DNA of 64,000 nucleotides from Elusimicrobiota bacterium (GTDB lineage Bacteria > Elusimicrobiota > Elusimicrobia > UBA1565 > UBA9628). The DNA is taken from NCBI GenBank assembly GCA_027452025.1, contig DAIDHI010000044.1:1493-65492 (forward strand). Reading direction: 5' to 3'. How positions within the stretch are numbered: position 1 is the stretch's first letter; every line of letters begins with the position of its first letter. Made by a program: the position numbers and the translations under genes. The notes beneath the pieces were generated by a model, which was given only the letters and a program-made list of their open reading frames with translations, did not search any database and had not been told where the DNA came from. Of the stretch, positions 1 through 64,000 are shown piece by piece.

Positions 1-408
1 ACTCAGATCAAGCTGCAGATCCCGGCCGGTGCGGCCAACCCCGCCCCGCCCGTCGGCCCGGCCCTCGGCCAGCACGGCTTGAACATCATGGATTTCTGCA
101 AGCAGTTCAACGAGCGCACGAAGAAGGCCGAGCCCGGCATGACGATCCCGGTCGTCATCACCGTCTTCGAGGACCGCAGCTTCACCTTCATCACGAAGAT
201 GCCGCCGGTCTCTTCGCTGCTCAAGCGCGCCGCCGGCCTGGCCAAGGCCTCCGGCGAGCCCAACCGCAACAAGGTGGGCAAGATCACCCTCAAGCAGGCC
301 GAGGAGATCGCCACGCAGAAGATGCCGGACTTGAACACCAAGGACCTGAAGGCCGCCGTCGAGATGGTGAAGGGCACGGCCCGGTCCATGGGCATCGAGA
401 TTCAGTAG
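1..408 (+). CDS. rplK: 50S ribosomal protein L11, 5' end outside the window
   Basis: Frame 1 from nt 1 reads [37 protein letters not shown]...; classic L11 sequence with stop at 406-408. Confidence 0.95.
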
Positions 409-417
409 CTGATTTGG

Positions 418-437
418 TGTCAGGGGCCTGACACCAG
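418..437 (+). promoter_or_regulatory. Perfect 9-bp stem hairpin (ggtgtcagg-ggcc-tgacacc) in an 85-nt rplK-rplA spacer; candidate L1 autoregulatory or attenuator structure
   Basis: Inverted repeat seen directly. The spacer is unusually long compared with 3 nt in E. coli. A GGAG SD follows at about 482. Confidence 0.4.
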
Positions 438-493
438 CCGCAGCCGTCGATAGACCGAGGCCGCGAGGCCGCTAACAGGTCAAGGAGAACACA

Positions 494-1177
494 ATGAGCA
501 AGAGACTCGAGAAGATCGCCAAGGAAGTGGACTTGGCCAAGACGTACGCCGTGGACGAAGGCGCCGCCGTGGTCAAGAAGTGCGCCACCGCCAAGTTCGA
601 CGAGACCGTCGAACTGCACGTGCGCCTGGGCGTCGACCCCAAGCAAGCCGACCAGCAGGTGCGCGGCACCGTGGGCCTGCCGCATGGCCTCGGCAAGAGC
701 AAGAAAGTCGCCGTCGTTACCCGCGGCGAGAAGCAAAAGGACGCCCAGAACGCCGGCGCCGACATCGTCGGCGGCGACGACCTGGTCGATCAGATCTCCA
801 AGGGTTTCCTGGACTTCGAGGTCCTGGTGGCCACCCCGGACATGATGAAGGACCTTTCCAAGCTCGGCAAGGTCCTCGGCCCCAAGGGCCTCATGCCCAA
901 CCCCAAGAGCGGCACGGTCACGATGGACGTGGCCAAGACGGTCAAGGAGCTCAAGGCCGGCCGCGTCGAGTACAAGGTCGACGACTACGGCATCATCCAC
1001 GTGCCGGTCGGCAAGGCGTCCTTCGAGGCCGGCAAGATCGCCGGCAACGCCCGGGCCGTCATGGAGGCCGTCATCAAGTCCAAGCCGGCCGCGGCCAAGG
1101 GCACCTACGTCATGAGCGCCACGCTCTCTTCGAGCATGGGCCCCGGCGTCAAGCTCGACCCCAGCCAGAAGTTCTAA
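494..1177 (+). CDS. rplA: 50S ribosomal protein L1
   Basis: 227 aa with typical L1 sequence ([13 protein letters not shown]...[10 protein letters not shown]); AGGAGA SD upstream. Confidence 0.95.
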
Positions 1178-1199
1178 GAAGCGCCGCCGCAAAAGCCGA

Positions 1200-1234
1200 G
1201 GGGCTCTCCGCGAGGAGAGCCCCTCTTCTCTTTT
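1200..1234 (+). terminator. Rho-independent terminator after rplA
   Basis: ggggctctcc-gcga-ggagagcccc stem followed by tcttctctttt. Confidence 0.8.
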
Positions 1235-1245
1235 GGGACAGGCGT

Positions 1246-3606
1246 TTAATAGGGAGGCACCGTCTGCGGCAATGCGCTGAAGATCCTCTGCCACCAGTGG
1301 CTGCTCGAGCCGCCGCAGTCGCTGACCGCGAACTGGCCGCCCTGAAGCTGGACGCATTTCTGCTCCTTGTCGCCGACGATGGTGACGATCGGAGCCCCGT
1401 TGCCCGCGCGCATCGTCAGCTTGGCCGGGCCCTGGATCTCGTACTGCTGGCCGTTGGCCTGGATCGAGGCCGGCTGGCCCCTGCCGTCGGACGCGTCGAC
1501 TTTGAGCTGGCTGCCGTTTTGCCAGTCGATCTCGCTGACGGCGCCGGTCCGGGGATCGACGCGCTCCATGCGGTCGCCCAGCGAGACCGCCATGGGGGCC
1601 GAGCCCTTGGCCCCGGCGGGAGCGGCGATGGGCTTGAGCCCCCCGCGATCGGCCATGCCCTCGTCATCGGGCGCGTTTTTCGGGATGAAGACGGTCGCGT
1701 AGGCCTGATAGAAGCGCGGCTGACCGCCCGGCGACTTGTATTCGATCACGGCGCCGGGCTGCAGGATGTAGTTGTTCGCGTCGGCGCCGTAGCGGCCGCT
1801 CTCGATGCGCAGGAAGTGATCGTAGGCGTCCTGCGGCTTGTCTTTGGGCGCCCACGTGACGGTCATTTCCGAGCCGTCGCCGAGCTGGTTCTTCTGATAT
1901 TGAGAGACCGTCTCGTCGCCGGCCGACCAGGAGGCGTCGGCCTTCATGCCGGTCGCGGCGGCGGGCGAGACGGGTTTCTCTTTCTTGTTCTCCCCCGCGG
2001 ACCGCGCCACGGGCGAATGACCGCCCCCGGGAGTCCAGGCGCAGCGCTGCATGTCCGGATTATCCTTCAGGAAGTCTCCCATCTGCTTCCAGGGAAGGCC
2101 GGGCCTGCCGCAGTTATGGACGACGCGGTCCTTGAGCTCCTGAGTGATGGCCTGGCTCTCCTGCAGCTGCGCTCCCTGCAGCGGCTGGTCCTTGAGCTTG
2201 GCGTAAGCCTGAACCAGCGTCACCGTCTTCGGGTCGAAGAGATTGCTCTTGTCCTTGCCCGAGAAGTGGTCTTGGTATCCGCCCAACTGACCCAACGCCT
2301 GCACGGCCGCGGCGCTGGGCTTTTGCTCATCGACGGTGGGCACGGCGCTGGTCAGCTTGCGGGCCGCTTGCAGCGGCGTCAAGACGTCGATGGCGGCATA
2401 GTCCCCGTTGGCCTTGTTGAGAGCGGCCTGGCTGGGATTATTCAAGGCGGCCGAAATCTCGTTCTTGACGTTTTGCATCTTGCCTTCGGCGTCCGTGACG
2501 CCCTTGAGGGCCGCCGAGACGGGCGGGGTCTGCTGCAGCTTCTTGAGTTTCCCTTCTTGATAGGAAAGGTCGTTTAGGCTCAGGTCGACGCTGGTCTCGG
2601 TCCTCGCCAGGCCGGCCTTTATGTTTGCCCGCTCGGCGTCGCTGAGAGCCGGGGCCGGCTTGGCGGGCGCCGGTCCCGCTTCGCTCTTGTTCATCCAGAA
2701 CGCGGGCGCGGCGTCGGCCGGCGCGCCTGCCGCGCCGGCAGCGGCGCCGGCGAGGGTCAAGGGCGTGCGGCCGCTTTCGAGCAGGCGCGCGTCGGCCTCG
2801 GAGGACTTCTGGGCTCTGCCGAGGTTCTTCTTGAGCCTGCCGCTCTGGTTGAGGCGATTGACGGCGGCGGAGCTGAAGAACTGCGCCTTCTCCGCGTCGG
2901 AAGCCTGGCCGCCCTTTTCCAGGCGCTTGAGGAAGGCCACCTTGTCGAGGAGGTGCTTGTAAGCCTTGTCGCCCAGATAGACCTTGATCAGATCGCCGGC
3001 CGTCAGGTGGCTGCGCCTCTTGTGGCCGAAGCTCGGGAAAAAGCCCTTCGCGGCCGGCAAGCCGTCGGCGCTTTGGCACATGACGCCGTTCTTGGTGTCG
3101 GTTTCGCGGGCCAGCTCGTTTTGCAGCCCTCGGCTGGTGTAAAGCTCCTGCGAGAAGTTCTTATAAAGAGCCCCCGCCGCCGTCCGGCCGCATTTGTAGT
3201 CGGCCAGGTCCTGCTCGTGCTGGGCCAAAAACGACGAGAAGCCGGCCTTGGCGCCAAGCTGCGCCCATTCGGCCTCGGAATACAGATTCTCGCCCGGCCG
3301 GCTCTTCGACACTTCGGCGTAGACGGCGCACTCGCGCTCATGCTTGTCCTCGCAGGAGTCGCGCAGCCAGTCCGGCTCATCGCCGCACTTGTCGGCGCAG
3401 ACCTGGCCCCAGCGCGTGAGCAGGCCGGTGTACTGCCGGCTGAAATTCTTGTTGCAGGCATCGGTGGCGGCGGGCTGCCCGCAATACAGGGATAGATATT
3501 GCTTGTAGGTCGTGTCGCACTCGCCGGCGCAAGCGGCGCCCGGGTCGGCGCGAACGACGCCGGGAAACAGCGTCGCGACGGATAGGAGGAGACTGAGGGC
3601 GGTCAT
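1246..3606 (-). CDS. Large secreted Cys-rich hypothetical protein (786 aa)
   Basis: N-terminal signal peptide MTALSLLLSVATLFPGVVRA followed by multiple Cys pairs. GC3-rich codon usage is consistent with the host genome. No family recognised by eye. Confidence 0.7.
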   Translation of the reverse strand: MTALSLLLSVATLFPGVVRADPGAACAGECDTTYKQYLSLYCGQPAATDACNKNFSRQYTGLLTRWGQVCADKCGDEPDWLRDSCEDKHERECAVYAEVSKSRPGENLYSEAEWAQLGAKAGFSSFLAQHEQDLADYKCGRTAAGALYKNFSQELYTSRGLQNELARETDTKNGVMCQSADGLPAAKGFFPSFGHKRRSHLTAGDLIKVYLGDKAYKHLLDKVAFLKRLEKGGQASDAEKAQFFSSAAVNRLNQSGRLKKNLGRAQKSSEADARLLESGRTPLTLAGAAAGAAGAPADAAPAFWMNKSEAGPAPAKPAPALSDAERANIKAGLARTETSVDLSLNDLSYQEGKLKKLQQTPPVSAALKGVTDAEGKMQNVKNEISAALNNPSQAALNKANGDYAAIDVLTPLQAARKLTSAVPTVDEQKPSAAAVQALGQLGGYQDHFSGKDKSNLFDPKTVTLVQAYAKLKDQPLQGAQLQESQAITQELKDRVVHNCGRPGLPWKQMGDFLKDNPDMQRCAWTPGGGHSPVARSAGENKKEKPVSPAAATGMKADASWSAGDETVSQYQKNQLGDGSEMTVTWAPKDKPQDAYDHFLRIESGRYGADANNYILQPGAVIEYKSPGGQPRFYQAYATVFIPKNAPDDEGMADRGGLKPIAAPAGAKGSAPMAVSLGDRMERVDPRTGAVSEIDWQNGSQLKVDASDGRGQPASIQANGQQYEIQGPAKLTMRAGNGAPIVTIVGDKEQKCVQLQGGQFAVSDCGGSSSHWWQRIFSALPQTVPPY

Positions 3607-3698
3607 GGAACCTCCGAGACTCTAGGGGTTAGGCTCGGAAACAAGTTTAAGGCGCAACCCTTGTTTTGTCAAGGGAAGACGGCGGGATTGCCGGATTT

Positions 3699-4859
3699 TT
3701 ACTCTTCGCCGACTTCCACGCGCCGCGACGGGGAGCCGGCGGCCAGCCACGACAGGTAGGCCTCTATAAAAGGATCCAGTTCGCCGTCCATCACGGCCTG
3801 GATTTGGGAGGTTTGGTGGCCGGTGCGCAGGTCCTTGACCAGCTGGTAGGGCATGAAGACGTAGGAACGGATCTGATGGCCCCAGGCGATGTCGCCCTGC
3901 TCGCCGTAGTGCCTTTCCATCGAGGAGCGCTTCTTGTCCAGCTCGAGCTGATAGAGCTTGGCCTTGAGCATCTTCATGGCGTTGACGCGATTTTGCATCT
4001 GGCTGCGCTCGGTCTGGCAGGCCACGACGATGCCGGTGGCCTTGTGGATCAGGCGCACGGCCGTCTCGACTTTGTTGACGTTCTGGCCGCCGGCGCCGCC
4101 GGAGCGGAAGGTCTCGAGCGTCACGTCGGCGTCGGAGACCTCGATGTTGATGTCTTCCTCGATGTCGGGCAGGACGTCCATCGAGGCGAAAGAAGTGTGC
4201 CGCCGCTTGTTGGAATCGAAAGGAGAGATGCGCACCAGGCGATGGACGCCGAGCTCGCCCTTCAGGAAGCCGTAGGCGTTGGGGCCGCGCACGAAGGCCG
4301 TCAAGCTCTTGATGCCGGCTTCCTCGCCCTTGAGGACGTCGGTGACCGAGAACTCGAAGCCGTGCTGCTGGGCCCAGCGCGTGTACATGCGCACGAGCAT
4401 GTCGTTCCAGTCGCAGGCCTCGGTGCCGCCGGCGCCGGCGTGCAGGCTGACGATGGCGTCGTTGGAGTCGAACTCACCGGAGAGCTTGAGCCGCGCGTCC
4501 ATGGCGGCAAGCCGTCGCGAGACGTCCTGCAGCCCCCTATCGATCTCCTGGAGCTCGCCCTCGTCGTCGGCCTCCTGCGCGAGCTCCAGGTGGGCCTTGA
4601 GGTCGTCGAGCGCGCGCGAAGCGTTCTCGTATTCCGTCAGGCGCTTCTTGAGATCGTTGAGCTCCTTGGACTTCTTCTTGGCGGCCTGGGAGTCGGCCCA
4701 AAACGAGGGCTGCCCGGCCTCGGCCTCGCGCACCTCGACGTCCTTGCGCACCTTGGCCAAGTCCATGAGCCTGCCGATCTTGGCGAGGGCTTCGCGGATC
4801 TCGGCGATCTTGTCGGAGGTCTCTTTGAACACCTTGATAATTTTACGATATCGGGCCAT
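3699..4859 (-). CDS. prfB: Peptide chain release factor 2, encoded in a single frame with no +1 frameshift site
   Basis: GGQ motif ([16 protein letters not shown]), an SPF-type motif, and RF2-like termini. The 5' region reads ATGGCCCGATATCGT... with no CTTTGAC shifty stop. Confidence 0.9.
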
Positions 4860-4870
4860 ACTTCGGTACG

Positions 4871-5176
4871 ATGTGCCCGCCCGAGAAAGCTCTGGTCGTC
4901 AAGGCCGCCGCGCCGATGGGCGCGCCGCTGGCCCCGAAGAACCTGGATTGGACCGACGCGCCCGCCGACCTTCGGACGCTCGTGCCCAAGGCCTTCGCCG
5001 TGCGCCACACGCTCGTGCCGCTCTCGCTCGACGGCGAACGGCTGACGGTGGCCATGGCCCGCCCCGAGGACCAGCTCGCCCTGCGGCGGCTGCGCCTGAT
5101 CACGCGCTGCCAGGTCCAGCCTCTGCTTGCGCCCGCGGGAAAGGTCTTCGTGGCGATCGCTCAGCTCTACGGCTGA
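4871..5176 (+). CDS. Small protein with a T2SS GspE N-terminal (T2SSE_N)-like domain; start may be the internal Met at 4916
   Basis: Motif [41 protein letters not shown] resembles GspE/PilB N-terminal domains. Confidence 0.5.
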
Positions 5177-5215
5177 CGGCGTCCGGCCGCGGCGCCAAAA
5201 TGCGATAATCGCGGC

Positions 5216-5980
5216 ATGTCCATCTTGCGCCTGCTGGCCCTGCTCTCCGCTTGCGTCTTCGCCCGCCCGACGGGCTTTTTGGACCGCACCGTCCCCGCGC
5301 CCGGAGGCGCTCGCCGCTATCAGGTGTACGTCCCATCCGCCTGGACGCGGCACCGGCGCTGGCCGGTGATCCTGTTTCTCCACGGGGTCGGCGAGCGCGG
5401 CTCCGACGGCCTGCGCCAGACGCAGGTGGGCCTGGGCTCGGCGATCCGCCTGCATTCCGATCGCTTCCCGGCCGTCGTCGTCTTTCCCCAATGCCCCGCC
5501 GGCGAGTATTGGACCAACCCGGACGCGATGAAGGAGGCCATGGACGCCCTCGCGGCCGCGATCAAGGAATTCCACGGAGATCGCAAGCGGCTTTATCTGA
5601 CCGGCCTGTCGATGGGCGGCTACGGCGCCTGGGCCGCGGCCGACCGGCATCCGGGGCTTTTCGCCGCGATCACGGTCGTCTCCGGAGGCATCGAGGCCGT
5701 GCCGGCGCTCTCCTTGCCCGCCGTCGTCGACGTCCCGCCCGGGCAGGATCCCTACGCCGCCGTCGCCGCGGCCGTGGGCGCCACGCCGGTGTGGATCTTC
5801 CACGGCGCCCAGGATCCGATCCTGTCCGTGGACGGCTCGCGCCGCATGGCCGCGCTGCTCAAGGCCGCGCACCCCTACGACCGCTACACGGAGTATCCCG
5901 GCGTCGGCCACGACGCCTGGGACACGGCCTACGCCGACGAGGACTGGGCGCGCTGGCTGTTCTCGCAGTCGCTTCCCTGA
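5216..5980 (+). CDS. Secreted alpha/beta-hydrolase esterase (phospholipase/carboxylesterase or PHB-depolymerase-like)
   Basis: Signal peptide, nucleophile elbow GLSMGG, HGxxD and catalytic His region GVGHDAW. Confidence 0.75.
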   Translation: MSILRLLALLSACVFARPTGFLDRTVPAPGGARRYQVYVPSAWTRHRRWPVILFLHGVGERGSDGLRQTQVGLGSAIRLHSDRFPAVVVFPQCPAGEYWTNPDAMKEAMDALAAAIKEFHGDRKRLYLTGLSMGGYGAWAAADRHPGLFAAITVVSGGIEAVPALSLPAVVDVPPGQDPYAAVAAAVGATPVWIFHGAQDPILSVDGSRRMAALLKAAHPYDRYTEYPGVGHDAWDTAYADEDWARWLFSQSLP

Positions 5981-6836
5981 GCGAAAACCCGCAGGGTCTG
6001 CGCGTGCAGGCTCGCCGTGCGGCCGAGGTCGGCCGAATAGCCTCCGCCGAGCGTGACGGCCGCCGGGACACCGGCCTTTCGGCAGGCGTCCCTCACCGAC
6101 TCGTCGCGCCGGCGCAGGCCCCCGGCGGTCAGCCGCAGGCCGCCCAGCAAATCTCCCTCGGCGCAATCGACGCCCGCCTGGTAGACGACGAGGCGCGGCT
6201 TGAAGGCGAAGACGCGGGGCAGACACTCCTTAAGCCTGCGCAGATATTCCTCGTCGCCCGTGCCGGCCGCCAGCTCCACGTCGAGCGAGCCGCCCTCCTT
6301 GCGCTCGGGATAGAGATCGGCCTGATGCATGGAGAAGGTGAAGACTTCCGGGTCGCCGGAAAAGATCGCCGCCGTGCCGTTGCCTTGGTGCGCGTCCAAG
6401 TCGATGACGGCGGCCCGGACGGCGCAGGCGCGGACGGCGCAGGCGATGTCGTTGAGGACGCAGAAGCCCTCGCCGTGATCGGGGAAGGCATGGTGAGAGC
6501 CGCCTCCGACGTGCAGCCCGACGCCGCGCGAAAGCGCGTGCCGGCAAGCCAAGATGGTGCCCGAGACCGCCAGCCGGTGCGCCAGGGAGACCTCCGGCGA
6601 GAACGGCAGCTCCAGGCGCATCTCCTCATCGAGGGAGAGCCGGCCCGAGAGCACCCTGTCGACCCAGCCCGGCGCATGGGCCAGGAGCAGCTCCTCGCGC
6701 GAGGGCTCTTCGGGCGCGATGAAGTCGCCCGCGTCCTTTAACAGCTCGGCCGTCAGCGCGAACTTGCGCGTCGGAAAGACATGGTCGCCGATCGCGACGG
6801 AGTAACGCGGCGAAAAGACCAGCAGCGGCCTCACGC
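5929..6836 (-). CDS. Histone-deacetylase / acetoin-utilisation (AcuC)-like deacetylase (arginase/deacetylase fold)
   Basis: Motifs VDLDAHQGNGT, GGGSHHA and LGGGY. A GTG start overlaps the lnt TGA stop (GTGA). The ORF-track 5' extension is antisense overlap with lnt. Confidence 0.75.
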
Positions 6837-8339
6837 GCGGCGGGAAAGCAGCAGACCGTTTGCGGCCAAGAGCGCCAAGGCCAGCAGGCACAGCGTCCCG
6901 AACCAGTCGCCGTGCCGCGCGTAGAAGGAGCGCGCCGGAAAGGGATCTTGCGCGGGCAAGGCGGCGTCGAGGCGGCCCCTGCGGTCCAGGCCCAGGCGGG
7001 CGGTCACCACGCCCCACGGGTCGATGACGGCCGAGATGCCGGAGTTGCCCGCGCGCACCACGGAAACCCGGTTTTCGACGGCGCGAAAGACGTTGGTCTC
7101 GAAGTGCTGGTAGGGGCCCCACGTGTCCTTATACCAGCCGTCGTTGGTCAAATTGAAGATCACGCCGGCGCCGCGCGCGGCGTCTCGCCTGGTCCAGCGG
7201 GGAAAGACCGCCTCGTAGCAGATGGTCGCGGCGGCCGGGCCGGCAGGCGTGCGCAGCAGCGGCTGGTCGGCCGCCCCCGCGGCGATGCCGCCCAGCTCGT
7301 CGAGGATGCCGATGAACCGGCGCAGGAAGGCGAAGGGGACGTATTCGCCGAAGGGCACGAGCTCGCGCTTGTGATAGACGCCGCGGAAGGCCCCGGCGGC
7401 GTCGAGCAGCACGGCCGAATTGAACAGCTCCGTCCCGCTCTGCGTCACGGCGCCGACGATCTGGAAGGCCTTGAGCTTGCGGCTCCAGCCCTCGGCCTCG
7501 GGGACGGTCGCGCCGTCGGGAAGGATGCGCGGCACCGACGCCTCCGGCCAGACGACGATCGCGGGATCCTGGCTCCGCGGCCGTCCCAGCAGCCCCGAGA
7601 AATCGTCGTCGATGCGCGCCGCGGAGCCCGGGTCCCATTTGGCGTATTCGTCGACATCGGGCTGCAGGATCTCGACAGGGACGGTCTTCTCGGAGGCCGG
7701 CCGCGAAGCGAGCTCGTGTCGGCCGAAGCCCCAGGCCGCGAGCACGAGCGCGACGGGAAGCGCCGGCCGCAGCGGCTTGCTCTCGAGCCACGCTTGCGCG
7801 AGGGAGGCGTTGACCCACGCGATCAGCAAACCGAGGCCGTGCGGGCCGAGGACCGACGCAATCTGGATGAGGCTCAAGTGCTTCCACTGCGTGTACTCCA
7901 GCAGATCGGCGCAGGGCCGGGGCGTCCAGCGCTCCCAAGCCACCGTGACGGCCGTCCAGACCAGGGCCCAGCCGAAAGCCCGCGCGGCCGCGGGCAGCCT
8001 GTTGGCGAGCTTCGCGCCCAGCCAGCCGATCATCCCCCAACTGAGTGCGAGAAAGGCGGTCAGCGCGCCCCACGCCAAGAGAGCCACCGGCACCGGCACC
8101 GAAGCGAAGCGGCAGGTGCTGTAGATCCAGTAGAAAGCCAACCCGTTAAAGCCCGCGCCGGCGGCCAGTCCCAGGCCCGCCGCCCGCTTAGGCGCGGCGC
8201 GATAGAGGAGGACGAGCAGCGGGACGAGCGCGAACCAGCCGAGAAAGCACAGGCCGGGCTTGGGCAGGCAAAGCGCGAGGGCCGCTCCGCTGACGACCGA
8301 AAGCGAAAGCTCGGCGGCTAGGCGCCCTGGCCGTGGCAC
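6832..8339 (-). CDS. lnt: Apolipoprotein N-acyltransferase
   Basis: Multi-TM N-terminus plus a CN-hydrolase domain (…AICYEAVFP…NDGWY). The likely GTG start at 8339 overlaps the secA 3' end; the longer track ORF is an upstream in-frame extension. Confidence 0.85.
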
Positions 8340-11056
8340 TTCTTGTATTTCTTGCCCGAGCCGCAGTAGCAGGGATCGTTGCGGCCGATCTTGTTGATGG
8401 TCGCGGGAACGGCGGCCTTCTGGAGGATGGAGCCGCGCGACTGCGCCGGCGCCGCGCCGTGGCCGTTGACTGGGGCGGAGGGCGCCTCCTCTTCCTTGGC
8501 CGGGGCGACGGGCACGGGCGGCGGAGGCGGCACGCGCGGCGCTTGGACTCGGAAGACGTACTCCACGGCCTGCTCGCGGATTTTGGCGAGCATGGCCTCG
8601 AAGAGGTTGAAGGATTCCTTCTGATACTCGATCTTGGGATCGAGCTGCGCGTAGGCGCGCAGGCCGATCGACTTCTTGAGGTGGTCGAGGTCGTAGAGGT
8701 GGCCCTTCCACGACTTGTCGATCATCTGCAGCAGGATCATCTTCTCGATCTCGCGGAAGCTGTAGCCGCTGCCGGCGAACTCCTGCTCGCGATGGGAGTA
8801 GATCTCCTTGGCCTGCGTCAGGAGCTCCTGCTTGAGCGCGGCCTTGTCGAGCTTGATGAGTTCCTCCTGCGGCACGTTCCAGTCCAGGCCGAAGGTGCGC
8901 TCGAGATAAGTCTTGAGCACCGGGATGTCCCAGGACTCGGGGTGCGTGTCGCCGGGAGCGATCTGGCCGATCTTCTCCTGCAGGTCCTCGTCGAGCATGG
9001 CCTGGACCTGCTCGGACACCGTCTCGTGGTCCAGGATGTCGTTGCGCAGGCGGTAGATGACCTCGCGCTGCTTGTTCATCACGTTGTCGTAGTCGAGCAG
9101 CTGCTTGCGGATGTCGAAATTGTGGGTCTCGACGCGGCGCTGGGCGTTGGCGATCTGGTGGCTGACGAGGGCCGACTCGATGACCTCGCCCTCCGTCATG
9201 CCGAGGCGCTCCATGATGCCGGAGAGCCGGTCGGAGCCGAAGAGGCGCATGAGCTCGTCGTCAAGGGCGAGATAGAAGCGCGTGGAGCCGGGGTCTCCCT
9301 GGCGGCCGCAGCGGCCGCGCAGCTGGTTGTCGATGCGCCGCGCGTCGTGGCGCTCCGTGCCCAGGACGTGCAGGCCGCCCAGGCTCTTGACCAGCTCGTA
9401 CTCCTTCGGATCCTGAGGGTTGCCGCCGAGCAAAATATCGGTGCCGCGGCCGGCCATGTTGGTGGCGATCGTCACCGCGCCCTTGCGGCCGGCCTGGGCG
9501 ATGATCTGCGCCTCCATCTCGTGATACTTGGCGTTGAGCACCTGGTGCGGGATGCCGGCGGCGCGCAGCATCGCGGCCAGCTTCTCGCTCTTTTCGATGG
9601 AGCGCGTGCCGACGAGGACGGGCCGGCCCTTGATCCAGTGGTCCTTGATCTCGGCTACGATGGCGTTGTATTTCTCGCGCTCGGTGCGGTAGATGAAGTC
9701 GGAAAAATCCTTGCGCGCGACGGGGTGGTGGGTCGGAATCTCGTAGACGGGGACCTGGTAGATCTCCAGGAACTCGTCTTCCTCCGTCATCGCCGTGCCC
9801 GTCATGCCGGCCATCTTCCTGTAAATCTTGAAGAAGTTCTGGAACGTGATCGTGGCCAGCGTCTGGTTCTCTTCCCTGGGAGCCAGCTGCTCCTTGGCCT
9901 CGACGGCCTGGTGCAGGCCGTCCGACCAGCGCCGGCCCGGCATCAGGCGCCCGGTGAACTCGTCGACGATGACGACCTCGCCGTCCTTGACGACGTAGTC
10001 GACGTCGCGCTGGTAGAGGTGGTGGGCGCGCAGGGCCTGGGTGATGTGGTGGACCCATTCGCCTTCCAGGTCGTCGTAGAGGTTCGGGATGCCCAGGAGC
10101 TTCTCGGCCTTCTCGATGCCTTCCTCGGTCAGGATGGCCGTGTGGTTCTTCTCGTCGACGATGGCGTCGTAGCCCTTGCCGAGGTCCTCGCCCGTGTATT
10201 TGGACTGGATCTCCTCTTCCTCGGTGATCTTGCGCGTCTTGAAGAGCGGAATGATGCGGTTGATGATGGCGTAGCGGTCGGTGGACTTCTCGGCCGCGCC
10301 GGAGATGATCAGCGGCGTGCGGGCCTCGTCGATGAGGATCGAGTCCACCTCGTCGATGATGGCGTAGTGCATCGGCCGCATGACGCGGTCCTCGGCGCGC
10401 ACGACCATGTTGTCGCGCAGGTAGTCGAAGCCGACTTCGTTGTTGGTGACGTAGGGGATGTCGCACAGATAGGACTCGCGGCGCTCCTCGTTGGGCAGGT
10501 CGTGCTGGACAAAGCCCACGGTCAGGCCCAGGAACTTATAGACCGGGCCCATCCATTCGGCGTCGCGCTTGGCCAGATAGTCGTTGACGGTGACGATGTG
10601 CACGCCGCGCCCGAGCAGGGCGTTGAGATAGGCCGGGGCGGTGGCGACGAGGGTCTTGCCCTCGCCGGTGCGCATCTCGGCGATGGCGCCGTTGTTGAGG
10701 ACGATGCCGCCCAGCATCTGCACGTCGTAGTGCCGCAGGCCGATCGTGCGGCGCGCGGCCTCGCGCACGAGCGCGAAGGCCTCGGGAAGGACCTCCTCCA
10801 AGGCGTCCTTCCAGATCTTTTTCTGGAGATCGTCCTTGGTCTTCTCGTCCGACGGCCACTCGGCGGGCTCGGCCGCTTCCACGGCCTTGGCCACCCGCTC
10901 CTTGAACTCGGCGGTCTTGGCCGGGAAGTCCGCGTCCGAAAGCGCCTTGGCGCCCTCCTCGGCGGCGTTGATGAGGTCGAGGGTGGGGCGATACGTCTTG
11001 AGCGTGCGCTCGCTGGGCGTGCCGATGATTCGGTAAAAGAGGTCCTTGATGATCAT
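8318..11056 (-). CDS. secA: Preprotein translocase ATPase SecA
   Basis: 912 aa with DEAD motor motifs and a C-terminal zinc-finger tail CYCGSGKKYKKCHG. Confidence 0.97.
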   Translation of the reverse strand: MIIKDLFYRIIGTPSERTLKTYRPTLDLINAAEEGAKALSDADFPAKTAEFKERVAKAVEAAEPAEWPSDEKTKDDLQKKIWKDALEEVLPEAFALVREAARRTIGLRHYDVQMLGGIVLNNGAIAEMRTGEGKTLVATAPAYLNALLGRGVHIVTVNDYLAKRDAEWMGPVYKFLGLTVGFVQHDLPNEERRESYLCDIPYVTNNEVGFDYLRDNMVVRAEDRVMRPMHYAIIDEVDSILIDEARTPLIISGAAEKSTDRYAIINRIIPLFKTRKITEEEEIQSKYTGEDLGKGYDAIVDEKNHTAILTEEGIEKAEKLLGIPNLYDDLEGEWVHHITQALRAHHLYQRDVDYVVKDGEVVIVDEFTGRLMPGRRWSDGLHQAVEAKEQLAPREENQTLATITFQNFFKIYRKMAGMTGTAMTEEDEFLEIYQVPVYEIPTHHPVARKDFSDFIYRTEREKYNAIVAEIKDHWIKGRPVLVGTRSIEKSEKLAAMLRAAGIPHQVLNAKYHEMEAQIIAQAGRKGAVTIATNMAGRGTDILLGGNPQDPKEYELVKSLGGLHVLGTERHDARRIDNQLRGRCGRQGDPGSTRFYLALDDELMRLFGSDRLSGIMERLGMTEGEVIESALVSHQIANAQRRVETHNFDIRKQLLDYDNVMNKQREVIYRLRNDILDHETVSEQVQAMLDEDLQEKIGQIAPGDTHPESWDIPVLKTYLERTFGLDWNVPQEELIKLDKAALKQELLTQAKEIYSHREQEFAGSGYSFREIEKMILLQMIDKSWKGHLYDLDHLKKSIGLRAYAQLDPKIEYQKESFNLFEAMLAKIREQAVEYVFRVQAPRVPPPPPVPVAPAKEEEAPSAPVNGHGAAPAQSRGSILQKAAVPATINKIGRNDPCYCGSGKKYKKCHGQGA

Positions 11057-11076
11057 GCGCGAAAAACCCGACGTTC

Positions 11077-11550
11077 CTAGTTCATCGAGACGTTTTGGAG
11101 GAACTTTTCGGTGTTTTCGAGCATGTTCTTGAGGTTCTCAATGGCCTCTTTCCAGGCCTCGGCCTGCCACTGGCGCGCCTCTTCCCATTCCTGCCCGGCG
11201 CCCCATCCGGTGTGGATGAAGCGCAGGAGCGTCCCGCCGTCGCGGGGCTCAAGCCTGACGAACACCTGCGTCGCGTCTCCCATCACGTCCTGATATTGCT
11301 CCGGTCCCTTCCAATTGAAGCTGAGCTCCGAGTTGGGCACGAGGTCGGTGATGCGGCAGCCCTTCGTGCTGTTCTTCTCGGGGTTTTCGGGATCCCAGTA
11401 TAACTCGTACGCGCCTCCGACCGAGGGCTCGACGTGAGCTTCCCGGGTCAGCCAGCGCTCCAGCAGGTCCGGCTTGAGCCAGGCCTCGAAGACGCGCTCG
11501 ATCGGATACTCGATGTGGATCTGGATGTCGATGTCCTTGGCTTTGGACAT
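11077..11550 (-). CDS. SRPBCC-superfamily protein (AHSA1 / activator of Hsp90 ATPase-like)
   Basis: ERVFEAWLKPDLLERWL signature. Start taken at MSKAKDID (the track ORF extends 60 nt upstream). First gene of the SRPBCC-secA-lnt-deacetylase operon. Confidence 0.6.
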   Translation of the reverse strand: MSKAKDIDIQIHIEYPIERVFEAWLKPDLLERWLTREAHVEPSVGGAYELYWDPENPEKNSTKGCRITDLVPNSELSFNWKGPEQYQDVMGDATQVFVRLEPRDGGTLLRFIHTGWGAGQEWEEARQWQAEAWKEAIENLKNMLENTEKFLQNVSMN

Positions 11551-11749
11551 GATTCCCCCTTGATGAAGTCTAGCATTTCGGTCCCATCGAACGGCTGGCG
11601 TCTCTTTCAAGCCGGCTGACGCCGCAACAGGCGCAAGGCACGAAGGCCCGTCGGAAGGCGACTACAATTCAGTTTAACAACCGCCCCCGGAAAAATCAAG
11701 AGGAGCGGCGGACGCCATTGCGCCCGCCGAGAATTGGTATCATCCGGGC

Positions 11750-13081
11750 GTGATTTTCGCCGCCCTCCTGCTCTTCGCGGTCGCGCCGGCCGCCGCCGTA
11801 TCCGTCTCCTCCGCCCCCGCCGCGTCCGTCTCGTCCTCGTCCGTGGCCGTCTCCTCCGCCCCCGCCGTCGATCCCGAAGCCGCCTTCGACGAAGCCGTGC
11901 GGCGGATGCAGGACGGCGACGCCGAAGGCGGCCGCGCCAAGCTCAAGGCCGCCTTCGACTCCATGGCCGACGGCGTCGACGACGACGAACTCGCCGATTC
12001 GCTGCGCGGCGATTTCTACGACATGGTGGAGCGCGTCCACGACTGGCCCGACGCCCAGGCCGCGGGCGAGTCGGCGACGGGCCTGGACGTCTCGATCGGC
12101 ACGGCGCCCGTGCGCATGCAGGGCATCGTCCTCGAGCCGAGCAATCCCGTGGTCCAGAAGTTCATCGACACCTACGCCCAGCGCCGCCCCCAGACCGTTG
12201 AGGAGGCGCTCGCGCGATCGGGCCTCTATAAGGACATGATCATGGCCGAGCTCAAGAAGCGCGGCCTGCCGCCCGACCTCTTCTACCTGGTGATGGCCGA
12301 GAGCGAATACAAATACGACGCCGTCTCGCATGCGGGCGCGGCGGGGCTGTGGCAGCTCATGCCGGGCACGGCGCGCAAGTACGGCCTGGAGGTTTCCTAC
12401 TGGGTCGACGAGCGCTTCGACCCCGTCAAGTCCACTCGCGCCGCCGTCCATTACCTGGCCGACCTGTATCAATGGTTCGGCGACTGGAACCTCGCGCTGG
12501 CCGCCTACAACCGCGGCGAGGGCGGCATCGGGCGCGACCTGCGCTTCTCGCGCTCGACGGACTTCGGCGCGCTCTCCGGCCGCGGCGCCGTGCCCAACGA
12601 GACGCGCTTCTACGTGCCCAAGTTCATGGCCTGCGCCCTGATCGGCAAGGACCCGGCGAAGTACGGCCTGCACCCTCGATACGAGACCCCCGCGCCCATC
12701 GCCGCGGTGCCTCTGGCGCGCGACCTGGACCTGGGCATCGCCGCCAAGTGCGCCCAAACCACCGTCGCCGTCCTGCGCGCGCTTAATCCCGAGCTGCGGG
12801 CCTGGTGCACGCCCAAGGGCCGGCCGGGCTTTCTGCTGCGCCTGCCCGAGGCGGCCAAGGCCGCCTTCCTCGCCAATCTCGCCCAGGTGAAGGACTGGGA
12901 TCCCGGGCCTATGCTGGTGCGCTACCGCGTGCGCCGGGGCGATTACCTCGGCCGCATCGCGCGGCGCTACCGCACCACCGTGCGCGCCGTCATGCAGCTC
13001 AACAAGCTGCGCAGCTCCCGCCGGCTGCGCCCGGGCATGATCCTGCGGCTGCGCCCCGGCCGCGGCTGGAGAGAGCGGTGA
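11750..13081 (+). CDS. mltD: Membrane-bound lytic murein transglycosylase (SLT domain plus C-terminal LysM)
   Basis: Signal peptide, SLT catalytic region ESEYKYDAVSHAGAAGLWQLMPGTA, C-terminal LysM (VRRGDYLGRIARRY); GTG start. Confidence 0.85.
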   Translation: MIFAALLLFAVAPAAAVSVSSAPAASVSSSSVAVSSAPAVDPEAAFDEAVRRMQDGDAEGGRAKLKAAFDSMADGVDDDELADSLRGDFYDMVERVHDWPDAQAAGESATGLDVSIGTAPVRMQGIVLEPSNPVVQKFIDTYAQRRPQTVEEALARSGLYKDMIMAELKKRGLPPDLFYLVMAESEYKYDAVSHAGAAGLWQLMPGTARKYGLEVSYWVDERFDPVKSTRAAVHYLADLYQWFGDWNLALAAYNRGEGGIGRDLRFSRSTDFGALSGRGAVPNETRFYVPKFMACALIGKDPAKYGLHPRYETPAPIAAVPLARDLDLGIAAKCAQTTVAVLRALNPELRAWCTPKGRPGFLLRLPEAAKAAFLANLAQVKDWDPGPMLVRYRVRRGDYLGRIARRYRTTVRAVMQLNKLRSSRRLRPGMILRLRPGRGWRER

Positions 13082-13082
13082 C

Positions 13083-14030
13083 ATGAGAACTCTCGGCCGG
13101 CTCTCGCTGGCTCTTCTCGCCTTCCTCAGCGGCTGCGTCTCCGTCAACGGCCCGGCGCTGTCCAAGGGAGAGATCGCGCCCGGCCAGCGCACCATCGTGC
13201 TGGTCTTCGCCGCCCCCACGCCGTTGATGCGCTCCGACAACTCCAACGTGGCGACGGCCGCCGAGATCATCCCGGGCCTGGGCATGGCCGTGCAGTCGGT
13301 CAAGGACGACCACAGCGTCGAGCTCTCCCAGGACCTCGCCCAGGCCCTGCCCGGCTGGCACCCGGGCCAGGAGTTCGCGGCCCAGCTCATGACGGCGCTG
13401 CAAGGCAGCGGCTATCCCGGCCGCTGGGTCGCCGCGGCCGACAGCGAGATCATCCCGGCGCGCCTGTCGGGCTGGAACGAGGCCGACAACGTCGCGGACT
13501 GGCGCACGCGCTATTACGGGATCGGCCCCATCCCGCCGACAACGCCGCGCAATTACGCCGAGGTCCCCGGAATCTCCGACTCCTTGATCCTCGAGAGCAA
13601 CCTCGCCTGGGGCCTGAAGGCCGACGCCGACGGCAACGAGACGCCCTTCTTGTCCTGCCAAGCGCGCCTGTATTCCGCCGCCGGCAACAAACTCCTGTGG
13701 TCCCAGGAGGAGAACCTGCCGGACGCAGGATTTAAGGGCTCCTTCGAGACCCTCAAGCCCAACGGCCAGCTCCTCGAGTCGCATTGGCGCTCGCTCATGG
13801 CGCCCCTGGCCGCCGCGCTCTCCAACGACTTTCGCAAGGACCTGGCGCAGGCCGGCCTCTACACCGGGCCGGCCTTTTCGCCCGCGGCGCCGGCGGCGCC
13901 GGCCAGCTCGGCTTATCAGATGAGCGCTCCGGGCGCCTCGGCCTACCAGCTGACCCTGCCGGCCGCGCCGGCGGCTGCGCCCGCCACCGCGCCGGCTTCC
14001 AACCCGAACGGTCTGGAAAGCCACCCCTAG
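13083..14030 (+). CDS. Lipoprotein, hypothetical
   Basis: Lipobox LSGC after a positively charged N-terminus; start is adjacent to the mltD stop. Confidence 0.65.
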   Translation: MRTLGRLSLALLAFLSGCVSVNGPALSKGEIAPGQRTIVLVFAAPTPLMRSDNSNVATAAEIIPGLGMAVQSVKDDHSVELSQDLAQALPGWHPGQEFAAQLMTALQGSGYPGRWVAAADSEIIPARLSGWNEADNVADWRTRYYGIGPIPPTTPRNYAEVPGISDSLILESNLAWGLKADADGNETPFLSCQARLYSAAGNKLLWSQEENLPDAGFKGSFETLKPNGQLLESHWRSLMAPLAAALSNDFRKDLAQAGLYTGPAFSPAAPAAPASSAYQMSAPGASAYQLTLPAAPAAAPATAPASNPNGLESHP

Positions 14031-14053
14031 CGGCGCTTTGCTAGAATCGGGCC

Positions 14054-14491
14054 ATGCGTTGGCTTCCCCTAGCCGCCGCGACGCTCGCGGCGGGTTGTAG
14101 CTACGTGGGCCTCGACTTCAGCCGGCCGCTGTCGCCCAACGAGGTCGCCCTCGAGCAGCAGGTGCGAGGGCTCTACACGGAGATGCAGGCGGCCTTCGCC
14201 GCCGGCAATCCCCAGGAGGTCGTGGACCTCTTCTCGCCCTCGATCACCCATCCGATGACCCAGGGGCAGATCCGCGACTGGGCGACGGCGTTCTTCGCCA
14301 AGCACGGCCGCGCTAATCTTCGCATCCTTTCCTTCAGCTTCGACAAGCTCTCCTTCGCCCGGCCCGTCGTCACCTTCAAGTATTCCATCGAGACGCCCGA
14401 CGGCAAGGGCAATCTCGCCGGCGTGGAGACCGACACGCTGGTCCAGCGCGACGGGCGCTGGTACATCGCCTCCTGGGACAAGGATCAGTAG
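14054..14491 (+). CDS. Small lipoprotein, NTF2/SnoaL-like fold candidate
   Basis: Lipobox LAAGCS; C-terminal RDGRWYIASW is typical of NTF2-like domains. Confidence 0.6.
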   Translation: MRWLPLAAATLAAGCSYVGLDFSRPLSPNEVALEQQVRGLYTEMQAAFAAGNPQEVVDLFSPSITHPMTQGQIRDWATAFFAKHGRANLRILSFSFDKLSFARPVVTFKYSIETPDGKGNLAGVETDTLVQRDGRWYIASWDKDQ

Positions 14492-15059
14492 CGCAGCATC
14501 GTCCTCAGGAACAGGCAGGCGCTGACAAAAAGCGCCAGCAGCGGCAGCGCCAGCAGCGCCACCGCCTGCGCGGCCGGCGGCTCTTCCCGCGGCTCCTCGC
14601 GCTTCAAGCGGCCCGCTCCGGAGGCGAAGGCCCGGACGACGAGAGCGGCGCCCGCCAGCGGCAGCACCAGCACCAGCAGCGCCCATAACCCGAAGGGCTT
14701 TCGCCGGCAGCCCAATAGACGCGCCAGGTCCGGCCGCCCGCGCGGGAACTCCGCGCGCGCCGCCCGCGCGTCCGCGCCGCAGCGGCCCACGGAGTAGCTC
14801 AGACCCCGGTAATTGAGGTCGTAGGTGACGAAGGAGAACTCGTTGGCATAGATCGGCCGGCCGCGGGTGCCCGCGCCCCCGCCCACGCTCTCGCCGGTGT
14901 CCCAGCAGGCGTCGACGCGCGCCCGGGTGGTCTGGATCGGGCCTTGGTACCAATACCAGGACGTGAGATCGACCTGGGGCACGAACAGGAAGGACAGCGA
15001 GGCGCCGAAGACCAGGAACGTCCAGCCCACGAGGGCGAGCGGGCTTGCGAAAAGCTCCT
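14485..15059 (-). CDS. Hypothetical membrane protein (start uncertain)
   Basis: Hydrophobic segments near both ends. The track ORF 14485-15243 overlaps the upstream gene, so a CTG/GTG start near 15017-15059 is more likely. Confidence 0.4.
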
Positions 15060-15082
15060 CCAGGCGCCGCGGCCAGCCGGCG

Positions 15083-15565
15083 CTAGCGGCGATACATGCC
15101 TCGCAGCCAGAAATCCAGCTCGTGCTGGTAGGCGTCGGCGACCTTGTCCGAGTGGATCTTGAGGTCGGCGATGGTGCCTTTGACGAAGCGGCCTGTCTCG
15201 TCGAAGCAGTCGTCCTGCGTGACGGCCCGCCGCAGGCGGCCATCGGTCTGCGCGGCGAAGGCGTGCGAGACCTCGTTGTCGTCGACCTTGCGCTTGGCCC
15301 AGAACACGACCCGAAAGGGCTTGCCGTCGCGCAGGACGACGAAGAAGGAGTGGGTCATGCCGTCCTCGGCTTTTTGCGCGGGCGCGACGAGCTCCTTCGC
15401 GGCCAGGCTCTTGTCGAAGCCCAGGTGGCCGGCCACGTTGGTCTCGAAGGAGAAGTCGCGGCCGAGCGCGAGGGCCTTGTCGATCTCGGCCTTGAGCGCC
15501 CCTCGATCGACGCTGACGGCTCGCGCGGGGGCGGCGAGCAGGAGAAATGCCAGCAGCGGCGCCAT
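15083..15565 (-). CDS. Secreted hypothetical protein
   Basis: Signal peptide MAPLLAFLLLAAPARA. Confidence 0.6.
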   Translation of the reverse strand: MAPLLAFLLLAAPARAVSVDRGALKAEIDKALALGRDFSFETNVAGHLGFDKSLAAKELVAPAQKAEDGMTHSFFVVLRDGKPFRVVFWAKRKVDDNEVSHAFAAQTDGRLRRAVTQDDCFDETGRFVKGTIADLKIHSDKVADAYQHELDFWLRGMYRR

Positions 15566-15610
15566 GGCCTCATGCTAGCGCCGAGCGCCGCCGCGGTCAA
15601 TTTCGGTCCT

Positions 15611-15635
15611 TTGACGATCCCGTCAGCGCTATAAT
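15611..15635 (+). promoter_or_regulatory. Sigma-70-like promoter elements (TTGACG ... TATAAT) 6 nt upstream of the ATG at 15642; possible leaderless transcript
   Basis: TATAAT at 15630-15635 and TTGACG at 15611-15616 (the 13-bp spacer is short). No SD before the ATG. Confidence 0.35.
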
Positions 15636-15641
15636 TAGGCG

Positions 15642-16067
15642 ATGAAGTCCGCCGATGGGCCCGAGGCCCAGATCCAGATCTTCGCGCAGCTCCTCCAAGC
15701 CCAGCCCCGGCGCGCCCTCCAAGACGCCGAAGCCGCCGCGGCCGCCGAACCGCGCAACCCGCTGGCCCTCGTCGAGCGCGGCTTGGCGCGGGAGAAGGTC
15801 TTGGGACCGGGAGACGCCGCTCTCGAGGACCTGCGGCAGGCCGCCGACTTCGACCCGTCTTTGTCTCACTTCTACGCCGAGGCCCTGGTCCGGCGGCGCC
15901 AGTCCATGGCCGGGGCGGGGTTCAAGCCCGCCGTGGACCTGGCCCCCTCCTATCCCACGGCCTCGCGCCTGCCGGCGGCCTTCGCCGGCCTGTGCAGCCT
16001 GCTCGTCTGCGCCGGAATCTACGTCCTGCTGTCGCGTCTTTGGGCCGACGACGACCGCAAGGCCTAG
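15642..16067 (+). CDS. Small hypothetical protein with a C-terminal TM helix
   Basis: 141 aa; C-terminal hydrophobic LCSLLVCAGIYVLLSRLW. A T8 run and weak hairpin lie downstream at about 16110-16130. Confidence 0.5.
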   Translation: MKSADGPEAQIQIFAQLLQAQPRRALQDAEAAAAAEPRNPLALVERGLAREKVLGPGDAALEDLRQAADFDPSLSHFYAEALVRRRQSMAGAGFKPAVDLAPSYPTASRLPAAFAGLCSLLVCAGIYVLLSRLWADDDRKA

Positions 16068-16139
16068 GCTCGCCCGGGCCCAACGGCCGGCCGAACCGGG
16101 GCCTTAAGACCGTCCCTGCGGTTTTTTTTCCTTGATAGG

Positions 16140-17453
16140 ATGGCCTCAATGTTCCGGAAGACTCTCGCCGGGCTGGCCTCGCTTTGGCTGGCGACGTCCT
16201 GCGCCGCCGCCGAGCTCTCGGGCGTGCCCGAGGTGCCGCGCGCGCCCGAGCCGCTGGAAGAGCCCGCGACCGCCGCCGGGCTGGCGGCGTTCGCCGCGCC
16301 GGCCCTGCCGGCGACGGCGGCCGCGCCTGCCGTTCCCACGCTGCCTGCCGCCGCCGTCGCGCAGCCCGCGGCCGCGGCGAGCCAGCCCAAGAAGGCCGCT
16401 CCGGCCCGGACGGCGCGGACCTCGCCCGAAGCCCGGAAGGCCTCGCTCGACGCCGCCTTCGACAACTCCGGCGGCCCCAAGGGCCCCAAGGGCATGGCCA
16501 CTTCAGCCTTCCTGCGCGGCATGGGCCTCTACACAGCCGTGGCCGCCGCCATTCCCTGGCATGCCCTGAGCGGGCCGTGGGCGGCCCTCGACGCCGTGCC
16601 GGTCGCCGCCGGGCTCTTCATGGGCGTCTCGCGCATCCGCCTCAAGGACACGGCCACCGACCGGCCGCTGCTCCGCACGATGTCCATGCGCCAGGAAGCC
16701 GTCGACCTGTGGCGCCATCTGCGCAAGAAGGGTCCGCCGTCGCCGCCGCGCGCGATCACGAAGTGGCGCTACGTCACCGAGTTCTCGCGCCCGTGGCCGG
16801 CCCTGCGCCTGGCCGGGCCGGGCGTGTGGTACACGGCCGCGGCCCTTCGCGTGGCCGCCTTCGGCTCCTTGTTGTCCTGGGCGCCTTGGACGGCGGCGCG
16901 CGTCCTCGGGCACGTCCTGCAGGCCGCCGGCGTGGGACTGACGGGGTTTTCCGCCTATTTCTTCCGCGATCCGCAGCGCAAAGCCGTCCTGCCGCAAGAC
17001 GCCGTCGCCTCTCCGGCCGACGGCCGCGTCCTCAGCGTCAAGAGCGAGGCTCCCGGCCAGGTCACGATCCGGATCTTTCTCTCCGCCTTGAACGTCCACG
17101 TCCAGCGCGCGCCCTTCGCCGGGAAAGTGACGAACATGGAATACCGCGAAGGCAAGTTCGCCGTCGCTTCGGCTCCCGAAGCCGCGGGCAAGAACGAACG
17201 CAACTCCACGCGCATCGAGGGCGAGGGCGGGCGCTGGGCCGTCGTCGACCAGCTGACCGGCTTCATCGCCCGCCGCATCGCCTCCTGGGTGGACCCGGGC
17301 GACGCGGTCGCTCAGGGCCAGCGCACGGGCATGATCTTCTTCGGCTCGCAAGTCGCCCTGCACCTGCCCTCTTCGGCGCGCGTGCAGGTCAAGCCCGGCG
17401 ACCGCGTCGTCGGCGGGCGCACCGTCCTAGCCCTGTGGCCCGCAAACAAGTAA
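16140..17453 (+). CDS. psd: Phosphatidylserine decarboxylase proenzyme (short PSD type) with a ~260-aa N-terminal extension
   Basis: C-terminal ~170 aa match the Psd domain (FFRDPQR...VSPADGRV...FGSQVALHLP self-cleavage region). N-terminus has a signal-peptide-like start, Ala/Pro-rich tract and hydrophobic segments. Confidence 0.75.
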   Translation: MASMFRKTLAGLASLWLATSCAAAELSGVPEVPRAPEPLEEPATAAGLAAFAAPALPATAAAPAVPTLPAAAVAQPAAAASQPKKAAPARTARTSPEARKASLDAAFDNSGGPKGPKGMATSAFLRGMGLYTAVAAAIPWHALSGPWAALDAVPVAAGLFMGVSRIRLKDTATDRPLLRTMSMRQEAVDLWRHLRKKGPPSPPRAITKWRYVTEFSRPWPALRLAGPGVWYTAAALRVAAFGSLLSWAPWTAARVLGHVLQAAGVGLTGFSAYFFRDPQRKAVLPQDAVASPADGRVLSVKSEAPGQVTIRIFLSALNVHVQRAPFAGKVTNMEYREGKFAVASAPEAAGKNERNSTRIEGEGGRWAVVDQLTGFIARRIASWVDPGDAVAQGQRTGMIFFGSQVALHLPSSARVQVKPGDRVVGGRTVLALWPANK

Positions 17454-17462
17454 ACTAGCGTC

Positions 17463-18767
17463 GTGCCGCAGCGCAATATCCGCGTGGCCGTGGCGGGCCT
17501 CGGCGTCGTCGGCCGAGAGACCGTGCGGCTGCTGCAAGAGCGCGCGCCCCGCTTGTCGCGGCGATTGGGCGCGGAGCTGACCCTCGACGCCGTCTGCGAC
17601 CGGCAGGTCGCGCGCGAGGCCCGCGCCTTGAAGCTGCCCGGCTGCGTCTTCAAGACCCGCGACCCGCAGGCCCTCCTCTCGCGCCCCGGCCTCGACGTGA
17701 TCGTCGAGGTCCTGGGCGGCCTCGAGGACGCGCGCCGGCTCGTCGTCGGCGCGCTGGCCGGCGGCCGCCACGTGGTCACGGCCAACAAGCTCCTCTTGTC
17801 GCGCCGCTGGCCCGCCCTCCAGGCCGCGCGCAGGCACGGCGCGCGCCTCCGCTTCGAGGCCGCCGTGGGCGGCGCCATTCCCATCGTCCAGTCTCTCGGC
17901 GAGAGCCTCTGCGCCGACCGCGTCGAAGCCGTCTACGGCATCTTGAACGGCACGACCAACTACATCCTGACGCGCGTCGAGGAGGGCCTGACTCCCGAGG
18001 CGGCGCTTTCCGAGGCGCAGGCGCTGGGCTTTGCCGAGAAAGACCCGCGCCTGGACCTGTCGGGACAGGACACCGCCCAGAAGGTGAGCGTGCTCGCCGC
18101 AGTCCTCACCGGCGCCTGGCTCGACCCGCGGCGCATCCCCTGCCGGGGCATCGAGGGCCTGGGCGCCGAGGACGTGGCCTTCGCCCGCGAGGAGCTGGGC
18201 CGCGCGCCGCGGCTGCTCGGCGCCCTGCGCCTGGACTGGTCCGGCGACCCGCGCGTCGAGGCCCACGTCTTTCCAACGCTGGTGCCGCTGTCCCATCCGC
18301 TGGCCGCCGTGCGCCGGCAGCGCAACGCCGTGCTCGTGCGCGCCGACCCGGCCGGCGACCTGCTCTTCGAGGGCCCGGGCGCCGGGGCCGGCCCCACGGC
18401 CAGCGCCGTCGTCGGCGACGTCTTCCTGCTCGCCCGCGAGCTGCTGGGCGCCGCTTCGCCCGAGAGCCCGGCCGCCGCGCCGGCCGAGCTTGCGCCGGCC
18501 GAGGACTCGGTCTCGCCCTTCTACCTGCGCTTGCGCGCCATGGACCGTCCCGGCGTGCTCGCGCGCGTGGCCCAGGCGCTGGGCCGCCGCGGCATCTCGA
18601 TCGCCTCGATCCACCAGCCCCAGTCCGGCGGCCGCGCGCTCTGGGCGCAGGTCGTCCTGACCACGCATCCGGCGGCCCAGGGCCGCTTCGACGACGCCCT
18701 GGCGGACATCCTGCGGATCCCTTCCATCTCGCCGCGCCACGCCGTCTTGAGGATGCTCGATGCGTAG
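17463..18767 (+). CDS. hom: Homoserine dehydrogenase (with C-terminal ACT domain)
   Basis: N-terminal NAD fold VAVAGLGVVG and an ACT domain at the C-terminus; GTG start. Confidence 0.9.
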   Translation: MPQRNIRVAVAGLGVVGRETVRLLQERAPRLSRRLGAELTLDAVCDRQVAREARALKLPGCVFKTRDPQALLSRPGLDVIVEVLGGLEDARRLVVGALAGGRHVVTANKLLLSRRWPALQAARRHGARLRFEAAVGGAIPIVQSLGESLCADRVEAVYGILNGTTNYILTRVEEGLTPEAALSEAQALGFAEKDPRLDLSGQDTAQKVSVLAAVLTGAWLDPRRIPCRGIEGLGAEDVAFAREELGRAPRLLGALRLDWSGDPRVEAHVFPTLVPLSHPLAAVRRQRNAVLVRADPAGDLLFEGPGAGAGPTASAVVGDVFLLARELLGAASPESPAAAPAELAPAEDSVSPFYLRLRAMDRPGVLARVAQALGRRGISIASIHQPQSGGRALWAQVVLTTHPAAQGRFDDALADILRIPSISPRHAVLRMLDA

Positions 18768-19782
18768 GCCGCTGCTCGAGCGCTTCAGGCAGCGCCTGAG
18801 CCTTCCCGCGGGCCTTTCGATCGTCAGCCTCGGCGAGGGCGCCACGCCCTTGGTGCGCGCCGACCGCCTGGCGCGCGCCTGCGGCCTGGAGGAGGGCTCC
18901 GTCCACCTCAAGTGCGAGGGCGCCAACCCCACGGGCTCCTTCAAGGACCGCGGCATGACCCTGGCGATCTCCAAGGCGCTGTCTTGCGGCGCCAAGGGAG
19001 TGCTGTGCGCCTCCACGGGCAACACGGCCGCCTCCGCCGCCGCCTACGCCGCCCGCGCCGGCCTGCCCTGCGCCGTCTTTTTGCCCGAGGGGCACGTCGC
19101 GCTCGGCAAGCTCGCTCAGGCGCTCATGCACGGCGCCCGCGTCATCCAGGTGGCCGGCAGCTTCGACGACGCCCTCGCGCTCGCGCTTCGCACCGCCAAG
19201 GAGCGCGGCTGGACCGTGGTCAACTCCTCCAACCCCGACCGCCTCGAGGGCCAGAAGACGGCGGCCTTCGAAATCGCCGAGGAGCTCGGCCGCGCCCCCG
19301 ACCACCAGTTCATGCCCGTCGGCAACGCCGGCAACATCACGGCCTACTGGCGCGGCTACCGCGAGCTCGGCGGCGTCTTGCCGCGCATGATGGGCTTCCA
19401 GGCCGCCGGCGCGGCGCCCCTGGTGCTCGGGCGCGTCGTCGCCAAGCCCAAGACGGTCGCCACGGCCATCCGCATCGGCAACCCCGTCTCGCGCGAGGGC
19501 GCCCTGCGCGCCCGCGACGAGTCCGGCGGCGCCATCGGCAAGGTCGCCGACGCCCAGATCCTGTCGGCCTACCGCTTCCTCGCGCGCGAGGAAGGAGTCT
19601 TTTGCGAGCCCTCGAGCGCGGCCGGAGTGGCCGGCTTGATCTCCCTGTGCCGGGCCCGCAAGCAGCCCCGCGGCGTCGTCGTCTGCATCCTCACCGGCCA
19701 CGGCCTCAAGGACCCGCAGACCCCGCTCACATTCAAGTTCAAGCCGCAGCGCGTCAAGGCCGCGGGCGCGGTCAGGTTATGA
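18760..19782 (+). CDS. thrC: Threonine synthase
   Basis: PLP lysine motif NPTGSFKDRG; 8-nt overlap with hom. Confidence 0.92.
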   Translation: MRRPLLERFRQRLSLPAGLSIVSLGEGATPLVRADRLARACGLEEGSVHLKCEGANPTGSFKDRGMTLAISKALSCGAKGVLCASTGNTAASAAAYAARAGLPCAVFLPEGHVALGKLAQALMHGARVIQVAGSFDDALALALRTAKERGWTVVNSSNPDRLEGQKTAAFEIAEELGRAPDHQFMPVGNAGNITAYWRGYRELGGVLPRMMGFQAAGAAPLVLGRVVAKPKTVATAIRIGNPVSREGALRARDESGGAIGKVADAQILSAYRFLAREEGVFCEPSSAAGVAGLISLCRARKQPRGVVVCILTGHGLKDPQTPLTFKFKPQRVKAAGAVRL

Positions 19783-20687
19783 AGAAGGTCCGCGTCAGCG
19801 TCCCGGCCACGACGAGCAATCTCGGCCCCGCCTTCGACTGCGCGGGGCTGGCGCTGTCGCTGCGCAACGAGCTCGTCGCGGAACTGCGCGAGGAGAAGGG
19901 CGAGCCGCTGATCGAGGCCTCCGGCGAGGGCGAAGCCTCGCTTCCCAAGGACGCCGCCAACCTCATGATCAAGGCCGCGCGGACGCTGGGCGACTATCCG
20001 GGCCGCCTGGTCTTCTCCGCCGTCAACCGCATCCCTCTGGCGCGCGGCCTGGGCTCCAGCGCCGCCGCCGCCGTGGCCGGTCTCTTCGCCGGCCGGGCCC
20101 TGCTCGGCGCCAAGCTCAGCGACGAGGACCTGCTGCAATACGCCGCCGCCCTCGAGGGCCATCCCGACAACGCCGCCCCGGCCGTGCTCGGCGGAGCCGT
20201 CCTCTCGGTCAAGGAGCGCGACCGCTACACCTTTCACAAGCTCAAGGTGCACTGGGACCTGGCCGCCGTCGTCTGCGTGCCCGATTTTCAACTCGCCACC
20301 CAAAAGGCGCGCGCGGCCGTACCGCGCACCGTCCTTTTGGAGAACGCCGTCGACAACGTCGGCCGGGCCATGCTCCTGGCCTCGGCGCTCTCCGAAGGCC
20401 GCTGGGACGAGCTCGGCCTGGCCATGGAAGACCGCCTGCACCAGGTCCACCGCGCGGCGCTCATCCCCGGCCTGCTCGAGGTGATCAAGGCCGCCCGCCA
20501 AGCCGGCCCCTGCGGCTGCGCGCTCTCCGGCGCCGGCCCGAGCGTGATCGCGCTCGCGCGCAAGGACGAGCCCGAGCTGCCCAAAATCGGCGAGGCCATG
20601 CGCCGCGCCTTCCAGGCCGCCGGCGTCAAGAGCCGCCTCCTCCACCTGTCCGTCGAGGCCAAGGGCGTGGAGGTCCGCCCGGCTTGA
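19779..20687 (+). CDS. thrB: Homoserine kinase
   Basis: GHMP kinase motif PLARGLGSSAAA; the ATG overlaps the thrC TGA (ATGA). Confidence 0.9.
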   Translation: MKKVRVSVPATTSNLGPAFDCAGLALSLRNELVAELREEKGEPLIEASGEGEASLPKDAANLMIKAARTLGDYPGRLVFSAVNRIPLARGLGSSAAAAVAGLFAGRALLGAKLSDEDLLQYAAALEGHPDNAAPAVLGGAVLSVKERDRYTFHKLKVHWDLAAVVCVPDFQLATQKARAAVPRTVLLENAVDNVGRAMLLASALSEGRWDELGLAMEDRLHQVHRAALIPGLLEVIKAARQAGPCGCALSGAGPSVIALARKDEPELPKIGEAMRRAFQAAGVKSRLLHLSVEAKGVEVRPA

Positions 20688-21904
20688 GGATCGCCGTCAT
20701 GAAGTTCGGCGGCACCTCCGTCGCCGACCCGGAGAAGATCCAGCGCGCCGCCGAGCGCGCCGTGGCCGAGAAGCACCGCGGCCGCGCCGTCGTGGTCGTG
20801 GTCTCCGCCCCGGGCGAGATGACGGACGAGCTGCTCACCTTGGCCGACCGCGTCGTGCCCGGCAAGAAGGACCCGCGCGAGCTCGATCAGCTGGTTTCGA
20901 CCGGCGAGCAGGTGGGCATCTCGCTCTTCGCGCTGGCCTGCCAGGCCCGCGGCGCCGCCGCCGTCTCGCTGACCGGCCCGCAGGCCGGCATCCACGCTTC
21001 CGGCCGCCCCACCCACGCCCAGGTCGAGCGCATCAAGACCAAGCGGCTGCTCTCGGAGCTGTCCGCCGGCAAGATCGTCGCCGTGGCCGGCTTCCAGGGC
21101 CTGACGCCGAACGGCGACGTCGCTACGCTTGGCCGCGGCGGCTCGGACCTGACCGCCGTGGCGCTGGCCTCGGCGCTCAAGACCGGCGTCTGCGAGATCT
21201 TCAGCGACGTCAAAGGCATCTACACCGCCGACCCGCGCATCGTCTTCGAGGCTCGCAAGCTCAAGGAAATCTCCTTCGAGGAGATGCTGGAGCTGGCCGG
21301 CGCCGGCGCGCAGGTCATGCAGGCGCGCTCCATCGAAGTCGCCGAGCGCTTCGGCGTGCGCATCCAGGTGCGCTCCGCCTTCCATCCGCAGGCCGGAACC
21401 TGGATCGTGCCCAAGGAGGACTCCGTGCTGGAAAAAGCCCAAGTGTCGGCCCTCGCCCTCGACAAAAGCGAGGTCCGCCTCTCGATCGTGGACGTCCCCG
21501 ACCGTCCAGGCGTGGCCGCGCAGGTCCTCTCCACCCTGTCCAACGCCGGCATCGCCGTGGACATGATCATCCAGTCCGCGCCCGCGGGCGGCAAGAACAA
21601 CATCTCCTTCATGACGCCTCGCGGCCTCGGCCACAAGGCCCAGCAGGCGCTTTCCGGCGTCGCCAAGCGCCTGGGCGCGCGCGTCGACCTGCACGAGCAC
21701 GTCGCCAAGGTCTCCGCCGTCGGCACGGGCTTTCGCCACCACCCCGAGATCGCCTCCACCATGTTCGACACGCTGGCCGAGCACAAGGTCAACATCCACA
21801 TGATCGCGGCCTCCGACCTGCGCATCTCCGTCGTCGTCGACGCCAAGCACGGCGAATCCGCCCTGCGGGCGCTGCACAAGGCCTACGGCCTGGGCCGCAG
21901 ATGA
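20684..21904 (+). CDS. lysC: Aspartate kinase (start TTG at 20684 or ATG at 20699)
   Basis: KFGGTSV N-terminus, kinase domain and two C-terminal ACT domains. Confidence 0.9.
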   Translation: MRIAVMKFGGTSVADPEKIQRAAERAVAEKHRGRAVVVVVSAPGEMTDELLTLADRVVPGKKDPRELDQLVSTGEQVGISLFALACQARGAAAVSLTGPQAGIHASGRPTHAQVERIKTKRLLSELSAGKIVAVAGFQGLTPNGDVATLGRGGSDLTAVALASALKTGVCEIFSDVKGIYTADPRIVFEARKLKEISFEEMLELAGAGAQVMQARSIEVAERFGVRIQVRSAFHPQAGTWIVPKEDSVLEKAQVSALALDKSEVRLSIVDVPDRPGVAAQVLSTLSNAGIAVDMIIQSAPAGGKNNISFMTPRGLGHKAQQALSGVAKRLGARVDLHEHVAKVSAVGTGFRHHPEIASTMFDTLAEHKVNIHMIAASDLRISVVVDAKHGESALRALHKAYGLGRR

Positions 21905-22413
21905 ACTTCGCCGCCCTCGACTTCGAGACGGCCGACTCGGGCGCCGACTCCGCCTGCCAGCTCGGCGTCGTTCGCGTCGAGGACGGCAGGATCGTCGCCC
22001 AGGAGAACCGCTACATCCGCCCGCCGCGCCAGACCTTCCTCTTCACCTACATCCACGGCATCACCTGGGAGCGCGTCGCGAAGGAAAAGACGTTCGCGCA
22101 GCTTTGGCCGGAGCTTTCGCCCCTCTTTGCCGGGACCGATTTTCTCGCCGCCCACAACGCCTCCTTCGATCGCCGCGTCCTCGAAACCTGCTGCGCCAAG
22201 GCCGGCCACGACATGCCGCCCGCGCCGTTTCTTTGCACCGTCAAGCTCGCGCGCCGGGCGTGGAACCTGCGCCCGACGAAGCTCCACAACGTCTGCGACC
22301 ACCTGGGCCTCAAGCTCAAGCACCACGACGCCCTCTCGGACGCCCTGGCCTGCGCGAACATCGTCCTGGCCGCCGAGCGCGAGGGCTTTCTGCTTCAACC
22401 GCTTCTTTCCTGA
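21901..22413 (+). CDS. DnaQ-like DEDDh 3'-5' exonuclease (DNA pol III epsilon-like), standalone
   Basis: Motifs ALDFETAD (Exo I), AHNASFD (Exo II) and HDALSDALA (Exo III). The ATG overlaps the lysC TGA. Confidence 0.8.
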   Translation: MNFAALDFETADSGADSACQLGVVRVEDGRIVAQENRYIRPPRQTFLFTYIHGITWERVAKEKTFAQLWPELSPLFAGTDFLAAHNASFDRRVLETCCAKAGHDMPPAPFLCTVKLARRAWNLRPTKLHNVCDHLGLKLKHHDALSDALACANIVLAAEREGFLLQPLLS

Positions 22414-22458
22414 GCGTCACGCCACCGGCGTGGACCGGAGCGGCCGCGGCCTGCGACA

Positions 22459-23676
22459 ATGTCTCGCGTGATCAACTCCGGCGACACGGCCTGGATGCTG
22501 ACGGCGACGTGCCTGGTCTTCCTCATGACGCCCGGCCTCTCCTTTTTCTACGGCGGGATGGTCAGCAAGAAGAACGTGATCTCGACGATGCTGCAGAGCT
22601 TCATTTGCCTCGGCGTTCTGAGCGTGGCCTGGGTCGTGGTGGGCTTTAGCCTCGCCTTCGGCCCGAGCGTCCACGGCCTCATCGGCAACCCGGCCGCCTA
22701 CGCCTTTTTCCGCCACGTGGGAGCCGCTCCCGACGCGAGGCTTGCGGCGACGATCCCGCTGGCGCTCTTCGCGATGTTCCAGCTCAAGTTCGCCGTCATC
22801 ACCCCGGCGCTCATCACGGGGTCCTTCGCCGAGCGCGTGAGGTTTTCGAGCTACGTCCTGTTCATCACGCTGTTCTCCCTGTTCATCTACTGTCCGCTGG
22901 CGCACTGGACGTGGAGCCCGGACGGCTTCCTGCACAAGTGGGGCGTCTTGGACTTCGCCGGAGGCACGGTTGTGCACGTCTCGGCGGGAGTGGCGGCTCT
23001 GGCGGGCGCCTTATACATCGGCCGGCGCAAAGTCCACGAGCGAAACGCGCCGACGGCTCCGTCGAACATCCCCTTCGTGCTGCTGGGCGCCGGGATGCTG
23101 TGGTTCGGGTGGTTCGGCTTTAATTGCGGCTCGGCCGGCGCGGCCAACGCCGTGGCGGTGCGGGCCTTCGTCAACACCAACACGGCCTCGGCGGCGGCGA
23201 TGCTCGCGTGGCTCGCCTTCGACTGGCTGCGCGGGCGAAAGCCTTCGGCGGTGGGAGCGGCCGTCGGCGCCGTCGGAGGCTTGGTGGCGATCACGCCCGC
23301 CGCGGGCTACGTGGAGGTCGGCCACAGCCTGGCGATCGGGCTGCTCGCAGGGGTCCTCATCAACGCCGCGGCGCACTGGAAGCAGCAGTCGACTTTGGAC
23401 GACACTTTGGATGTCTTTCCCTGCCACGGCGTGGGCGGCATCGTCGGCATGATCGCCACGGCCGTCTTTGCCGACAACGCTGGCCTCATCTACGGCTCGC
23501 CCAAGCTGCTGCTGACGCACCTGCTGGCGCTGTCGATCGTGATCGGCTACGTCTTCGGCGGGTCCTACGCGCTCTACGCCCTGACGGACGTGATCATTCC
23601 GCTGCGCGTGTCGGACCAAGAGGAAGAGACCGGGTTAGACCTCAGCCAGCACTCGGAGAGCTTGGAACCGGCGTAG
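22459..23676 (+). CDS. amt: Ammonium transporter
   Basis: Amt/MEP signature with 11 TM helices and a DFAGGTVVH motif. Confidence 0.92.
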   Translation: MSRVINSGDTAWMLTATCLVFLMTPGLSFFYGGMVSKKNVISTMLQSFICLGVLSVAWVVVGFSLAFGPSVHGLIGNPAAYAFFRHVGAAPDARLAATIPLALFAMFQLKFAVITPALITGSFAERVRFSSYVLFITLFSLFIYCPLAHWTWSPDGFLHKWGVLDFAGGTVVHVSAGVAALAGALYIGRRKVHERNAPTAPSNIPFVLLGAGMLWFGWFGFNCGSAGAANAVAVRAFVNTNTASAAAMLAWLAFDWLRGRKPSAVGAAVGAVGGLVAITPAAGYVEVGHSLAIGLLAGVLINAAAHWKQQSTLDDTLDVFPCHGVGGIVGMIATAVFADNAGLIYGSPKLLLTHLLALSIVIGYVFGGSYALYALTDVIIPLRVSDQEEETGLDLSQHSESLEPA

Positions 23677-23774
23677 CCGTTCAAGCGTCCTGGGCTCGGC
23701 GTAGGACTCTTAGCATTGCCCCGCTAGGCCCAAGGGCCCTGCTCCTTCCTTAGTATCCCGCCTATCCTAGCATC

Positions 23775-26321
23775 ATGAAACGCTTAATCTCTTTCGCGCT
23801 CGCCCTGACGATGCCCGTCGCCGCCTCGGCTAATTCCGCCCTCGAGGACCTCGCCCGGCAAAGCGGCTCCTCGACGAGCGGCATCACGAAAGAGCTCAAG
23901 AAGGTCCACCGGGACCTCTCCGGCCAGGCCAGCGCCCAGCAGCTGTTTTCGATCTCCAAGGACTCGACGACGGGCGATACCTACATCGAGCTGAAGGCCC
24001 AGCAGTTGGAAAAGCCCTACCTGCTCAGCGCCGAGATCGACGAGGGCAACTCCGAGGGCCTGCTGCCCGCGACGGACCTGGGAACCTTCGTCATCGCCTT
24101 TCATTGGAACGGCAAGAAGCTCGAAGTCGACCGCCACAGCATGACCTACCAGGCCAAGGCCGGCACGCCCGAGGCCAAGGCCCTCAAGGATTCCCTGCCC
24201 GACTCGATCCTGGCCGAGATCCCGGTCGAAGTCGACGCCAAGACGCAGACCATCCGCTTCAAGGCCAAGAGCCTCTTCATGCACGATCTCGCCAACCTGA
24301 CGGGGCTCATCGAGCAGTCGGGCGCGACGTCGGCGCTGGGCTCAATCGACGGCGGCGACAGCCGCATCGTCTCCCTGGCCGCCTACCCGACCAACGTCGA
24401 GGCCCAGGTGCGCCTGATTTTCACGCGCGGCGCCGGCACGCAGACGGCGCTGACCCCCGACCCGCGCGCCTACGCCATCCAGGTGCACTACAGCCTTTCC
24501 GACGTCCGCGGCGACGCCGATTACAAGAAGCGGATGAACGACTCCCGCATCGGCTACTTCACGCAGACCCACGTCGACTACACCAACCGCGACCTCCAGG
24601 AGCGCGGCTTGCCCGTCGAGACCGTCATCGAGCGCTGGAACCTTCAGAAGAAGGATCCCAAGGCCGCGGTCTCCGACGTCAAGAACCCCATCATCTACTG
24701 GATCGATTCGAGCGTGCCCAAGGCCTACCGGCCGGCGATCACGGCCGGAATCCTGGCCTGGAACCAGGCCTTCGATGCGATCGGGCTGCGCAACGCCATC
24801 ATCGTCAAGGACGTGGACAAGGACATGACGGCGGCGCAGAGGAAGGCCTACAACCCTTCCGACGCCAGCTACAACGTCGTGCGCTGGTTCTTCACGCCCG
24901 GCGGACCGGCCTTCGCCGAGTCCCAGACGCGCTCAAACCCCTCGACCGGCCAGATTTTCAACGGCAGCATCCGCGTCTCCGACGGCCTGCTGCGCGCGCT
25001 GACCCAGCAGCAGCTCGACCAATCCACCAGCGCCAAGGCCCCGGCCTCGGGCGCCAAGGGAGCCGCCGACCTTTGCGTGGACTTTACGAAGGAAGCCCAG
25101 CTTCAACTGGCGGCCGGCATCACGCAGCTCCAGGCCCAGGGCGCGAGCGCGGCGGAAAAGACCCGCTTCGTCAATGAATTCCTCACCTGGATGGCTTCTC
25201 ATGAGATGGGCCACAACCTCGGCCTGCGCCACAATTTCAAAGGAAGCGAATGGCTGACGCCCGCCCAGGTCGGCCAAAACGGCTACGAGACGGCGAGCGT
25301 GATGGACTACGTGGCGCCGAACATGAAGGCCGCCACCGATCCGAAAGAGACCTTCTTCCAGACCAAAGTCGGCCCCTACGACATGGCGGCCATCGCCGCC
25401 GGCTACGGCACCCACGCCCAGCGCGAGGCCGCGCTGGCGCAGACGGCGACCGACCCGGCGCTGGCCTACGGCACCGACGAGAACCGCGGCACCGATCCGG
25501 ACGTGCAGGTCTGGGACATCGGCAAGGGAGCGCTCTCCAACGCCGAGCGCCACGCCGAGATCGCGCAGAAGCTGTGGCAGAGCCTGCCGCAGGCCGTCGA
25601 CCAGGCGCGGCCGGACGATGGAGTGTCCCTGCGGCGGCGGCTGATCGTCGGATTTTCGGAGTATCATCAAGCCGTGGCCAACCTCGCCCCGGTCATCGGC
25701 GGCGTGAGGGCCACCAACGGCACTCCCGCGATCGGCCGGGACTCCTACACGCCGGTGCCGGCGACGGAGCAGCAGGCCGCGCTCAAGTTCTTCGAAGACC
25801 AGATCTTCTCGGACAAGAACTTCAAGATCGCCCCGTCGGTGATGCGCAAGCTCGGCGAGGAGAACGGCAGCGGGCTGGCCGGCTTCAACTCGCCGGTCGA
25901 CCTGCAGGCCCAGGTGGACAACCTGCGCATGGACGCCCTACAGAATCTCTACGCCACGCCCACCCTGGTCCGCCTAGACACCCGTCGGGAGATCGCCAAG
26001 CCCGGCGACTCGATCGGCCTCTACCAAGTGATGGGCGAGCTGCGGCACTCGATCTGGAGCGAGGTCGAGCGGCCGGTGCCGACGTCGATCTCCTCGGACC
26101 GCCGGGACCTGGAGCGCATGCAGCTGCAGATCCTGTCGCAGATCTACCTCAAGCAGGACGGCGACGAGAAGGACGCCGCGCTGCGCGACCTGGACCGCAT
26201 CCAGGCCGACGCGCGGCGGGCCCTGGCCAGCCGGCGCATCGACGCGCCGACGCGGGCCTTCCTCGAGGACGTGCGCGATCAGATCGCGCAGGTCAAGTCG
26301 CCGCTGGCGGCGTCGCGCTAG
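23775..26321 (+). CDS. Secreted zinc-dependent metalloprotease (zincin; large DUF4953-like family)
   Basis: Signal peptide; HEMGHNLGLRHN zinc-binding motif at about residue 470 in an 848-aa protein. Confidence 0.8.
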   Translation: MKRLISFALALTMPVAASANSALEDLARQSGSSTSGITKELKKVHRDLSGQASAQQLFSISKDSTTGDTYIELKAQQLEKPYLLSAEIDEGNSEGLLPATDLGTFVIAFHWNGKKLEVDRHSMTYQAKAGTPEAKALKDSLPDSILAEIPVEVDAKTQTIRFKAKSLFMHDLANLTGLIEQSGATSALGSIDGGDSRIVSLAAYPTNVEAQVRLIFTRGAGTQTALTPDPRAYAIQVHYSLSDVRGDADYKKRMNDSRIGYFTQTHVDYTNRDLQERGLPVETVIERWNLQKKDPKAAVSDVKNPIIYWIDSSVPKAYRPAITAGILAWNQAFDAIGLRNAIIVKDVDKDMTAAQRKAYNPSDASYNVVRWFFTPGGPAFAESQTRSNPSTGQIFNGSIRVSDGLLRALTQQQLDQSTSAKAPASGAKGAADLCVDFTKEAQLQLAAGITQLQAQGASAAEKTRFVNEFLTWMASHEMGHNLGLRHNFKGSEWLTPAQVGQNGYETASVMDYVAPNMKAATDPKETFFQTKVGPYDMAAIAAGYGTHAQREAALAQTATDPALAYGTDENRGTDPDVQVWDIGKGALSNAERHAEIAQKLWQSLPQAVDQARPDDGVSLRRRLIVGFSEYHQAVANLAPVIGGVRATNGTPAIGRDSYTPVPATEQQAALKFFEDQIFSDKNFKIAPSVMRKLGEENGSGLAGFNSPVDLQAQVDNLRMDALQNLYATPTLVRLDTRREIAKPGDSIGLYQVMGELRHSIWSEVERPVPTSISSDRRDLERMQLQILSQIYLKQDGDEKDAALRDLDRIQADARRALASRRIDAPTRAFLEDVRDQIAQVKSPLAASR

Positions 26322-26325
26322 GGCC

Positions 26326-27387
26326 TTAGCCCTTCTTCTTGTAGCCGGCCGGAATCTCGAAGCGCCCGGTGGGGACGCCGGCGACGCTGACGGAAGTCAC
26401 CTCGACGCGCGCCGAGAAGACCGGCTTGCCCAGTCCGTCGGGGCCCGAGCCGGAATCCATCTTGTGCGCGATGGCCTTCCTGGCCAGGCCGCCGAGGAAA
26501 CCCGCCACGGCCTCCTGCGCATTGCCGGCCGACAAGTCGTCGCCGGAGGAAGAGGCCTGCGAGGCCTGGGAGCCGGAGTTGGAGCTGGAAGCATACCAGC
26601 GCGTGTCGACGACGACGGGGAAGCCCTTGATCGTCGCGATCTTGTCGCGGAAGTCGGTCTGGGCCTTGGCCACGTCCTTGTGGCCCGCCGCCGTCATCAT
26701 GGCGAGCATGGACAGGCCGAAGGTGCGCGGGTCGCCGACGACGCCGAAGCCTTCCTTGGCGGCGTAGGCCTTGGCGAAGGACTCCTGCTCGGCGTCGGCC
26801 TTGCGCAGGTCGGACGTCCAGGGCGTCGTCCAGTAGTCGGCGAGCATGCGGTAATCGGAGGTCTGGCCGGACCGGGTGTCCTCGGTCTCCAGGCGGTAGG
26901 TGATGGCATATTTGCGCGCCGTGAAGTCGCCGAAGGTCTTGGTCTGGCCCGTGTCCTTGACGGAGAACTCCGTCTTCTTGATGACGGTCGTCGAGCGCGA
27001 GGACCCGCCGCCAGAAGAGCCGGGCTGCGAGCGCGCCTGCCGGGGCTCGCCTTTGGCCGGGGGCATGGAGATGGGCGTCTCGCGATAGGTCTTGTGCTTG
27101 GGATCGAGGGTCCAGCGCTTGTCGAGGTCGACGCGCTCGATGGTCACGGCCTCCTTGCCTTTCTTGCCGGAGAAAAACTTCAGAACCGCGCCCGTGAAGC
27201 GCTTCGCCTGGTCCTCGCGGGCCTTGAGGCCCGAGACCTGCCGGGTCTCGGTCGCCTGATAGGCGCCGATGCCGCGCAGGCCGCCGCTTTTGAGCGTCTC
27301 CTGCACGGTCACGTCGGCGGCGGCGAAGGTCGAGCACAGAAGCAGGGCCGGAACGACGAACGCGCGACAAAAAAGATGGCTTTTGGT
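26326..27387 (-). CDS. Secreted hypothetical protein
   Basis: Signal peptide MTKSHLFCRAFVVPALLLCSTFAAA and Ser/Gly-rich linkers. Convergent with the metalloprotease with a 4-nt gap. Confidence 0.6.
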   Translation of the reverse strand, partial: TKSHLFCRAFVVPALLLCSTFAAADVTVQETLKSGGLRGIGAYQATETRQVSGLKAREDQAKRFTGAVLKFFSGKKGKEAVTIERVDLDKRWTLDPKHKTYRETPISMPPAKGEPRQARSQPGSSGGGSSRSTTVIKKTEFSVKDTGQTKTFGDFTARKYAITYRLETEDTRSGQTSDYRMLADYWTTPWTSDLRKADAEQESFAKAYAAKEGFGVVGDPRTFGLSMLAMMTAAGHKDVAKAQTDFRDKIATIKGFPVVVDTRWYASSSNSGSQASQASSSGDDLSAGNAQEAVAGFLGGLARKAIAHKMDSGSGPDGLGKPVFSARVEVTSVSVAGVPTGRFEIPAGYKKKG

Positions 27388-27421
27388 CATGGGCGCGATC
27401 ATACCAGAAATAAACGCGGCC

Positions 27422-27450
27422 TTGACAGGTCCGAAGCGTCCTGTTATAGT
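27422..27450 (+). promoter_or_regulatory. Strong sigma-70 promoter consensus (TTGACA-17 bp-TATAGT) upstream of proC
   Basis: -35 TTGACA at 27422-27427, a 17-bp spacer, -10 TATAGT at 27445-27450. Confidence 0.6.
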
Positions 27451-27455
27451 AGCCC

Positions 27456-27497
27456 AGCGCCCGAACCGCCGAACGGGGTTCCGGGCTTTTTTATTTT
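27456..27497 (+). promoter_or_regulatory. Hairpin plus T-run (terminator-like) in the proC 5' leader, ending at the ATG; candidate attenuator
   Basis: gcccgaacc...ggttccgggc stem followed by ttttttatttt directly abutting the ATG at 27498. No SD. Confidence 0.4.
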
Positions 27498-28322
27498 ATG
27501 CTCGAAGACAAGAAGATCGCCGTGGTCGGCGCCGGACACATGGGCCGCGCGCTCATCGGCGGGATGGTGCGCGCCAAGCTCACCGCGCCCAAGAATATCA
27601 CCGCCTCGCGACGCAGCGAGGAGGCCTTATCCGAGCTGCGCCGCCTTTTCGGCGTCCACGCCGTGGCCGACAACCGCAAGGCCGTGGCGGGCGCCGACAT
27701 CGTGATCCTGGCCGTCAAGCCGCAGATGTCGGGCGCCGTGCTTTCCGAGCTCTCGTCGCGCGTCTCCAAAAAGCAGCTCATCGTCAGCGTCATGGCGGGC
27801 ATCACCACGGAGACGATCGCCCGCAAGCTCAAGAAGGCCTGCCCCGTCGTGCGCGCCATGCCCAACACTCCCTGCCTCGTCGACGCCGGAGCGACGGCGA
27901 TCTGCGCCGGCCGTTACGCCGGCGAGCGGGACCTGGCCCTGGCCGAGGCGATCTTCAAGTCCGTGGGCCTGGTCGTCACCCTGCCCGAGTCCGCCATGGA
28001 CGCCGTAACCGGCCTTTCCGGCAGCGGGCCGGTCTACCTTTATATGGTCATCGAGGCGATGATCGACGGCGGGGTCAAGATGGGCATCCCCCGCGCCGTC
28101 GCCGCCAAGCTGGCCGCTCAGACCGTTTTCGGCGCCGCCAAGCTCGTCATCGAGACGGGCAAGCACCCGGCCATCCTCAAAGACGAGGTCACCACGCCCG
28201 GCGGCACCGCCATCAACGCCATCCACACGCTCGAGGCCAAGGGCCTGCGCAGCGTGCTCATCGACGCCGTCGTGACCGCCACCCAGCGGTCGCAGGAGCT
28301 GTCCCGTCTCTACGCCGACTAG
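27498..28322 (+). CDS. proC: Pyrroline-5-carboxylate reductase
   Basis: NADP-binding IAVVGAGHMG and a P5CR C-terminal dimerisation domain. Confidence 0.92.
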   Translation: MLEDKKIAVVGAGHMGRALIGGMVRAKLTAPKNITASRRSEEALSELRRLFGVHAVADNRKAVAGADIVILAVKPQMSGAVLSELSSRVSKKQLIVSVMAGITTETIARKLKKACPVVRAMPNTPCLVDAGATAICAGRYAGERDLALAEAIFKSVGLVVTLPESAMDAVTGLSGSGPVYLYMVIEAMIDGGVKMGIPRAVAAKLAAQTVFGAAKLVIETGKHPAILKDEVTTPGGTAINAIHTLEAKGLRSVLIDAVVTATQRSQELSRLYAD

Positions 28323-28323
28323 C

Positions 28324-29469
28324 ATGGACGAGAAGGTCGCCGAACGCATCCCCGAGCCCACCCTCATCACGGCGAGGGAGCACCTCGAGGAGGTCGTCGC
28401 GGAGCTGCGCAAGGCCTCGCGCCTGGCCTTGGACATCGAGTCCAACGGCTTCTACGCCTATCGCGAGCGCGTCTGCCTCCTTCAGATCTCCTCTCCCGTC
28501 GAGGATTTCATCGTCGACCCGATCGCCGTCAGCGATCTCTCTTGCCTGGCCGAGCCGCTGGCCGACCCCGCCATAGAGAAGATATTCCACGCCGGAGAAT
28601 ACGACGTCCTCTGCCTCAAGCGCGACTACGGCTTCAGCTTCACCAACCTCTTCGACACGATGATCGCCAGCCGCATCCTGGGATTCAAGGAGCTGGGGCT
28701 CGCGGCCGCGATCGAGCGCCACTTCGGCGTCAAGCTCTCCAAGAAGCTCCAGCGCGCCGACTGGGGCCGCCGGCCGCTGACGCCCGAGCATCTGCGCTAC
28801 GCCCAGCTCGACACCCACTACCTCATGCGCCTGGCCGATATCCAGAAGGAGCTGCTGCGCGAGAAGGACCGCCTCGAGGACGCCCGGGAAGCCTTCCATG
28901 AGCTGAGCCAAATAGAGCCCGTCATCAGGTCCTTCGATCCCGACGGCTACTGGAAACTGGCCGCGCGCCACGAGTTGTCGGGCGTCCAGGTCGCCTGTCT
29001 CAAGGAGATATACCTTTACCGCGAGGAGCAGGCCGCCAGCCGCAACAAGGCCCACTTCCGCGTCATGCCCGACGACCTGATGGTGCGCGTCGCCCAGGCC
29101 ATGCCGACCGACATGGCGAGCCTCAAGGAAGTGCGCGGCATCACCCCCTACCTATTGCAAAAATACGGGCACGGCCTGCTCAACGCCGTGCGGCGCGGCC
29201 AGGAAGCCCAGCCTCTGACGGAGCCGCCCAGGCAAAAGCGCGAGCGCCGGGACATGCGCGAGCACCGCCTCTTCGAGCGCCTGCGGCAGTGGCGCAAGGA
29301 GCAGTCCGCCGCCGAGGGCGTCGAGCCGGTGGTGGTGCTATCCAGCGACGCCCTGAAGGAGATCGCGCGCCTGGCCGTCCAGGGCGGAGATCCCTTCTTG
29401 CCGCTGAGCCAGCTCAAGCGCTCTCGCTACGAAGCGAGCCTGAAGAAGCTTCTCTCCGAAGACGCTTGA
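28324..29469 (+). CDS. rnd: Ribonuclease D (DEDDy 3'-5' exonuclease plus HRDC)
   Basis: LALDIESNG, FHAGEYDV, YAQLDTHYL motifs and a C-terminal HRDC region. Confidence 0.88.
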   Translation: MDEKVAERIPEPTLITAREHLEEVVAELRKASRLALDIESNGFYAYRERVCLLQISSPVEDFIVDPIAVSDLSCLAEPLADPAIEKIFHAGEYDVLCLKRDYGFSFTNLFDTMIASRILGFKELGLAAAIERHFGVKLSKKLQRADWGRRPLTPEHLRYAQLDTHYLMRLADIQKELLREKDRLEDAREAFHELSQIEPVIRSFDPDGYWKLAARHELSGVQVACLKEIYLYREEQAASRNKAHFRVMPDDLMVRVAQAMPTDMASLKEVRGITPYLLQKYGHGLLNAVRRGQEAQPLTEPPRQKRERRDMREHRLFERLRQWRKEQSAAEGVEPVVVLSSDALKEIARLAVQGGDPFLPLSQLKRSRYEASLKKLLSEDA

Positions 29470-29482
29470 GGCGCCTCGCTTG

Positions 29483-29549
29483 AGGTGCCTGGCTTTAACC
29501 TTTTTAACTTGTTCGAAGAACAAGTTAAAAAGGTTAAAGCCAGGCACCT
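29483..29549. repeat. Perfect 32-bp inverted repeat (3-nt loop), AT-rich, between convergent rnd and tag; bidirectional terminator or protein-binding palindrome
   Basis: aggtgcctggctttaacctttttaacttgttc-gaa-gaacaagttaaaaaggttaaagccaggcacct; about 37% GC versus about 67% for the genome. The right arm overlaps the tag stop codon. Confidence 0.8.
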
Positions 29550-30114
29550 ACGCCAGGTCGGCGCTGCGGAAACAGCCTTTTAGATGATCGTTGACCATGC
29601 CCACGGCCTGCATATGGGCATAGACGACGGTCGGCCCGAGGAAGGAAAAGCCCCTCTTCTTGAGGTCCTTGGCCCACGCCTGCGCTTCGGGAGTGGCGGC
29701 CGGCAGGTCGCAAAGACGCCGCCGTCGGCCGGTGATCGTCTTGCCGCCCACCCACGACCACATGTATTTGTCGAAGGAGCCGAACTCCCGCCGCACTTCC
29801 AGGTAGCGCTTGGCGTTGTTGATCGCGGCCAGAATCTTGGCTCGGTTGCGGACGATGCCGGCGTCGCGCGCCAGGCGCTCCCGGTCGCGCCGGCTGAAGC
29901 GCGCCACCTTGCGAAAGTCGAAACCGGCGAAGGCCTTGCGGAAATTCTCGCGCTTGTGGAGAATCGTGCGCCAGGACAGCCCCGCTTGGAAGGTCTCGAG
30001 CACGAGGAACTCGTAGATCTTGCGGTCGTCGTGCACGGGCACGCCCCATTCCTCGTCGTGGTAGCGCTCGTAGAGTTCGTCGCCCGCCGTGGCCCAGGGG
30101 CAGCGCTTCATCAG
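29548..30114 (-). CDS. tag: DNA-3-methyladenine glycosylase I
   Basis: Tag signature (RCPWA...DEEWGVP...FQAGLSWRTIL) with a Zn-binding Cys/His. The ATG overlaps the tonB TGA. Confidence 0.9.
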   Translation of the reverse strand: MMKRCPWATAGDELYERYHDEEWGVPVHDDRKIYEFLVLETFQAGLSWRTILHKRENFRKAFAGFDFRKVARFSRRDRERLARDAGIVRNRAKILAAINNAKRYLEVRREFGSFDKYMWSWVGGKTITGRRRRLCDLPAATPEAQAWAKDLKKRGFSFLGPTVVYAHMQAVGMVNDHLKGCFRSADLA

Positions 30115-30914
30115 TTGTCGAGCTCGAAGTCGATCGGCGCCCCGACCTTGACCGGGATGGGGCCGCTGGCGCCGCGCGCCGGAGAGAACTTCATCAGCCG
30201 CGCCGCCTTCTGGGCCGCCGCGTCGAAGTCCGCAGCGCCGGAGGAGCGCGCGACCTCCGAGCCGGTGACGTTGCCGTCGGCGTCGATATGGATGTCGAGC
30301 AGGACGTGGCCCTCGCGGTTGGCGCGCCGTTCGGCCTCGGGATAGAAGCGGCGCAGGATCCTCAGGAGCTCGGCGCCGTTGAGCAGCCGCGGCATGACCA
30401 GGACGGGCGAGCCTCCGTCGCCCGTGCCGTTGGGCGTGCCGATGTCGGCCCCGGCGCCGTGCCCGCCGACCAGGGCGGAGGTGCCCGTGCCGTTGACCGC
30501 TCCCCCGGGAGTCGCCGGGTTGGCCACGGTCTTGTTGGTCTGCGGCGCGTTGGGGATGACGGGCGCCTCCGGCGCGGGCCGCGGCGCCACCTTCTTGAGG
30601 CCGGGGCGGGGCAGCACCCAGTCCTTGGCCGAGGCCGGCGGCGCCACCTGCGCCGGCTTTTGGCCGTGGTCGGGCAGCGCCTGGACCCTCGGCGCGTTGG
30701 GCACGAACCTCTTGGGGGCGCCCAGCTTGGCCGGCCCCGTGCCCGGCAGAGGGCTCGTCATCGTCAGGTCGATCTCGACGGGGTGGGGCGTGAAATCCGG
30801 AAGGCGCAGATACGGGCCGACAGCGAGGATCAGGACGTGGAGCAGCAGCGAGGCGGCGAGACAGTTGCGGAAGAGCCGCTCGTTGTCGGCGGACCACCAG
30901 CCCCAAAAGCTCAT
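30111..30914 (-). CDS. tonB: TonB-family energy transducer
   Basis: N-terminal TM, Pro-rich spacer, TonB C-terminal domain (PRLLNGAELLRILRRFYP...VLLDIHIDADGNV). Confidence 0.8.
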   Translation of the reverse strand: MSFWGWWSADNERLFRNCLAASLLLHVLILAVGPYLRLPDFTPHPVEIDLTMTSPLPGTGPAKLGAPKRFVPNAPRVQALPDHGQKPAQVAPPASAKDWVLPRPGLKKVAPRPAPEAPVIPNAPQTNKTVANPATPGGAVNGTGTSALVGGHGAGADIGTPNGTGDGGSPVLVMPRLLNGAELLRILRRFYPEAERRANREGHVLLDIHIDADGNVTGSEVARSSGAADFDAAAQKAARLMKFSPARGASGPIPVKVGAPIDFELDN

Positions 30915-31315
30915 TTATTGACGACTTCGAGACCGATCTTGCGCACCCCCGCGCCGCGGATGGCGTCGATGGTGCCGATGACGTCGCCGTAGCCGAGGTG
31001 CCGGTCCGCCGAGAAGATCACGTGCACGTCGGGCTGCATCTTGACCGTCCCGGCCAGGTCGCGCGACAGCTCGTCGAGCGTCAGAACCTTGCCGCCGACC
31101 ATGAGGCGCTTTTGGGCGTCCTCCACGATCTGGAAGGCCTCTGTCGCCGCGCGCTCGTGATGGGCGGCGCGGGGCACGTCCACGTTCATGGCGCGCCGGC
31201 CGATGAGGGGCGCCGTAGCCATGAAGATGATCAGCACGACGAGCAGGATGTCGACGAGCGGCGTGACGTTGATCGCCGTGATCGGCCCTTCGTTGGAAGA
31301 GACCGCCGAAGCCAT
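30911..31315 (-). CDS. exbD: ExbD/TolR biopolymer transport protein
   Basis: ITAINVTPLVDILLVVLIIFM signature; 4-nt overlap with tonB. Confidence 0.88.
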   Translation of the reverse strand: MASAVSSNEGPITAINVTPLVDILLVVLIIFMATAPLIGRRAMNVDVPRAAHHERAATEAFQIVEDAQKRLMVGGKVLTLDELSRDLAGTVKMQPDVHVIFSADRHLGYGDVIGTIDAIRGAGVRKIGLEVVNK

Positions 31316-31319
31316 GGCG

Positions 31320-31937
31320 TTAGCGGTCCGCGCGGGCCTGCGCCAGGATGAAGCGCCCCAGCGCCTCGGTCCCCGAGAGGAGCTCCTTGACCTTGTTCTG
31401 GAAGTAGTTGTAGCTGACCACGCAGGGGATCGCCACGAACAGGCCGACGGCCGTGGCGATGAGAGCCTCGGAGAGGCCCTGCATGACGACCTCCGGCCCG
31501 GCGGCGCTGGCCGAGAGGTCGTGGAAGGCCTTGATGACGCCGAGCACGGTGCCGAAGAGGCCGATGAAGGGGGCGTTGCTGCCGAGGGTGCCCAGGATCA
31601 GCAGGCGCCGCTCCAGCCACTGCTTCTCGTCGAGGCTGGCGGCCACGAGCAGGTCCTCGATGCCCGCCGCGCCGCCGCGCGATTGCGCGAGCGCGGTCTT
31701 GAGGATGCGTCCGGCGGCGCCGTCGTGGCGCTTGACCGTTTTTTCGATGGTCGGCAGGTCCTTGCCCAGCTCCGCCATCAAGGATCCGCGCAGGGCCCGA
31801 TAGAGCTTTTCCTCCTTCCACAGCAGGATGCCGCGCTCGATGATGGCGCCCAAAGCGACGACGGAGCAGCCGAGCAGCGCCCAGATCACCCAATCGCCGC
31901 CGGTCAAGGCCAGGGCCCGGAGAAAGGAGATGTTCAT
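31320..31937 (-). CDS. exbB: ExbB/TolQ (MotA/TolQ/ExbB proton channel)
   Basis: Three TM helices and the conserved APFIGLFGTVLG motif. Confidence 0.88.
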   Translation of the reverse strand: MNISFLRALALTGGDWVIWALLGCSVVALGAIIERGILLWKEEKLYRALRGSLMAELGKDLPTIEKTVKRHDGAAGRILKTALAQSRGGAAGIEDLLVAASLDEKQWLERRLLILGTLGSNAPFIGLFGTVLGVIKAFHDLSASAAGPEVVMQGLSEALIATAVGLFVAIPCVVSYNYFQNKVKELLSGTEALGRFILAQARADR

Positions 31938-33602
31938 TTAGTCGTTCTTGAACCTCTGGAGGCGCAGCAGCGCCGAGCACAGCTCGGCTTGCACCTGCGG
32001 GTTGGTCTCGGTCGAAAGCTGCTGAAGCAGCTCGCGGTACTCGTAGCCGCTTCCAAACACTCCCATATAATGCGCGGACATGGCGCGCGTGAACCAGTCC
32101 TGGCTCTGATAGTTGTTCTGCAGCAGCTGCTGGCCGAAGATGTCGCCCATCTTCCACATGCCGGCGGCGGCGTAGAGCTGGATGGCCGGCGAGGGATCGG
32201 TGTGCGCGGCGTTGGAGACCTGGATCTCGGCGCTCTGATCGCCCTCGATGAGGAGAGACTCGAGGCCGGCGAAGCGCACGGTGATGTTGTTGGTCTGGCT
32301 GAGCGCCTGCTGGAAGAGCGGGAGATACTGCGTATCCTTGGTGTAGGCGAGCGCGACCAGCGCGGCGGCCCGGATCTGCACGTTGCTGGCGGAGCCGGCG
32401 GCGCTCTGAAGGGCCGTCTGGAGGTCGAAGTCCGTCGTGCCGGCCAGGCCCTCGGTCAGCAAAAACCCGAGCTCGCTATAGCGCATCTGCAGGTTGTAGC
32501 CGTCGACGGTGGAAAGCTGCGTGAGCTCGGCCATGCCGGGATCGGAGGCGGCCACGTCGTCGGGACGCGCGCTCATGCTTCCCTGCAGCAGCCGCAGGAG
32601 ATTGGCGTTGATCTGCGGATCGATGGGCATGTCGGCCGTGATGTGCGTGCGCGGCGCTTTGATGACGAGAGGCTCCAGCTCATAGACCGTATTGACGGGG
32701 TCCGGGATGTTGCCTTGATCCGCCGGGCCGGGAGCCTCCGTGGGCTTGTTGCGCACGTCGGCATTGGCCGCGGCCTGCTTGACGGCGGCGCGCTTCTTGG
32801 GGTAGAGTTTGAGCGCGCCGATGCAGAGCTCGGCGACGTTGAAGTCGTAGTTGGTCTCGCGGCCGATGTGGCTGACCAGCCGATCGTAGTCCTCGGCGGT
32901 GCCGTTCTCGCCCAGATAGCGGGCCGCCATCGCGCGCACGAGCCAGCTCGGATTGTCGAGGAACGTGCGCAGGCGAAGCAGGCCGGCGGGATCTCCCAAC
33001 CGCGCCAAGCCCGCGGCCGCGTAGACCTGGAGCACGGGGAAAGGCTCCTTGTCGGCCGCCTGGGAGAGCAGCGACAAGGACTGCTGAGGATGCCCCCAGA
33101 CCTGCAAGGCCTCGAGCGCCCCGAAGCGCACGGCCGGATCGATGTAGACGAGAGCCTCGTCGAGGACAGGGAGGTCGGCGATGTTCTGCTGCCGGGCCAG
33201 GGTCAAGAGCGCCGCGGCGCGCGTCTCGGCGTTGCTCGACCAGCGCGCCAGCTGGACGAGCTGGGCGCGGAAATCGGGGTCGCTGTCGCGGGAGAAGGCC
33301 TCGGCCAGCGGCACGCCGATATTGAGGTAGCGGTTGCGCAGGTTGTAGCCGATGGGCGAGCCCAGGCCGACGATGTCGTAGACCGGAGTGCCCTGCGCGC
33401 TGGTCAGATCCACCTTTTCCTGGTCGATGTGGTCGACCAGGTTCATCAGCGTGTTGGTGATCTCCGGATCGGTCTTGATCGGCTCCGTCGAGACGGCCAC
33501 CGACGAGGCCGACGACGCCGATGAGGACGCCTGGTTGCCCGGCACGCTCGCGCAGGCGGCGAGAAGCGGCAAGGCGGCGGCCACGAGCCAGGAGCGGCGC
33601 AT
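31938..33602 (-). CDS. HEAT/PBS-lyase-repeat lipoprotein, first gene of the exbB-exbD-tonB-tag operon
   Basis: Lipobox LLAACAS and repeated HEAT-like units (VRFGALEALQV..., VRAMAARYLGE..., IRAAALVALAY...). Its stop directly abuts the exbB start. Confidence 0.65.
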   Translation of the reverse strand: MRRSWLVAAALPLLAACASVPGNQASSSASSASSVAVSTEPIKTDPEITNTLMNLVDHIDQEKVDLTSAQGTPVYDIVGLGSPIGYNLRNRYLNIGVPLAEAFSRDSDPDFRAQLVQLARWSSNAETRAAALLTLARQQNIADLPVLDEALVYIDPAVRFGALEALQVWGHPQQSLSLLSQAADKEPFPVLQVYAAAGLARLGDPAGLLRLRTFLDNPSWLVRAMAARYLGENGTAEDYDRLVSHIGRETNYDFNVAELCIGALKLYPKKRAAVKQAAANADVRNKPTEAPGPADQGNIPDPVNTVYELEPLVIKAPRTHITADMPIDPQINANLLRLLQGSMSARPDDVAASDPGMAELTQLSTVDGYNLQMRYSELGFLLTEGLAGTTDFDLQTALQSAAGSASNVQIRAAALVALAYTKDTQYLPLFQQALSQTNNITVRFAGLESLLIEGDQSAEIQVSNAAHTDPSPAIQLYAAAGMWKMGDIFGQQLLQNNYQSQDWFTRAMSAHYMGVFGSGYEYRELLQQLSTETNPQVQAELCSALLRLQRFKND

Positions 33603-33740
33603 GTCGGAATCCTACCAAAAATGCGAAGGCGCTTTGACCCTGTAATAAATCCTTAACCGGCCCCGTCTAGACTATGGCATCGGCGCACACAACAGCACGA
33701 CACCCTAGCTCGACAACAGAGACTCAACTCGATCGCAAAA

Positions 33741-33779
33741 CGTCCCCGGCTCCCTCTCTCCGGCCGGGGACGGTTTTTT
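33741..33779. terminator. Bidirectional intrinsic terminator downstream of the GAF gene
   Basis: cgtccccggc/gccggggacg 10-bp stem flanked by A6 and T6. Confidence 0.7.
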
Positions 33780-34321
33780 CAGAGGGGCTTGCCGACGTCC
33801 TGGAAGGGGCGCACCAGCCGCTCGAGCCAGCGCTGGTCCATCTCGTCGAAGGCGGCCGGCTCGTAGCTGTCGACGTCGAGGACGCCGAAGACCTTGCCGG
33901 CGAAGTCGAAGACCGGCACGGCGATCTCCGAGACGACCTTCGCGTCGCAGGCGATGTGCTCGGGGCCCAGCGCCTTGACGTCGGAAACGACCAGGGGCAG
34001 GCCGCTCTTGAGGACCTTGCCGCAGACGCCGTGCAGGGACAGCGGGTTGCAGGCGGGCTTGTCGCGGTGCGGGCCCAGGGACAGCTCCGCGCCGTTGGGC
34101 GCCAGCAAATAGAAGCCGCACCAGGAGTAGGGGCTGCCGCCGAAGTTGTCCCAGAGCGCCTCGATGACGTCGCGCATCATGCGGTCCGTCGTCAGCTGCC
34201 GCCGGCGCCACTTGCCCTCCAGGGTCTTATGGACGCGGTCATAGCGCGCCCGCGAGGGGCGCTGCTTGAGCTTCTGCATCTCCTCGATGCGCTTGGAAAT
34301 CTCGTCTAGCTCTTCAGCCAT
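33779..34321 (-). CDS. GAF-domain protein (free methionine-R-sulfoxide reductase / YebR-like)
   Basis: GAF-fold core with conserved Cys residues (…YSWCGFYLL…HIACD…). Confidence 0.65.
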   Translation of the reverse strand: MAEELDEISKRIEEMQKLKQRPSRARYDRVHKTLEGKWRRRQLTTDRMMRDVIEALWDNFGGSPYSWCGFYLLAPNGAELSLGPHRDKPACNPLSLHGVCGKVLKSGLPLVVSDVKALGPEHIACDAKVVSEIAVPVFDFAGKVFGVLDVDSYEPAAFDEMDQRWLERLVRPFQDVGKPL

Positions 34322-35342
34322 GGGCGATCAATTGTCCGCAGGCTCCCTGGATGTCGCGGCCCAGATTCTGCCGCACGGTGGCGTGAATGCCGGCCGAAAG
34401 CAGCCGGCTCTGGAATTGCCTCGCGTTCTCTTCCGGGGTGGCTTGATGCGGCGTGTCCGTCTGGTTAAAGATGATCAAATTGACGTGCAGCAGTTCAACC
34501 GGGCCGCTGGCCTTGACGAAGTCGACGAGCTTCTCGGCGTCGGAAGCGCAGTCGTTCTCCCCGCGCAGCAGCACGTATTCCAGGAAGACCTTCCGGTTGG
34601 TCTTGGCGACGAAATCGCGCAGGGCCTTCGAGAGCCTGGCCAGCGGATAGGCCTTGTTGACGGGCACGAGCTTGGTCCGCAGCGCGTCGTCGGCGGAGTG
34701 CAGGGAAAGCGCCAGATTGACTTGCGGGAAGTCGTCGGCGAAGCGCTCGATGCCCGGGACCAGGCCCGACGTGGAGACGGAGATGTGCCGCGCCCCGATG
34801 CCGAACGACTTCTGGTCCATCAGCGAGCGCAGGCTCTCGGCCACCTCGTCGTAGCAGGCGAAGGGCTCGCCCATGCCCATGTAGACGACGTTGTCCAGGC
34901 GCCCCGGAAGACTCTCGCGCCGCATGTATTGGCGCCAGAACAGGACCTGGTCGGTGATCTCCTCCGGGGTGAGGTTTCGAGACAGCCCCATCAGGCCCGT
35001 GGCGCAGAAAGTGCAGCCGATGGCGCAGCCGACTTGGCTGGAAATGCAGGTCGTCCAGCGGCTAACGCTTGGCCGCAGCAGCACCGTCTCCACGACCTTG
35101 CCGTCGGAAAGCTTGAGCAGCGCCTTGCGCGCGCGGCCGTCGTCCGAGACGCGCAGGCGCTCGAGGGCGTGGCTCATGAAGGCCACGCCGGCGGAAAGGC
35201 TCTTGCGCAGGTCGGCCGGCAGCACGGCGATGTCCTCGAAGGAGGACGCGGCCTCCGAGAAAGCGGCGCGGCGGATCTGGTCGAGACGGTAGGAGGGCGC
35301 CCCGGCGCCCGCAAGCGCCGCGGCGACGCGCGACAGGTTCAC
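34314..35342 (-). CDS. rlmN: 23S rRNA/tRNA adenine-C2 methyltransferase RlmN (radical SAM)
   Basis: CxxxCxxC (GCAIGCTFCATG), the catalytic Cys region, and NLIIFN near the C-terminus. Confidence 0.88.
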   Translation of the reverse strand: MNLSRVAAALAGAGAPSYRLDQIRRAAFSEAASSFEDIAVLPADLRKSLSAGVAFMSHALERLRVSDDGRARKALLKLSDGKVVETVLLRPSVSRWTTCISSQVGCAIGCTFCATGLMGLSRNLTPEEITDQVLFWRQYMRRESLPGRLDNVVYMGMGEPFACYDEVAESLRSLMDQKSFGIGARHISVSTSGLVPGIERFADDFPQVNLALSLHSADDALRTKLVPVNKAYPLARLSKALRDFVAKTNRKVFLEYVLLRGENDCASDAEKLVDFVKASGPVELLHVNLIIFNQTDTPHQATPEENARQFQSRLLSAGIHATVRQNLGRDIQGACGQLIAHG

Positions 35343-35343
35343 C

Positions 35344-35985
35344 TCAGTACGTCGCCTCCATCACGTCGGGGTGCTCCATGAGCCTCTTCATGACGCGCTC
35401 CTGGACGCGGCGGCCCCCGGAAGTGAACCACTCGCTGTAATAGACGCCGCCCCGCTTCATGACCTTGCGGCGGATGACGTGGAGGTTGGACTCCTGGAAG
35501 ATGCGCTCGATGGAGGTGATGGCCTCGGGGTCGAACTTGCAGATGATGCGGTAATGGTGGCGCTCCTGCCACTCGTCGATGATCGTGTCGAGCGGAGTGA
35601 AGGCGAGCTGGACGAACAAGACGGTCACGGTGGCCACCGAGCATAGGAAATAGTCGCCGAAGCCCAGGCCCATGCCGACGGCGGCTACGGTCCAGATGGT
35701 GGCCGCCGTCGTCAGGCCGACGACGTGCTCGCCGTCTCGCAGGATCGCGCCGGCGCCGAGAAAGCCGATGCCGGCGATGATCTGCGCCGGGACGTGCGCG
35801 TCGCGCACGTCGAAGGCCTTGAGCGAGACGATCGTGAACAGGGCCGCGCCCACGCAGATGAGGATGTTGGTGCGCAGGCCGGCGACCTTGTTGCTGACTT
35901 CGCGCTCGAGGCCGATGGTGCCGCCCATGACGACGGCGGCGAAGACCTTGAGGACGTCCGGATGAAGGTGTGTCAGAAATCCCAT
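35344..35985 (-). CDS. mgtC: MgtC/SapB family membrane protein
   Basis: MgtC N-terminal TM domain (GGTIGLERE motif). ATG at 35985 with a GGAGG SD; the longer track ORF is an upstream extension. Confidence 0.85.
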   Translation of the reverse strand: MGFLTHLHPDVLKVFAAVVMGGTIGLEREVSNKVAGLRTNILICVGAALFTIVSLKAFDVRDAHVPAQIIAGIGFLGAGAILRDGEHVVGLTTAATIWTVAAVGMGLGFGDYFLCSVATVTVLFVQLAFTPLDTIIDEWQERHHYRIICKFDPEAITSIERIFQESNLHVIRRKVMKRGGVYYSEWFTSGGRRVQERVMKRLMEHPDVMEATY

Positions 35986-35993
35986 CGCGCCTC

Positions 35994-37397
35994 CTAGCAG
36001 ACCCCGGCCGGCGCCCGCGCCGCCGCGGCGCGCAAGGCCTTGGCGGCGGCCTCGCGCCCCGAGCGGATGCAGTCCGGGATTCCCACGCCGAAATAGGAGC
36101 AGCCCGCGAGCACCAGGCCCGGATGGCCCTGCACGCAGGAGTCCAGCCGCTTGAGGCGCAGCTGGTGGCCGACGGTGTACTGCGGGTTGGCCCGCACCCA
36201 GCGAAACACCCGGGTCAGACGCGGGTGCGCCTCGCCGATGCCCAGGATCTCCTTGAGCTCGCCGCGCGCCTGGCGGGCGATCTGCGAGTCGTCGGCGTCG
36301 ACGCAGGCGTCGCGGCCCGCGCCCCCGAGGAAGGAGCGGATGAGCGCGTGGCCGGCGGGAGCCCTGTTGGGAAACTTCGAGGAGGTGTAAGTCGCCGCGA
36401 CGGTGGCCTTGCCTTGGGAGCGGGGCACGATGAAGCCGAAGCCCGAAGGCTCGCTCTTGAGCGCGCCCGGCTCGAAGAGCATCGAAACGGTGGCCGTCGA
36501 GGCGAAGGGGATCTCGCGCAGCACGTGAGAGAGCTCGAAATCGTAGTCGCCGACGACCTGCGCCAGCGCGTTGGCCGGAAGGGCGCAGATCACGGCGTCG
36601 GCCGAGAGGACCGTCTCCCCCGCCTGGATATGCCACTGCCCGCCCCGCCGGCGCAGGGAAGAAACGGGCGCGCCGGTGCGCACCGTCTGGGGGGGCAGCT
36701 TGAGGGTCAAGGCCTCCACCAGGCGTCCGAGGCCGCCCCGCAGCGTCATGAAGGTCGTCAGCTCCGGGTCGGCCTTGCGGGCCTTGCGCTTGAGCATCGC
36801 GCGCGCCAGCCCCCCCTGCCGCTCCATCTCGCGCAGCTGAGGGAAGGTCGCCGCCAGGCTCATCTGCTGCGGGTCGCCCGCGTAGATGCCGGACAGCATG
36901 GGGCCGATGAGGCGCTCGTAGGCCTCCGGGCCCAGGCGCCGGCGCGCGAACGCCGCCAGAGACTCGTCGAGCGTCTCGGGCCCCGGCTTCAGGAAGTATT
37001 CCAGCGCCATGCGGGCCTTGCCCTTCCAGGTGAAAAGATCGCAGAGCAGAAAGGACAGCAGCCGCCGCTGCGGAATCGCCTTGAGCCGCCCCTCCCAGAG
37101 CACCGAGACCTTCGGGTCGCCTTCCGTGCCGACGAGGTCCAAGGAAAGGCCGAGCTCGCGGACGAGCTCGAGCGCCTGCGGCTTATAGGTGATGAAGGAG
37201 TCGGGACCGCCCTCGATGACGGCCCCGTCGCGAGACTCCGTCACGATCTTGCCGCCGACGCGCGAGGAAGACTCAAGCACCACGACGGAGATGTTGCGGC
37301 GCTCGGCCTGGGCCTTCTTGTGCAGCTCGTAGGCGGCCGTCAGGCCGGTGATGCCGGCCCCGAGCACGACGAAGCGGGATTCAGCGGCTGTATTCAT
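35994..37397 (-). CDS. hemY: Protoporphyrinogen/coproporphyrinogen oxidase (HemY-type, FAD)
   Basis: FAD fold VVLGAGITGLTAAYEL with PPO-like length. The ATG at 37397 overlaps the hemE 3' end by 17 nt. Confidence 0.85.
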   Translation of the reverse strand: MNTAAESRFVVLGAGITGLTAAYELHKKAQAERRNISVVVLESSSRVGGKIVTESRDGAVIEGGPDSFITYKPQALELVRELGLSLDLVGTEGDPKVSVLWEGRLKAIPQRRLLSFLLCDLFTWKGKARMALEYFLKPGPETLDESLAAFARRRLGPEAYERLIGPMLSGIYAGDPQQMSLAATFPQLREMERQGGLARAMLKRKARKADPELTTFMTLRGGLGRLVEALTLKLPPQTVRTGAPVSSLRRRGGQWHIQAGETVLSADAVICALPANALAQVVGDYDFELSHVLREIPFASTATVSMLFEPGALKSEPSGFGFIVPRSQGKATVAATYTSSKFPNRAPAGHALIRSFLGGAGRDACVDADDSQIARQARGELKEILGIGEAHPRLTRVFRWVRANPQYTVGHQLRLKRLDSCVQGHPGLVLAGCSYFGVGIPDCIRSGREAAAKALRAAAARAPAGVC

Positions 37398-38409
37398 GCA
37401 CCCATTCGACGACGGCCTTGACGCTGCTGACGGGCGTCTGCGGCAGCAGGCCGTGTCCCAGATTGAAGATGAAGCCGCGGCGTCCGGCGGCCTGCCGCAG
37501 CACGTCTTGGACGGCTTTCTTGAGCTCCCGCCGGGGAGCCAGCAACAGCGCCGGATCGAGGTTTCCCTGGATGCCGCGCGCGCCCACGCGCCGCCAAGCC
37601 TGCGAAAGCTCGACACGCCAGTCGACGCCGATCACGTCGCCGCCGGCCGAGGCGAAATCCTCCAGGAACCCGGCCGTCCCGGTGCCGAAGTGGATGACGG
37701 GCACGCCGGTCTTGCGCGCCGCCGTCAGGACGAAGCGGGAGTGCGGCAGGACGAAGCGGCGGTATTGCGAGGGCGACAGCGCCCCGATCCAGCTGTCGAA
37801 GAGCTGCACGGCCTGCGCCCCGGCGCGGACTTGCCCGGCCAAGTAGTCCGCGGTGACGCGGCGCAGCTTTCGCATGAGCAAATCCCAGGCGGCGGGCTGC
37901 TCGTGCATGAAGGTCTTGGTCCTGGCGAAGTCCTTGGAGGGGCCCCCCTCGATGAGGTAGCTGGCGAGCGTGAAGGGAGCGCCGGCAAAGCCGATGAGCG
38001 GCCGGGGCGCGAGCGCCCGGCTCGCCAAGCGCGCGGCGGAGAAGACGCAGCCGAGGCCTTCCTCGACGTCGAAGTCTTTGAGACGCCGCACGTCGGCGGC
38101 GCGGCGCACGGGGTTGTCGATGACCGGCGCGGGCGCGAAGCGCAGCCGCGCGCCCATCGGCTCCAAAGGCAGCAGGATGTCCGCGAACAAGATCCCGGCG
38201 TCCACGGGCATGGCGCGCGCCGGCTGCAGCGTGACCTCGCAGGCGAGCTCCGGCGTCTTGGCCAGTTGGAGAATCGAGTAGCGCTTGCGCAGCGCGCGAT
38301 ACTCCTCCATGTAACGCCCGGCCTGTCGCATGAACCAGACCGGGGTCCTGTCGACGGACTGGCGGCGACAGGCCCGCAGGAAGCGTCTTTCTGGCAAGGA
38401 CATGAACAC
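37381..38409 (-). CDS. hemE: Uroporphyrinogen decarboxylase
   Basis: N-terminal PVWFMRQAGRYMEEY and a URO-D fold throughout. Confidence 0.92.
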   Translation of the reverse strand: MFMSLPERRFLRACRRQSVDRTPVWFMRQAGRYMEEYRALRKRYSILQLAKTPELACEVTLQPARAMPVDAGILFADILLPLEPMGARLRFAPAPVIDNPVRRAADVRRLKDFDVEEGLGCVFSAARLASRALAPRPLIGFAGAPFTLASYLIEGGPSKDFARTKTFMHEQPAAWDLLMRKLRRVTADYLAGQVRAGAQAVQLFDSWIGALSPSQYRRFVLPHSRFVLTAARKTGVPVIHFGTGTAGFLEDFASAGGDVIGVDWRVELSQAWRRVGARGIQGNLDPALLLAPRRELKKAVQDVLRQAAGRRGFIFNLGHGLLPQTPVSSVKAVVEWVHEYSR

Positions 38410-38476
38410 CGAATTTTATCAAAAGGACGGGCCTCCTGGTTGTCCCGCTAGCGCCTCTTCAGGCTAAAATATCCGG

Positions 38477-39214
38477 ATGCGCCATTGGATCGCGGCGGCG
38501 GCCGCGCTGATCTTGGCCCGCTCGCCCGTCTTCGCGGCCGCTTCCCGGACGCCCGCCTCGCAGCGCCGCGCCCTGTCGCGCATCGCCGAGTGCCTCGGGC
38601 GGCTGAGGCGCCAGACGCTGCGCTCGGCGGCGCCCCGAAGCCCGCTGCTGATCCCCGGATGCCTCCACGCCACGGTCGTCGCCGCCGGCGAGGAGGATTT
38701 CGTCCTCGAAGACTTGAAGATGTATCCTTACGACGGGAAATCCGGCTGCCGGGAAAACGGGACGCCGGCCGCCCCGGCCGCCGGCGACCTCGTCGACTAT
38801 CCCTACGTCCACCTCCTGGCGATCCCCTTTTCGCGGATCACTGGAGACGAGGACCCGAAGGCTTTGAGCCTGACGCGCATTTGGTCCGACGCTTGGGACG
38901 CGGCCGCCGGCTTCATCCCCGACGAAAGGCAAAGACTGCTGGCCGTCAATCCGCCGGCCGAGCGTTCGCAAGACCAGCTCCACATCCACATCATGCGTCT
39001 CAAGGGGAACGTCCGATTCGCCGCAGCCGAGCGCGTGGACGATCTCGGCGGCTCATCCGTGTGGACGGCCGCCGCGCGCAGCGCCCGGAAGCTCGGTCTC
39101 AAGCCGGGCTCCTTCGGCATCGCCGTCGCCCGCGATCCCGGCGGGAAAGGCTACCGCGTCGCGGCCGTCGGCGGCAGCCCGGAAAGGCGCTTCGGGCGGC
39201 TCTGCGCCGACTGA
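38477..39214 (+). CDS. cdh: CDP-diacylglycerol pyrophosphatase
   Basis: Signal/anchor N-terminus and HIT-like QLHIHIM motif (E. coli Cdh has NHFHIHIS); similar length. Confidence 0.6.
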   Translation: MRHWIAAAAALILARSPVFAAASRTPASQRRALSRIAECLGRLRRQTLRSAAPRSPLLIPGCLHATVVAAGEEDFVLEDLKMYPYDGKSGCRENGTPAAPAAGDLVDYPYVHLLAIPFSRITGDEDPKALSLTRIWSDAWDAAAGFIPDERQRLLAVNPPAERSQDQLHIHIMRLKGNVRFAAAERVDDLGGSSVWTAAARSARKLGLKPGSFGIAVARDPGGKGYRVAAVGGSPERRFGRLCAD

Positions 39215-39228
39215 GCCGAGCCGCCGCC

Positions 39229-40740
39229 TTAGACGGCCAGCAAGGTGTCGGCGGTGCGCAGGATCTCGAGCAGGGAATCGGCCGTCTTGGCGCGCAGGAG
39301 CTTTCGGCGCAGGTTCTCGTTGGTGACCAGCGAAGCGATGCGCCCCAGCACCTTGAGCTGGATGACCGGAGAAGCGGCCGGAGTCAGGATCAGGAAGACG
39401 AGGCGCACGGGCGCGCTGTCGGGCGCGGGGAAAGGCACGGGCTTGGCGAAGCGCCCGACGGCCACCAGCGGCCGGTCGAGATTGAGCAGGCGGCCGTGGG
39501 GCACGGCTACGCCCCGGCCCACGGCGCTGGAGAACTTCATCTCGCGCTCCCAGACGACCTGAAGAGCCTCCGCTTCCTTGAGCGCGGGATGCGCGGCGGC
39601 GAGCTTTCCGAGCAGCTGGGTGATCGCGGAGCGCCGGTCGGCGGCCTGGAGGTTGACCAGCGCGGCCGAGGGCACGAGCACGTCCATGAACGACCAGGCT
39701 TGCGGCAAGTCGAACTCGTCGTGGACCTCGCCGATGAGCTCCTCGATGATGTCTTCAAGCGTCAGCAGGCCCACCACCTGTCCTAGGCCGTTGCGCACGA
39801 TGGCCATGTGGATGCCCTTGTCCGGGAAGTATTTCAGGAGCTTCTCCAGCGGATCCGACTCGAGGACCTCGGCGACGTCGCGGCGGGCGTGCTTGAGCTC
39901 GGGCACCTTGCCGTCCTGGGACTTGAGCAGCAGGTCCTTGACGTGCACCATGCCGACGACCCGGTCGAGCCCGTCCTCGCACAGGGGATAGCGCGAGTAG
40001 CGCCGGCCGCGGATGATCTCCCGGTTCTCGGCCCAGCTCTTGCCCAGAGACAAGTAAGCGATCTTGTCGCGGGGCGTCATCGCCTCCGAGACCCTGGCCT
40101 TGCCGAAGTCGAAGAGGTTTTCGAGCAGCAGCAGGCGCTCGAGTGGCAGGGTGCCGCGCTCCTGCGTCTCGCCAAGCAGGATGCGCATTTCCTCCTCGGA
40201 GAGCGCCGACTCGCTCTGAGCCGCGGGACCCAGGCCCATGAGGCGCAGCAGCGAGACGGTGCACCAGGACATGAAACGCACGGGCAGCCGGAAAGTCAGG
40301 GCGAAGAGCTGCAGGGGGTAGGCGCCCCACAACGCGATCATCTCGGCTTTCTGAAGTCCCACGCCGCGCGGCAGCAGCTCGCCAAAGAGGCTTTGCAGCC
40401 AAGACAACAGCAGCAGGCCCAGCGCGTACGACAGCCCGAAGAGGGCCCTCGGCGACAAAAGCGGCGACCAGCCGCCCATGCCCGAGCGCAGCCAGCCCGC
40501 CACCGCGGGCTCCCCGATCCAGCCGATCGCCAGGGCGATGAAGGTCATGCCCAGCTGGATCGCGGCCAGGTAATCGTCGAGACGGGCCTGGACCTCCTGC
40601 ACGCGCAGGGCGCGGACGTTGCCGCGGCGCGCCAGCATCTCGATGCGGGAGGCGCGCACCCGCACGAGGGAATATTCCATCAAGACGAAGAGCGCGTTGA
40701 GCCCGATGAGCAGGAGGACCACCAGAAGCAGGGCGGGCAT
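39229..40740 (-). CDS. CNNM/CorC-family transporter (DUF21 plus CBS pair) fused to a C-terminal PTS EIIA(Ntr/Fru)-type domain
   Basis: N-terminal DUF21 4-TM region and CBS pair. The C-terminal ~140 aa carry PtsN-like motifs (GVAVPHGRL; PVRLVFLILTP) in place of the usual CorC_HlyC domain. Confidence 0.7.
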   Translation of the reverse strand: MPALLLVVLLLIGLNALFVLMEYSLVRVRASRIEMLARRGNVRALRVQEVQARLDDYLAAIQLGMTFIALAIGWIGEPAVAGWLRSGMGGWSPLLSPRALFGLSYALGLLLLSWLQSLFGELLPRGVGLQKAEMIALWGAYPLQLFALTFRLPVRFMSWCTVSLLRLMGLGPAAQSESALSEEEMRILLGETQERGTLPLERLLLLENLFDFGKARVSEAMTPRDKIAYLSLGKSWAENREIIRGRRYSRYPLCEDGLDRVVGMVHVKDLLLKSQDGKVPELKHARRDVAEVLESDPLEKLLKYFPDKGIHMAIVRNGLGQVVGLLTLEDIIEELIGEVHDEFDLPQAWSFMDVLVPSAALVNLQAADRRSAITQLLGKLAAAHPALKEAEALQVVWEREMKFSSAVGRGVAVPHGRLLNLDRPLVAVGRFAKPVPFPAPDSAPVRLVFLILTPAASPVIQLKVLGRIASLVTNENLRRKLLRAKTADSLLEILRTADTLLAV

Positions 40741-40793
40741 GCCGACGACTATATAATTATTGCGCCAAGTGTGCTATTATAGGGGAACCCCTT

Positions 40794-41276
40794 ATGGATC
40801 AAGCCCAGCCGGCGTTCAAGCCGCTCAAGGAGATCGGCCAACTGCCGCTCTCGGACACCAGCGACCTGAAGTTCTACGTTGACGAATACAAGGGCTACAA
40901 GTACGGCTCGATCCGCACCTTCGTCAAAGGCGAGTCCTACTCGGGTCCGACCAAGTCCGGCATCACCTTCAACCCCTCCATCCTCGAGGGCATCCTCGAC
41001 GCCCTGGGAAAGCTTCCCTCGGAGCCGACCGATCTCGGCGAGCGGGAGTTGGCGCGCTTTCCCAAGAAGATGGGCAGCGAGCTCGTCGTGCGCATCACCA
41101 TCTTCAAGGACGCCACCGGCGTCGACCTGCGCGAGTGGGTCGAGGACGTGACCTACAAGGGCTGGTCCAAGAAAGGCGTGCGCATTCCTTATAAGGACCT
41201 GCCCAAGGCCCGCGATTTCCTCAAGGCTATGCAGCCGCTCATCGCCCGCGAGGGCAAAGTCAAGCCCGCCGAATAA
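40794..41276 (+). CDS. Tandem PC4/YdbC-like ssDNA-binding domain protein
   Basis: Two internal repeats: KFYVDEYKGYKYGSIRTFV...KSGITF and RITIFKDATGVDLREWVEDVTYKGWSKKGVRI, matching the PC4 'IDIREYW...KGISL' pattern. Confidence 0.55.
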   Translation: MDQAQPAFKPLKEIGQLPLSDTSDLKFYVDEYKGYKYGSIRTFVKGESYSGPTKSGITFNPSILEGILDALGKLPSEPTDLGERELARFPKKMGSELVVRITIFKDATGVDLREWVEDVTYKGWSKKGVRIPYKDLPKARDFLKAMQPLIAREGKVKPAE

Positions 41277-42270
41277 GCCTCAGTTCGAGCTCGCGCGCCA
41301 ATTCCAGGCGGGTCCTCAAAGCGCGCGGGAGATAGCCGACGGCCAGGGCCCGGTCATAGACCCCCAGCGCCTGCCGATGGCGCCCCGCGCGCGACAAGGC
41401 GATGGCTCGCCACCAATAGGCATAGGTAGGCGCCGGATCGACAGCCAGCAGGAGGCGGCATCCGCGTGCCAACTTCTCCCACCGCTGGTGCCATAGGTCA
41501 TCCCACGCCAGGGCGTAATGCCGGTCCAGCGCCAGGGAGTCCGGAAAGACCGGAGAGCCCCAGACGCGGCTCATGCGGGCATAGTTGCGGCTCAACGCGG
41601 ACTCGTCGGCGCGCAGGAGCTTTTCATGCCGGACGGCGATGTCGCCGCGATACAGGATGCGCGATCCCCGCTTCCGGGCCGTCAGGCAGAAGTCGGCGTC
41701 CTCGTATTGCTGGCGCAGGCTCTCCCTGAAATTTGTTCTCTGGAAGAGCTCTCCGCGCACGAGCATGCAGGTTCCCGCGACTCCGTCGCAGTAGCGGACG
41801 TAATTTCTCTGACCCAGGTCCGGTTCTTCGCGGCCGTGCTGGGCCCTCCACAGAAACATCTCGGCGCCGCAGATTCTCCCATCCGGATAGACGCTTCGGC
41901 AGCCCACGATGTCGGTCGTCGGGCCGGCCTCCAGGGCCGCGCCCAAAAGGCGCGCCAGCCATCCCGGAGACGCCGCGGCGTCGTCATCGAGGAAGGCGTG
42001 CCAGGCGGCGGGAAACCGGGCGACGGCCTCGTTGAGGGCGGCGGCCTTGCCTTTGTTGCTCGAATGGTTCAGGAAGTGGAGGCGGCGGCGGCGAGCGTAT
42101 CGGCGCAGAAAGCCTTCCGTCCCGTCCCGAGAACCGTTATTGACCACGATCAGCCGATAAGCGACGCCGCGCGTGTGGCGTTCGATGGACTCCAGGCACC
42201 GCCTCAGGGAAGGCAAGGCGTTATGCGTGACGACCGTCAGCGAAACGGCCCGGGAGTCCGAAGCGCTCAT
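41260..42270 (-). CDS. Family-2 glycosyltransferase
   Basis: GT-A N-terminus (SLTVVTHNALPSLRRCLESI...VVNNGSRDGT) and a DxD region. Confidence 0.8.
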   Translation of the reverse strand: MSASDSRAVSLTVVTHNALPSLRRCLESIERHTRGVAYRLIVVNNGSRDGTEGFLRRYARRRRLHFLNHSSNKGKAAALNEAVARFPAAWHAFLDDDAAASPGWLARLLGAALEAGPTTDIVGCRSVYPDGRICGAEMFLWRAQHGREEPDLGQRNYVRYCDGVAGTCMLVRGELFQRTNFRESLRQQYEDADFCLTARKRGSRILYRGDIAVRHEKLLRADESALSRNYARMSRVWGSPVFPDSLALDRHYALAWDDLWHQRWEKLARGCRLLLAVDPAPTYAYWWRAIALSRAGRHRQALGVYDRALAVGYLPRALRTRLELARELELRLIRRA

Positions 42271-43730
42271 GCGACGGCGAATCCGGAGGGCTCGAACTGG
42301 ATCTGCCGCGGCTTGCGCTCGACGTCGATGCCGTGGCGCATCGCGCAGGCATGAAGGGCCTGGTAGCGCCCGCGCCGGACCTCATAGGTGTTGAAACCGT
42401 CGCGCGTGGACCAGCGCCGGCGGTCCGTCAGGGGTTGCGCGACGCCGAACTCCCGGCGATGCGCGTCCAAAAAGGACCCCTTCGTGATCTCGCAGCAGGA
42501 GATCGCGACCTTGTCGACGAGCCCGCTGTGACGCCGCAGAAACTCGAGCGTCAGACGAAAATCCTCCTCGGTCTCGCCGGGAAAGCCGACCATCAGGAAC
42601 AGCTTGACCCTGATGCCCGCGGCCTCCGTGTCCCGAATGACGCGCTCGGCGTCCGAGACCTTGAAGTTCTTGCCTATCAGGTCGATGACGCGCTGGCTGG
42701 CGCTTTCCATGCCGTAGGCCAGCATCTGGCAGCCGCCCCAGCGCAGCTCGCGCAGCAAGGCCGGCGTCATCGTCGGATGAAGAATGGCCATGCCGCCCCA
42801 TCCAAAATCATGCCGCCGGCGCGCCGAGGCCCGCTCCAAGCGGATCGGGGCCAGGAGACGGGAGAGCCTGGACAGCCGGCGGACGTCCCCGTTGACGAGC
42901 GAATCTCCGAATTCGATATAGTATCTCTCCGGATAAAGGCCGAGCTGGTGCCTGATTTCCGCCGCAATGCGCTCCGGGCTCATACGCCGATAGACCTTCT
43001 GCTGCAGGATGTGCGTGCAGAAGGCGCAGGCTCTGACGCAGCCCCGGCTGCCGTTGAGAAACAGCCGCTCGAGGTCGTACTGGCTCAAGTCGAAGCCGCT
43101 AAAATCCATGAAGGGCAGCGTGTCGAGATCCCGGATCTCCTCCGGCTCTCCCCCGTCCACGATGCGGCCCGCTTCCTTGAGCAGCAGACCCTTGATCGGA
43201 CCGCGCGGGCGCCCCGCCCGGCGATCGAACTTCCGCGCCAGCTCGACGATGCTTTTGTCCGCCTCGCCCAAGGCGACGGCATCGACGGTCTCATGCCCCA
43301 AGAGTTCGCCGGCCATGGTCTCCCGCAGGCACTGCGGACCGCCTAACACCACGAAGGTCTTGGGCGCGCGCTTTTTGACCCGCTCGGCCAGCGCCAAGCT
43401 GCTCTCCTCGGTGGCCTGCAGGACGGAGAAGCCCACGATATCGGGGGCGTGAGACAAGATTTCGGCCGCCTGCGCGTCCATCACCCGCCCGAAAAACCGC
43501 CTCGGACGCAGAAGGGCGCCCATGAAGTCCTCCGGATAATCGAAGTGCAGCGGCCGCTCGCGGCCGAGGCGCCGCGCCAAGGCCAGCCGGGCGCCCAGGC
43601 TGGCGTCGCAGACGGCCGGGGCGAATCCCGCCGCCTTCAAATGGGCGCTCAAGAGGGCGATGGCGTTCGAAGGGCCGCGGCCGACGAAGGCGGGGGCTTG
43701 CACTAAGACGACGCGGGGACCGGTTTGCAC
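42267..43730 (-). CDS. B12-binding-domain radical SAM protein (class B), paralog 1
   Basis: N-terminal cobalamin-binding Rossmann-like domain and radical SAM CxxxCxxC (GCVRACAFCTH). 4-nt overlap with the downstream GT2. Confidence 0.8.
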   Translation of the reverse strand: MQTGPRVVLVQAPAFVGRGPSNAIALLSAHLKAAGFAPAVCDASLGARLALARRLGRERPLHFDYPEDFMGALLRPRRFFGRVMDAQAAEILSHAPDIVGFSVLQATEESSLALAERVKKRAPKTFVVLGGPQCLRETMAGELLGHETVDAVALGEADKSIVELARKFDRRAGRPRGPIKGLLLKEAGRIVDGGEPEEIRDLDTLPFMDFSGFDLSQYDLERLFLNGSRGCVRACAFCTHILQQKVYRRMSPERIAAEIRHQLGLYPERYYIEFGDSLVNGDVRRLSRLSRLLAPIRLERASARRRHDFGWGGMAILHPTMTPALLRELRWGGCQMLAYGMESASQRVIDLIGKNFKVSDAERVIRDTEAAGIRVKLFLMVGFPGETEEDFRLTLEFLRRHSGLVDKVAISCCEITKGSFLDAHRREFGVAQPLTDRRRWSTRDGFNTYEVRRGRYQALHACAMRHGIDVERKPRQIQFEPSGFAVA

Positions 43731-43768
43731 AACGAGACGTAGTGTATTATCCTATCAACGGTTAGTCC

Positions 43769-43906
43769 ATGACTAAACCAGAAAAGCCCGAAGGCCCGCG
43801 CAAAGACGGCAAAAAGCGCCGCTATGTCGCTCCGACCTTAGTGATCGCGGGCAGCCTGCTGGCCATGTCGCAAAAGGGCTTGATGGCCACCTCTATTCCC
43901 GGCTGA
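43769..43906 (+). CDS. Candidate small ORF (45 aa): basic N-terminus plus hydrophobic C-terminus
   Basis: MTKPEKPEGPRKDGKKRRYVAPTLVIAGSLLAMSQKGLMATSIPG. Lies in the 200-bp gap between a radical-SAM gene and a GT2 gene. No clear SD; not in the ORF track. Confidence 0.25.
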   Translation: MTKPEKPEGPRKDGKKRRYVAPTLVIAGSLLAMSQKGLMATSIPG

Positions 43907-43929
43907 AGCGCCGCAACGGCCCGTCCCTC

Positions 43930-44748
43930 ATGCCTTCCTCGCCGTTGGTCAGCGTCCTCCTGACGACCTATAACCGCCTGGCCTTCCTGAAAACCGCGCT
44001 TCGGAGCGTGCGCCGCCAGACCTTCCGCGACCTGGAAACGATCGTCCTGGACGGAGGATCGGCCGACGACTCTCTGCGCTGGCTGGACCAAAACCTGCAC
44101 TCCGGCGAGAGGCTCATCAGGCTGGAGGCAAACCCCGGCCCGGTCGCCTTGATGAACGCGGGCCTCCGAGCCGCCGGCGGACGGTTCGTCGCTTTTCTGG
44201 AGGCGGACGATTACTGGCTGCCCGATTATTTGGAGTCCATGCTCCGGGAGTTCCGCGCCGGCGCGGTGCAATGGGTCTCCTCCGGCTGCCGCATCATCGA
44301 GGGCCGGCGCGTCATCGGCGCCGTCGACGCCCGCGGAACGCGCCTGCCCCGTCACGATCCGCTGCTTTTGAAGCTGACCGGCTGCAACATCCACTGCCTG
44401 ATGTCGATGAGCATGGCTCGCCGGTCGATCTTCTCGGAGATAGGCCTCTTCGATCCGGCCTATAAGTGGATCGGGATGGACATGGATTTCGTCTGCAGGC
44501 TGGCCCTGGCGCGGGGCCCGCGGGCGTTCGGCCACGCCGATCGAATCCTGGCCGTGCGCCGTCACCACCCCGAGCAGATCACGGATGTGCCGGGACCCTG
44601 GCATTGGAAGACGCCGACGCCTTGGGGCCGGGACTGCGTCGCAAGCCCCAGGCAGCGCGAATTCTACCTGGACTTGGCGCTCTACTATTGCCGCTACCGC
44701 AACGAGATCGAAGCCGCTCTGAAAGAAAGCGGCGAGAAGCCTCAATAG
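43930..44748 (+). CDS. Family-2 glycosyltransferase
   Basis: VSVLLTTYNRLAFLKTALRSV...IVLDGGSAD...LEADDYW (DxD). Confidence 0.8.
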   Translation: MPSSPLVSVLLTTYNRLAFLKTALRSVRRQTFRDLETIVLDGGSADDSLRWLDQNLHSGERLIRLEANPGPVALMNAGLRAAGGRFVAFLEADDYWLPDYLESMLREFRAGAVQWVSSGCRIIEGRRVIGAVDARGTRLPRHDPLLLKLTGCNIHCLMSMSMARRSIFSEIGLFDPAYKWIGMDMDFVCRLALARGPRAFGHADRILAVRRHHPEQITDVPGPWHWKTPTPWGRDCVASPRQREFYLDLALYYCRYRNEIEAALKESGEKPQ

Positions 44749-46244
44749 TCGAGCTTGCTCTCGTATAGATCGCAGGCCAGGCCCAGGCTTTTGGCGAGCT
44801 TGGCCGCGCGGCGGCAGCGATCGACTCGGATCTCGTGGGTGTTCGAACCGTCGGGAAGGGCCCAGCGGGTCCTGTCCGCCACGGGCGCCGCTATGCCGTA
44901 GGCGCGCGGGCGCACATCCAGGTCGCTGCCCAGCGCCATTTCGGAGAAGGAGATGCTGACCCGGGTGACGTGCTCGGCGTTTCGACGAAGGAAGTCGAAC
45001 GTTTTCTGGACGTCCTTTTCGGTCTCGCCGGGGAAGCCGAACTGGAGATAAAGCTGCGTCCCGATCCCGGCTTTTCGAGTGTTCCGAATGACGGCCTCGG
45101 CATCCTGGATCGAGAATCTCTTGGCCATCGCATCCACGACCTTTTGGCTCGCGCTTTCCAACCCATAGGACAGCCTGACGCATCCGGACGCCCTCAGTTT
45201 TTTCAGCACCGCCGGCGTCATGGTCGGGTGCAGAATGGCCATGCCGGACCAGAAGAAGGCGCCCTTCTCTCCGAGCTTGGCCAGCCGCTCCAAACGCCAG
45301 GAGGCCAGCAAATCGGCCAGCTTGGCCAGCCGCGCGATGTTCCCGTTGACCAAAGAGTCGCTGAAATCGATGAAGCGCCGCTCCGGGAAATTGCGCAGCG
45401 CGTTCTGGACTTCCAGCAGGCTCCTTTCCGGGCTCATGGCCGCAAAGCGCTTCTGCTGCAAAAAATGGGTGCAAAATCGGCAGCGCCGGAAGCAGCTCCT
45501 GACGGTATTGAGGTAGATGCGATCGCCCTCGTAATCCTCCATCGGGAAGCCGCCAAAATCCAGGAAGGGCAGGGAGTCGATGGGCTCATCCCACGCGGCC
45601 TCGCCTCCGTCCAGAACGCGGCTGCCGCGCTTCAAGATCACTCCGGGGATCAAAGGCATATCGCGGCCCCGAAGCTCGGAGCGGGCGCGCATCAGCCTGG
45701 GAAAGGAATCGTCGGCCTCGCCGGACACGACGGCATCGACGCTGGGCTCGCGGATGTATTCTCCGGCGCGGCACTGCCTCAGGCAGTCCGGGCCGCCGAA
45801 GACCACGAAGCACCCGGGCTTTCGCCGCTTGATCTCGCCGGCCAGGGCGAGGCTCCATTTTCGCGTGTAGCTCAAGACGCAGAACGCCGCCACGTCGGGC
45901 TCGGACTCAAGGATCTTATCCGCCTCCCGCTCCAAGAAGGTCTCCACGAGGCGGGGATTGGCCTTGAGCGCCTCGTGATACTCGTCATGAGCGCAAAAGG
46001 TTCGTTTGAGGGCCGCGGAAAGGGCCTTGCGCACGCGCGTGCTCGAATCGACGATCACGGGCGGGAAGCCGGCTTTTTTCGAGTGCGCCTGAAGCAAAGC
46101 CAGGCCGTTGGACGGCGTGATCCAGTCGTAGGAAGGCGGCTGAATCAGGGTCAGCCGCGCGTTATCGCCGGGCACGAGATACCTCCGAGGAACTGAAACG
46201 CCACGGAAGGGAAATGATAATAATTTAAGCCTGCCCCTCGCCAC
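44742..46244 (-). CDS. B12-binding-domain radical SAM protein (class B), paralog 2
   Basis: Collinear with the 42267-43730 protein; CxxxCxxC = SCFRRCRFCTH; shared GMAILHPTMTPA and GFPGETE blocks. Convergent 7-nt overlap with the GT2 at 43930-44748. Confidence 0.8.
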   Translation of the reverse strand: MARGRLKLLSFPFRGVSVPRRYLVPGDNARLTLIQPPSYDWITPSNGLALLQAHSKKAGFPPVIVDSSTRVRKALSAALKRTFCAHDEYHEALKANPRLVETFLEREADKILESEPDVAAFCVLSYTRKWSLALAGEIKRRKPGCFVVFGGPDCLRQCRAGEYIREPSVDAVVSGEADDSFPRLMRARSELRGRDMPLIPGVILKRGSRVLDGGEAAWDEPIDSLPFLDFGGFPMEDYEGDRIYLNTVRSCFRRCRFCTHFLQQKRFAAMSPERSLLEVQNALRNFPERRFIDFSDSLVNGNIARLAKLADLLASWRLERLAKLGEKGAFFWSGMAILHPTMTPAVLKKLRASGCVRLSYGLESASQKVVDAMAKRFSIQDAEAVIRNTRKAGIGTQLYLQFGFPGETEKDVQKTFDFLRRNAEHVTRVSISFSEMALGSDLDVRPRAYGIAAPVADRTRWALPDGSNTHEIRVDRCRRAAKLAKSLGLACDLYESKLDY

Positions 46245-46306
46245 GCAAGCCGAGATGCCTCCGAGCTTCCGCCCCCGGCCCGGGCAATAAGCTACAATCC
46301 CGGCCG

Positions 46307-47110
46307 ATGGCCCCCCGAGCGCGGCGCCTGGCGAGCATCATCGTCCCGTGCTGGAACAATCTAGAGCATACCCGCCGCTGCGCGGCGAGCATTCTCGAGA
46401 AGACCCAAGCGCCCTTTGAGCTGATTTTCGTCGACAACGGCTCGACCGACGGCACCGGGGCCTACCTCAAGGCGCTCAGCCGCGAAACCGGCGCGCGGGT
46501 CCTTGCCAATCGCCGCAATCTGGGGTTCGGCCCCGCGATCAACCAAGGCATGCGGGCGGCCGCCGGCGCCTACCTCGTCTGGCTCAACAACGACGCCGTC
46601 GTCACCACGGGCTGGCTCGAGCGCCTCAGCGACTGCGCCGAGCGCTCTTCGTCGACGGGAGCGGTCGGCCCCCACGTCAATTCGGACGGGCTGCCTCCAA
46701 GCCGTCCGCGCTCGACTCCGGAGCAGATCGCGGCCCTCCTCGCGATGAAGAAAAATCGACGCTCGCGGGTCGTGCCCTGGCTCACAGGCTTCTGCCTGCT
46801 GCTCAAGCGGCGGGCCGCGGAGCAGGTGGGCCTTCTGGACGAACGCTTTCGCATGGGAACCTTCGAGGACTACGATTACTGCCTGCGGCTGCGGCAGGCC
46901 GGCTATCGCGTCGTCCTGGCCGAGGACGCGTACGTCCACCACCACTGGCACGGGTCGCTGACGTCGCTTAAAGGTCATGGGCGCCTCACCGCGGCCAACC
47001 GCCGACTTTTTGTCGACAAGTGGTGCCGCGTGTTCCTGGACTCGCTGGCGGGCGCCCAGCCCATCCAAGCGCTCGAAGACCCCTTTTGGACCCCTCGCGT
47101 CGGGAAATGA
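46307..47110 (+). CDS. Family-2 glycosyltransferase
   Basis: SIIVPCWNNLEHTRRC...FVDNGSTDGT...FEDYDYCLR. Confidence 0.8.
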   Translation: MAPRARRLASIIVPCWNNLEHTRRCAASILEKTQAPFELIFVDNGSTDGTGAYLKALSRETGARVLANRRNLGFGPAINQGMRAAAGAYLVWLNNDAVVTTGWLERLSDCAERSSSTGAVGPHVNSDGLPPSRPRSTPEQIAALLAMKKNRRSRVVPWLTGFCLLLKRRAAEQVGLLDERFRMGTFEDYDYCLRLRQAGYRVVLAEDAYVHHHWHGSLTSLKGHGRLTAANRRLFVDKWCRVFLDSLAGAQPIQALEDPFWTPRVGK

Positions 47111-47176
47111 GGGAGGGCACCCCTGGCCGCCCGCGAAATTCGATAAAATAAAAAAACCCATGGCCCACGACGACAG

Positions 47177-47983
47177 ATGAGCGGCGAAGTCCTGGCCCCC
47201 GCCACCGCGCGGAAAGACCCGCCGAAAGCGTTTCCCTACTGGAATCTCCTCTACGAGATGACGCGCTGCGAGTTCAAGCTGCGCGACCAAGGGACCGCCT
47301 TGGGCTTCTTCTGGACCTTGCTCAATCCGGCGATCCAGTTCGCCGTGATGTACGAGCTCTTCACCAAATGGATGGGCTCGCAGGTCCCCAACTACGCTCT
47401 TTATCTGATCATCGGCCTTTTGCAATGGGGATTTTTCGCCAACGGGACGTGCATGGCCCTGATGAGCCTGCGCGCCAAGCAGGGCATCGCCCAGGGCTTC
47501 AAGTTCCCTCGCGAGATCATCGTCCTTTCCACGATCGGGACCATCCTCTGGTCGCACCTGCTCGAGCTCTCGATCGTGCTGGCGTTCCTGCTCCTGTTCA
47601 CCCACACGCTGTCGTGGACCTGGATCTATGTGCCTCTGCTCATCGCCATCGAGGTGCTGTGGACGGCGGGAATATCTCTTTTCCTGGCGCGCTGGGCGGT
47701 GGAGTTCCGGGACCTCGACCGCATCTGGTCGATCCTGATGCAGGCCGGCTTTTTCGTCACGCCCGTTTTCTATCCTCTAAAGATCATCGCCAAGAGCAAG
47801 CGCTTCTGGCTGGAGCTCAACCCCCTGGTCCACATCATGGACGGCATGCGCGCGTGCCTCCTGCGCAACCAGACTCCGCCCGACTGGATCGTGGCCCTGC
47901 TGGTCGTCGGAGGCGGCGGCCTGATGTACGGCGGCCTGCTGTGGTTTCGGGCTCATGAGGGGACCATCGTGGACCACCTCTGA
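47177..47983 (+). CDS. wzm: ABC-2 type polysaccharide/polyol-phosphate exporter permease (Wzm/TagG/KpsM-like)
   Basis: Six TM helices and an ABC-2 family signature. Confidence 0.8.
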   Translation: MSGEVLAPATARKDPPKAFPYWNLLYEMTRCEFKLRDQGTALGFFWTLLNPAIQFAVMYELFTKWMGSQVPNYALYLIIGLLQWGFFANGTCMALMSLRAKQGIAQGFKFPREIIVLSTIGTILWSHLLELSIVLAFLLLFTHTLSWTWIYVPLLIAIEVLWTAGISLFLARWAVEFRDLDRIWSILMQAGFFVTPVFYPLKIIAKSKRFWLELNPLVHIMDGMRACLLRNQTPPDWIVALLVVGGGGLMYGGLLWFRAHEGTIVDHL

Positions 47984-47985
47984 TC

Positions 47986-48759
47986 ATGGACCGGACGATC
48001 CTCCGCCTCAAGGACGTAGGCAAGCGCTTCTACCTGACGACGCGCTCCGAAAGGACGGTGTTCAAGACGTTCATGCGCCACCTCACGGGCCAGGAAGGCC
48101 AGCGGGAACTCTGGGCCCTGCGCGGTGTCAACCTGGACGTGGCGGAAGGAGAGGTCCTGGGCGTCATCGGCGCCAATGGAGCCGGCAAGAGCACGCTGCT
48201 CTCGATCATGGCCGGCATCATGGACCCTACCGAAGGGACCGTCGAGCGCGAAAAGGAGGTCCGCACTCCTTTTCTGGGCCTTGGCGCCGGCATGCAGCCC
48301 GAACTCGGCCTCGAGGACAACATCCGGCTCTGCTCGGCCCTGCTCGGCCTGTCGCGCAAGGACTGCGACGAGCGCCTGGAGAAGATCCTCGCTTTCGGAG
48401 GGCTGGAGCCCTACCGCCATGCCAAGCTCAGCGAGCTGTCCTCCGGCTATCAGATGCGCGTGGCGTTTGCGACGGCGTTCCACACCGACTCCGATTTCCT
48501 GATCATCGACGAGAGCATGGCGGCCGGCGACATGCAATTCAAGGAGAAGTGCATGCGCAAGTTCGAGGAATACCTCGCCCAAAAGAAGACCATCGTGCTG
48601 GTCAGCCACGAGATGGGCGCCATCCGCGAGATCTGCGGACGCTGCCTCTATTTGCGCGACGGCCGCCAAGTCGCCCTGGGGCCGACCGACGAGGTGGCGC
48701 TGCTTTACGAGCAGGATTGCGCCGCGAAGATCGCGGCGCAAACGCCCGAAGGGGCATGA
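47986..48759 (+). CDS. wzt: ABC transporter ATP-binding protein (Wzt/TagH/KpsT-like, short form without a C-terminal carbohydrate-binding domain)
   Basis: Walker A GANGAGKST, LSGG variant LSSGYQMR, Walker B LIIDE; 2 nt after the wzm stop. Confidence 0.85.
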   Translation: MDRTILRLKDVGKRFYLTTRSERTVFKTFMRHLTGQEGQRELWALRGVNLDVAEGEVLGVIGANGAGKSTLLSIMAGIMDPTEGTVEREKEVRTPFLGLGAGMQPELGLEDNIRLCSALLGLSRKDCDERLEKILAFGGLEPYRHAKLSELSSGYQMRVAFATAFHTDSDFLIIDESMAAGDMQFKEKCMRKFEEYLAQKKTIVLVSHEMGAIREICGRCLYLRDGRQVALGPTDEVALLYEQDCAAKIAAQTPEGA

Positions 48760-48850
48760 ACTCGTTGCCCGGCCGCTACTCGTCCTTCATGGGAATACTG
48801 TTATAATTAACGCGCTTGCCAAACATCCCGTCCCCAACCAAGGTGAACCC

Positions 48851-51049
48851 ATGATCGCCACTCGCCTGCGCAACACCCCCGTGGCTGCGGCAGCGGTTTT
48901 GATGTGGGTCTCCTGCGCGCCGTGCCTCGCCTCCGCTCCGATTCAGCCAAGCCCGGCGGCGCCGATCGTCGGCCAGATGGTGGCCCATATCCTCGAAGTC
49001 GACCACTACGCCCACCATCCCCTCGACGAAAAGACGTCTGAAAATTTCCTCAAGACCTACCTCGACACCTTCGATTACAACCGGATGTTCTTCACGAAAG
49101 CCGATATCGACGAGTTCGGGGCGCGCTACGGCAAGACGCTGTGCGACCGTCTAAAGGAAGGAGACGTCTCGCCCGCCTTCGACATCTTCGGCCGCTTCAT
49201 GACCCGGCTGCAGCAGCGCGAGGCCTGGGTCGAGAAGCTCACTTCGTCCACCTTCGATTTCGGCGCCAACGAGAGCATGGTCATCGACCGCCACGATCTG
49301 CCCTGGCCGGCCAACGAGAAGGAGGCGCAGGAGCTGTGGCGCCAGAGGGTCAAATACGAGATCCTGCAGGAAAAGCTCAACGGCACCAAGCCCGCCGACC
49401 AAGCCAAGAACGTCGACTCGCGCTACAAGCGCCTGCTGCAGAGCTATCAGGAGTTCGACTCCAGCGACATCATGCAGGCCTACCTGACGTCGCTGACCCA
49501 CACCTTCGACCCGCACTCCGACTACATGGCGGCGGCCCAAAAGGAGAATTTCGACATCAGCATGCGCCTGTCGCTCGTCGGCATCGGCGCCGTCCTGCGC
49601 GAGGGGGACGGCTACGCCCGCATCGTCTCGCTGGTGCCGGGCGGCCCGGCCGACAAGGACAAGCGGCTCAAGCCCAACGACAAGATCGAGGCCGTGGCTC
49701 AAGGCGACGGGCCTTGGGTAGACGCCGTGGGCATGAAGCTCGACCGGCTCGTGGAGCTCATTCGGGGCGAGAAAGGCACCGTCGTGCGCCTCAAGGTCAT
49801 CCCCAACGACGCCATCGATCCGTCCACGCGGGTCATCATCCCGCTCGTGCGCGACGAGATCAAGCTCACCGACCAGGAAGCCAAGGCCGAGATCATCAAC
49901 CTGCCGGCCAACGGCCGCGACTTCAAGATCGGCGTCATCGACCTGCCGTCGTTCTACGCCGACATGAAGACCGTCATCGATCCCAAGAGCACGACGCGCG
50001 ACGTCGAGAAGCTCATCGTCGGGCTCAAGAAGCGCGGCATAGACGGCCTCATCATGGACATCCGCCGCAACGGCGGCGGCTCGCTCTCCGAGGCGGTGGC
50101 CCTGACCGGGCTGTTCATTCCGGAGGGGCCCGTCGTGCAGGTCAAAGACGCCCACGGGCTCATCAAGGTCCTGCGCGACACCGACGCCGGGGAGCTCTAC
50201 GGCGGCCCGATGATCGTGCTGACCAGCCATGCCTCGGCCTCCGCGTCGGAGATCTTCTCCGGCGCCCTCCAGGACTACGGCCGGGCCCTGGTCGTGGGCG
50301 AAAAGAGCACCTTCGGCAAGGGCACGGTGCAGTCGATCATCGACCTGTCCCAGTACCTGCCGGCGGCGCTCAAGGACTTCGACCCCGGGGCGGTCAAGCT
50401 CACGATCCAGAAGTTCTACCGCATCTCCGGAGGCTCGACCCAGAACCGCGGCGTCATCCCCGACGTCCAGCTTCCCTCGATCGACGACTACCTCGACATC
50501 GCCGAGAAGGCGCTGCCCAACGCCATGCCTTACGACGAAGTCGAGCCCGCGCAGTACGCTCGCGTGGATTACTTCACCACGCCGCAGCTCAAGGACCTGG
50601 CGCGCCTGTCGGCCCAGCGCGTCGACGCCTCGCGCGAATTCCAATGGGTGCGCGAGGACATCGCCCGCTACAAGAAGCAGAAGCAGGACAAGACGATCTC
50701 GTTGAACCTGGCCAAGCGCCTGGCCGACAAGAAGGCCGACGAGGCGCGGGAGACGGAACGCAAGAAGGAGCGGCTGGCCATGCATGAGAAGCCTCTGGTC
50801 GCCCGGGAGATCACGCTCGAGTCCCTCGACGGCACCGCGCCGCCGGCGGTGTCCACGGCCGCGGTGATGATGCCGCACGACGACGACGACCAAGCGGATT
50901 CGGGCTCCGACTACAAGAAGGCGCCTCCGCCCCCCGATTTCGTGCTCGAGGAGACGGCCCACATCCTCGCCGACATGATCGCGCCTCCCAGCGGCACGGC
51001 CACGGCGGGAACCGTCAGGCCGGTCAGCTCGAAACAAACGCCCGAGTGA
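48851..51049 (+). CDS. prc: Tail-specific (C-terminal processing) protease, S41 family with a PDZ domain
   Basis: Signal peptide, a PDZ domain, and an S41 catalytic Ser/Lys region in a long Prc-type architecture. Confidence 0.88.
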   Translation: MIATRLRNTPVAAAAVLMWVSCAPCLASAPIQPSPAAPIVGQMVAHILEVDHYAHHPLDEKTSENFLKTYLDTFDYNRMFFTKADIDEFGARYGKTLCDRLKEGDVSPAFDIFGRFMTRLQQREAWVEKLTSSTFDFGANESMVIDRHDLPWPANEKEAQELWRQRVKYEILQEKLNGTKPADQAKNVDSRYKRLLQSYQEFDSSDIMQAYLTSLTHTFDPHSDYMAAAQKENFDISMRLSLVGIGAVLREGDGYARIVSLVPGGPADKDKRLKPNDKIEAVAQGDGPWVDAVGMKLDRLVELIRGEKGTVVRLKVIPNDAIDPSTRVIIPLVRDEIKLTDQEAKAEIINLPANGRDFKIGVIDLPSFYADMKTVIDPKSTTRDVEKLIVGLKKRGIDGLIMDIRRNGGGSLSEAVALTGLFIPEGPVVQVKDAHGLIKVLRDTDAGELYGGPMIVLTSHASASASEIFSGALQDYGRALVVGEKSTFGKGTVQSIIDLSQYLPAALKDFDPGAVKLTIQKFYRISGGSTQNRGVIPDVQLPSIDDYLDIAEKALPNAMPYDEVEPAQYARVDYFTTPQLKDLARLSAQRVDASREFQWVREDIARYKKQKQDKTISLNLAKRLADKKADEARETERKKERLAMHEKPLVAREITLESLDGTAPPAVSTAAVMMPHDDDDQADSGSDYKKAPPPPDFVLEETAHILADMIAPPSGTATAGTVRPVSSKQTPE

Positions 51050-51097
51050 CGCTGGCCGCCTCGTTGCGGCGACCAGGGCGAGGACAGAGGTGCGGCA

Positions 51098-53635
51098 GTG
51101 AATCCGGAGCAATGGACGACTAAGTCGCAGGAAGCGGTGGCGCGCGCCCAGCGCGCCGCCGAGGAACGGGGCCACCAGGAGATCGCCGAGGAGCATCTGC
51201 TCGACGCCCTGCTTTCGCAGCCCGAGGGCGTGGTCCCGGAGGCTCTGCGCAAGGCCGGGGTCGACCCGGCCGCCGCGCGCGCCGCGATCGACCAGGAACT
51301 CTCCAAGCGCCCGCAGGTCAGCGGCGGCGAGCGCTATCCGTCCCAGGGCCTGACCCGCGCCCTGCGCCTGGCCGAGGACCGCATGAAGGCCATGAAGGAC
51401 GAATTCTTGTCCGTCGAGCACCTCCTTCTCGGCATCCTCGACAACGCCGGCGGCGCGGCGCGGGTCCTGGCCAAGTTCGGCCTGACGCCCGACAAAGTCC
51501 TCTCGGCGCTGACTTCGATCCGCGGCGCCCAGCGAGTCACTTCCGCCGAGCCGGAAGGGACCTTCCAGGCCCTCGAGAAGTACGGGCGCGACCTGACGGC
51601 CCTGGCGCGCCGCGGCAAGCTCGACCCCGTCATCGGCCGAGACTCGGAAATCCGGCGCGTCATCCAGGTGCTCTCGCGCCGCACGAAGAACAACCCCGTC
51701 TTGATCGGCGAGCCCGGCGTCGGCAAGACCGCCATCGTCGAGGGCTTGGCGCAGCGCATCGTCGCCGGCGACGTGCCGGAAGGGCTCAAGGACAAGCGCG
51801 TCGTCGCGCTCGATCTCGGCGCCCTCATCGCCGGGGCGAAGTTTCGCGGAGAGTTCGAGGAGCGCCTCAAGGCGGTCTTGAAGGAAGTCTCCGCTCAGGA
51901 AGGCCAGATCATCCTCTTCATCGACGAGCTGCACACGCTGGTGGGCGCGGGCTCCGCGGAAGGAGCCATCGACGCGGCCAACATGCTAAAGCCCATGCTC
52001 GCTCGCGGCGAGCTGCGCTGCGTCGGCGCCACGACCCTGGACGAGTACAAGAAGCACATCGAGAAGGACGCGGCTCTCGAGCGCCGCTTCCAGCCCGTCG
52101 TCGTGAGCCCCCCCTCCGTCGAGGACACCATCGCGATCCTGCGCGGCCTCAAGGAGCGCTACGAGGTCCACCACGGCGTGCGCATCAAGGACTCGGCGCT
52201 CATCGCCGCGTCCACGCTCTCCGACCGCTACATTTCCGACCGTTTCCTGCCGGACAAGGCCATCGACCTCATCGACGAGGCCTGCAGCCGCCTGCGCATG
52301 GAGATCGACTCCATGCCCCTGGAACTCGACGAGACGGAGCGGCGCATCCGACAGCTGGAAATCGAGGCCACGGCCCTGCGCAAGGAAAAGGACCCCGGCA
52401 GCGCCGAGCGCCTCAAGGCCATCGAAGGCGAGCTCAAGCGGCTCAAGGACCAGTCCAAAATACTGCGCGCGCATTGGGAGAGCGAAAAATCGATCATCTC
52501 CGACCTGCGCCGCTCCAAGGCCCAGATGGACGAGCTCAGGACGGAGGAAAAGGCCGCGGAGCGCCGCGGGGACCTGACGAGGGCCGCCGAGATCCGCTAC
52601 GGCCGCGTCCCGGAACTGACCAAGCGCGCGGAGCAGCTCCAGGGCAAGCTCGCCGAGCTGCAGGCCAAGCAGCGCCTGCTCAAGGAAGACGTCGACGAGG
52701 AGGACGTGGCCCAGGTCGTCGCGCGCTGGACGGGGGTGCCCATCGAGAAGCTTTTGGAAGGCCAGGCGCAGAAGCTGCTCAAGCTCGAGGAAGTCCTGCA
52801 CGAGCGGGTGGTCGGCCAGGACGAGGCCGTCCGGGCCGTCGCCGAGGCCGTGCGCCGCTCGCGCTCCGGCCTCGCCGACCCCAACCGTCCCATCGGAGTC
52901 TTTCTCCTCATGGGCCCGACGGGCGTCGGCAAGACGGAGCTTGCCCGCGCCTTGGCCGAGCTGCTTTTCGACGACGAGCGCAACATGGCGCGCATCGACA
53001 TGTCGGAATACATGGAGAAGCACGCCGTCAGCCGGCTCGTCGGCGCGCCCCCGGGCTACGTCGGCTACGAAGAGGGCGGCCAGCTCACCGAGGCCGTGCG
53101 GCGCAAGCCCTACTGCGTGGTGCTGCTCGACGAGATCGAGAAGGCCCACCCCGACGTCTTCAACATCCTCCTGCAGATCTTCGAGGACGGCCGCCTCACC
53201 GATGGGCAGGGCCGCACGGTGAACTTCCGAAACACCCTCGTCCTCATGACGTCGAACCTGGATCCGGCCGACCTCAAGACGCGCTTCCGCCCGGAGTTCC
53301 TCAACCGGATCGACGAGACGCTGATCTTCCATCCGCTCGACGAGAAAGACCTGCGCAAGATCGTCGACATCCAGCTCGCGCGCGTGCTCGCCCGGCTCAA
53401 AGACCGCCGCATCGCCGTGCTCATCGAGGACGGGGCCAAGGATTACCTGGCCAAGCAGGGCTACGACCCGTCTTATGGAGCGCGGCCGCTCAAGCGCGCT
53501 ATCCAGAAGCTCCTCGTCGACCCCCTGGCCCGGATGCTCCTGACCGGCGAGGTGCGCGACGGCGACGCCATCGAGGTCTCGACGAGCAAGGGCGGCCTGG
53601 TCTTCAAGTCGGCCCGCAAGTCCAAGGCGGCGTAA
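51098..53635 (+). CDS. clpB: ATP-dependent chaperone ClpB
   Basis: Two AAA+ modules, a long middle coiled-coil and N-terminal Clp_N repeats; GTG start. Confidence 0.95.
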
Positions 53636-53679
53636 CCAAGCCGGTTTAGGCCTGGCGCCGGCTTTGCTAGAATGGCGCC

Positions 53680-56391
53680 GTGATCGCGGCGGCGCTGTTT
53701 CTTTGGCTGGCGCGCCCGGCCGCCGCCGCCACGGGCCGCCTGGCCGTCATCGAGGACAGCCCCTTCCGCCTCTCCGTGACCCTCGACGATCCTCTCCAGC
53801 AGCTCATCAAGCTTTCGTCGCAGACGGCGTCCCTGCTCGACGTACAGGTCATCCCCGGCTATTACGCGGGCTCCGACTACCGCTTCGCCGTCGAGCAGGA
53901 AGAGCCGGTCGAGACGCGGACGATCCAGGCCGCGGTCCTGGAGTCGCCCTCCCAAGCCGCCTTGGTGTATCCGGCCATCCCTTCGCTGGTGGACGGCCTC
54001 AAGCGGCTGGCGGAGACGCCCGATTCCTTCAAGGAAAATTGGACGGTGCGTCTGTCGTCGCGCGCCGTGACGCTGTCCCAGGTCGCCGGGCCCGACGGCG
54101 AGGCGATCCTCTCGGCCCTGCTCAATCCCGACGAGGAAGCGGCGTTTTGGCAAAACACCGCCGGCGTGCTTTATCGCCTGCGCTGGCAGGGCCAGGACGC
54201 GCAGGTGCTCATCATCGGCAAGGTGTTCGGCGGCCTCGACCGGCTGGCCGGCGTGCTCGAGAATCAGCCCAAAGGGGTGCTCGGAGTCTCCCGCGGCGGG
54301 ATCATGTTCAGCCTGATCCCGGAGCTTTCGGGCCGCAACCTCCCCAAGACCCTGGCGCGCCTCGGCCTCAAGTATTCGGCGGTCTCGAACTCGGAAATGC
54401 GCCATTGGAGCGACGTGCTGGCCTACCAGACCGAGCACCCGGACGGCGTGCGGTTCTTGTCGGCGAACCTGGTCTATTCGACGGCGCCCGCGCAGTCGCT
54501 GCTGCCCGGCTACGCGCTGACGCGCGCCGGCGCCCTGAGCGTGGCGCTCGTCGGGCTGACGCCGCCGGGCGCCTCGAAATACCTGGGGGAAGCGGGGCTT
54601 TCCCGAGCCAAGATCGACGACCCCGCGCAGACCCTCGCCGCTCTCGTGCCGCGCCTGCGCGCGAAAGTCGACGCCGTCGTCGTCCTGGCCGAAGTCGACG
54701 ACGACCTCGAGCGCCGCCTGCGCAAGATTCCCGGAGTCGACTTGGTCATCGGCAGGACCGTGAACCTGCCGCCGGGCGTGCCGGGAGCCGTCCGGACGCT
54801 GTCCCAAAACGACCGCCCGGCCTACTCGCCCCCGCTGGACATCGCCTCCGTCTACGCCGGGGACTTCAACGGCTTCGAGCTCGACGTCTCCACCGGCGTC
54901 TCCGGGCGCGACTGGACGCTGCGCCAAAACGCCGTCCTGCTCGACGACTCCGTGCCGCAGCCCCACCGCTACCCCGGCTTCGACCCGGCCGCCTACGGGA
55001 TCACCCTCGCCTCGGGCACCGTGCTCATCCCCGCGGCGCGGCAGGCCTTTCCTCAATCCAGCGACCTGGCCCCGGTCTACACGGCGCGGGATTTCTGGAC
55101 GATGGCGGCCAGCCTCCTGGCCCGCCGCACGCATTCCGAGGCGGCGCTGCTGCGCGTGTCCCCGCTGCCTATCGAGCTCGCCGGGCAAATCAAGGAAAGC
55201 GTGGCGCGCGTCTGGCTAGAGAGCGAGGAGCCCGCGATGATCGTCTGGCTCAAAGGCTCCGACCTCAAGCCCTTGCTCGCCGAGGTCAAGGCCCAGCAGA
55301 ACGCGGCGCCGGGCCGCGTGTCCCAGTATCCGGCCATGACGGCCGGCGGCATACAGTCCGGCGAGAAGATCCACGGCGCGCCGATCCAGGACAATGAAGT
55401 CTACCGCGTCGCCACTTCCCAGGTGCTGGCCGACGCCCTCGGCCTCACTGCGGACCACCGGCACAAGTTCCTGAAGAAGACCATCGACCAATTGGTGCTC
55501 CAGGCTCTGCGGCGCCAAGCGGGCTCTCCGGCGCCCGACTACGGCCGCTGGGCGCGGGGCCGTCCGGTCGGAAACCCCGGCCTCTGGCGCGTCAATTTCC
55601 GCGACGTGGGGCTCAACATCCAGAACACCGACGTCGTCGCCAGCGACGCCTTCAACAACGTCCCCAATCCCCAGGTGCAGGCGTTCTCGCAGTTTTTGAT
55701 CGGCGGCGACTTCAAGGCCGACGCCGACTACATCCAGGATCCGCTCAAGTGGTCGAACACCCTGGAGATGGAATATGCGCGGGCGCAGGTCCGTCCGCGC
55801 GACATGCCCGAAGTGACCAACCTGGCCGCCAACCGCATCAGCCTCCTGACCATGGGCACCAAGCGCGCCGGCAGCGTCTCCGGGGAGCCCTGGCTGGCCG
55901 GCTCCTGGGGGCCGTCGCTGGGCCTGCAATACGACAGCCAGTTCGAGGCCAACCCGGGCCTGCCCCGGCAAAATCTCGTCAGCGCCTTCCCCGGCGTGCA
56001 GCTCTACGACGGCAGCTGGATCCAGTCCGTGGAATTCACCGGGGCCGTCCTGCGCGACCAGTCGCGCACTCCGCCCAATACCCAGTACGGCTTTCACACG
56101 CGCTGGATTCTCACCCACACGATCTCCTCGCCGGCGCCGATCACCTTCAACGGCGAGTTCTTCGCCAACTACTATTTCCTGACCCACGACGACACCAACC
56201 AGGATTTGCGCTTCGAGTCCGACGCCAACCTCAAGCTGCAGTTCCCGATCCGCAAGTATCTGAGCGTGGCGCCCTTCATCGAGCTTTACGTCTTCGCTCT
56301 CAAGGTCCAGCCGGTCTGGGGCTACAGCGCGATGACGGGAATCAGCATCGACTTCTCGCGCCTTTGGAAGCCGCAGTATGAAGCCTTCTGA
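53680..56391 (+). CDS. Large secreted protein with an OMP-like C-terminus (ends ...PQYEAF)
   Basis: Signal peptide, 903 aa. The C-terminal ~350 aa are rich in alternating aromatic/hydrophobic beta-strand patterns and the terminal residue is Phe. Confidence 0.55.
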   Translation: MIAAALFLWLARPAAAATGRLAVIEDSPFRLSVTLDDPLQQLIKLSSQTASLLDVQVIPGYYAGSDYRFAVEQEEPVETRTIQAAVLESPSQAALVYPAIPSLVDGLKRLAETPDSFKENWTVRLSSRAVTLSQVAGPDGEAILSALLNPDEEAAFWQNTAGVLYRLRWQGQDAQVLIIGKVFGGLDRLAGVLENQPKGVLGVSRGGIMFSLIPELSGRNLPKTLARLGLKYSAVSNSEMRHWSDVLAYQTEHPDGVRFLSANLVYSTAPAQSLLPGYALTRAGALSVALVGLTPPGASKYLGEAGLSRAKIDDPAQTLAALVPRLRAKVDAVVVLAEVDDDLERRLRKIPGVDLVIGRTVNLPPGVPGAVRTLSQNDRPAYSPPLDIASVYAGDFNGFELDVSTGVSGRDWTLRQNAVLLDDSVPQPHRYPGFDPAAYGITLASGTVLIPAARQAFPQSSDLAPVYTARDFWTMAASLLARRTHSEAALLRVSPLPIELAGQIKESVARVWLESEEPAMIVWLKGSDLKPLLAEVKAQQNAAPGRVSQYPAMTAGGIQSGEKIHGAPIQDNEVYRVATSQVLADALGLTADHRHKFLKKTIDQLVLQALRRQAGSPAPDYGRWARGRPVGNPGLWRVNFRDVGLNIQNTDVVASDAFNNVPNPQVQAFSQFLIGGDFKADADYIQDPLKWSNTLEMEYARAQVRPRDMPEVTNLAANRISLLTMGTKRAGSVSGEPWLAGSWGPSLGLQYDSQFEANPGLPRQNLVSAFPGVQLYDGSWIQSVEFTGAVLRDQSRTPPNTQYGFHTRWILTHTISSPAPITFNGEFFANYYFLTHDDTNQDLRFESDANLKLQFPIRKYLSVAPFIELYVFALKVQPVWGYSAMTGISIDFSRLWKPQYEAF

Positions 56392-56392
56392 G

Positions 56393-57299
56393 GGTGTCAG
56401 ACGTTGACTTGTTGACTTGTTTGGGCCGCGCGACACGCCGCCGATCGCGATATGCCTAGGAAGCGCGCTGTCTGCGCCAGTCCGATGCCCGCGTCACAGC
56501 AGCGCCGGACCAAGCGCTTGCGAACCAAGGAAATTTGGCGTTCCCGCCGACGGCGATCGCGAAGTTCTTCGGCGGCGATTTGCGCCTCGGCACACAACTC
56601 CAGGGCCCATCTTTCAATCTGACCTTCGCCGGGAACTTCTTCTTGTTCCCGCAATGTGATCGGCTCCATGTCCGCGCGAATTGTCGGTGTCGCCGGCAAG
56701 GATGCCGCGGAAACGAGATCCCGATACGTCAAGAGAGACCCCTCGAACAATCCCAAAACCAAATCCCTATCGACGAGGCCACGCCTCGCCGACTCGATTA
56801 TCTCTTGATGTCCAGACCACTCCCACTCGTCAGGATTGGAACACAAGCCGGCCTTCACGGGATTGCGACTGATATAGTGGATCAACTCAAATAGATAACG
56901 CGCGGACTGACAAGGCAGCGCCTTATAGCGGCTTTGGAATAGGTGTCCCTTACTGCCGCTGCGACGATTGAAGTAACAGGCGTAGCTCGTCAAGACGCGC
57001 TGGACGACGGTTGATAACGGCACCTGTCCCGCTTGGACCAGGAGATGAAAGTGATTTGGCATGAGGGAATAGGTGAAGAGGCGAAAGCCGCACCTGTCCT
57101 TCGCCCGCTTGAGAATATCCAGGAATCTAATCCAATCCTGGTCGACAAGAAAGATTTCTTTGCCGCCGTTACCTCTGGAAATAACATGGGAAATGAGTCC
57201 TGGTTCGAAATGTCGTGACGGGCGCCCCATGTTGAGAATACGGATTGGGCGCGAAAAAGTTCCCGTTTTCGGCAAGTCAACAAATCAACGTCTGACACC
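56393..57299. mobile_element. RayT/REP-associated tyrosine transposase element bounded by 26-27 bp imperfect inverted repeats
   Basis: IR-L gtgtcagacgttgacttgttgacttg (56394-56419) versus the reverse complement of IR-R gtgtcagacgttgatttgttgacttg (57273-57298), one mismatch. Interior GC is lower than the flanks. Inserted between the convergent OMP gene and thpR. Confidence 0.8.
56397..57230 (-). CDS. REP-associated tyrosine transposase (RayT / IS200-like Y1 HUH) with a C-terminal HTH-like extension
   Basis: HUH motif MPNHFHLLV, catalytic Tyr region SRYKAL, IS200-like start LISHVISRGN. ATG at 57230; the track's TTG start at 57275 lies inside IR-R. Confidence 0.8.
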   Translation of the reverse strand: MGRPSRHFEPGLISHVISRGNGGKEIFLVDQDWIRFLDILKRAKDRCGFRLFTYSLMPNHFHLLVQAGQVPLSTVVQRVLTSYACYFNRRSGSKGHLFQSRYKALPCQSARYLFELIHYISRNPVKAGLCSNPDEWEWSGHQEIIESARRGLVDRDLVLGLFEGSLLTYRDLVSAASLPATPTIRADMEPITLREQEEVPGEGQIERWALELCAEAQIAAEELRDRRRRERQISLVRKRLVRRCCDAGIGLAQTARFLGISRSAACRAAQTSQQVNV

Positions 57300-57819
57300 G
57301 AAGATGTTCATAGATCGGCCCTTTAGGGGAAAGGCGGCTGCGGACGAGGGCGATCGCCTCCACGCGACACGAGATGCGGCCGACCGGGATCGACTCGAGC
57401 GCTTGGCGCAGCCGACCGAGGTTCCGGTCCGAGCGCAGGCGTCCGAGAGTCAGGTGCGCCTGAAACGGCCGCTGCCCCGGCGCGAACGCGGCGCGAAGCG
57501 GCCGCGCCAGGCGTTCCAACTCACGGGCGCCCTGCTCCGCGCCCAGCCACAGCACCTTGGGATGCTCCAGGGAGCTGAACGCGCCGAGCCGGTCGAAAGC
57601 GGCCGTGAACGCGCCCTGGCCGGCGGCGGCTTCCTTTAACATCCGGGTCAACTCGGGCAGACGGCTCTGCGGCGTCTCGCCGAGGAAGGCCAGCGTCAGG
57701 TGCAGGTTGTCAGGCTCGACCCACTTGCAGTCGGGCCCCGTGGCGGCGAGCTTTTCGACGAGCGCGGCGACGGCGCGCCGGGCGTCCTCGGGAAGCATCG
57801 CGGCGAAAAACAGGCGCAT
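57277..57819 (-). CDS. thpR: RNA 2',3'-cyclic phosphodiesterase (2H phosphoesterase, LigT/ThpR); last 7 codons lie in the element's inverted repeat
   Basis: Two H-x-T/S-x motifs (HLTLAFLG; HLTLGRL). C-terminus ...GPIYEHL-RCQTLIC with the RCQTLIC codons and stop inside IR-R. Confidence 0.8.
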   Translation of the reverse strand: MRLFFAAMLPEDARRAVAALVEKLAATGPDCKWVEPDNLHLTLAFLGETPQSRLPELTRMLKEAAAGQGAFTAAFDRLGAFSSLEHPKVLWLGAEQGARELERLARPLRAAFAPGQRPFQAHLTLGRLRSDRNLGRLRQALESIPVGRISCRVEAIALVRSRLSPKGPIYEHLRCQTLIC

Positions 57820-57825
57820 GTTGTC

Positions 57826-57831
57826 TATAAT
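57826..57831 (+). promoter_or_regulatory. TATAAT -10 box in the 21-bp divergent spacer between thpR and dtd
   Basis: gtctTATAATacagcttcgATG; the reverse strand reads TATTATAGA. Both genes would have near-leaderless transcripts. Confidence 0.4.
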
Positions 57832-57840
57832 ACAGCTTCG

Positions 57841-58287
57841 ATGAGAGCCCTGGTCCAGCGCGTGGAGCGGGCCGCGGTGCGCCTGCCGGGCGGCGAGGAG
57901 CGGCGCACGGGCGCCGGGCTGCTGGTCCTGCTCGGCGTCGGACAAGGCGACGCCGAGGCCGCGGCCCTCAAGCTCGCCGAGAAGGTTGCCCGCCTGCGCA
58001 TCTTCGCCAACGAACAGGGCAAGTTCGACCGCTGCCTGCTCGACGTCCGGGGCGAGGCCCTGGTCGTCTCCCAGTTCACGCTCTATGGCGACGCCCGGGG
58101 CGGCCGCCGGCCGGACTTCACCGGCGCCGCCGCCCCCGCCCTGGCCAAGCCTCTCTATGAGCGCTTCTGCGCGGCCCTCGAGGCCCTCGGAGTGACCGTG
58201 CGCACGGGAGAGTTCGGCGCCCACATGGCCGTGGAATCGGTCAACGACGGGCCGGTCACCCTCTGGCTCGACACGGCGGCGCTCTAG
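57841..58287 (+). CDS. dtd: D-aminoacyl-tRNA deacylase
   Basis: MRALVQRV... and SQFTLYGD motif. Confidence 0.9.
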   Translation: MRALVQRVERAAVRLPGGEERRTGAGLLVLLGVGQGDAEAAALKLAEKVARLRIFANEQGKFDRCLLDVRGEALVVSQFTLYGDARGGRRPDFTGAAAPALAKPLYERFCAALEALGVTVRTGEFGAHMAVESVNDGPVTLWLDTAAL

Positions 58288-58302
58288 GGCTATACTCTGG
58301 CC

Positions 58303-59037
58303 ATGCTCAAGGCCGCGGCGCTGCTCTGGATGGCTTGCCTGCCCGCGTCCGCGCAGTCCCCCGTCGCCGGACAATTCGACTATTACGTCCTGGACTTGAG
58401 CTGGGAGCCGGTCTTTTGCGCGGCGCACGCGGCCGTGCCGGAGTGCCGCTCCGAGACGCCCGACCGCTACGACGCCAGTCACCCCGTGCTCCACGGCCTG
58501 TGGCCGAGCCTCGACAACGATCCCGAGCACGCCTACGGCTATTGCGGCGTCGACGCGGCCGCGCGCGAGCCGGACAAGCCCCGCTCCTGGTGCTCGCTGC
58601 CCGCGCCCGACCTTTCCGACGCCACCCGCTCCCGCCTGGCCGCGCTGATGCCGGGCGCGCAATCCTGCCTGGAGCGCCACGAGTGGCTTCGCCACGGCAC
58701 CTGCTCCGGCCTGTCCGCCGACGATTATTTCAGCCTCGAGGAGTCTCTCGCCGCGCAGGCCGCGGCCACGAACCTCGGCCGCTATTTGGCCGACCATGCC
58801 GGGCAGACGGTCGCGCTCTCCGACCTCCAAGCGCTGGAGGCATCGGATTTCCCGCTCGCTTCCGGCGCCGTCGTCTTGCGTTGCGCCCCGGCCCGGGCGG
58901 CCGAGGCCCTTTCCGAGATCGTCTTCCGGCTCAAGGCCCCGCTGTGGCCCGGAGCCTCGCTCGCCTCCTCCTTGGCGCCGCCCCCCGTGGCGGAGGCCGA
59001 CCGCTGCCCTCCCTCCGTCCTGATCGTCAAGGAATAG
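58303..59037 (+). CDS. Secreted ribonuclease T2 family (RNase I-like)
   Basis: Signal peptide, CAS I HGLWP and CAS II ERHEWLRHGTC. Confidence 0.85.
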   Translation: MLKAAALLWMACLPASAQSPVAGQFDYYVLDLSWEPVFCAAHAAVPECRSETPDRYDASHPVLHGLWPSLDNDPEHAYGYCGVDAAAREPDKPRSWCSLPAPDLSDATRSRLAALMPGAQSCLERHEWLRHGTCSGLSADDYFSLEESLAAQAAATNLGRYLADHAGQTVALSDLQALEASDFPLASGAVVLRCAPARAAEALSEIVFRLKAPLWPGASLASSLAPPPVAEADRCPPSVLIVKE

Positions 59038-59158
59038 CCGTTCTCCCGTCGAAAATCGGGCATTGATCCAAATCAACCCCGTCCTTTGACACGTGTCATT
59101 CTGGCCGGCCGGCGCCGCGCGCTATCATGTCCTTGCCGCATAAAGAGGAAGACAAGCC

Positions 59159-59635
59159 ATGAAACGCCACTGGATTTTGCCGCTGCTCGGCCTGGCCGCC
59201 CTTTGGGCGACGGCCGCCGCCGCCGAGACCGTCTATGCCCCGTCTTTGCCGACCGTGCCGGTCGTTCCGATGATCGTGCACATCCCCAACCTGCCCAGCC
59301 GCATCGACATGATCATCCCCGGCCAGACGCCGACCCGCAATCTCCCCGGCCGCATCACGCAGGTCCCTGCGGCGCGCTTGCCGGCCGCCGCCATCCCGGG
59401 CCGCCCGGAGCGCGTGTCGCTGCCTCCGGCCGCCTTTAGGACCGTCCGGATGACCCTGGCCTCCCGCGCCAAGGCGCCGAGCGCTCACGCGCTCGACCGG
59501 GCGTTCGACAACTCCCGGAGCCAGGAGCCGGCGCTGTCCGAGGACGAGGCCGTCTACGTGCCCTCGCCCAAGGGCGATTCCTCCCACCTGACGCTGCCCG
59601 AGTCCGACCTCGAAAGCGAGATCGGGATCCGCTGA
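59159..59635 (+). CDS. Secreted Pro-rich hypothetical protein
   Basis: Signal peptide MKRHWILPLLGLAALWATAAAA. Confidence 0.5.
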   Translation: MKRHWILPLLGLAALWATAAAAETVYAPSLPTVPVVPMIVHIPNLPSRIDMIIPGQTPTRNLPGRITQVPAARLPAAAIPGRPERVSLPPAAFRTVRMTLASRAKAPSAHALDRAFDNSRSQEPALSEDEAVYVPSPKGDSSHLTLPESDLESEIGIR

Positions 59636-61120
59636 TCAAGAAGCCGCTGCGGGCTCCAAGGGCAGCGAGAAGCTGAAGCGCGAGCCGCGCCCGGGCTCGC
59701 TTTCGACGCAGATCTGGCTTTCGTGGGCCTCCACGATGCGCCTCGCCAGCGGCAGCCCGACGCCGAAGCCCTTGGCGGTCGCCTTGCCCTTCTCGGTGCG
59801 ATAGTAGCCGGAAAAAACCCGCTCCTGATCCTCGGGCTTGATGCCGATGCCCGAGTCCTCTATGGACAGCACGGCTCGCCCCGGCTGCGCCTCGTCGGGC
59901 CCGATGACGACGCGGATGCGGCCGCCTTCCGGAGTGTATTTGATGGCGTTGCTCAGGAGGTTGGTGATCGCCAACGACAGGGCGTCGGGATCGGCGCGCA
60001 CCCAAGTCGAGGCCGGCCCGCAGACGATGTCGACGGCGAGTTTCTTGCGGATGGCCAGGATCTCCAAGCGCTGGTAGCACTGGCGAGCCAGCTCCTCGAG
60101 CGCCACGCGCCGAGGGGTGATCGCGAATTTGCCCGATTCGAGGCGGCCCATGTTCAGGAGGTTATTTGCCGCCACGTGCAGGGCGCGGACGTTGGACTTC
60201 AGCACGGCGTAGAAATGAGCCCGCTTGTCGTCGCCGCCCGCCGCTTCCGTCTCCTCGAGAAGCAGCGACACGCCGTTGATGATGCTCAGCGCGTTGTTGA
60301 ACTCGTGGCTGACCAGGGAGACCAGCTGCGACTTGAACTGCGCCAGCTCCTGCTCCTTGGCGTATTGGCTGTTGAGCCGCCGAGACATCTCGGCCAGGCA
60401 CTTGTAGAGATTCTCGAGCTCCGGGCCCGAAGCAGGCGGGCGCAGCGACCAATCGGCGCCCAGCTGCCACTCGCTGGCGTAGCGTTCCAGCGCGTTGATC
60501 GGCTCGATGACGTACCAGGACACGAAAAGCGCCAGCAGGCAGCCGACAAGCAGCCCCGTCATCACCGTGAGGTCGAAGGTCAAGCGGGAAGCCCGGCGAG
60601 CCGCCCGGCGGCGCTGCTGCAGCTCCTGGACGCTTTGGTCGCGCATCCGCGCGATCGCCGCCAAGACGTGGTCGAAGCGCCGGGTCTGCCCCTCGACGTG
60701 CACGGCGTTGGCGACGGTGAGGCGTCCGGAGCTCTTGCGCCCGATCCACAGCTCCTGCTGGGCCAAGTAGCGTGAAAGGTCGCCGTCCATGGAGAGCCAA
60801 AGCGGATATTCCCGGTGCCCGGCCAGCAGCCGCGTCAGATCGCCCTCGAGGCGGCTGATGTCGGCGGCCACCCTCCGGCGCTCATGGAGCCAGGCGGGGT
60901 TGCCGGTCAGGAGATACTGGTCGGTCAGCAGCTCCAAATGCCGCAACTCGTCGTCTAGGCGCGGCAGCCGGGTCAGCACCGCCAGATCGTTTTGAAACGC
61001 CGTCTCGAGGTCGGACTGCGCCCGAGCCTGGATCCGGTAGGAGATCAGCACGGCCAGGGAATAGATCGTCAGGAAGACGACGACGAGGCTCAGTTGAGTG
61101 CGAAGGCGCAGCCGCCTCAC
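59636..61120 (-). CDS. Sensor histidine kinase (two TM helices, periplasmic sensor, HisKA plus HATPase_c); no adjacent response regulator
   Basis: H-box LVSLVSHEFNN, N-box NLLSNAIKYT, G-boxes. The GTG start at 61120 overlaps the upstream gene's TGA (GTGA). The ORF-track N-terminal extension is not used. Confidence 0.85.
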   Translation of the reverse strand: MRRLRLRTQLSLVVVFLTIYSLAVLISYRIQARAQSDLETAFQNDLAVLTRLPRLDDELRHLELLTDQYLLTGNPAWLHERRRVAADISRLEGDLTRLLAGHREYPLWLSMDGDLSRYLAQQELWIGRKSSGRLTVANAVHVEGQTRRFDHVLAAIARMRDQSVQELQQRRRAARRASRLTFDLTVMTGLLVGCLLALFVSWYVIEPINALERYASEWQLGADWSLRPPASGPELENLYKCLAEMSRRLNSQYAKEQELAQFKSQLVSLVSHEFNNALSIINGVSLLLEETEAAGGDDKRAHFYAVLKSNVRALHVAANNLLNMGRLESGKFAITPRRVALEELARQCYQRLEILAIRKKLAVDIVCGPASTWVRADPDALSLAITNLLSNAIKYTPEGGRIRVVIGPDEAQPGRAVLSIEDSGIGIKPEDQERVFSGYYRTEKGKATAKGFGVGLPLARRIVEAHESQICVESEPGRGSRFSFSLPLEPAAAS

Positions 61121-61959
61121 GGGGCGCCCCGCTGCGCTCCCAGCAGGGCGCGCACGCCGCCCGCCGCCGCGGCCAGCCGCGGGTCGCGCCCGGCGCGTCC
61201 CCGGACGAGGGCGTCGATGCGCGCGGACAAAGCGCGAGCGTCCTCGATGCGTCCCTCGGAGACCAGGACGGAGGCCAGGTCGCAAAGCACCAGCCCCGCG
61301 GCCGGCGAGGAGGCGCCCGACCTGCGCTCGTCCACGGCGAGGACCCGGCGATAGAGCGCCTCGGCCTGCGGAAAGCGCCCCTGCGCGTGATAGAACTGCG
61401 CGGCCGCCTCGAGAGTCTCGGCGAGCCTCGGGCTGTCGGGCGGAAGGCTCTTGTCGAGAAGGGCCAGGGCCATCGAGTAGTAGACACCGGCCTCGGCCGT
61501 CTTGTTCTCGGCGCTGAGCACCCCCGCCAGGTTGAACGCCGCCGCCGCCCGATCCTCGGGGGAGCCTCCCGATCTCTTGAGCCAGCGCAGCGCGGCGCGG
61601 TAATCGGCCTCCGCCTCGGCGGGACGCCCCTCGAGGAGCGACACGCCGGCGAGGCTGTTGAGGCTCAAGGCGGCGCCTTTGCCGGAGGCGGGAGGCTTGC
61701 GCGCGGCCGCCAGGGCGGCGGCGTAATGCTCCTTGGCCTGAGCATAGCGGCCGGCGTGGAAGCCCCGGTCGCCGCGCGCCAACTCTCCCCGCCAGCCCGG
61801 CAAGGACGCGCAGGCGGACAAGCCGGCCAGCGCGAGCAGCGCCGCCAGCCGGCCTGCTAGCGCCGGAACCGGACGGGGTTGAACGTCGGCCCCTTGTAGA
61901 GCAGGTAGCCGGCGATGGCCAAAGAGATCAGGCCGGAGACAAAGAGGCACAGGGCGCAC
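61117..61959 (-). CDS. TPR-repeat lipoprotein, translationally coupled to the histidine kinase (5' boundary uncertain)
   Basis: Lipobox LAGLSACAS is encoded at about 61.79-61.81 kb, so the true start is probably a non-ATG codon near 61.85 kb rather than the ATG at 61959. Repeated TPR-like Ala-rich helices follow. Confidence 0.55.
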   Translation of the reverse strand: MRPVPLCLRPDLFGHRRLPALQGADVQPRPVPALAGRLAALLALAGLSACASLPGWRGELARGDRGFHAGRYAQAKEHYAAALAAARKPPASGKGAALSLNSLAGVSLLEGRPAEAEADYRAALRWLKRSGGSPEDRAAAAFNLAGVLSAENKTAEAGVYYSMALALLDKSLPPDSPRLAETLEAAAQFYHAQGRFPQAEALYRRVLAVDERRSGASSPAAGLVLCDLASVLVSEGRIEDARALSARIDALVRGRAGRDPRLAAAAGGVRALLGAQRGAP

Positions 61960-62042
61960 GCGTTTCCGACGGCGGAACTTCCGGAGCCCAAGCCTTGGGC
62001 GGTGGAGCCTACGAGCATCATCAGATTCATCTACGAGTCCTC
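61857..62042 (-). CDS. Candidate small membrane protein (61 aa)
   Basis: MNLMMLVGSTAQGLGSGSSAVGNACALCLFVSGLISLAIAGYLLYKGPTFNPVRFRR, with a GAGGA SD 7 nt upstream. Overlaps the maximal TPR ORF out of frame. Confidence 0.35.
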
Positions 62043-62105
62043 GACTGATTTCGGATCGAGCCGCCGCGCGGCTCTTTGAAAGAATACCGCCGCGGCGTTT
62101 CGGAA

Positions 62106-63434
62106 TTATTGCGCCAGGTCTCCCGCGAATTCGCCGAGAGTCTTGACGTCGGGCGAGCGCTGCAGCTTCTGGATCGCCTTATGCTCGATCTGGCGGGCGC
62201 GCTCGCGCGTGATGCCGAAGGTCCTGCCGCACTCTTCCAGCGTGCTCTGGACGCCGGTCTCCAGGCCGAAGCGCATCTTGAGCACCCCCGCCTCGCGCTC
62301 GGAAAGCACGGAGAAGGCGCGCTCCAGGCCGCTGCGCCACAGGACGCGCTTGAGCGCCTGCTGCGGGCCGGTCGCCTTTTTGTCGACGATGGTGTCGCCG
62401 AGCGTTCCCTCCTCCTCGCCGTCCTTCATGGGCGAGGCCAGGGACACCGGCTCCTGCATGGCCTCCATGGTCATGCGAACCTTGCGCTGCGACAGCTTCA
62501 GGATCTTGGCGTACTCGGCCACGGTGGGCTCGCGCCCGAGGTCCTGCCGCATGCGCTGACCCAGGCGGGCCATCTTGACCATGCGCTCGCGCACGTGCGC
62601 CGGCACGCGCACGGTGCGGTCCTTGTCGGCCAGGGCGCGGTTGATGGACTGCCGGATCCACCAGGTGGCGTAGGTCGAGAACTTGAAGCCTCGGCCGACG
62701 TCGAACTTCTCGGCGCCCTTCATGAGCCCGAGGCTGCCTTCCTGGATCAAGTCGACCAGCTCCATGCTCGAGCCCGCGTGCCTCTTGGCGATCGAGACCA
62801 CGAGACGGAGGTTCGCCTGCACGAGCTTGGTCTTGGCGTCCAACACGCCGTCCTCGAGGCCGCGCAGGCGCTCGTCGAGAGCGAGCAGGGCCTTGGCGGG
62901 CATGGGCAGGCTGCGCAGCACGCGCGCCCGGTCCTCGACGGAGTGGGCGTTCTCGACGGCATGGGCGAGCACCTTGATCCTGTTGGCCAAGCGAATCACG
63001 CGCCGGTCGTTGAGCTTGAGCCCGACGATGCGGCGCAGGATCTTCTCCTCGCGGGCCGGCCCGGGCGGGAGCTTCTTGAGGGCGTGCGAGATGTAGGCGG
63101 CGGCGTCGTGGATGCGCCGCTTCATCGTCGCCAGCTGCCTCTGGCTCTTGCGCCCGCGGGGCATCAGCTCCTGGGCCGACATCTCCCGGGCGCGCAGCAG
63201 CGCGTCCCAATCGAGGACGGCGCGAGCGGCGACGGGAGAACCCAGCACGACGAGGCGCAGCTCCTTGTTGAGCGCGCGGATCGTCCGCGTCAGATAAATC
63301 TCCTCGTCGCGCGTGAGCAGAGGAATCTTCGCGATCGCGGCGAGGTAGGCCGTAATGGAGTCCGGGAAATTCGCCTCGAGGGCCGGCAGAGCCGGCTTGC
63401 CCCGAAGGGCGATGGAGCGCGAGAGAACCTTCAT
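62106..63434 (-). CDS. RNA polymerase sigma-70 family factor (RpoD-like group 1/2; regions 1.2, NCR, 2, 3, 4; no acidic region 1.1)
   Basis: Region 1.2 [21 protein letters not shown], region 2 [17 protein letters not shown]...YATWWIRQ, region 4 HTH at the C-terminus. Confidence 0.9.
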
Positions 63435-63526
63435 AATGCACCACCTGGAGCGTGGGCGGCGGGGACTGAGGGGTTGGCGGCGTCCGGCTCCAAGAACTAG
63501 TGTACGAGCGCCCTGTTACGAAGTTG

Positions 63527-63643
63527 TTAACGCGGCCCGTCGAGCGGCAGCTCGCCCTGGGCCTCGGGCAGCGCCGCCCCGGAGAGCGCCAAGCCGAAGC
63601 GCTTGGCCAGCTCCGAACGCGTCTGGGAGTAGCGGCCGCACAT
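63527..63643 (-). pseudogene. N-terminal fragment (38 codons) of an SOS-response-associated peptidase (SRAP/YedK-like)
   Basis: MCGRYSQTRSELAKRFGLALSGAALPEAQGELPLDGPR* has the family-defining MCGR(Y/F) start with catalytic Cys2, then a TAA. No continuation in other frames before the sigma gene. Confidence 0.5.
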
Positions 63644-63667
63644 GGCGGCCTGAGATTACCAAATCGC

Positions 63668-64000
63668 TCAGCGCGAGGACACGTCGGCCCACAGCAGCCG
63701 CGGCCCGGTCGGCGCGGCCGCCTCGGTGCTCGGCTCCGTCGTAATCCAGACCTCGAACTGGTCGAGCGGAGTGACGGTGGCGAAGGTCGCCGTCTTTTTC
63801 TTGCTCGCCTGCAGCGCCCCCATATTCTCCCAAGGCGCCTTGGCGTTGGCTGCGTTGCGCGTCCAGACCACGTAGGTCTCGGCCGGCGGCGTCAGCCGCT
63901 GGGGCTTGGGCATGCAGCGGATGCTCAAGGAGAGGCTGTAGTTGCCGTTCCTGGCCTTGCGCGTGTAGACGAAGCCGTCCGTGCTCGGCAGCGCGGCGCT
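63668..64000 (-). CDS. Hypothetical protein, 5' end outside the window
   Basis: Open minus-strand frame running off the window edge (…FVYTRKARNGNYSLSLSIRCMPKPQRLTPPAETYVVWTRNA…), stop at 63668. Confidence 0.5.
   Translation of the reverse strand, partial: SAALPSTDGFVYTRKARNGNYSLSLSIRCMPKPQRLTPPAETYVVWTRNAANAKAPWENMGALQASKKKTATFATVTPLDQFEVWITTEPSTEAAAPTGPRLLWADVSSR

Follow-up and report, generated by a model that had tools for sequence, protein, structure and literature searches.

Free PtsN (EIIA-Ntr) acts in trans on the K+ systems TrkA, KdpD and YcgO. In the case of YcgO, unphosphorylated E. coli PtsN binds the CorC domain and inhibits the transporter (PMC11808508). The function of CorC_HlyC was called unknown in the papers of 2021-2025 that were consulted; the CorC domain touches CBS2 and is needed for the function of MpfA (bioRxiv 10.1101/2021.02.11.430706). 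Regulation via the CBS pair by a phosphorylation-sensitive protein module is established for the eukaryotic CNNMs. In LacS, a fused EIIA domain is phosphorylated by HPr and regulates the transporter (PMC10710835). The protein considered here combines elements of these systems, as a CNNM domain and a CBS pair are followed by a PtsN-like EIIA domain in a single polypeptide. A literature search returned no published description of such a CNNM-EIIA fusion, the YcgO and LacS cases being the nearest precedents.

The gene lies in the 64-kb stretch of Elusimicrobiota DNA that was analyzed as a whole (the window) and encodes, from an ATG start, a protein of 503 aa (ORF list and codon check; Table 1). 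The intergenic region upstream separates it from a divergent PC4-like gene and includes a minus-strand TATAAT hexamer, while a strict sigma-70 consensus scan returned no full -35/-10 pair upstream of the fusion gene. Given that the downstream gene is convergent with it, the fusion gene is monocistronic. Scans of the window for riboswitches, other Rfam families and tRNAs were negative. The GC content of the window is 64-74% and long spurious ORFs are numerous in it.

Table 1. Coordinates of the fusion gene and of its features within the window.
Feature	Position	Strand	Basis
Complete CNNM-CBS-EIIA fusion gene (TAA stop at 39229-39231)	39229..40740	-	ORF list, Pfam, codon check
CNNM/DUF21 transmembrane domain, residues 7-199	40144..40722	-	Pfam PF01595; profile alignment to MtCorB 7m1t
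CBS pair (Bateman module), residues ~216-340	39721..40095	-	Pfam PF00571; fold match 7cfh; alignments 7m1t, 7m1u
Short linker CBS2-EIIA, residues 341-352	39685..39720	-	Lowest pLDDT block (59) in AF2 model
PtsN-like PTS EIIA-2 domain, residues 353-503	39232..39684	-	Pfam PF00359, PDB sequence matches, fold match
Codon CAC of His415, predicted phospho-acceptor	39496..39498	-	Alignments to 1a6j, 3urr, 2a0j; codon check
Codon of Arg399, active-site Arg corresponding to E. coli PtsN Arg57	39544..39546	-	Alignments, codon check
Codon of Gln461, at the E. coli PtsN His120 position	39358..39360	-	Alignments, codon check
53-bp AT-rich divergent intergenic region, presumed promoter region	40741..40793	.	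Sequence, ORF map

The original prediction had described a DUF21/CNNM module and a CBS pair followed by a C-terminus that is not CorC_HlyC and carries PtsN/EIIA-2 hallmarks. Pfam analysis confirmed this layout, with all domains well above their cut-offs: CNNM at residues 7-199 (PF01595; E 6e-38, 130.7 bits vs cut-off 28.4), CBS in two stretches (PF00571; 47.6 bits vs cut-off 24) and PTS_EIIA_2 at residues 361-495 (PF00359; E 2.5e-25, 89.6 bits vs cut-off 27). CorC_HlyC (PF03471) gave no match in the protein even at E<=1. An acidic helical bundle (~180-214) precedes the CBS pair. In an AF2 model of the protein (mean pLDDT 89), the N-terminal part matches MtCorB and TpCorC, MtCorB 7m1t being the best structural match, and the CBS pair matches the TpCorC CBS domain 7cfh (TM 0.86). 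The EIIA part superposes on the PtsN structures 3urr, 4gqx, 2a0j and 1a6j with TM 0.86-0.92 and an rmsd of 1.4-1.7 A over ~144 residues. The pTM of 0.56 means that the model offers no confident EIIA-CBS interface.

Comparison with related proteins indicates how this architecture differs from the usual one. The nearest relatives outside the Elusimicrobia align only over residues ~5-344, at 28-37% identity, and all five of the nearest non-fused relatives sampled, from Bacillota (loci L060 and L008), Bacteroidota, Actinomycetota and Verrucomicrobiota, carry CorC_HlyC starting ~15-20 residues past CBS2. The linker between CBS2 and the EIIA domain is the junction, located where the relatives begin CorC_HlyC. 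Since CorC_HlyC occupies exactly that position in the nearest non-fused relatives, we regard the fusion as a clean swap of CorC_HlyC for EIIA.

Could two neighboring genes simply have been joined by a frameshift, a mis-assembly or a chance ORF extension in GC-rich DNA? The base composition and the abundant spurious ORFs mentioned above would favor such an artefact. However, the codon-position GC of the fusion gene (0.70/0.41/0.90) follows the pattern of a real gene, and several metagenomic sources supplied hundreds of independent sequences in which the architecture is unbroken. In two homology searches the same three-domain layout was present in all 240 of the best homologues listed. The EIIA part directly follows the CNNM part, in frame, at 45 of 54 independent loci, the remaining nine being contig-edge fragments. 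On these grounds the fusion is not an assembly artefact; the comparative data refute a merging of genes, and we assign it a practically negligible probability.

All named carriers of the fusion are Elusimicrobia/Elusimicrobiota MAGs, which fall into two deep clades; among them are GCA_016218545.1, GCA_028713125.1, GCA_054611295.1, JACQWX01, JBAZVY01 and Elusimicrobia GWA2_61_42, GWA2_56_46 and GWC2_64_44. The design is conserved across the Elusimicrobiota, an uncultured phylum. Within syntenic Elusimicrobia loci the fusion gene is a conserved backbone gene that looks single-copy, and a MgtC-family gene is found in the conserved block downstream of it. The closest EIIA domains outside the fusion family form the C-terminus of cation:proton antiporters, with 29-42% identity over the matched stretches.

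With respect to the transport part, key residues of the CNNM domain are N15, V19 and E22 in TM1, Q62-G64-M65-T66 in TM2 and G120-E121-x-x-P124-R125 in TM3. G120, E121, P124 and R125 are invariant among homologues and correspond to TpCorC G129, E130, P133 and K134; Mg2+ export has been shown to require the G-E-x-x-P-[KR] motif. In the CBS pair, R250 corresponds to the ATP-binding R235 of MtCorB (alignments to 7m1t and to the R235L mutant 7m1u), and both R250 and T327/D330, the T/D ribose motif of CBS2, are conserved. Judged by these residues, the protein is a CNNM/CorB-type transporter whose transport core and ATP-binding CBS pair are intact.

The original prediction had also spoken of a Mg2+/Co2+-type transporter. 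The assignment to the CNNM/CorB family held, while the substrate is only inferred, given that the protein keeps just two of the five Mg2+ ligands of TpCorC, namely G120 and E121. The other three are changed (S43 to N15, S47 to V19 and N90 to M65), and NCBIfam ranks the polyamine exporter PaeA first (146.9 bits vs cut-off 500), ahead of YfjD/CorB (75.5 bits); the protein scores below the cut-off of every named CNNM equivalog in NCBIfam. A comparison set was taken from a contig search with generic CNNM motifs, which gave 80 loci, two with fusion genes and the other 78 with generic CNNM relatives. The residue signature of the fusion protein at 13 key positions is common to all 78, and the idea of a degenerate transporter, drawn from the changed ligands, was rejected since the same signature is universal in this large CNNM subfamily.

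An alternative is that the substrate is not Mg2+ and that a polyamine, as in PaeA, or another cation is exported, with the EIIA domain coupling export to carbon/nitrogen status. The ranking of PaeA over YfjD/CorB and the three ligands that differ from TpCorC would agree with this. So would the positions of N90 and N94, at which the fusion protein is PaeA-like (hydrophobic, Ala) and not CorB-like, as well as an Orn/DAP/Arg decarboxylase gene that is the divergent neighbor at the second-clade locus L137. However, that neighbor was seen at one locus only, the PaeA score is far under its cut-off, and PaeA has A-D at the TM3 position where the fusion family keeps the canonical G-E-x-x-P-[KR]. Furthermore, the transmembrane signature is that of the very broad CNNM subfamily, and the MgtC-family gene belongs to the conserved downstream block. 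We consider export of something other than Mg2+ unlikely, though a serious candidate; Mg2+ is the most probable export substrate, with a related divalent or organic cation being possible.

The C-terminal domain is PtsN-like by both sequence and fold. Among EIIA sequences in the PDB, it matches PtsN with E-values of 4e-18 to 3e-13 vs 3e-5 to 2e-3 for the sugar EIIAs. In alignments to PtsN structures His415 coincides with E. coli PtsN His73 and Arg399 with Arg57. The two hallmarks that had been foreseen are both present, His415 lying in the GVAVPHGRL motif and PVRLVFLILTP coming after it, and conservation of the putative phospho-His was verified as well. Specifically, neither His415 nor Arg399 varies among 121 close homologues, and both are kept in 35 of 35 representatives of CNNM-fused clusters at 50% identity, in which identity in the EIIA domain goes down to ~33%, their strict conservation extending over the two deep Elusimicrobiota clades; outside the Arg-His site the domain falls to ~33-45% identity among these representatives. 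The pair is present in every complete EIIA domain retrieved, free PtsN-like proteins included. Five seemingly free proteins with closely related EIIA domains (P0122, P0123, P0126, P0136 and P0138) were rejected as stand-alone PtsN, as they are contig-edge fragments of fusion proteins.

The third active-site residue of PtsN, His120 in E. coli, is Gln461 in the fusion protein. At this position the 35 fused representatives have Gln in 27 cases, His in seven and a gap in one. Of 80 single-domain EIIA matches with a length of <=200 aa, a few of them contig-edge fusion fragments, 11 likewise have Gln, and for this reason Gln461 is not a mark of degeneration. The NCBIfam cut-offs for PtsN were missed (TIGR01419, 64.1 vs 138.7; NF008145, 50.6 vs 221), and Pfam also reported a weak Band_3_cyto match at residues 416-493.

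Phosphorylation control of the transporter is plausible, and the fusion probably links ion export to the metabolic state of the cell. The mechanism that we propose is a CNNM/CorB-family secondary cation exporter that has a PtsN-type EIIA domain instead of CorC_HlyC, its usual post-CBS regulatory domain, and whose export is gated by phosphorylation of His415; we would put its chances at about even. An HPr/NPr-type carrier, supplied from PEP by EI or EI-Ntr, would reversibly phosphorylate His415 of the cytoplasmic EIIA domain, whose phosphorylation state would alter its packing on the CBS pair or the acidic helical bundle and thus gate export. The PEP/pyruvate status, and possibly the nitrogen status, reported by the PTS would in this way act in cis on cation efflux. 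By analogy with TrkA, KdpD and YcgO, it would be the unphosphorylated domain that binds the transporter and holds it back, although this direction is a guess.

The donor that this mechanism needs was looked for in the sequences available. Pfam scans revealed no EI/PtsP, HPr/NPr, HprK or stand-alone PtsN among the ~50 genes of the window. None of these components, free PtsN included, turned up in the window and 53 related Elusimicrobia loci, ~0.56 Mb in all, which were also searched by tblastn using HPr and EI query sequences. The sole tblastn match (29 aa) was spurious, being antisense to a frameshifted ClpB. No PTS genes were found around nine fused genes (L001, L002, L083-L085, L088, L136, L137 and that of the window) or around two antiporter-EIIA loci, nor were rpoN, hpf, ptsO or hprK found in the window or related loci. 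A PTS has been reported in at least one family of Elusimicrobiota, the Endomicrobiaceae (PMC11257099). A literature search on the PTS of groundwater Elusimicrobia gave nothing relevant. Phosphorylation gating has against it the lack of donor genes in the window and the 53 loci, the replacement of the second PtsN active-site His by Gln461 in most members, the PtsN and CNNM equivalog scores below the NCBIfam cut-offs, the match of only two of five Mg2+ ligands, the ranking of PaeA as best match and the low confidence of any EIIA-CBS interface in the AF2 model.

The same lack of phosphoryl donor genes would suit an EIIA domain that works independently of phosphorylation. Having taken over the structural or regulatory role of CorC_HlyC, or of the eukaryotic CNBH, the domain may simply pack against the CBS pair, or may sense a small ligand or an ion, with His415 and Arg399 kept for binding or stability. 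Band 3 has an EIIA-like cytoplasmic domain that works without phosphotransfer, and the weak Band_3_cyto match, the change of the third catalytic residue from His to Gln and the fact that the post-CBS domain varies across CNNMs yet is required for function all point the same way. On the other hand, the domain is far nearer to real PtsN than to Band 3, and the Arg-His pair persists in each of the 35 diverged representatives and throughout the complete EIIA domains retrieved, as would be expected of a working phospho-site. Gln461 weighs less in this respect, given its occurrence in the short single-domain matches noted above, fusion fragments among them. In our opinion a phosphorylation-independent role is improbable, yet it deserves attention.

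The direction of control could also be the opposite. The protein may be a membrane-anchored signaling PtsN, in which the CNNM and CBS parts sense Mg2+-ATP or cation flux and control whether the EIIA domain is accessible or phosphorylated, with EIIA then acting on other targets; the protein would in that case be a transporter-sensor and not a regulated transporter. The CBS pairs of CNNMs rearrange widely with Mg2+-ATP, free PtsN has many protein targets (PMC13104625), and free PtsN was not seen at the loci examined. However, the strong conservation of the transport motifs argues for real transport, and no candidate target is linked to the gene at any examined locus. We consider this purely speculative reading very improbable.

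Gating of export by His415 phosphorylation, if true, would widen PTS-Ntr-type control from K+ homeostasis to the efflux of Mg2+ or divalent cations, and would extend it beyond the Proteobacteria into a poorly known and mostly uncultured phylum. A lineage in which CorC_HlyC has been cleanly replaced by a well-understood phospho-switch also provides a natural experiment on the role of the post-CBS domain, and the swap predicts that the post-CBS position is the entry point of regulatory input into CNNM/CorB transporters. The fusion fits the 2024 finding of PtsN acting on a CorC domain. A broader reading is that EIIA-Ntr-type and CorC_HlyC domains are interchangeable, and sometimes interacting, halves of one widespread regulatory device of cation transporters. 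Free PtsN would dock on the CorC domain in Proteobacteria, while EIIA would be hard-wired in the place of CorC on the CNNMs of Elusimicrobiota and on the CPA antiporters of Planctomycetota/Desulfuromonadales. We regard this generalization as rather doubtful; if true, efflux of Mg2+ or another cation across a whole phylum would be gated directly by a PEP-dependent phosphorelay, and since EI autophosphorylation requires Mg2+, the relay could close a feedback loop reading both free Mg2+ and PEP. In a more radical version, the genomes may be without EI and HPr, and the conserved His may be charged by another donor or may serve as a metal or ligand sensor. If no phosphorelay exists in the carrier genomes, so strict a conservation of the His would suggest that the EIIA fold has been put to a new use.

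Regarding known systems, the fusion protein shares with the CNNM/CorB transporters (MtCorB, TpCorC, S. aureus MpfA, E. coli YfjD and PaeA) the DUF21 domain, the acidic helical bundle, the ATP-binding CBS pair and the G-E-x-x-P-[KR] motif. It differs from them in having EIIA where they have C-terminal CorC_HlyC, in its 28-37% identity to the nearest of them and in three of the five TpCorC ligands. The eukaryotic CNNM1-4 likewise combine the same core with a lineage-specific regulatory domain past the CBS pair, but theirs is a C-terminal CNBH, with PRL phosphatase or ARL15 acting on the CBS pair, and these are unrelated to EIIA and involve no PTS.

PtsN, the closest solved relative of the EIIA domain, has the same fold and Arg-His phospho-site. 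It regulates cation transporters post-translationally, and its docking site on the K+/H+ antiporter YcgO/CvrA is CorC, the type of domain that is replaced in the fusion (PMC11808508). PtsN is, however, a free protein of ~160 aa, usually encoded beside rpoN and acting in trans on K+ systems, whereas the fusion EIIA is covalently joined to a CNNM transporter. In addition, PtsN has a second active-site His where the fusion has Gln, and the fusion scores under the PtsN equivalog cut-offs.

Cation:proton antiporters of the Na_H_Exchanger, Kef/CPA type resemble the fusion in carrying one or two C-terminal PTS_EIIA_2 domains with an intact Arg-His site. They belong to another transporter superfamily and to other phyla (named carriers being Planctomycetota and Deltaproteobacteria/Desulfuromonadales), and no functional characterization of them was found in the literature. 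The closest known way of working is that of LacS from Streptococcus thermophilus and lactobacilli, in which a lactose transporter bears EIIA at its C-terminus as a covalently fused, phosphorylation-dependent regulator (PMC10710835). The EIIA domain of LacS, however, has the unrelated EIIA-Glc fold (PTS_EIIA_1), while that of the fusion is of the EIIA-2 type, and the LacS transporter is a GPH sugar carrier of Firmicutes with a full sugar PTS.

The 503-residue protein encoded by the fusion gene combines a CNNM transporter with a PtsN-like tail. The codon-position GC pattern of its ORF is that of a real gene (the window is 64-74% GC), and comparative data exclude an artefactual fusion. Pfam places the CNNM/DUF21 domain at residues 7-199 (E 6e-38) and detects two CBS motifs, in agreement with the original prediction of a DUF21 module with a CBS pair. 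The claim that an EIIA domain stands in place of CorC_HlyC also held in the Pfam analysis, where PTS_EIIA_2 was matched at residues 361-495 (E 2.5e-25, 89.6 bits vs. a gathering score of 27) and CorC_HlyC gave no match even at E<=1. Among NCBIfam models, the N-terminal two thirds resemble PaeA, GldE, YfjD and CorC and the tail PtsN and FruA-IIA, with no match in either part reaching its equivalog cut-off. An AlphaFold2 model based on 121 homologues has a mean pLDDT of 89.1, with a single weak stretch in the 340-350 linker; its pTM of 0.56 means that the domains are confident and their mutual arrangement is not. In Foldseek searches of the PDB, the archaeal CorB structure 7m1t and CorC CBS pairs came up as matches to the N-terminal part, and four PtsN structures as matches to the tail (TM 0.86-0.92, rmsd 1.4-1.7 A).

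Most genes recovered in a genome scan were ordinary CNNM genes of 28-37% identity, whose alignment to the fusion protein ends at about residue 344. Five of these relatives, from Lysinibacillus, Hymenobacter, Streptomyces, a Verrucomicrobiota MAG and Phascolarctobacterium, were checked for domains, and all five have the CNNM, CBS and CorC_HlyC architecture. In them CorC_HlyC starts 15-20 residues past CBS2, exactly where EIIA starts in the fusion protein, so the C-terminal modules have been swapped at a fixed junction.

The isolated tail is closer to PtsN chains (E 4e-18 to 3e-13) than to sugar-specific EIIA chains (only E 3e-5 to 2e-3). His415, within GVAVPHGRL, aligns with His73, the phosphorylated residue of E. 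coli PtsN, and Arg399 with Arg57; at the third active-site position, His120 in PtsN, the fusion protein has Gln461. None of the three varies among 121 homologues, whose 55-76% identity is not very discriminating; the tail alone was therefore searched against a representative library of 1.84 billion proteins, and the best 150 matches were sorted by presence of the CNNM part. The predicted phosphorylatable histidine proved to be conserved, as both Arg and His are kept in 35/35 CNNM-fused representatives, in some of which the EIIA domain is only ~33-45% identical to that of the window protein. Position 461 is Gln in 27 of these, His in seven and a gap in one; it is also Gln in 11 of 80 short single-domain EIIA matches, which include a few fusion fragments from contig edges.

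Regarding the transport core, alignments show the TM3 motif G120-E121-x-x-P124-R125 to be invariant, with G129, E130, P133 and K134 as counterparts in TpCorC, a CNNM-type transporter in which G129 and E130 are Mg2+ ligands and the motif Pro is essential (PMC7875539). Arg250 corresponds to Arg235 of MtCorB, mutation of which abolishes ATP binding, and the Thr/Asp motif of CBS2 is retained. In contrast, the TpCorC Mg2+ ligands S43, S47 and N90 are replaced by Asn15, Val19 and Met65. Decay was ruled out as the reason, since residues at 13 key positions are identical in 78/78 generic CNNM relatives from many phyla; we therefore take the protein to belong, as a functional transporter, to a large CNNM subfamily. 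Mg2+ is the most likely substrate. A polyamine or other cation could be transported instead: the polyamine exporter PaeA gave the top NCBIfam score, yet far under its cut-off, and differs from the fusion protein at the G-E motif.

Identical architecture was found in all 120 best matches to the window protein and in all 120 best matches to P0133, a member that has diverged to 39-42% identity. The named matches among those listed all come from MAGs assigned to Elusimicrobia, Elusimicrobiota or Elusimicrobiales; a metagenome scan that used an EIIA-only alignment added 45 loci. In the window clade the gene lies within a conserved chromosomal backbone, flanked on one side by ClpB, a tail-specific protease (Tsp) and a PC4-like gene and on the other by hemE, hemY, (MgtC), radical-SAM, GAF and HEAT-repeat genes and ExbB-ExbD-TonB. 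In the window it is monocistronic, with 53 bp between it and the divergent PC4-like gene and with a CDP-diacylglycerol-pyrophosphatase-like gene convergent to it. The pairing with PC4 recurs in the related loci L001, L002 and L085, with the PC4-like gene close by in L083 and L084. The hemE-hemY-MgtC-radical-SAM-GAF block is repeated in L001 and L084, and in L083 without MgtC. A diverged member (L088) is likewise near heme genes (hemA, hemC, cytochrome c assembly). This MgtC/heme proximity may or may not be related to Mg2+ handling. The second-clade loci compared show no shared synteny. In one of them, the Elusimicrobiales MAG locus L137 (protein P0372), an Orn/DAP/Arg decarboxylase gene (8529-9746) is the divergent upstream neighbor, a possible hint, seen once, of a polyamine link. 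A gene for diadenylate cyclase (DAC) is found 4 kb downstream in L136.

Features of the window
Feature	Coordinates	Strand	Remarks
CNNM-CBS-EIIA fusion ORF	39229-40740	-	503 residues, ATG start
PC4-like gene	40794-41276	+	two PC4 repeats (transcriptional coactivator p15-like, ssDNA-binding), 160 aa; divergent neighbor of fusion gene
Conserved block downstream of fusion gene	33779-38409	-	
hemE	37381-38409	-	
hemY	35994-37616	-	protoporphyrinogen-oxidase-like
MgtC-family gene	35344 to ~35990	-	
Radical-SAM gene	34314-35360	-	
GAF protein gene	33779-34327	-	
Block between PC4-like gene and Tsp-ClpB pair	41260-48759		~7.5 kb; three family-2 glycosyltransferases, two B12-binding radical-SAM enzymes, ABC-2 exporter pair
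906-aa ORF	53671-56391	+	good coding GC pattern; follows ClpB
791-aa ORF	1246-3621	-	good coding GC pattern
Ammonium transporter gene	22414-23676	+	lies in stretch 20700-23676

The PC4-like gene adjoins Tsp-ClpB in L001 and L085, with one gene between them in L083. In the window a block intervenes; its GC is lower (0.63-0.66) than that of the fusion-gene/hem side (~0.69-0.70) or of the sequence past ClpB (0.68), which suggests that it is an inserted island for polysaccharide modification. The ClpB of L085 is broken into two ORFs (508 and 328 aa, 4626-7178) that the source annotation did not call as a gene, probably through a frameshift or assembly error in that MAG. Neither the 906-aa nor the 791-aa ORF has Pfam matches at E<=0.001. 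The 906-aa ORF apparently encodes a conserved, uncharacterized protein, given that 921-924-aa proteins without Pfam matches occur past the end of the block that holds ClpB and Tsp, immediately after ClpB in L083 and immediately after Tsp in L084. In the ~1.7 kb before the ammonium transporter gene, where a P-II gene might be expected, only antisense-pattern ORFs passed the codon-GC filter (20887-22394).

The most likely reading of the fusion protein is that of a CNNM-type cation exporter under cis control by its PtsN-like domain, which would be open to phosphorylation; this mechanism would call for an EI/HPr-type phosphorelay. Pfam scans detected no such genes among the ~50 genes of the window, PTS families were absent from the Pfam lists of nine fusion-gene neighborhoods, and tblastn found no HPr or EI in the window and 53 Elusimicrobia loci (~0.56 Mb in all); a single weak match was rejected as antisense to ClpB. 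The phosphorelay is thus not genetically linked to the fusion gene, and the result shows only that. General PTS genes are commonly encoded elsewhere in the genome. A mannose-type PTS has been reported in Endomicrobiaceae of the same phylum (PMC11257099), and the literature searched made no mention of EI or HPr in groundwater and soil Elusimicrobiota lineages. With no phosphoryl donor found at these loci, the EIIA domain could also stand in for CorC as a structural or ligand-binding module that needs no phosphorylation. Alternatively, the whole protein could be a membrane-anchored signaling PtsN.

Regulation in cis is a coherent reading in view of three published observations. The post-CBS module matters, as S. 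aureus MpfA without CorC loses Mg2+ protection, and HDX maps the contact of CorC to CBS2. The K+/H+ antiporter YcgO of E. coli is silenced when unphosphorylated PtsN binds its CorC domain, and phosphorylation weakens the binding (PMC11808508), so that EIIA-Ntr and CorC are already known to act at one shared regulatory node in a cation transporter. Finally, the lactose transporter LacS shows that a secondary transporter can be tuned through a fused EIIA domain that HPr phosphorylates.

Automated annotation had already labeled both halves of the fusion ('CBS domain containing-hemolysin-like protein/mannitol/fructose-specific phosphotransferase system IIA' at JGI; 'CNNM domain-containing protein' at NCBI). 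No paper describing or discussing it was found, in a search too thin on subscription journals to be proof; queries with combined terms brought up nothing beyond the YcgO paper and a general review, and a 2026 PTS-Ntr review mentions neither fusions nor Mg2+. Outside CNNM fusions, the nearest EIIA domains are carried, singly or in tandem and with the Arg-His site intact, at the C-terminus of Na_H_Exchanger cation:proton antiporters (P0132, P0137, P0145, P0161, P0184, P0243 and relatives; loci L086, L087, L138). All 120 best matches to P0184 share this architecture, which is common in Planctomycetota (Phycisphaeraceae, Pirellulales) and some Deltaproteobacteria (Trichloromonas); no PTS genes were found near the antiporter genes at the loci inspected. 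The switch seems, from both fusion types, to have been hard-wired onto cation transporters more than once, a fourth point in favor of regulation in cis. The CNNM-EIIA fusion offers a clean, testable hypothesis, useful for the function of CorC_HlyC, and not a new principle; we rate it as a variation on known kinds, CNNM transporters and EIIA-regulated transporters. The single-EIIA antiporters are similar in size to E. coli YcgO, in which free PtsN targets a tail of RCK and CorC.

Follow-up and report, generated by a model that had tools for sequence, protein, structure and literature searches.

The locus analysed here encodes, besides seven genes for glycosyltransferases, radical-SAM enzymes and a transporter, a conserved peptide of 45 residues. 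It therefore most likely modifies, glycosylates and exports a ribosomal peptide, as a candidate new RiPP (ribosomally synthesised, post-translationally modified peptide) family in uncultured Elusimicrobiota, rather than building a polysaccharide. The cluster lies within the window, a 64-kb stretch (64,000 nucleotides) of contig DAIDHI010000044.1 of the Elusimicrobiota bacterium assembly GCA_027452025.1. The features of the locus are as follows.

41260-42270 (-), GT2a, 336 aa, a soluble GT-A glycosyltransferase with a helical-repeat (TPR-like) C-terminal extension of about 90 aa
42267-43730 (-), rSAM#1, 487 aa, a class-B (B12-binding domain) radical-SAM enzyme, defining for the family
43769-43906 (+), precursor-like peptide gene, 45 aa, MTKPEKPEGPRKDGKKRRYVAPTLVIAGSLLAMSQKGLMATSIPG
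43823-43858 (+), leader-type recognition motif within the peptide, residues Y19-L30, YVAPTLVIAGSL
43874-43903 (+), predicted core of the peptide, residues K36-G45, KGLMATSIPG
43930-44748 (+), GT2b, 272 aa, a soluble GT2 immediately downstream of the peptide gene
44742-46244 (-), rSAM#2, 500 aa, a class-B radical-SAM paralog
46307-47110 (+), GT2c, 267 aa, a soluble GT2 and first gene of the GT2c-permease-ATPase block
47177-47983 (+), ABC-2 type permease (Wzm/TagG/KpsM-like), likely exporter subunit
47986-48759 (+), ABC ATPase, 257 aa, TagH/Wzt-like nucleotide-binding domain only, without a C-terminal carbohydrate-binding domain

An earlier note on this sequence had described the seven larger genes as two paralogous B12-binding radical-SAM enzymes, each paired with a GT2, together with a third GT2 and a Wzm/Wzt exporter, and this observation is confirmed. 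All seven ORFs are present at exactly the coordinates given there, and show the coding-type GC1>GC2<GC3 pattern expected in this 67% GC genome. Pfam searches assigned Glycos_transf_2 to the three GT2s (E-values from 1e-22 to 1e-29), ABC2_membrane to the permease, ABC_tran to the ATPase, and Radical_SAM plus B12-binding to both rSAMs, the B12 domain scoring 35.5 bits in rSAM#1, above the gathering score of 32.1, but 21.3 bits, below the gathering score, in rSAM#2. The two rSAMs are collinear paralogs, 47% identical over 451 aa (E=2e-140), and carry the motifs CVRACAFCTH and CFRRCRFCTH, respectively; the three cluster cysteines are invariant in 30 family members. The ATGA overlap that translationally couples rSAM#1 and GT2a, and the convergent 7-nt overlap of GT2b and rSAM#2, were read directly from the sequence. 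The reported absence of Wzx/Wzy, nucleotide-sugar genes and SAM methyltransferases holds for nearly all predicted genes of the window, which were scanned against Pfam.

What had been overlooked is the small ORF at 43769-43906 (+), located in the 200-bp gap between rSAM#1 and GT2b, and it changes the interpretation. It is divergent from rSAM#1, with 38 bp between the start codons, and probably forms an operon with GT2b, which starts 23 nt downstream. The ORF is a called gene in public records (P0108), is seen identically in a second metagenome, and has no match in Rfam. Thirteen non-redundant homologs were found, lying beside close rSAM homologs (at least 49% identical) wherever the contig shows the neighbours. 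The strict motif Y..P.[LIM]...G[SN]L occurs 13 times in 1.42 Mb of fetched loci, against 0-2 in shuffled sequences, and every hit lies next to an rSAM homolog at least 49% identical. An unbiased all-vs-all comparison of small intergenic ORFs returned this family as the top cluster, and more members were found in metagenomes and by an exhaustive HMMER search (P0113), while distant rSAM loci lack the peptide. Comparison with L001, the locus of the closest genome (loci carrying rSAM homologs are numbered with the prefix L), showed that the segment Y19-G45 has 9 identical, 14 synonymously different and 4 non-synonymously different codons, and 17 of 27 nucleotide differences are at third positions. 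The 12 C-terminal residues, SQKGLMATSIPG, are identical in L001 despite 9 synonymous codon changes. These data indicate, on sequence evidence alone and without expression or product data, that the ORF is translated.

An alignment of 12 peptides revealed a Lys/Arg-rich N-terminus followed by the family consensus YxxPx[LIMF]xxxGxL. This resembles the leader of lasso peptides, in which YxxPxL is the conserved motif at positions -17 to -12 (PMC10368454), although profile matches were weak and below threshold: NF033528, the lasso leader model, was matched by the L008 homolog (E=0.0024), and DUF5972 by the window peptide (E=0.006). The core KGLMATSIPG is delimited by analogy with the lasso leader register, and T41/S42 are candidate glycosylation sites, since in 11 of the 13 peptides a Ser/Thr lies within two residues after a conserved Ala; both the boundary and the modification sites are inferred. 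The predicted core is very short, 7-10 aa in the short peptide types.

The constant set of genes in this family is the peptide, an rSAM1-like gene and a GT, which is normally a GT2b-like GT2. All 11 close-clade loci with adequate flanks carry the peptide, an rSAM1-like gene (49-64% identical orthologs of rSAM#1 in the peptide loci) and a GT2. The latter is GT2b-like in ten of them (L001, L002, L004, L007, L008, L009, L010, L087, L089 and L167, with 36-61% identity) and GT2c-like in L019. The operon of the peptide and GT2b recurs in three lineages, with a spacing of 23 nt in the window, 63 nt in L001 and 6 nt in L167. The conservation of rSAM-GT2 adjacency in related genomes, named beforehand as a test, was thus examined: both rSAM/GT2 pairs are conserved in L001, where the rSAM#2 ortholog is 73% identical and in the same convergent arrangement, and rSAM/GT co-occurrence holds in every close-relative locus. 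Orthologs of GT2a occur in L001, L009 and L010, while GT2c has no clear ortholog in L001, the third GT2 there being closest to GT2b. The type of peptide covaries with the set of enzymes. Long peptides with CC[LV]TER go with a flavin amine oxidase in all 5 loci long enough to judge, AFATT-type peptides go with GT4 (3/3) and with the full GT4+PIG-L+GT2+GT4 set in 2 of those 3, and the GLMATSIPG type goes with GT2a+rSAM2+GT2b (2/2). The cluster appears as a compositionally distinct island, with GC3 of 0.80-0.87 against 0.88-0.95 in the flanks, and the flanks are not syntenic with L001.

Both rSAMs have the class-B (B12-type) radical-SAM fold, the AF2 model of rSAM#1 having a pLDDT of 90.4 and the top PDB folds found by Foldseek being CysS, TsrM, OxsB, MgmA and TokK. 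Their best curated matches are the RiPP C-methyltransferases TIGR03975 and ApyD, and the best PDB match by sequence is MgmA, a protein-residue C-methylase. However, they score far below the TIGR03975 cut-off (133 bits for rSAM#1 and 110 for its paralog against 282) and are only 13-17% identical to any solved enzyme, so that methylation is a guess; moreover, AprD4 has the same fold but no cobalamin. The three GT2s lack transmembrane segments and show only generic GT-A similarity. In GT2a the residues DDD95-97 and ED190-191 are invariant, the C-terminal residues 267-331 give a weak match to the TPR protein SGTA (E=0.009), and this region forms five helices at pLDDT 70-93 in an otherwise poor model. 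The permease has transmembrane segments and matches the galactan Wzm model with 60.5 bits against a cut-off of 380, and its homologs, 35-42% identical, lie beside distant rSAM relatives in L021, L034 and L038. The ATPase scores 141 bits against 320 for TagH and 128 against 400 for galactan Wzt, and a 44%-identical homolog is found at the edge of the peptide locus L008.

Taken together, the locus is best explained, with moderate confidence, as an eight-gene RiPP-type cluster. In this view the 45-aa peptide would be the substrate, and its Lys-rich N-terminus and YxxPxLxxxGxL segment would act as a leader docking it onto the tailoring enzymes. No RRE domain is present, so recognition is probably direct, by rSAM#1 and possibly by the TPR-like tail of GT2a. 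The two rSAM paralogs would modify the short C-terminal core, most likely by cobalamin-dependent C-methylation of unactivated carbons at different sites, or alternatively may act on sugars already attached to the peptide. The three GT2s, of which GT2b would be co-transcribed with the peptide, would glycosylate the core, probably at the conserved Ser/Thr after the conserved Ala, adding either separate sugars or a short chain, and the ABC-2 permease/ATPase pair would export the product. The analysis itself establishes the gene content, the existence of the peptide family and its purifying selection, the co-inheritance of peptide, rSAM and GT2b, and the class-B fold, whereas the role of the peptide as substrate, the types of reaction, the sites, the order of steps, leader removal, and the product and its role are inferred. 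This reading is weakened by the absence from the cluster of an RRE/PqqD domain and of a leader protease, the adjacent Tsp protease not being conserved in other loci. No curated family or paper that we could find describes the system.

The earlier note interpreted the locus as an ABC-transporter-dependent glycan-assembly pathway in which class-B radical-SAM chemistry modifies the glycan or glycolipid. This interpretation is only partly supported, since the class-B enzymes, their conserved pairing with GT2s and the apparent novelty of the system hold, while the polysaccharide or glycolipid pathway is not supported and appears unlikely. In its favour are the three GT2s, the ABC-2 permease, the nearest models of the ATPase being glycopolymer exporters, and the occurrence of distant rSAM relatives (about 36% identical) in envelope-glycan-like contexts with DegT, PMT_2, ALGX/GDSL and an ABC-2 permease, as well as next to the Wzm/Wzt homologs in L021, L034 and L038; the superfamily is therefore not exclusively peptide-linked. 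However, no initiating phosphoglycosyl transferase, polymerase, chain terminator or nucleotide-sugar gene was found among the scanned genes of the window, the GT2s are soluble, the transporter is absent from the cluster of the closest relative, both its subunits score far below the curated cut-offs, and the best curated matches of the rSAMs are RiPP maturases, not HpnP/HpnR or GrsA-type lipid enzymes. Treating the small ORF as an unrelated accessory or membrane protein also does not explain why a translated peptide with a leader-like motif is co-inherited with the rSAM clade, nor why its sequence type tracks the enzyme set.

Two further readings retain the peptide and are likewise unlikely. 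By analogy with mycofactocin and PQQ, the peptide may be only a scaffold, from which a few C-terminal or core residues modified by the rSAMs are excised, glycosylated and exported as a small molecule. Consistent with this, the mycofactocin glycosyltransferase MftF is a top or top-three NCBIfam match of all three GT2s (E from 1e-16 to 1e-25), short-type peptides end only 4-6 residues after the conserved Ala-Ser/Thr, relatives add a flavin amine oxidase, 2OG oxygenases and a beta-eliminating lyase, which are typical small-molecule tailoring enzymes, and MftF-type oligoglycosylation of a peptide-derived cofactor is documented (PMC7491314). However, the MftF scores (60-88 bits) are far below the cut-off of 280, there are no MftB/MftC/MftE-like genes and no peptidase, and in long-type peptides the conserved core is internal and followed by a conserved tail of about 30 aa, which does not fit excision from the C-terminus. 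Alternatively, the peptide may insert in the membrane, with the Lys-rich N-terminus inside and the hydrophobic YxxPxL segment as anchor, and replace undecaprenyl phosphate as the acceptor of a short rSAM-modified glycan that is then flipped to the cell surface by the Wzm/Wzt-like transporter. The similarity of the ATPase to glycopolymer exporters, the soluble GT2s and the lack of a lipid-carrier initiating enzyme would fit, and 9 of 12 peptides have a moderately hydrophobic 17-residue segment (Kyte-Doolittle 1.0-1.6) after 8-10 Lys/Arg residues. But the peptides of L002, L008 and L019 keep the motif while being hydrophilic there (-0.4 to -1.2), so the conserved feature is the motif and not hydrophobicity; besides, the hydrophobic stretch is only about 15 residues long and the transporter is present in only some peptide loci (the window and L008).

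Among known systems, RiPP clusters with cobalamin-dependent radical-SAM C-methyltransferases (NCBIfam TIGR03975, ‘RiPP maturation radical SAM C-methyltransferase’, ApyD, PoyB/PoyC of polytheonamides and the three paralogs of bottromycin) share the N-terminal B12-type Rossmann domain followed by a radical-SAM barrel with CxxxCxxC, several paralogs per cluster and the location next to a small peptide gene. The enzymes described here are not members by score, are shorter (about 490 aa against roughly 600-650 aa), and are combined with glycosyltransferases and a leader that is not of the NHLP/Nif11 type. Lasso-peptide precursors, whose leader is read by the RRE of the B1 protein, share the Lys-rich N-terminus and Y-x-x-P-x-L-x-x-x-G, but no B1 (RRE), B2 protease or C cyclase was found in the cluster or among the scanned genes of the window, and the peptide has no Asp or Glu after Tyr19 and so cannot form the macrolactam ring. 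Glycocins of the sublancin type likewise combine a ribosomal peptide, a GT2-family glycosyltransferase and ABC export, and the GT-A domain with a helical-repeat tail predicted for GT2a is an architecture of SunS/ThuS. However, sequence searches of solved structures gave no SunS/ThuS match, the window peptide has no Cys and thus no disulfides or S-glycosylation, there is no peptidase-containing ABC transporter, and two radical-SAM enzymes are present. The mycofactocin pathway (MftA-F) also comprises a small peptide, a radical-SAM enzyme and a GT2, MftF being the top NCBIfam match of GT2a and GT2c and the third-best of GT2b, and relatives of the locus also carry a flavin oxidase, but here the rSAM is class B and not SPASM-type MftC, MftB, MftD and MftE are lacking, all scores are far below the cut-offs and an exporter is present. 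ABC-transporter-dependent glycan export (Wzm/Wzt of O-antigen and galactan, TagGH of teichoic acid) differs in the features given above, including the glycan-binding domain missing from the ATPase, and shares with the locus an ABC-2 permease and a TagH/Wzt-like ATPase next to GT2 genes.

All seven of the ORFs that the earlier note had described as a glycan-assembly locus are present at the following positions, so its observation is confirmed, and they show the codon-position GC pattern of real genes in this 67% GC sequence. Pfam searches assigned them as follows:

41260-42270, minus strand: GT2a, a family-2 glycosyltransferase
42267-43730, minus strand: rSAM1, a protein with a B12-binding domain plus a radical-SAM domain
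43930-44748, plus strand: GT2b, a family-2 glycosyltransferase
44742-46244, minus strand: rSAM2, a protein with a B12-binding domain plus a radical-SAM domain
46307-47110, plus strand: GT2c, a family-2 glycosyltransferase
47177-47983, plus strand: ABC-2 permease
47986-48759, plus strand: ABC ATPase

The two rSAMs are collinear paralogs, 47% identical over 451 residues, carrying the CxxxCxxC motifs reported in the note. The ATGA overlap of rSAM1 with GT2a and the 7-nt convergent overlap of GT2b with rSAM2 were read directly from the sequence. The cluster is flanked by housekeeping genes, with a CNNM/CBS transporter, a PC4-like protein, heme genes and TonB/ExbBD upstream, and Tsp protease and ClpB downstream; the rest of the window is likewise housekeeping. 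The PC4-like protein (40794-41276, plus strand; 160 aa, with a PC4 ssDNA-binding transcriptional coactivator domain) convergently overlaps the end of GT2a by 17 nt, but was not found in any related cluster and is probably not part of the system. Upstream of the cluster, at 34314-35342 (minus strand), 35994-37616 (minus strand) and 37381-38409 (minus strand), a 342-aa radical-SAM protein lies near a protoporphyrinogen-oxidase-like flavin amine oxidase and uroporphyrinogen decarboxylase, which looks like a heme-biosynthesis block unrelated to the cluster; the longest-ORF calls for the last two genes overlap, so the start of 35994-37616 is probably further downstream. Two large ORFs at 53680-56391 (plus strand; 903 aa) and 1246-3606 (minus strand; 786 aa) have a clear coding GC3 signature but no Pfam match at E<=1e-4 and E<=1e-5, respectively. 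The cluster genes have a lower GC3 (0.80-0.87) than the flanking housekeeping genes (0.88-0.95), and the cluster lies in a different genomic context in the closest relative, which together suggest a horizontally mobile island.

The 200-bp gap between rSAM1 and GT2b is not empty, and contains a gene missing from the earlier note:

43769-43906, plus strand: an ATG-initiated 45-codon ORF encoding MTKPEKPEGPRKDGKKRRYVAPTLVIAGSLLAMSQKGLMATSIPG

This ORF ends 23 nt before the GT2b start codon and is divergent from rSAM1, with 38 bp between the two start codons. It came to attention because relatives of the rSAM in metagenomic contigs had tiny called genes beside them, the products of which resembled it. 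A 138-nt gene hidden in an 'intergenic' gap reversed the functional reading of seven well-annotated neighbours.

The rSAM family is small, with about 37 proteins 43-64% identical to rSAM1, many of them from Elusimicrobiota MAGs. One 780-aa protein, P0033, fuses a close rSAM relative (48% identical) to DUF3050 and a heme-oxygenase-like (PF14518) domain. The nearest genomes are all Elusimicrobiota, with weaker relatives in Omnitrophota, Planctomycetota and Bdellovibrionota. In the closest genome (GCA_027451985.1, locus L001) both rSAM/GT2 pairs are conserved in the same arrangement, and the same small ORF lies in the same gap and ends with GSLLLMSQKGLMATSIPG. That cluster has no ABC transporter; it carries instead a third B12-rSAM, another GT2, a B12-rSAM with DUF4070 and a beta-eliminating lyase of the tryptophanase/tyrosine phenol-lyase family, the latter two (L001 1173-4155) occupying the position that GT2c and the ABC transporter occupy in the window. 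Only the cluster itself aligns between the two genomes (66-69% nucleotide identity), not the flanks.

Four independent lines of evidence indicate that the small ORF is real. Between the window and L001, the 27 codons from Tyr19 to Gly45 comprise 9 identical, 14 synonymously different (including a TCT/AGC serine switch) and only 4 non-synonymous codons, 17 of 27 nucleotide differences fall at third positions, and the last 12 residues are identical, which shows purifying selection. The motif Y..P.[LIM]...G[SN]L occurs 13 times in the 1.42 Mb of related loci then collected, against 0-2 times in shuffled sequences, and every occurrence is next to an rSAM homolog at least 49% identical. An all-against-all comparison of 1,473 small intergenic ORFs returned this family as the largest cluster and added a member, in locus L019. 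Finally, more members were found in metagenome loci (L087, L089) and by an exhaustive HMMER search of 1.84 billion proteins, which added one relative, P0113, bridging the short and long types described below and lying in the order GT4, peptide, GT2b-like gene; a word-index search with the peptide had found only itself. The peptide of the window is a called gene in public records (P0108, found only on a 521-bp ENA contig) and recurs identically in a second metagenome. Neither the gap nor the window matched any Rfam family, so the gap is not a known riboswitch or RNA, and a scan for sigma-70 promoters and terminators was uninformative (2 sites against 0.9 expected).

The peptide family comprises 13 non-redundant members, all with a Lys/Arg-rich N-terminus (8-10 basic residues in 12 of 13) followed by Y-x-x-P-x-[LIMF]-x-x-x-G-x-L. 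Downstream of this conserved leader-like segment they fall into short forms of 30-49 aa, ending in GLMATSIPG, AFATTVG, AFAITPG, AFATTLS or AFATSA, and long forms of 67-77 aa, with CC[LV]TER and a conserved tail of about 30 residues. In 11 of the 13 peptides a Ser/Thr lies within two residues after a conserved Ala, while those of loci L002 and L008 have Gly at that position. The leader-like part resembles lasso-peptide leaders, in which YxxPxL is the conserved motif at positions -17 to -12 (PMC10368454); in the window peptide it reads Y19-V-A-P22-T-L24. Two peptides gave weak, sub-threshold matches to the lasso model NF033528 (E=0.0024 and 0.065), and two others, including that of the window, to DUF5972 (E=0.006 for the window peptide). 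Using the lasso register, the predicted core of the window peptide would be KGLMATSIPG. A Sec-signal-peptide reading, based on the positive N-region, the hydrophobic stretch and the AxA-like 'AFA' or 'ASA' before the Thr, was considered and rejected, since the peptides of L002, L008 and L019 keep the motif but are hydrophilic there; the same observation weakens a membrane-anchor reading.

Every close-clade locus with adequate flanking DNA, that is the window, L001, L002, L004, L007, L008, L009, L010, L019, L087 and L089, carries the peptide, an rSAM1-like gene and a GT2, which is GT2b-like in ten of the eleven and GT2c-like in L019. The peptide gene lies next to the rSAM and/or GT2 in these loci, usually directly adjacent to the rSAM, and the arrangement of the peptide gene followed by GT2b in a probable operon recurs in three lineages (the window, L001 and the further peptide locus L167). 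The C-terminal part of the peptide falls into types that track the accessory enzymes. CC[LV]TER peptides co-occur with a flavin amine oxidase in all 5 loci long enough to judge (L002, L008, L010, L019 and L089), usually together with 2OG oxygenases and a second B12-rSAM type; AFATT-type peptides co-occur with GT4, L004 and L007 having the full set of GT4, PIG-L deacetylase, GT2 and GT4; and the GLMATSIPG type co-occurs with GT2a, rSAM2 and GT2b. Such covariation of substrate sequence and enzyme set is what one expects if the peptide is the substrate.

The peptide, or any other conserved small ORF, was also sought in distant rSAM loci (37% identity or less) and on contigs with rSAM2 only (L011 and L093), but nothing meaningful was recovered apart from an unrelated conserved small TM protein of about 55-62 aa (...LWW[ML]xP...PF[IV]Y[AV]LF). 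The latter (L015 17022-17210, L023 2193-2381, L034 8917-9096 and L038 7195-7359) lies beside distant (about 30-35% identical) B12-rSAM relatives, and next to Wzm/Wzt homologs in L034 and L038; these distant loci look glycan-related rather than peptide-related. Distant relatives of the rSAM (about 36% identical) sit in envelope-glycan-like contexts with DegT, PMT_2, ALGX and an ABC-2 permease, or in very large rSAM/SPASM arrays. In L086 (JGI 3300039157 contig Ga0418799_111829), positions 1565-21665 hold a very large tandem array of at least nine radical-SAM genes (B12-type and SPASM-type), together with a NosD/beta-helix protein and two proteins of about 760 aa with no Pfam domain, around a 37%-identical relative. 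In L012, L013, L015 and L017, from Omnitrophota/Planctomycetota MAGs, three to four tandem paralogs of the 30-37%-identical rSAM clade lie head to tail, and no associated peptide of the family described here was found. A conserved Cys-rich small protein of about 40 aa (MAVKKxGEKYxCNVCGNEVxVTKxGGGxLVCC...), of desulforedoxin-like appearance, in Omnitrophota loci (L016 9092-9214, L050 18210-18335 and L066 18549-18701) is unrelated to the system.

Both rSAMs have the features of class B (cobalamin-dependent) radical-SAM enzymes at the level of sequence and predicted structure. The Pfam Radical_SAM domain was found in both (E≈1e-14), and C231, C235 and C238 of the CxxxCxxC motif are invariant in 30 sequences; the B12-binding domain scores 35.5 bits in rSAM1, above the gathering score, and 21.3 bits in rSAM2, below it. 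The AF2 model of rSAM1 is confident (pLDDT 90.4), and its best structural matches are the class-B enzymes CysS, TsrM, OxsB, MgmA and TokK (TM about 0.6, 13-17% identity), although AprD4, which has the same fold without cobalamin, also matches, and cobalamin binding and methyl transfer are inferred only. No RRE-like or winged-helix appendage is seen in the model. The best curated sequence models are RiPP C-methyltransferases, TIGR03975 and ApyD, followed by HpnJ and the MCR glutamine C-methylase, none of which reaches its cut-off, and the best PDB match by sequence is MgmA, a protein-residue C-methylase.

All three GT2s, 267-336 aa in length, have no TM segments and retain DxD/ED motifs. Sequence searches against the PDB gave only generic GT-A hits (GalT1, chondroitin synthase, PglI, TagF), which do not discriminate between peptide and glycan acceptors. 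GT2a has a C-terminal helical-repeat tail of about 90 residues with a weak TPR match; with only three usable homologs its AF2 model is poor (pLDDT 55), and only this helical tail is credible. The transporter is a generic ABC-2 system, the ATPase being closest to TagH/Wzt-type models but far below their cut-offs and lacking a C-terminal glycan-binding domain. Homologs recur at one other peptide locus (L008) and beside distant rSAM relatives (L021, L034 and L038).

The best-supported explanation, held with moderate confidence, is a RiPP-type cluster. In this view, the peptide is docked through its leader-like motif, the two class-B rSAM paralogs modify it, most plausibly by C-methylation at different sites, as in other multi-paralog RiPP systems, the soluble GT2s glycosylate it, and the ABC-2 transporter exports it. 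While the gene content, the purifying selection on the peptide and its co-inheritance with the rSAM and GT2 come directly from the data, the identity of the substrate is an inference from co-inheritance, covariation and selection, and the modification of the peptide by these enzymes, the chemistry, the sites, the order of steps, leader removal, export and the biological role are all inferred. No PqqD/RRE or peptidase Pfam hit was found in the eight genes, and the neighbouring Tsp protease is not conserved in other loci, although neither feature is obligatory for RiPPs. All family scores are sub-threshold, and the contexts of the distant rSAM relatives show that the wider superfamily is not uniformly peptide-linked, so the rSAMs here might act on peptide-borne sugars. 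The interpretation in the earlier note is supported in part: it was right that something undescribed is present and that the rSAM/GT2 association is conserved, but it was probably wrong about the substrate.

Three other explanations are considered unlikely. The lipid-carrier glycan pathway of the earlier note agrees with the resemblance of the ATPase to glycopolymer exporter models and with the glycan-like contexts of distant rSAM relatives, but no initiating polyprenyl-phosphate glycosyl-phosphate transferase, polymerising GTs or chain terminator was found by Pfam among the window genes scanned, although such genes could still lie elsewhere in the genome. A mycofactocin-like route, in which a peptide-derived small molecule is glycosylated, appears slightly less likely still. 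Equally doubtful is a peptide-anchored glycan flipped by the Wzm/Wzt-like transporter. Here the ribosomal peptide would be not just a natural-product precursor but a protein substitute for the polyprenyl-phosphate carrier, anchored by its Lys-rich N-terminus and hydrophobic YxxPxL segment; the soluble GT2s would build a short glycan on its C-terminal Ser/Thr, the two B12-rSAMs would modify that glycan, and the ABC-2 transporter would flip it outward. The hydrophilic members of the family weaken this reading, but it is not excluded, and if true it would represent a lipid-carrier-independent, ABC-dependent route to a surface glycopeptide in Elusimicrobiota.

If the peptide is the substrate, this is a candidate new RiPP family confined so far to uncultured Elusimicrobiota, a phylum for which no RiPP report was found in the literature searched. 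It would combine cobalamin-type radical-SAM chemistry with multiple glycosyltransfers on a very short core, and would use a lasso-like leader without any RRE, cyclase or protease, which raises the question of how a class-B rSAM or a GT2 reads such a leader. The family is modular, since the same leader and rSAM are combined with GT2, GT4/PIG-L, 2OG oxygenases, a flavin amine oxidase and further B12-rSAMs, giving a natural series for working out the enzymology, and the proposal is amenable to direct testing. No NCBIfam or Pfam family covers the peptide, neither the rSAMs nor the transporter subunits reach any curated NCBIfam cut-off, and literature searches, in a collection that is incomplete and so offers absence of evidence only, found no described system with this composition. 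The system is therefore regarded as a candidate new RiPP family built from known enzyme classes.

Comparison with described systems places the cluster close to several of them but inside none of the specific families examined. It fits the generic definition of a RiPP cluster in having a short ribosomal precursor gene co-inherited with the putative modifying enzymes and a bipartite precursor with a conserved leader-like segment and a C-terminal part that varies with the enzyme set. With lasso peptide systems it shares the YxxPxL leader motif, but a lasso reading was rejected, since no Asn-synthetase-like cyclase, B2 protease or B1 RRE was found in the cluster or among the scanned genes of the window, and the peptide has no Asp or Glu after Tyr19 that could serve as the acidic residue at core position 7-9. 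In comparison with SunS-type glycocins, no SunS/ThuS chain is among the PDB sequence hits of the GT2s, the window peptide has no Cys, and the transporter is of the ABC-2 type rather than a peptidase-domain exporter. The GT2s score 60-88 bits with the mycofactocin glycosyltransferase MftF, against a cut-off of 280 bits, and the partner genes MftB, MftC, MftD and MftE are absent from the cluster. Among glycan exporters, the permease scores 60.5 bits against a cut-off of 380 for galactan Wzm and 24.7 against 300 for KpsM, and the ATPase 141 against 320 for TagH and 128 against 400 for Wzt. The models for class-B enzymes of hopanoid and other lipid pathways (ladderane/tetraether type), of the kind which the earlier note had named, score far lower than the best-matching RiPP model, and their cut-offs are also far from reached (HpnJ 88.8 bits against 577.6, HpnR 28 against 650, rSAM_ladder_B12 47 against 360). 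The RiPP maturation radical-SAM C-methyltransferase family TIGR03975 remains the best-matching model for both rSAMs, which with 133.2 and 109.7 bits against a curated cut-off of 281.85 bits are not members of this family.

What the first reader, a model, noticed from the sequence alone, without database searches (positions are those of the whole stretch)
56393..57299. RayT (REP-associated tyrosine transposase) element with 26-27 bp inverted repeats, inserted between convergent genes and fused to the 3' end of thpR
A ~0.9-kb segment of visibly lower GC carries an IS200/RayT-type HUH Y1 transposase (HFH motif, SRY Tyr) with a C-terminal HTH-like extension. It is bounded by near-perfect inverted repeats (gtgtcagacgttgacttgttgacttg, one mismatch). 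Each repeat contains a tandem gttgactt direct repeat.

- The left repeat starts 2 nt after the outer-membrane gene's TGA.
- The right repeat supplies the last seven codons (RCQTLIC) and the stop of thpR.

The insertion therefore replaced or extended the native ThpR C-terminus. An inverted-repeat-flanked rayT is the REPtron architecture. This looks like a fairly recent, possibly still mobile, single-copy element.
Basis: seen in the sequence. Interest (0 to 1): 0.6.

Follow-up and report, generated by a model that had tools for sequence, protein, structure and literature searches.

The report
TIR-flanked RayT-like transposase element (TIRtron)
A 907-bp foreign DNA element carrying a RayT-like tyrosine (HUH) transposase between 27-bp terminal inverted repeats sits between two conserved host genes and supplies the last seven codons of thpR. 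It belongs to the already described but experimentally unstudied "TIRtron/TIRYT" class, not to the REP-flanked REPtron class.

Summary
A 27-nt inverted repeat (26/27) at 56393-56419 and 57273-57299 brackets one 277-aa Y1/HUH gene. The unit is 55.7% GC against 67.5% for the window (GC3 0.63 against 0.84-0.92). The right repeat encodes the ThpR tail RCQTLIC plus the stop.

The repeats are not REPs: the arms do not fold as hairpins, carry no GTAG tag, and have no further copy in the 64 kb. The architecture matches the published TIRtron/TIRYT class (Di Nocera 2013; Quentin 2018 subclass 2.1):
- the terminal motif GGTGTCAG fits GGGGWSAS at 7 of 8 positions;
- the C-terminal domain is a DnaA-domain-IV-like HTH;
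- the gene's stop lies inside the 3' repeat.

Of 63 homologous loci, 52 carry such repeats. Relatives keep the ClpB-903aa-thpR-dtd synteny without the element, so it was inserted as a unit, probably recently.

The catalytic Tyr is Y119 (HYISRNP), not the "SRY" Tyr.

Beyond the literature, the repeats are bipartite: a conserved 12-nt end box followed by element-specific tandem 7-9-mers. The end box covaries with the HUH domain and the tandem repeats with the HTH domain. Related MAGs hold 60-95-bp repeat doublets.

Verdict: a new member of a known kind.

The parts
56393..57299 (-). Whole TIRtron: a 907-bp unit from repeat end to repeat end, 55.7% GC in a 67.5% GC window.
57273..57299 (-). 5' terminal inverted repeat (upstream of the transposase gene): GGTGTCAGAC GTTGATTT GTTGACTT G. 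It ends 43 nt before the ATG.
56393..56419 (+). 3' terminal inverted repeat: GGTGTCAGAC GTTGACTT GTTGACTT G. It contains the last 7 codons and the stop of the transposase gene.
56393..56404 (+). Conserved terminal box GGTGTCAGACGT. The family consensus is GGGGTCAGNCNT, and it fits the published GGGGWSAS motif at 7 of 8 positions. The mirror copy is at 57288-57299 on the minus strand.
   Evidence: PMC3733652.
56403..56418 (+). Tandem direct repeat GTTGACTT x2 (8/8). The mirror copy is at 57274-57289 on the minus strand (GTTGATTT GTTGACTT, 7/8). Proposed binding sites for the C-terminal HTH domain.
   Evidence: none of 300 shuffles matched the left arm. Family enrichment: 30/104 arms against 3.5 expected. 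Covariation.
56397..57230 (-). TIRYT gene: 277 aa plus stop, with ATG at 57230. The family alignment supports this start rather than the upstream TTG at 57275.
56781..57230 (-). N-terminal Y1/HUH nuclease domain (about residues 1-150). HUH = H60-F61-H62 (57045-57053). Catalytic Tyr = Y119 (56874-56876).
   Evidence: Pfam Y1_Tnp. 4ER8 alignment. AF2 model with pLDDT 89.9 and Foldseek top hit 4ER8. Invariant columns.
56400..56633 (-). C-terminal five-helix HTH domain (about residues 200-277), homologous to DnaA domain IV.
   Evidence: The family profile hits DnaA domain IV structures 2HCB, 1L8Q and 1J1V (E 2e-7 to 4e-6). Pfam HTH_23 matches weakly (E 0.0055). Many homologues carry PF08299. Helices in the AF2 model.
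57277..57819 (-). thpR (RNA 2',3'-cyclic phosphodiesterase, 180 aa), with both HxT motifs intact. The last 7 codons and the stop (57277-57300) are supplied by the 5' repeat.
   Evidence: TIGR02258 at 136 bits, covering residues 1-176 of the protein and 1-178 of the 180-position profile. Orthologue alignment.
53680..56391 (+). 903-aa conserved Elusimicrobia protein, possibly an outer-membrane protein. Its native C-terminus ...WKPQYEAF is intact and its stop lies 1 nt before the 3' repeat.

Best explanation
This is a TIRtron. It is a compact (907-bp) mobile unit made of one gene for a TIR-associated tyrosine transposase (TIRYT) between two 27-bp terminal inverted repeats. The protein belongs to TnpA-REP subclass 2.1.2 of Quentin et al., which a preprint equates with RAYT Group 1 of Bertels et al.

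The element entered a high-GC genome, probably Elusimicrobiota, by horizontal transfer. It was inserted as a unit at the junction of the convergent 903-aa gene and thpR. Its 5' repeat now provides the last seven codons and the stop of an otherwise intact thpR, which lies upstream of the transposase gene and runs in the same direction.

Proposed mechanism (inferred, not shown):
1. The DnaA-domain-IV-like C-terminal HTH binds the two tandem GTTGACTT units inside each repeat as duplex DNA. This duplex could be ordinary dsDNA, or the stem formed when the two repeats of one strand pair with each other.
2. That positions the N-terminal HUH/Y1 domain on the conserved end box GGKGTCAGNCNT.
3. Y119 nicks one strand there and forms a 5'-phosphotyrosine link.
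4. The element moves by single-strand 'peel-and-paste' without target-site duplication, as IS200/IS605 and RAYT enzymes do.
5. The same enzyme can mobilise 60-95-bp repeat doublets in trans.
For: **Shown.**
- The inverted repeat is real and unique in the window.
- The N-domain is RayT-like, and every residue invariant across the 42-sequence alignment, including HUH and Y119, is present.
- The C-domain profile matches DnaA domain IV (E 2e-7).
- The published class definition is matched.
- In a survey of homologues, 52 of 63 loci have flanking repeats scoring at least 16, against 1 of 630 shuffled controls. The geometry is the same: the 5' repeat lies about 20-60 nt upstream in most loci, and the stop often lies inside the 3' repeat.
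- The terminal box is conserved, and sequence information drops to zero immediately outside it.
- Tandem 7-9-mers are enriched just inside the box: 30/104 arms against 3.5 expected.
- Partial Mantel tests give a double dissociation. The repeat region tracks the HTH domain given the HUH domain (r 0.15, P 0.0015) but not the reverse (r 0.01, P 0.42). The end box tracks the HUH domain given the HTH domain (r 0.23, P 0.0005) but not the reverse (r -0.07, P 0.86).
- The element has foreign composition.
- Synteny without the element is seen in L008-L011. In L009 the two host genes overlap by 4 nt.
- No target-site duplication is present.
- Repeat doublets occur together with one full element each in three MAGs. 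One doublet in a fourth MAG has an arm 27/27 identical to the window repeat.
Against: - No biochemistry exists for any TIRYT. Only three papers mention the term.
- The cleavage site, the strand cut and the role of the HTH are inferences.
- The partial Mantel correlations are small, and the method is known to be liberal with phylogenetically structured data.
- Only about 30% of repeat arms show clean tandem repeats.
- The single protein's own HTH match in Pfam is weak (E 0.0055).
- Precise in-silico excision does not restore an orthologue-like ThpR tail; it gives a 17-aa extension. So the insertion event cannot be reconstructed.
- No second copy was found in the 64 kb, and the rest of the source genome could not be searched.
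- No sigma-70-like promoter was found in front of the gene.
Confidence: 0.75

Rival explanations
1. It is a REPtron in the strict sense. On this view the gene is a domesticated, immobile, single-copy RAYT. Its flanking repeats are members of a genome-wide REP/REPIN family that the enzyme disseminates, and the gene itself does not move.
For: - The N-domain's closest solved relative is E. coli TnpA-REP.
- A JGI annotation calls a homologue RayT.
- Three related MAGs each hold one full element plus several hairpin-forming repeat doublets, which is REPIN-like.
- P0002 occurs in one genomic context across 15 contigs.
Against: - The arms are not palindromic and do not fold. They carry no GTAG/CGTC tag.
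- The protein scores below the NCBIfam RayT cutoff.
- No other copy exists in the 64 kb.
- GC3 of 0.63 against about 0.9 for the host, and absence from the syntenic site in relatives, show that the whole unit including the gene arrived recently.
- The literature places this clade outside the REP-associated subclasses.
Confidence: 0.15
2. It is not a transposon at all. On this view the protein is an exapted HTH regulator or nuclease, and the flanking inverted repeats are operators for autoregulation, or binding sites used for a host function such as one related to replication.
For: - The DnaA-IV-like domain is a dsDNA-binding module.
- Repeats at fixed distances around the gene, with TTGAC-like -35 hexamers near the start in several family members, would suit autoregulation.
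- The gene is typically single-copy.
Against: - The catalytic HUH and Tyr are invariant in 42 homologues.
- The same repeats occur as dispersed doublets away from the gene.
- An identical repeat occurs in an unrelated MAG.
- Conservation ends abruptly at the outer G-run, as expected for element termini.
- The unit is compositionally foreign and bounded exactly by the repeats.
Confidence: 0.07
3. It is a chance inverted repeat or an assembly artefact around an ordinary IS200-type gene.
For: None beyond the fact that the source is a metagenome-assembled contig.
Against: - No match in 100 shuffles.
- Related repeats occur at homologues sharing 40% identity, in independent assemblies.
Confidence: 0.01

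Closest known systems
TIRtron / TIRYT (Di Nocera, De Gregorio & Rocco 2013, PMC3733652) = TnpA-REP subclass 2.1, subgroup 2.1.2 (Quentin et al. 2018, PMC6006769); equated with RAYT Group 1 of Bertels et al. 2017 by bioRxiv 10.1101/2020.03.09.984088
   Same: - A RayT-like Y1/HUH protein, longer than RAYTs.
- A C-terminal Bac_DnaA_C/HTH_23-type domain.
- A gene bracketed by long terminal inverted repeats unrelated to REPs, starting with GGGGWSAS (here GGTGTCAG).
- The repeat overlaps the 3' end of the gene.
- Some genomes hold moderately abundant repeat dimers.
   Different: - It comes from a lineage that appears to be Elusimicrobiota. The 26 originally listed examples could not be checked for this phylum.
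- It has T instead of G at position 3 of the motif.
- It belongs to a short-linker subgroup (277 aa against 310-335 aa typical).
- The nearest protein in 5.8 billion sequences is only 40% identical.
- I did not find the bipartite repeat (end box plus tandem 8-mers) or its domain-specific covariation in the passages I read from these papers. Their figures were not available.
REPtron / RAYT (TnpA-REP; E. coli YafM, PDB 4ER8) with REP/BIME/REPIN
   Same: - The same HUH/Y1 fold and catalytic residues.
- A gene flanked by repeats in inverted orientation.
- Short hairpin-forming doublets dispersed in some host genomes.
- No target-site duplication.
   Different: - REPs are 20-40-nt imperfect palindromes with a GTAG tag, present in hundreds of copies. 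Here the arms are non-palindromic 27-mers with internal direct repeats.
- RAYTs lack the DnaA-like HTH.
- RAYTs are vertically inherited, whereas this unit is compositionally foreign.
IS200/IS605 family (IS608, ISDra2 TnpA)
   Same: - A Y1 HUH transposase fold (Foldseek hits 2XQC, 2VJV and others).
- Probably single-strand 'peel-and-paste' transposition without target-site duplication.
   Different: - IS200/IS605 ends are asymmetric subterminal hairpins, not terminal inverted repeats.
- There is no HTH domain.
- There is no tnpB.
DnaA domain IV binding 9-bp DnaA boxes
   Same: The C-terminal domain is homologous to it (E 2e-7). The candidate target is a short repeated duplex motif.
   Different: The repeat GTTGACTT bears no resemblance to TTATNCACA. 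The repeats differ between elements.

Membership tests
TIRtron / TIRYT (Di Nocera 2013) | RAYT-like Y1 protein with HUH and catalytic Tyr conserved. | tested here: met
   Pfam Y1_Tnp at 41.9 bits against a cutoff of 23. H60/H62 and Y119 are invariant and align with 4ER8. Foldseek top hit is 4ER8.
TIRtron / TIRYT (Di Nocera 2013) | Gene flanked by long terminal inverted repeats that are not REPs. | tested here: met
   27-nt repeat, 26/27 complementary, directly bracketing the gene. The arms do not fold.
TIRtron / TIRYT (Di Nocera 2013) | Repeat carries the GGGGWSAS motif at its outer end (main TIRYT group). | tested here: met
   GGTGTCAG fits at 7 of 8 positions. It fits the family box GGGGTCAGNCNT derived from 32 loci.
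TnpA-REP subclass 2.1.2 (Quentin 2018) | C-terminal extension similar to Bac_DnaA_C / HTH_23 / HTH_28. | tested here: met
   HTH_23 at E 0.0055 for the single protein. The family profile hits DnaA domain IV at E 2e-7. Homologues carry PF08299.
TnpA-REP subclass 2.1.2 (Quentin 2018) | Placement in the subclass 2.1 clade of their phylogeny. | not tested
Assignment rests on domain architecture and repeat motif only.
REPtron / RAYT | Flanking repeats are REPs: short imperfect palindromes that each form a hairpin, tagged by GTAG (or CGTC). | tested here: not met
   DNA folding of all four arm strands gives z-scores of -0.66 to +0.13. There is no GTAG at either end.
REPtron / RAYT | The repeat family is dispersed at high copy number in the host genome. 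| tested here: inconclusive
   No extra copies in the 64-kb window. The source genome is absent from genome contigs. Related MAGs hold a few doublets, not hundreds, but the search needed an exact pattern match.
REPtron / RAYT | Protein reaches the curated RayT equivalog threshold. | tested here: not met
   NCBIfam NF047646 at 61 bits against a cutoff of 80.
IS200/IS605 | Asymmetric ends with subterminal hairpins and no terminal inverted repeats; about 130-150-aa TnpA. | tested here: not met
   Terminal inverted repeats are present. The protein has 277 aa with an extra HTH domain.
Active transposon (any family) | Demonstrated excision or insertion, or multiple near-identical copies. | not testable with these tools
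   Only indirect evidence is available: foreign GC3, an occupied site against empty sites in distant relatives, and an intact ORF and repeats.

The most novel reading that the evidence does not exclude
TIRtrons are a distinct, modular insertion-sequence family whose ends are read by two separate protein modules. The HUH/Y1 domain would recognise and cut a nearly universal 12-nt end box (GGGGTCAGNCNT or GGGGACGYNCNT). A rapidly diversifying DnaA-domain-IV-like HTH would read element-specific tandem 7-9-bp repeats just inside the box, possibly on the duplex stem formed when the two repeats of a single strand pair. The HTH-repeat pairing would then set which full elements and which 60-95-bp repeat doublets a given enzyme can mobilise. 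This would be a hybrid dsDNA-recognition / ssDNA-cleavage mechanism not described for any Y1 transposase.
Probability: 0.4. Interest if true: 0.6.

Novelty: new member of a known kind. Interest (0 to 1): 0.35.

Why it matters
For this window it mainly corrects an annotation. The element is a TIRtron, not a REPtron. It is a recent horizontal arrival that rewrote the last seven residues of ThpR without disabling it.

More broadly, TIRYTs form the largest TnpA-REP subclass (14.9% of strains in Quentin et al.), yet none has been studied biochemically. This window provides a compact, intact, apparently young example with near-perfect ends. The family survey gives a concrete, testable model: end box recognised by HUH, tandem repeats recognised by a DnaA-like HTH. 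That model could be checked with a few oligonucleotides and one purified protein.

Tried and rejected
- **REP-like hairpins.** I folded all four arm strands as ssDNA and none beat shuffles. Rejected.
- **Other copies in the window.** I searched with the 27-mer, the 17-mer (3 mismatches allowed) and the 12-nt box. Only the two arms matched. tblastn with 8 family proteins found only this gene.
- **Genome-wide copy count in the source genome.** An exact-protein lookup of P0001 found no record.
- **Recovering the ancestral ThpR tail.** The closest relatives are only 40-45% identical in ThpR. In-silico precise excision gives ...YEHL+PQKASYCGFQRRARSRC*, which is not orthologue-like. Unresolved.
- **Target-site motif or duplication.** Flanks of 97 repeat ends carry essentially no information. 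The TTCTGA/TTCTAG flank shared by the window, L013 and L012 is anecdotal.
- **Promoter or terminator between thpR and the transposase gene.** None predicted.
- **Whole-element multi-copy evidence.** Contexts of P0048 differ upstream only and are not conclusive.
- **phmmer of the single protein against PDB.** Only noise. The family profile was needed.
- **Esi regulator paper (PMC5442856).** It came up in the literature search but is irrelevant.
Full report

Yes. The repeat finder reports one outstanding inverted repeat. Its arms lie at 56393-56419 and 57273-57299, are 27 nt long with 26/27 complementary, and have 853 nt between them. The motif has no third copy in the 64-kb window even with 3 mismatches, and none appeared in 100 dinucleotide shuffles. 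Each arm reads GGTGTCAGAC followed by two tandem 8-mers: GTTGACTT GTTGACTT on the left, GTTGATTT GTTGACTT on the right.

The 907-bp unit is 55.7% GC, against 67.6% and 69.6% for the 5-kb flanks. GC3 of its gene is 0.63, against 0.84-0.92 for thpR, the 903-aa gene and clpB.

The only gene inside runs 56400-57230 on the minus strand and encodes 277 aa. It passes Pfam Y1_Tnp (41.9 bits against a cutoff of 23) and has HFH at residues 60-62. Its stop codon (56397-56399) lies inside the left repeat.

thpR (57280-57819, minus strand; TIGR02258 at 136 bits, covering residues 1-176 of the protein and 1-178 of the 180-position profile) ends cgg tgt cag acg ttg att tgt tga. This gives RCQTLIC*, which lies in the right repeat. 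The upstream 903-aa gene stops at 56391, 1 nt before the left repeat. Its ...WKPQYEAF end is the native consensus of 27 homologues.

**2. What the protein is**

A profile built from 42 homologues hits two kinds of solved structure:
- E. coli TnpA-REP/RayT (4ER8, E 7.6e-9) with the N-terminal half;
- DnaA domain IV (2HCB, 1L8Q, 1J1V; E 2e-7 to 4e-6) with profile positions 208-300, i.e. the C-terminal domain (about residues 200-277 of the window protein).

An AlphaFold2 model (pLDDT 89.9) shows an HUH alpha/beta domain, a low-confidence linker (residues about 180-200) and a five-helix C-terminal domain. Foldseek ranks 4ER8 first (TM 0.74 on the target), followed by the ISDra2, IS608 and IS200 TnpA structures.

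In the 4ER8 alignment, Y115 lines up with the window's Y119 in IHYISRNP. That Y115 is the RayT nucleophile is my recollection of the 4ER8 paper. Y119 is invariant in all 42 sequences.

The protein scores below the NCBIfam RayT equivalog cutoff (61 against 80 bits).

**3. The repeats are not REPs**

None of the four arm strands folds better than shuffles as ssDNA (z-scores -0.66 to +0.13). There is no GTAG or CGTC tag. Two defining REP features are therefore tested and not met.

**4. Related loci**

The nearest protein in the 5.8-billion-sequence database is only 40% identical. Even so, its gene (L001/L021) is bracketed by a clearly related 30-nt repeat, GGTGTCATACTTTAACTTTTTGACTTGTTG. Another 39-40% homologue in an Elusimicrobiota MAG (L007) has CGGCGTCAGGCAYCGCAACTT....

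I then fetched 80 homologous loci from metagenomes and scored the best inverted repeat spanning each gene:
- 52 of 63 evaluable loci score at least 16, against 1 of 630 shuffled controls.
- The geometry is constant. In most loci the 5' repeat lies about 20-60 nt upstream of the start, and the stop codon often lies inside the 3' repeat, as in the window (43 nt and -22 nt).
- Anchored alignments give a conserved outer box: GGGGTCAGNCNT in 32 loci or GGGGACGYNCNT in 17.
- Sequence information drops to zero immediately outside the G-run. There is no flank motif and no target-site duplication.

**5. The literature already has a name for this**

Di Nocera et al. 2013 (PMC3733652) described RAYT-like genes flanked by long terminal inverted repeats unrelated to REPs. 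They named the units TIRtrons and the proteins TIRYTs. They noted the shared motif GGGGWSAS and reported moderately abundant repeat families, often as dimers, in some genomes.

Quentin et al. 2018 (PMC6006769) placed 20 of those 26 proteins in TnpA-REP subclass 2.1. Subgroup 2.1.2 carries Bac_DnaA_C/HTH_23/HTH_28-like C-termini and has no REPs nearby. A preprint equates subclass 2.1 with RAYT Group 1 of Bertels et al. 2017. That group has the highest duplication rate and the only plasmid presence among true RAYT groups.

Only three papers in the library mention TIRYT, and none contains biochemistry.

The window element meets every tested feature of this class: Y1/HUH, terminal repeats, GGTGTCAG (7 of 8 against GGGGWSAS), a DnaA-IV-like HTH, and the repeat-gene overlap. 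It is a new member of a known kind.

**6. Insertion history**

The 903-aa protein's homologues are all from Elusimicrobia/Elusimicrobiota MAGs at no more than 51% identity, so the source is probably a deep-branching member of that phylum.

Four of these loci keep the order ClpB, 900-aa protein, (0-2 genes), thpR (convergent); dtd follows thpR in the three loci that extend that far. None has a TIRYT. In L009/L010 the two genes overlap by 4 nt.

ThpR orthologues end ...L(S/A)ExxLxx at the same alignment column as the window's ...LRCQTLIC. So the repeat replaced a tail of equal length and happens to keep the conserved Leu. Both HxT motifs are intact.

Together with the GC3 gap, this says the repeat-bounded unit arrived by horizontal transfer and was inserted as a unit. 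The gap is much larger than for the L001 element (0.83 against 0.90) and larger than for the L007 element (0.78 against 0.97), so the arrival was probably recent.

The ancestral junction cannot be reconstructed. Precise in-silico excision gives a 17-aa non-orthologous tail.

**7. Dispersed copies elsewhere**

It did not contain the source genome but found 12 loci in four MAGs.

Three MAGs (FK5.bin95, DBS1-2.bin105 and an Elusimicrobia MAG) each hold one full TIRtron plus one to four 68-95-bp units made of two repeats facing each other. These units fold into long perfect hairpins (-30 to -40 kcal/mol). In most doublets the two arms are identical to each other over about 26-29 nt, while the doublets differ from one another.

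A fourth MAG, labelled Gammaproteobacteria, has a 60-bp doublet whose arm is 27/27 identical to the window's left repeat. It sits 1 nt after a stop codon between convergent genes, on a contig with no other similarity to the window.

This is the repeat-based analogue of REPINs. It agrees with Di Nocera's 'TIR dimers' and shows that this particular repeat type crosses lineages.

**8. How it probably works**

The steps below are inferred unless stated otherwise.

Across the family, tandem 7-9-nt direct repeats start 8-12 nt from the terminus far more often than chance. With at most 1 mismatch, 30 of 104 arms show them against 3.5 expected (maximum 9 in 300 shuffles). Perfect repeats occur in 10 arms against 0.2 expected. 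Their sequence differs between elements (TTAACTTT, TGAGTTAT, TTGACAT, TGCGATT and others).

Partial Mantel tests on 52 loci give a double dissociation:
- divergence of the repeat region tracks the C-terminal HTH domain after controlling for the HUH domain (r 0.15, P 0.0015), but not the reverse (r 0.01, P 0.42);
- divergence of the 10-nt end box tracks the HUH domain after controlling for the HTH domain (r 0.23, P 0.0005), but not the reverse (r -0.07, P 0.86).

The effects are small and the test is liberal, so this is suggestive only.

The model is as follows. The DnaA-IV-like HTH docks on the tandem repeats as duplex DNA. The HUH/Y1 domain nicks at or beside the end box with Y119. Movement follows the single-strand, duplication-free route of IS200/IS605 and RAYT enzymes. 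On a single strand the two repeats can pair with each other, trivially so in the doublets. That pairing would recreate the duplex HTH sites and bring both cleavage points to the base of one stem.

No sigma-70-like promoter or terminator separates thpR from the transposase gene, so read-through expression from thpR is possible.

**9. Verdict**

- Observation: confirmed.
- Interpretation: partly supported. RayT-like yes; REPtron no, it is a TIRtron/TIRYT. The catalytic Tyr was mis-assigned. Recent insertion is supported. Copy number is untested.
- Novelty: new member of a known kind.
- Interest: modest (0.35). It is raised slightly because the class is experimentally untouched and the survey yields a specific, cheap-to-test model of modular end recognition.

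Noticed in passing
L001:2062-2938 (same element as L021): A second host gene ends inside a TIRtron 5' repeat, in the same frame and at the same TGA as window thpR. It is a full-length rmlD-like gene (Pfam RmlD_sub_bind 1-282/287) that ends ...GCHTLTF*, compared with the window's ...RCQTLIC*. In both cases the host gene is upstream of the transposase gene and co-directional with it.
   Followed up: partly
L013:1558-1617 (DAIDHD010000046.1, MAG labelled Gammaproteobacteria): A 60-bp repeat doublet whose arm is 27/27 identical to the window's left repeat. It starts 1 nt after the stop of a 451-aa ORF, between convergent genes. Its flank TTCTAGg resembles the window's TTCTGAg. No cognate transposase above 40% identity to the window's was found in the protein database.
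   Followed up: partly
L007:3850-3877 and L019:3369-3386: Two elements carry an extra, inner copy of the 3'-end repeat about 15-45 nt inside the outer one. These could be nested or duplicated ends.
   Followed up: no
L015, L018, L022, L023 (repeat doublets): Within each doublet the two arms are identical over about 26-29 nt. Between doublets the arms differ at positions 8, 14 and 22. This arm-to-arm covariation is like that reported for REPINs.
   Followed up: partly
80 metagenome loci L024-L103: Two terminal-box types split the family: GGGGTCAGNCNT (32 loci) and GGGGACGYNCNT (17). The second type does not fit the published GGGGWSAS consensus at position 7.
   Followed up: partly
Repeat ends of the surveyed loci: A long ORF ends within -12 to +45 nt of the repeat start at 13 of 85 ends, against 6% of random positions. 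Elements tend to abut or overlap the 3' ends of genes.
   Followed up: partly
window:57280-57819 (ThpR): The window ThpR lacks a 5-residue segment (EAEGx) that is present in all four compared orthologues, between the two HxT motifs.
   Followed up: no
window:53680-56391: This 903-aa protein is conserved only in Elusimicrobia MAGs and has no Pfam domain. It has a weak UshA-like 5'-nucleotidase match at residues 218-358, and most homologues share its OMP-like C-terminal ...YExF end. A minority end ...LLGER instead.
   Followed up: partly
L104-L111 (P0048 loci): One identical TIRYT sits next to a 90-aa DUF4143 fragment. It has two alternative upstream contexts in different metagenomes, which may reflect insertion into an ATPase gene plus strain-level rearrangement.
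   Followed up: no
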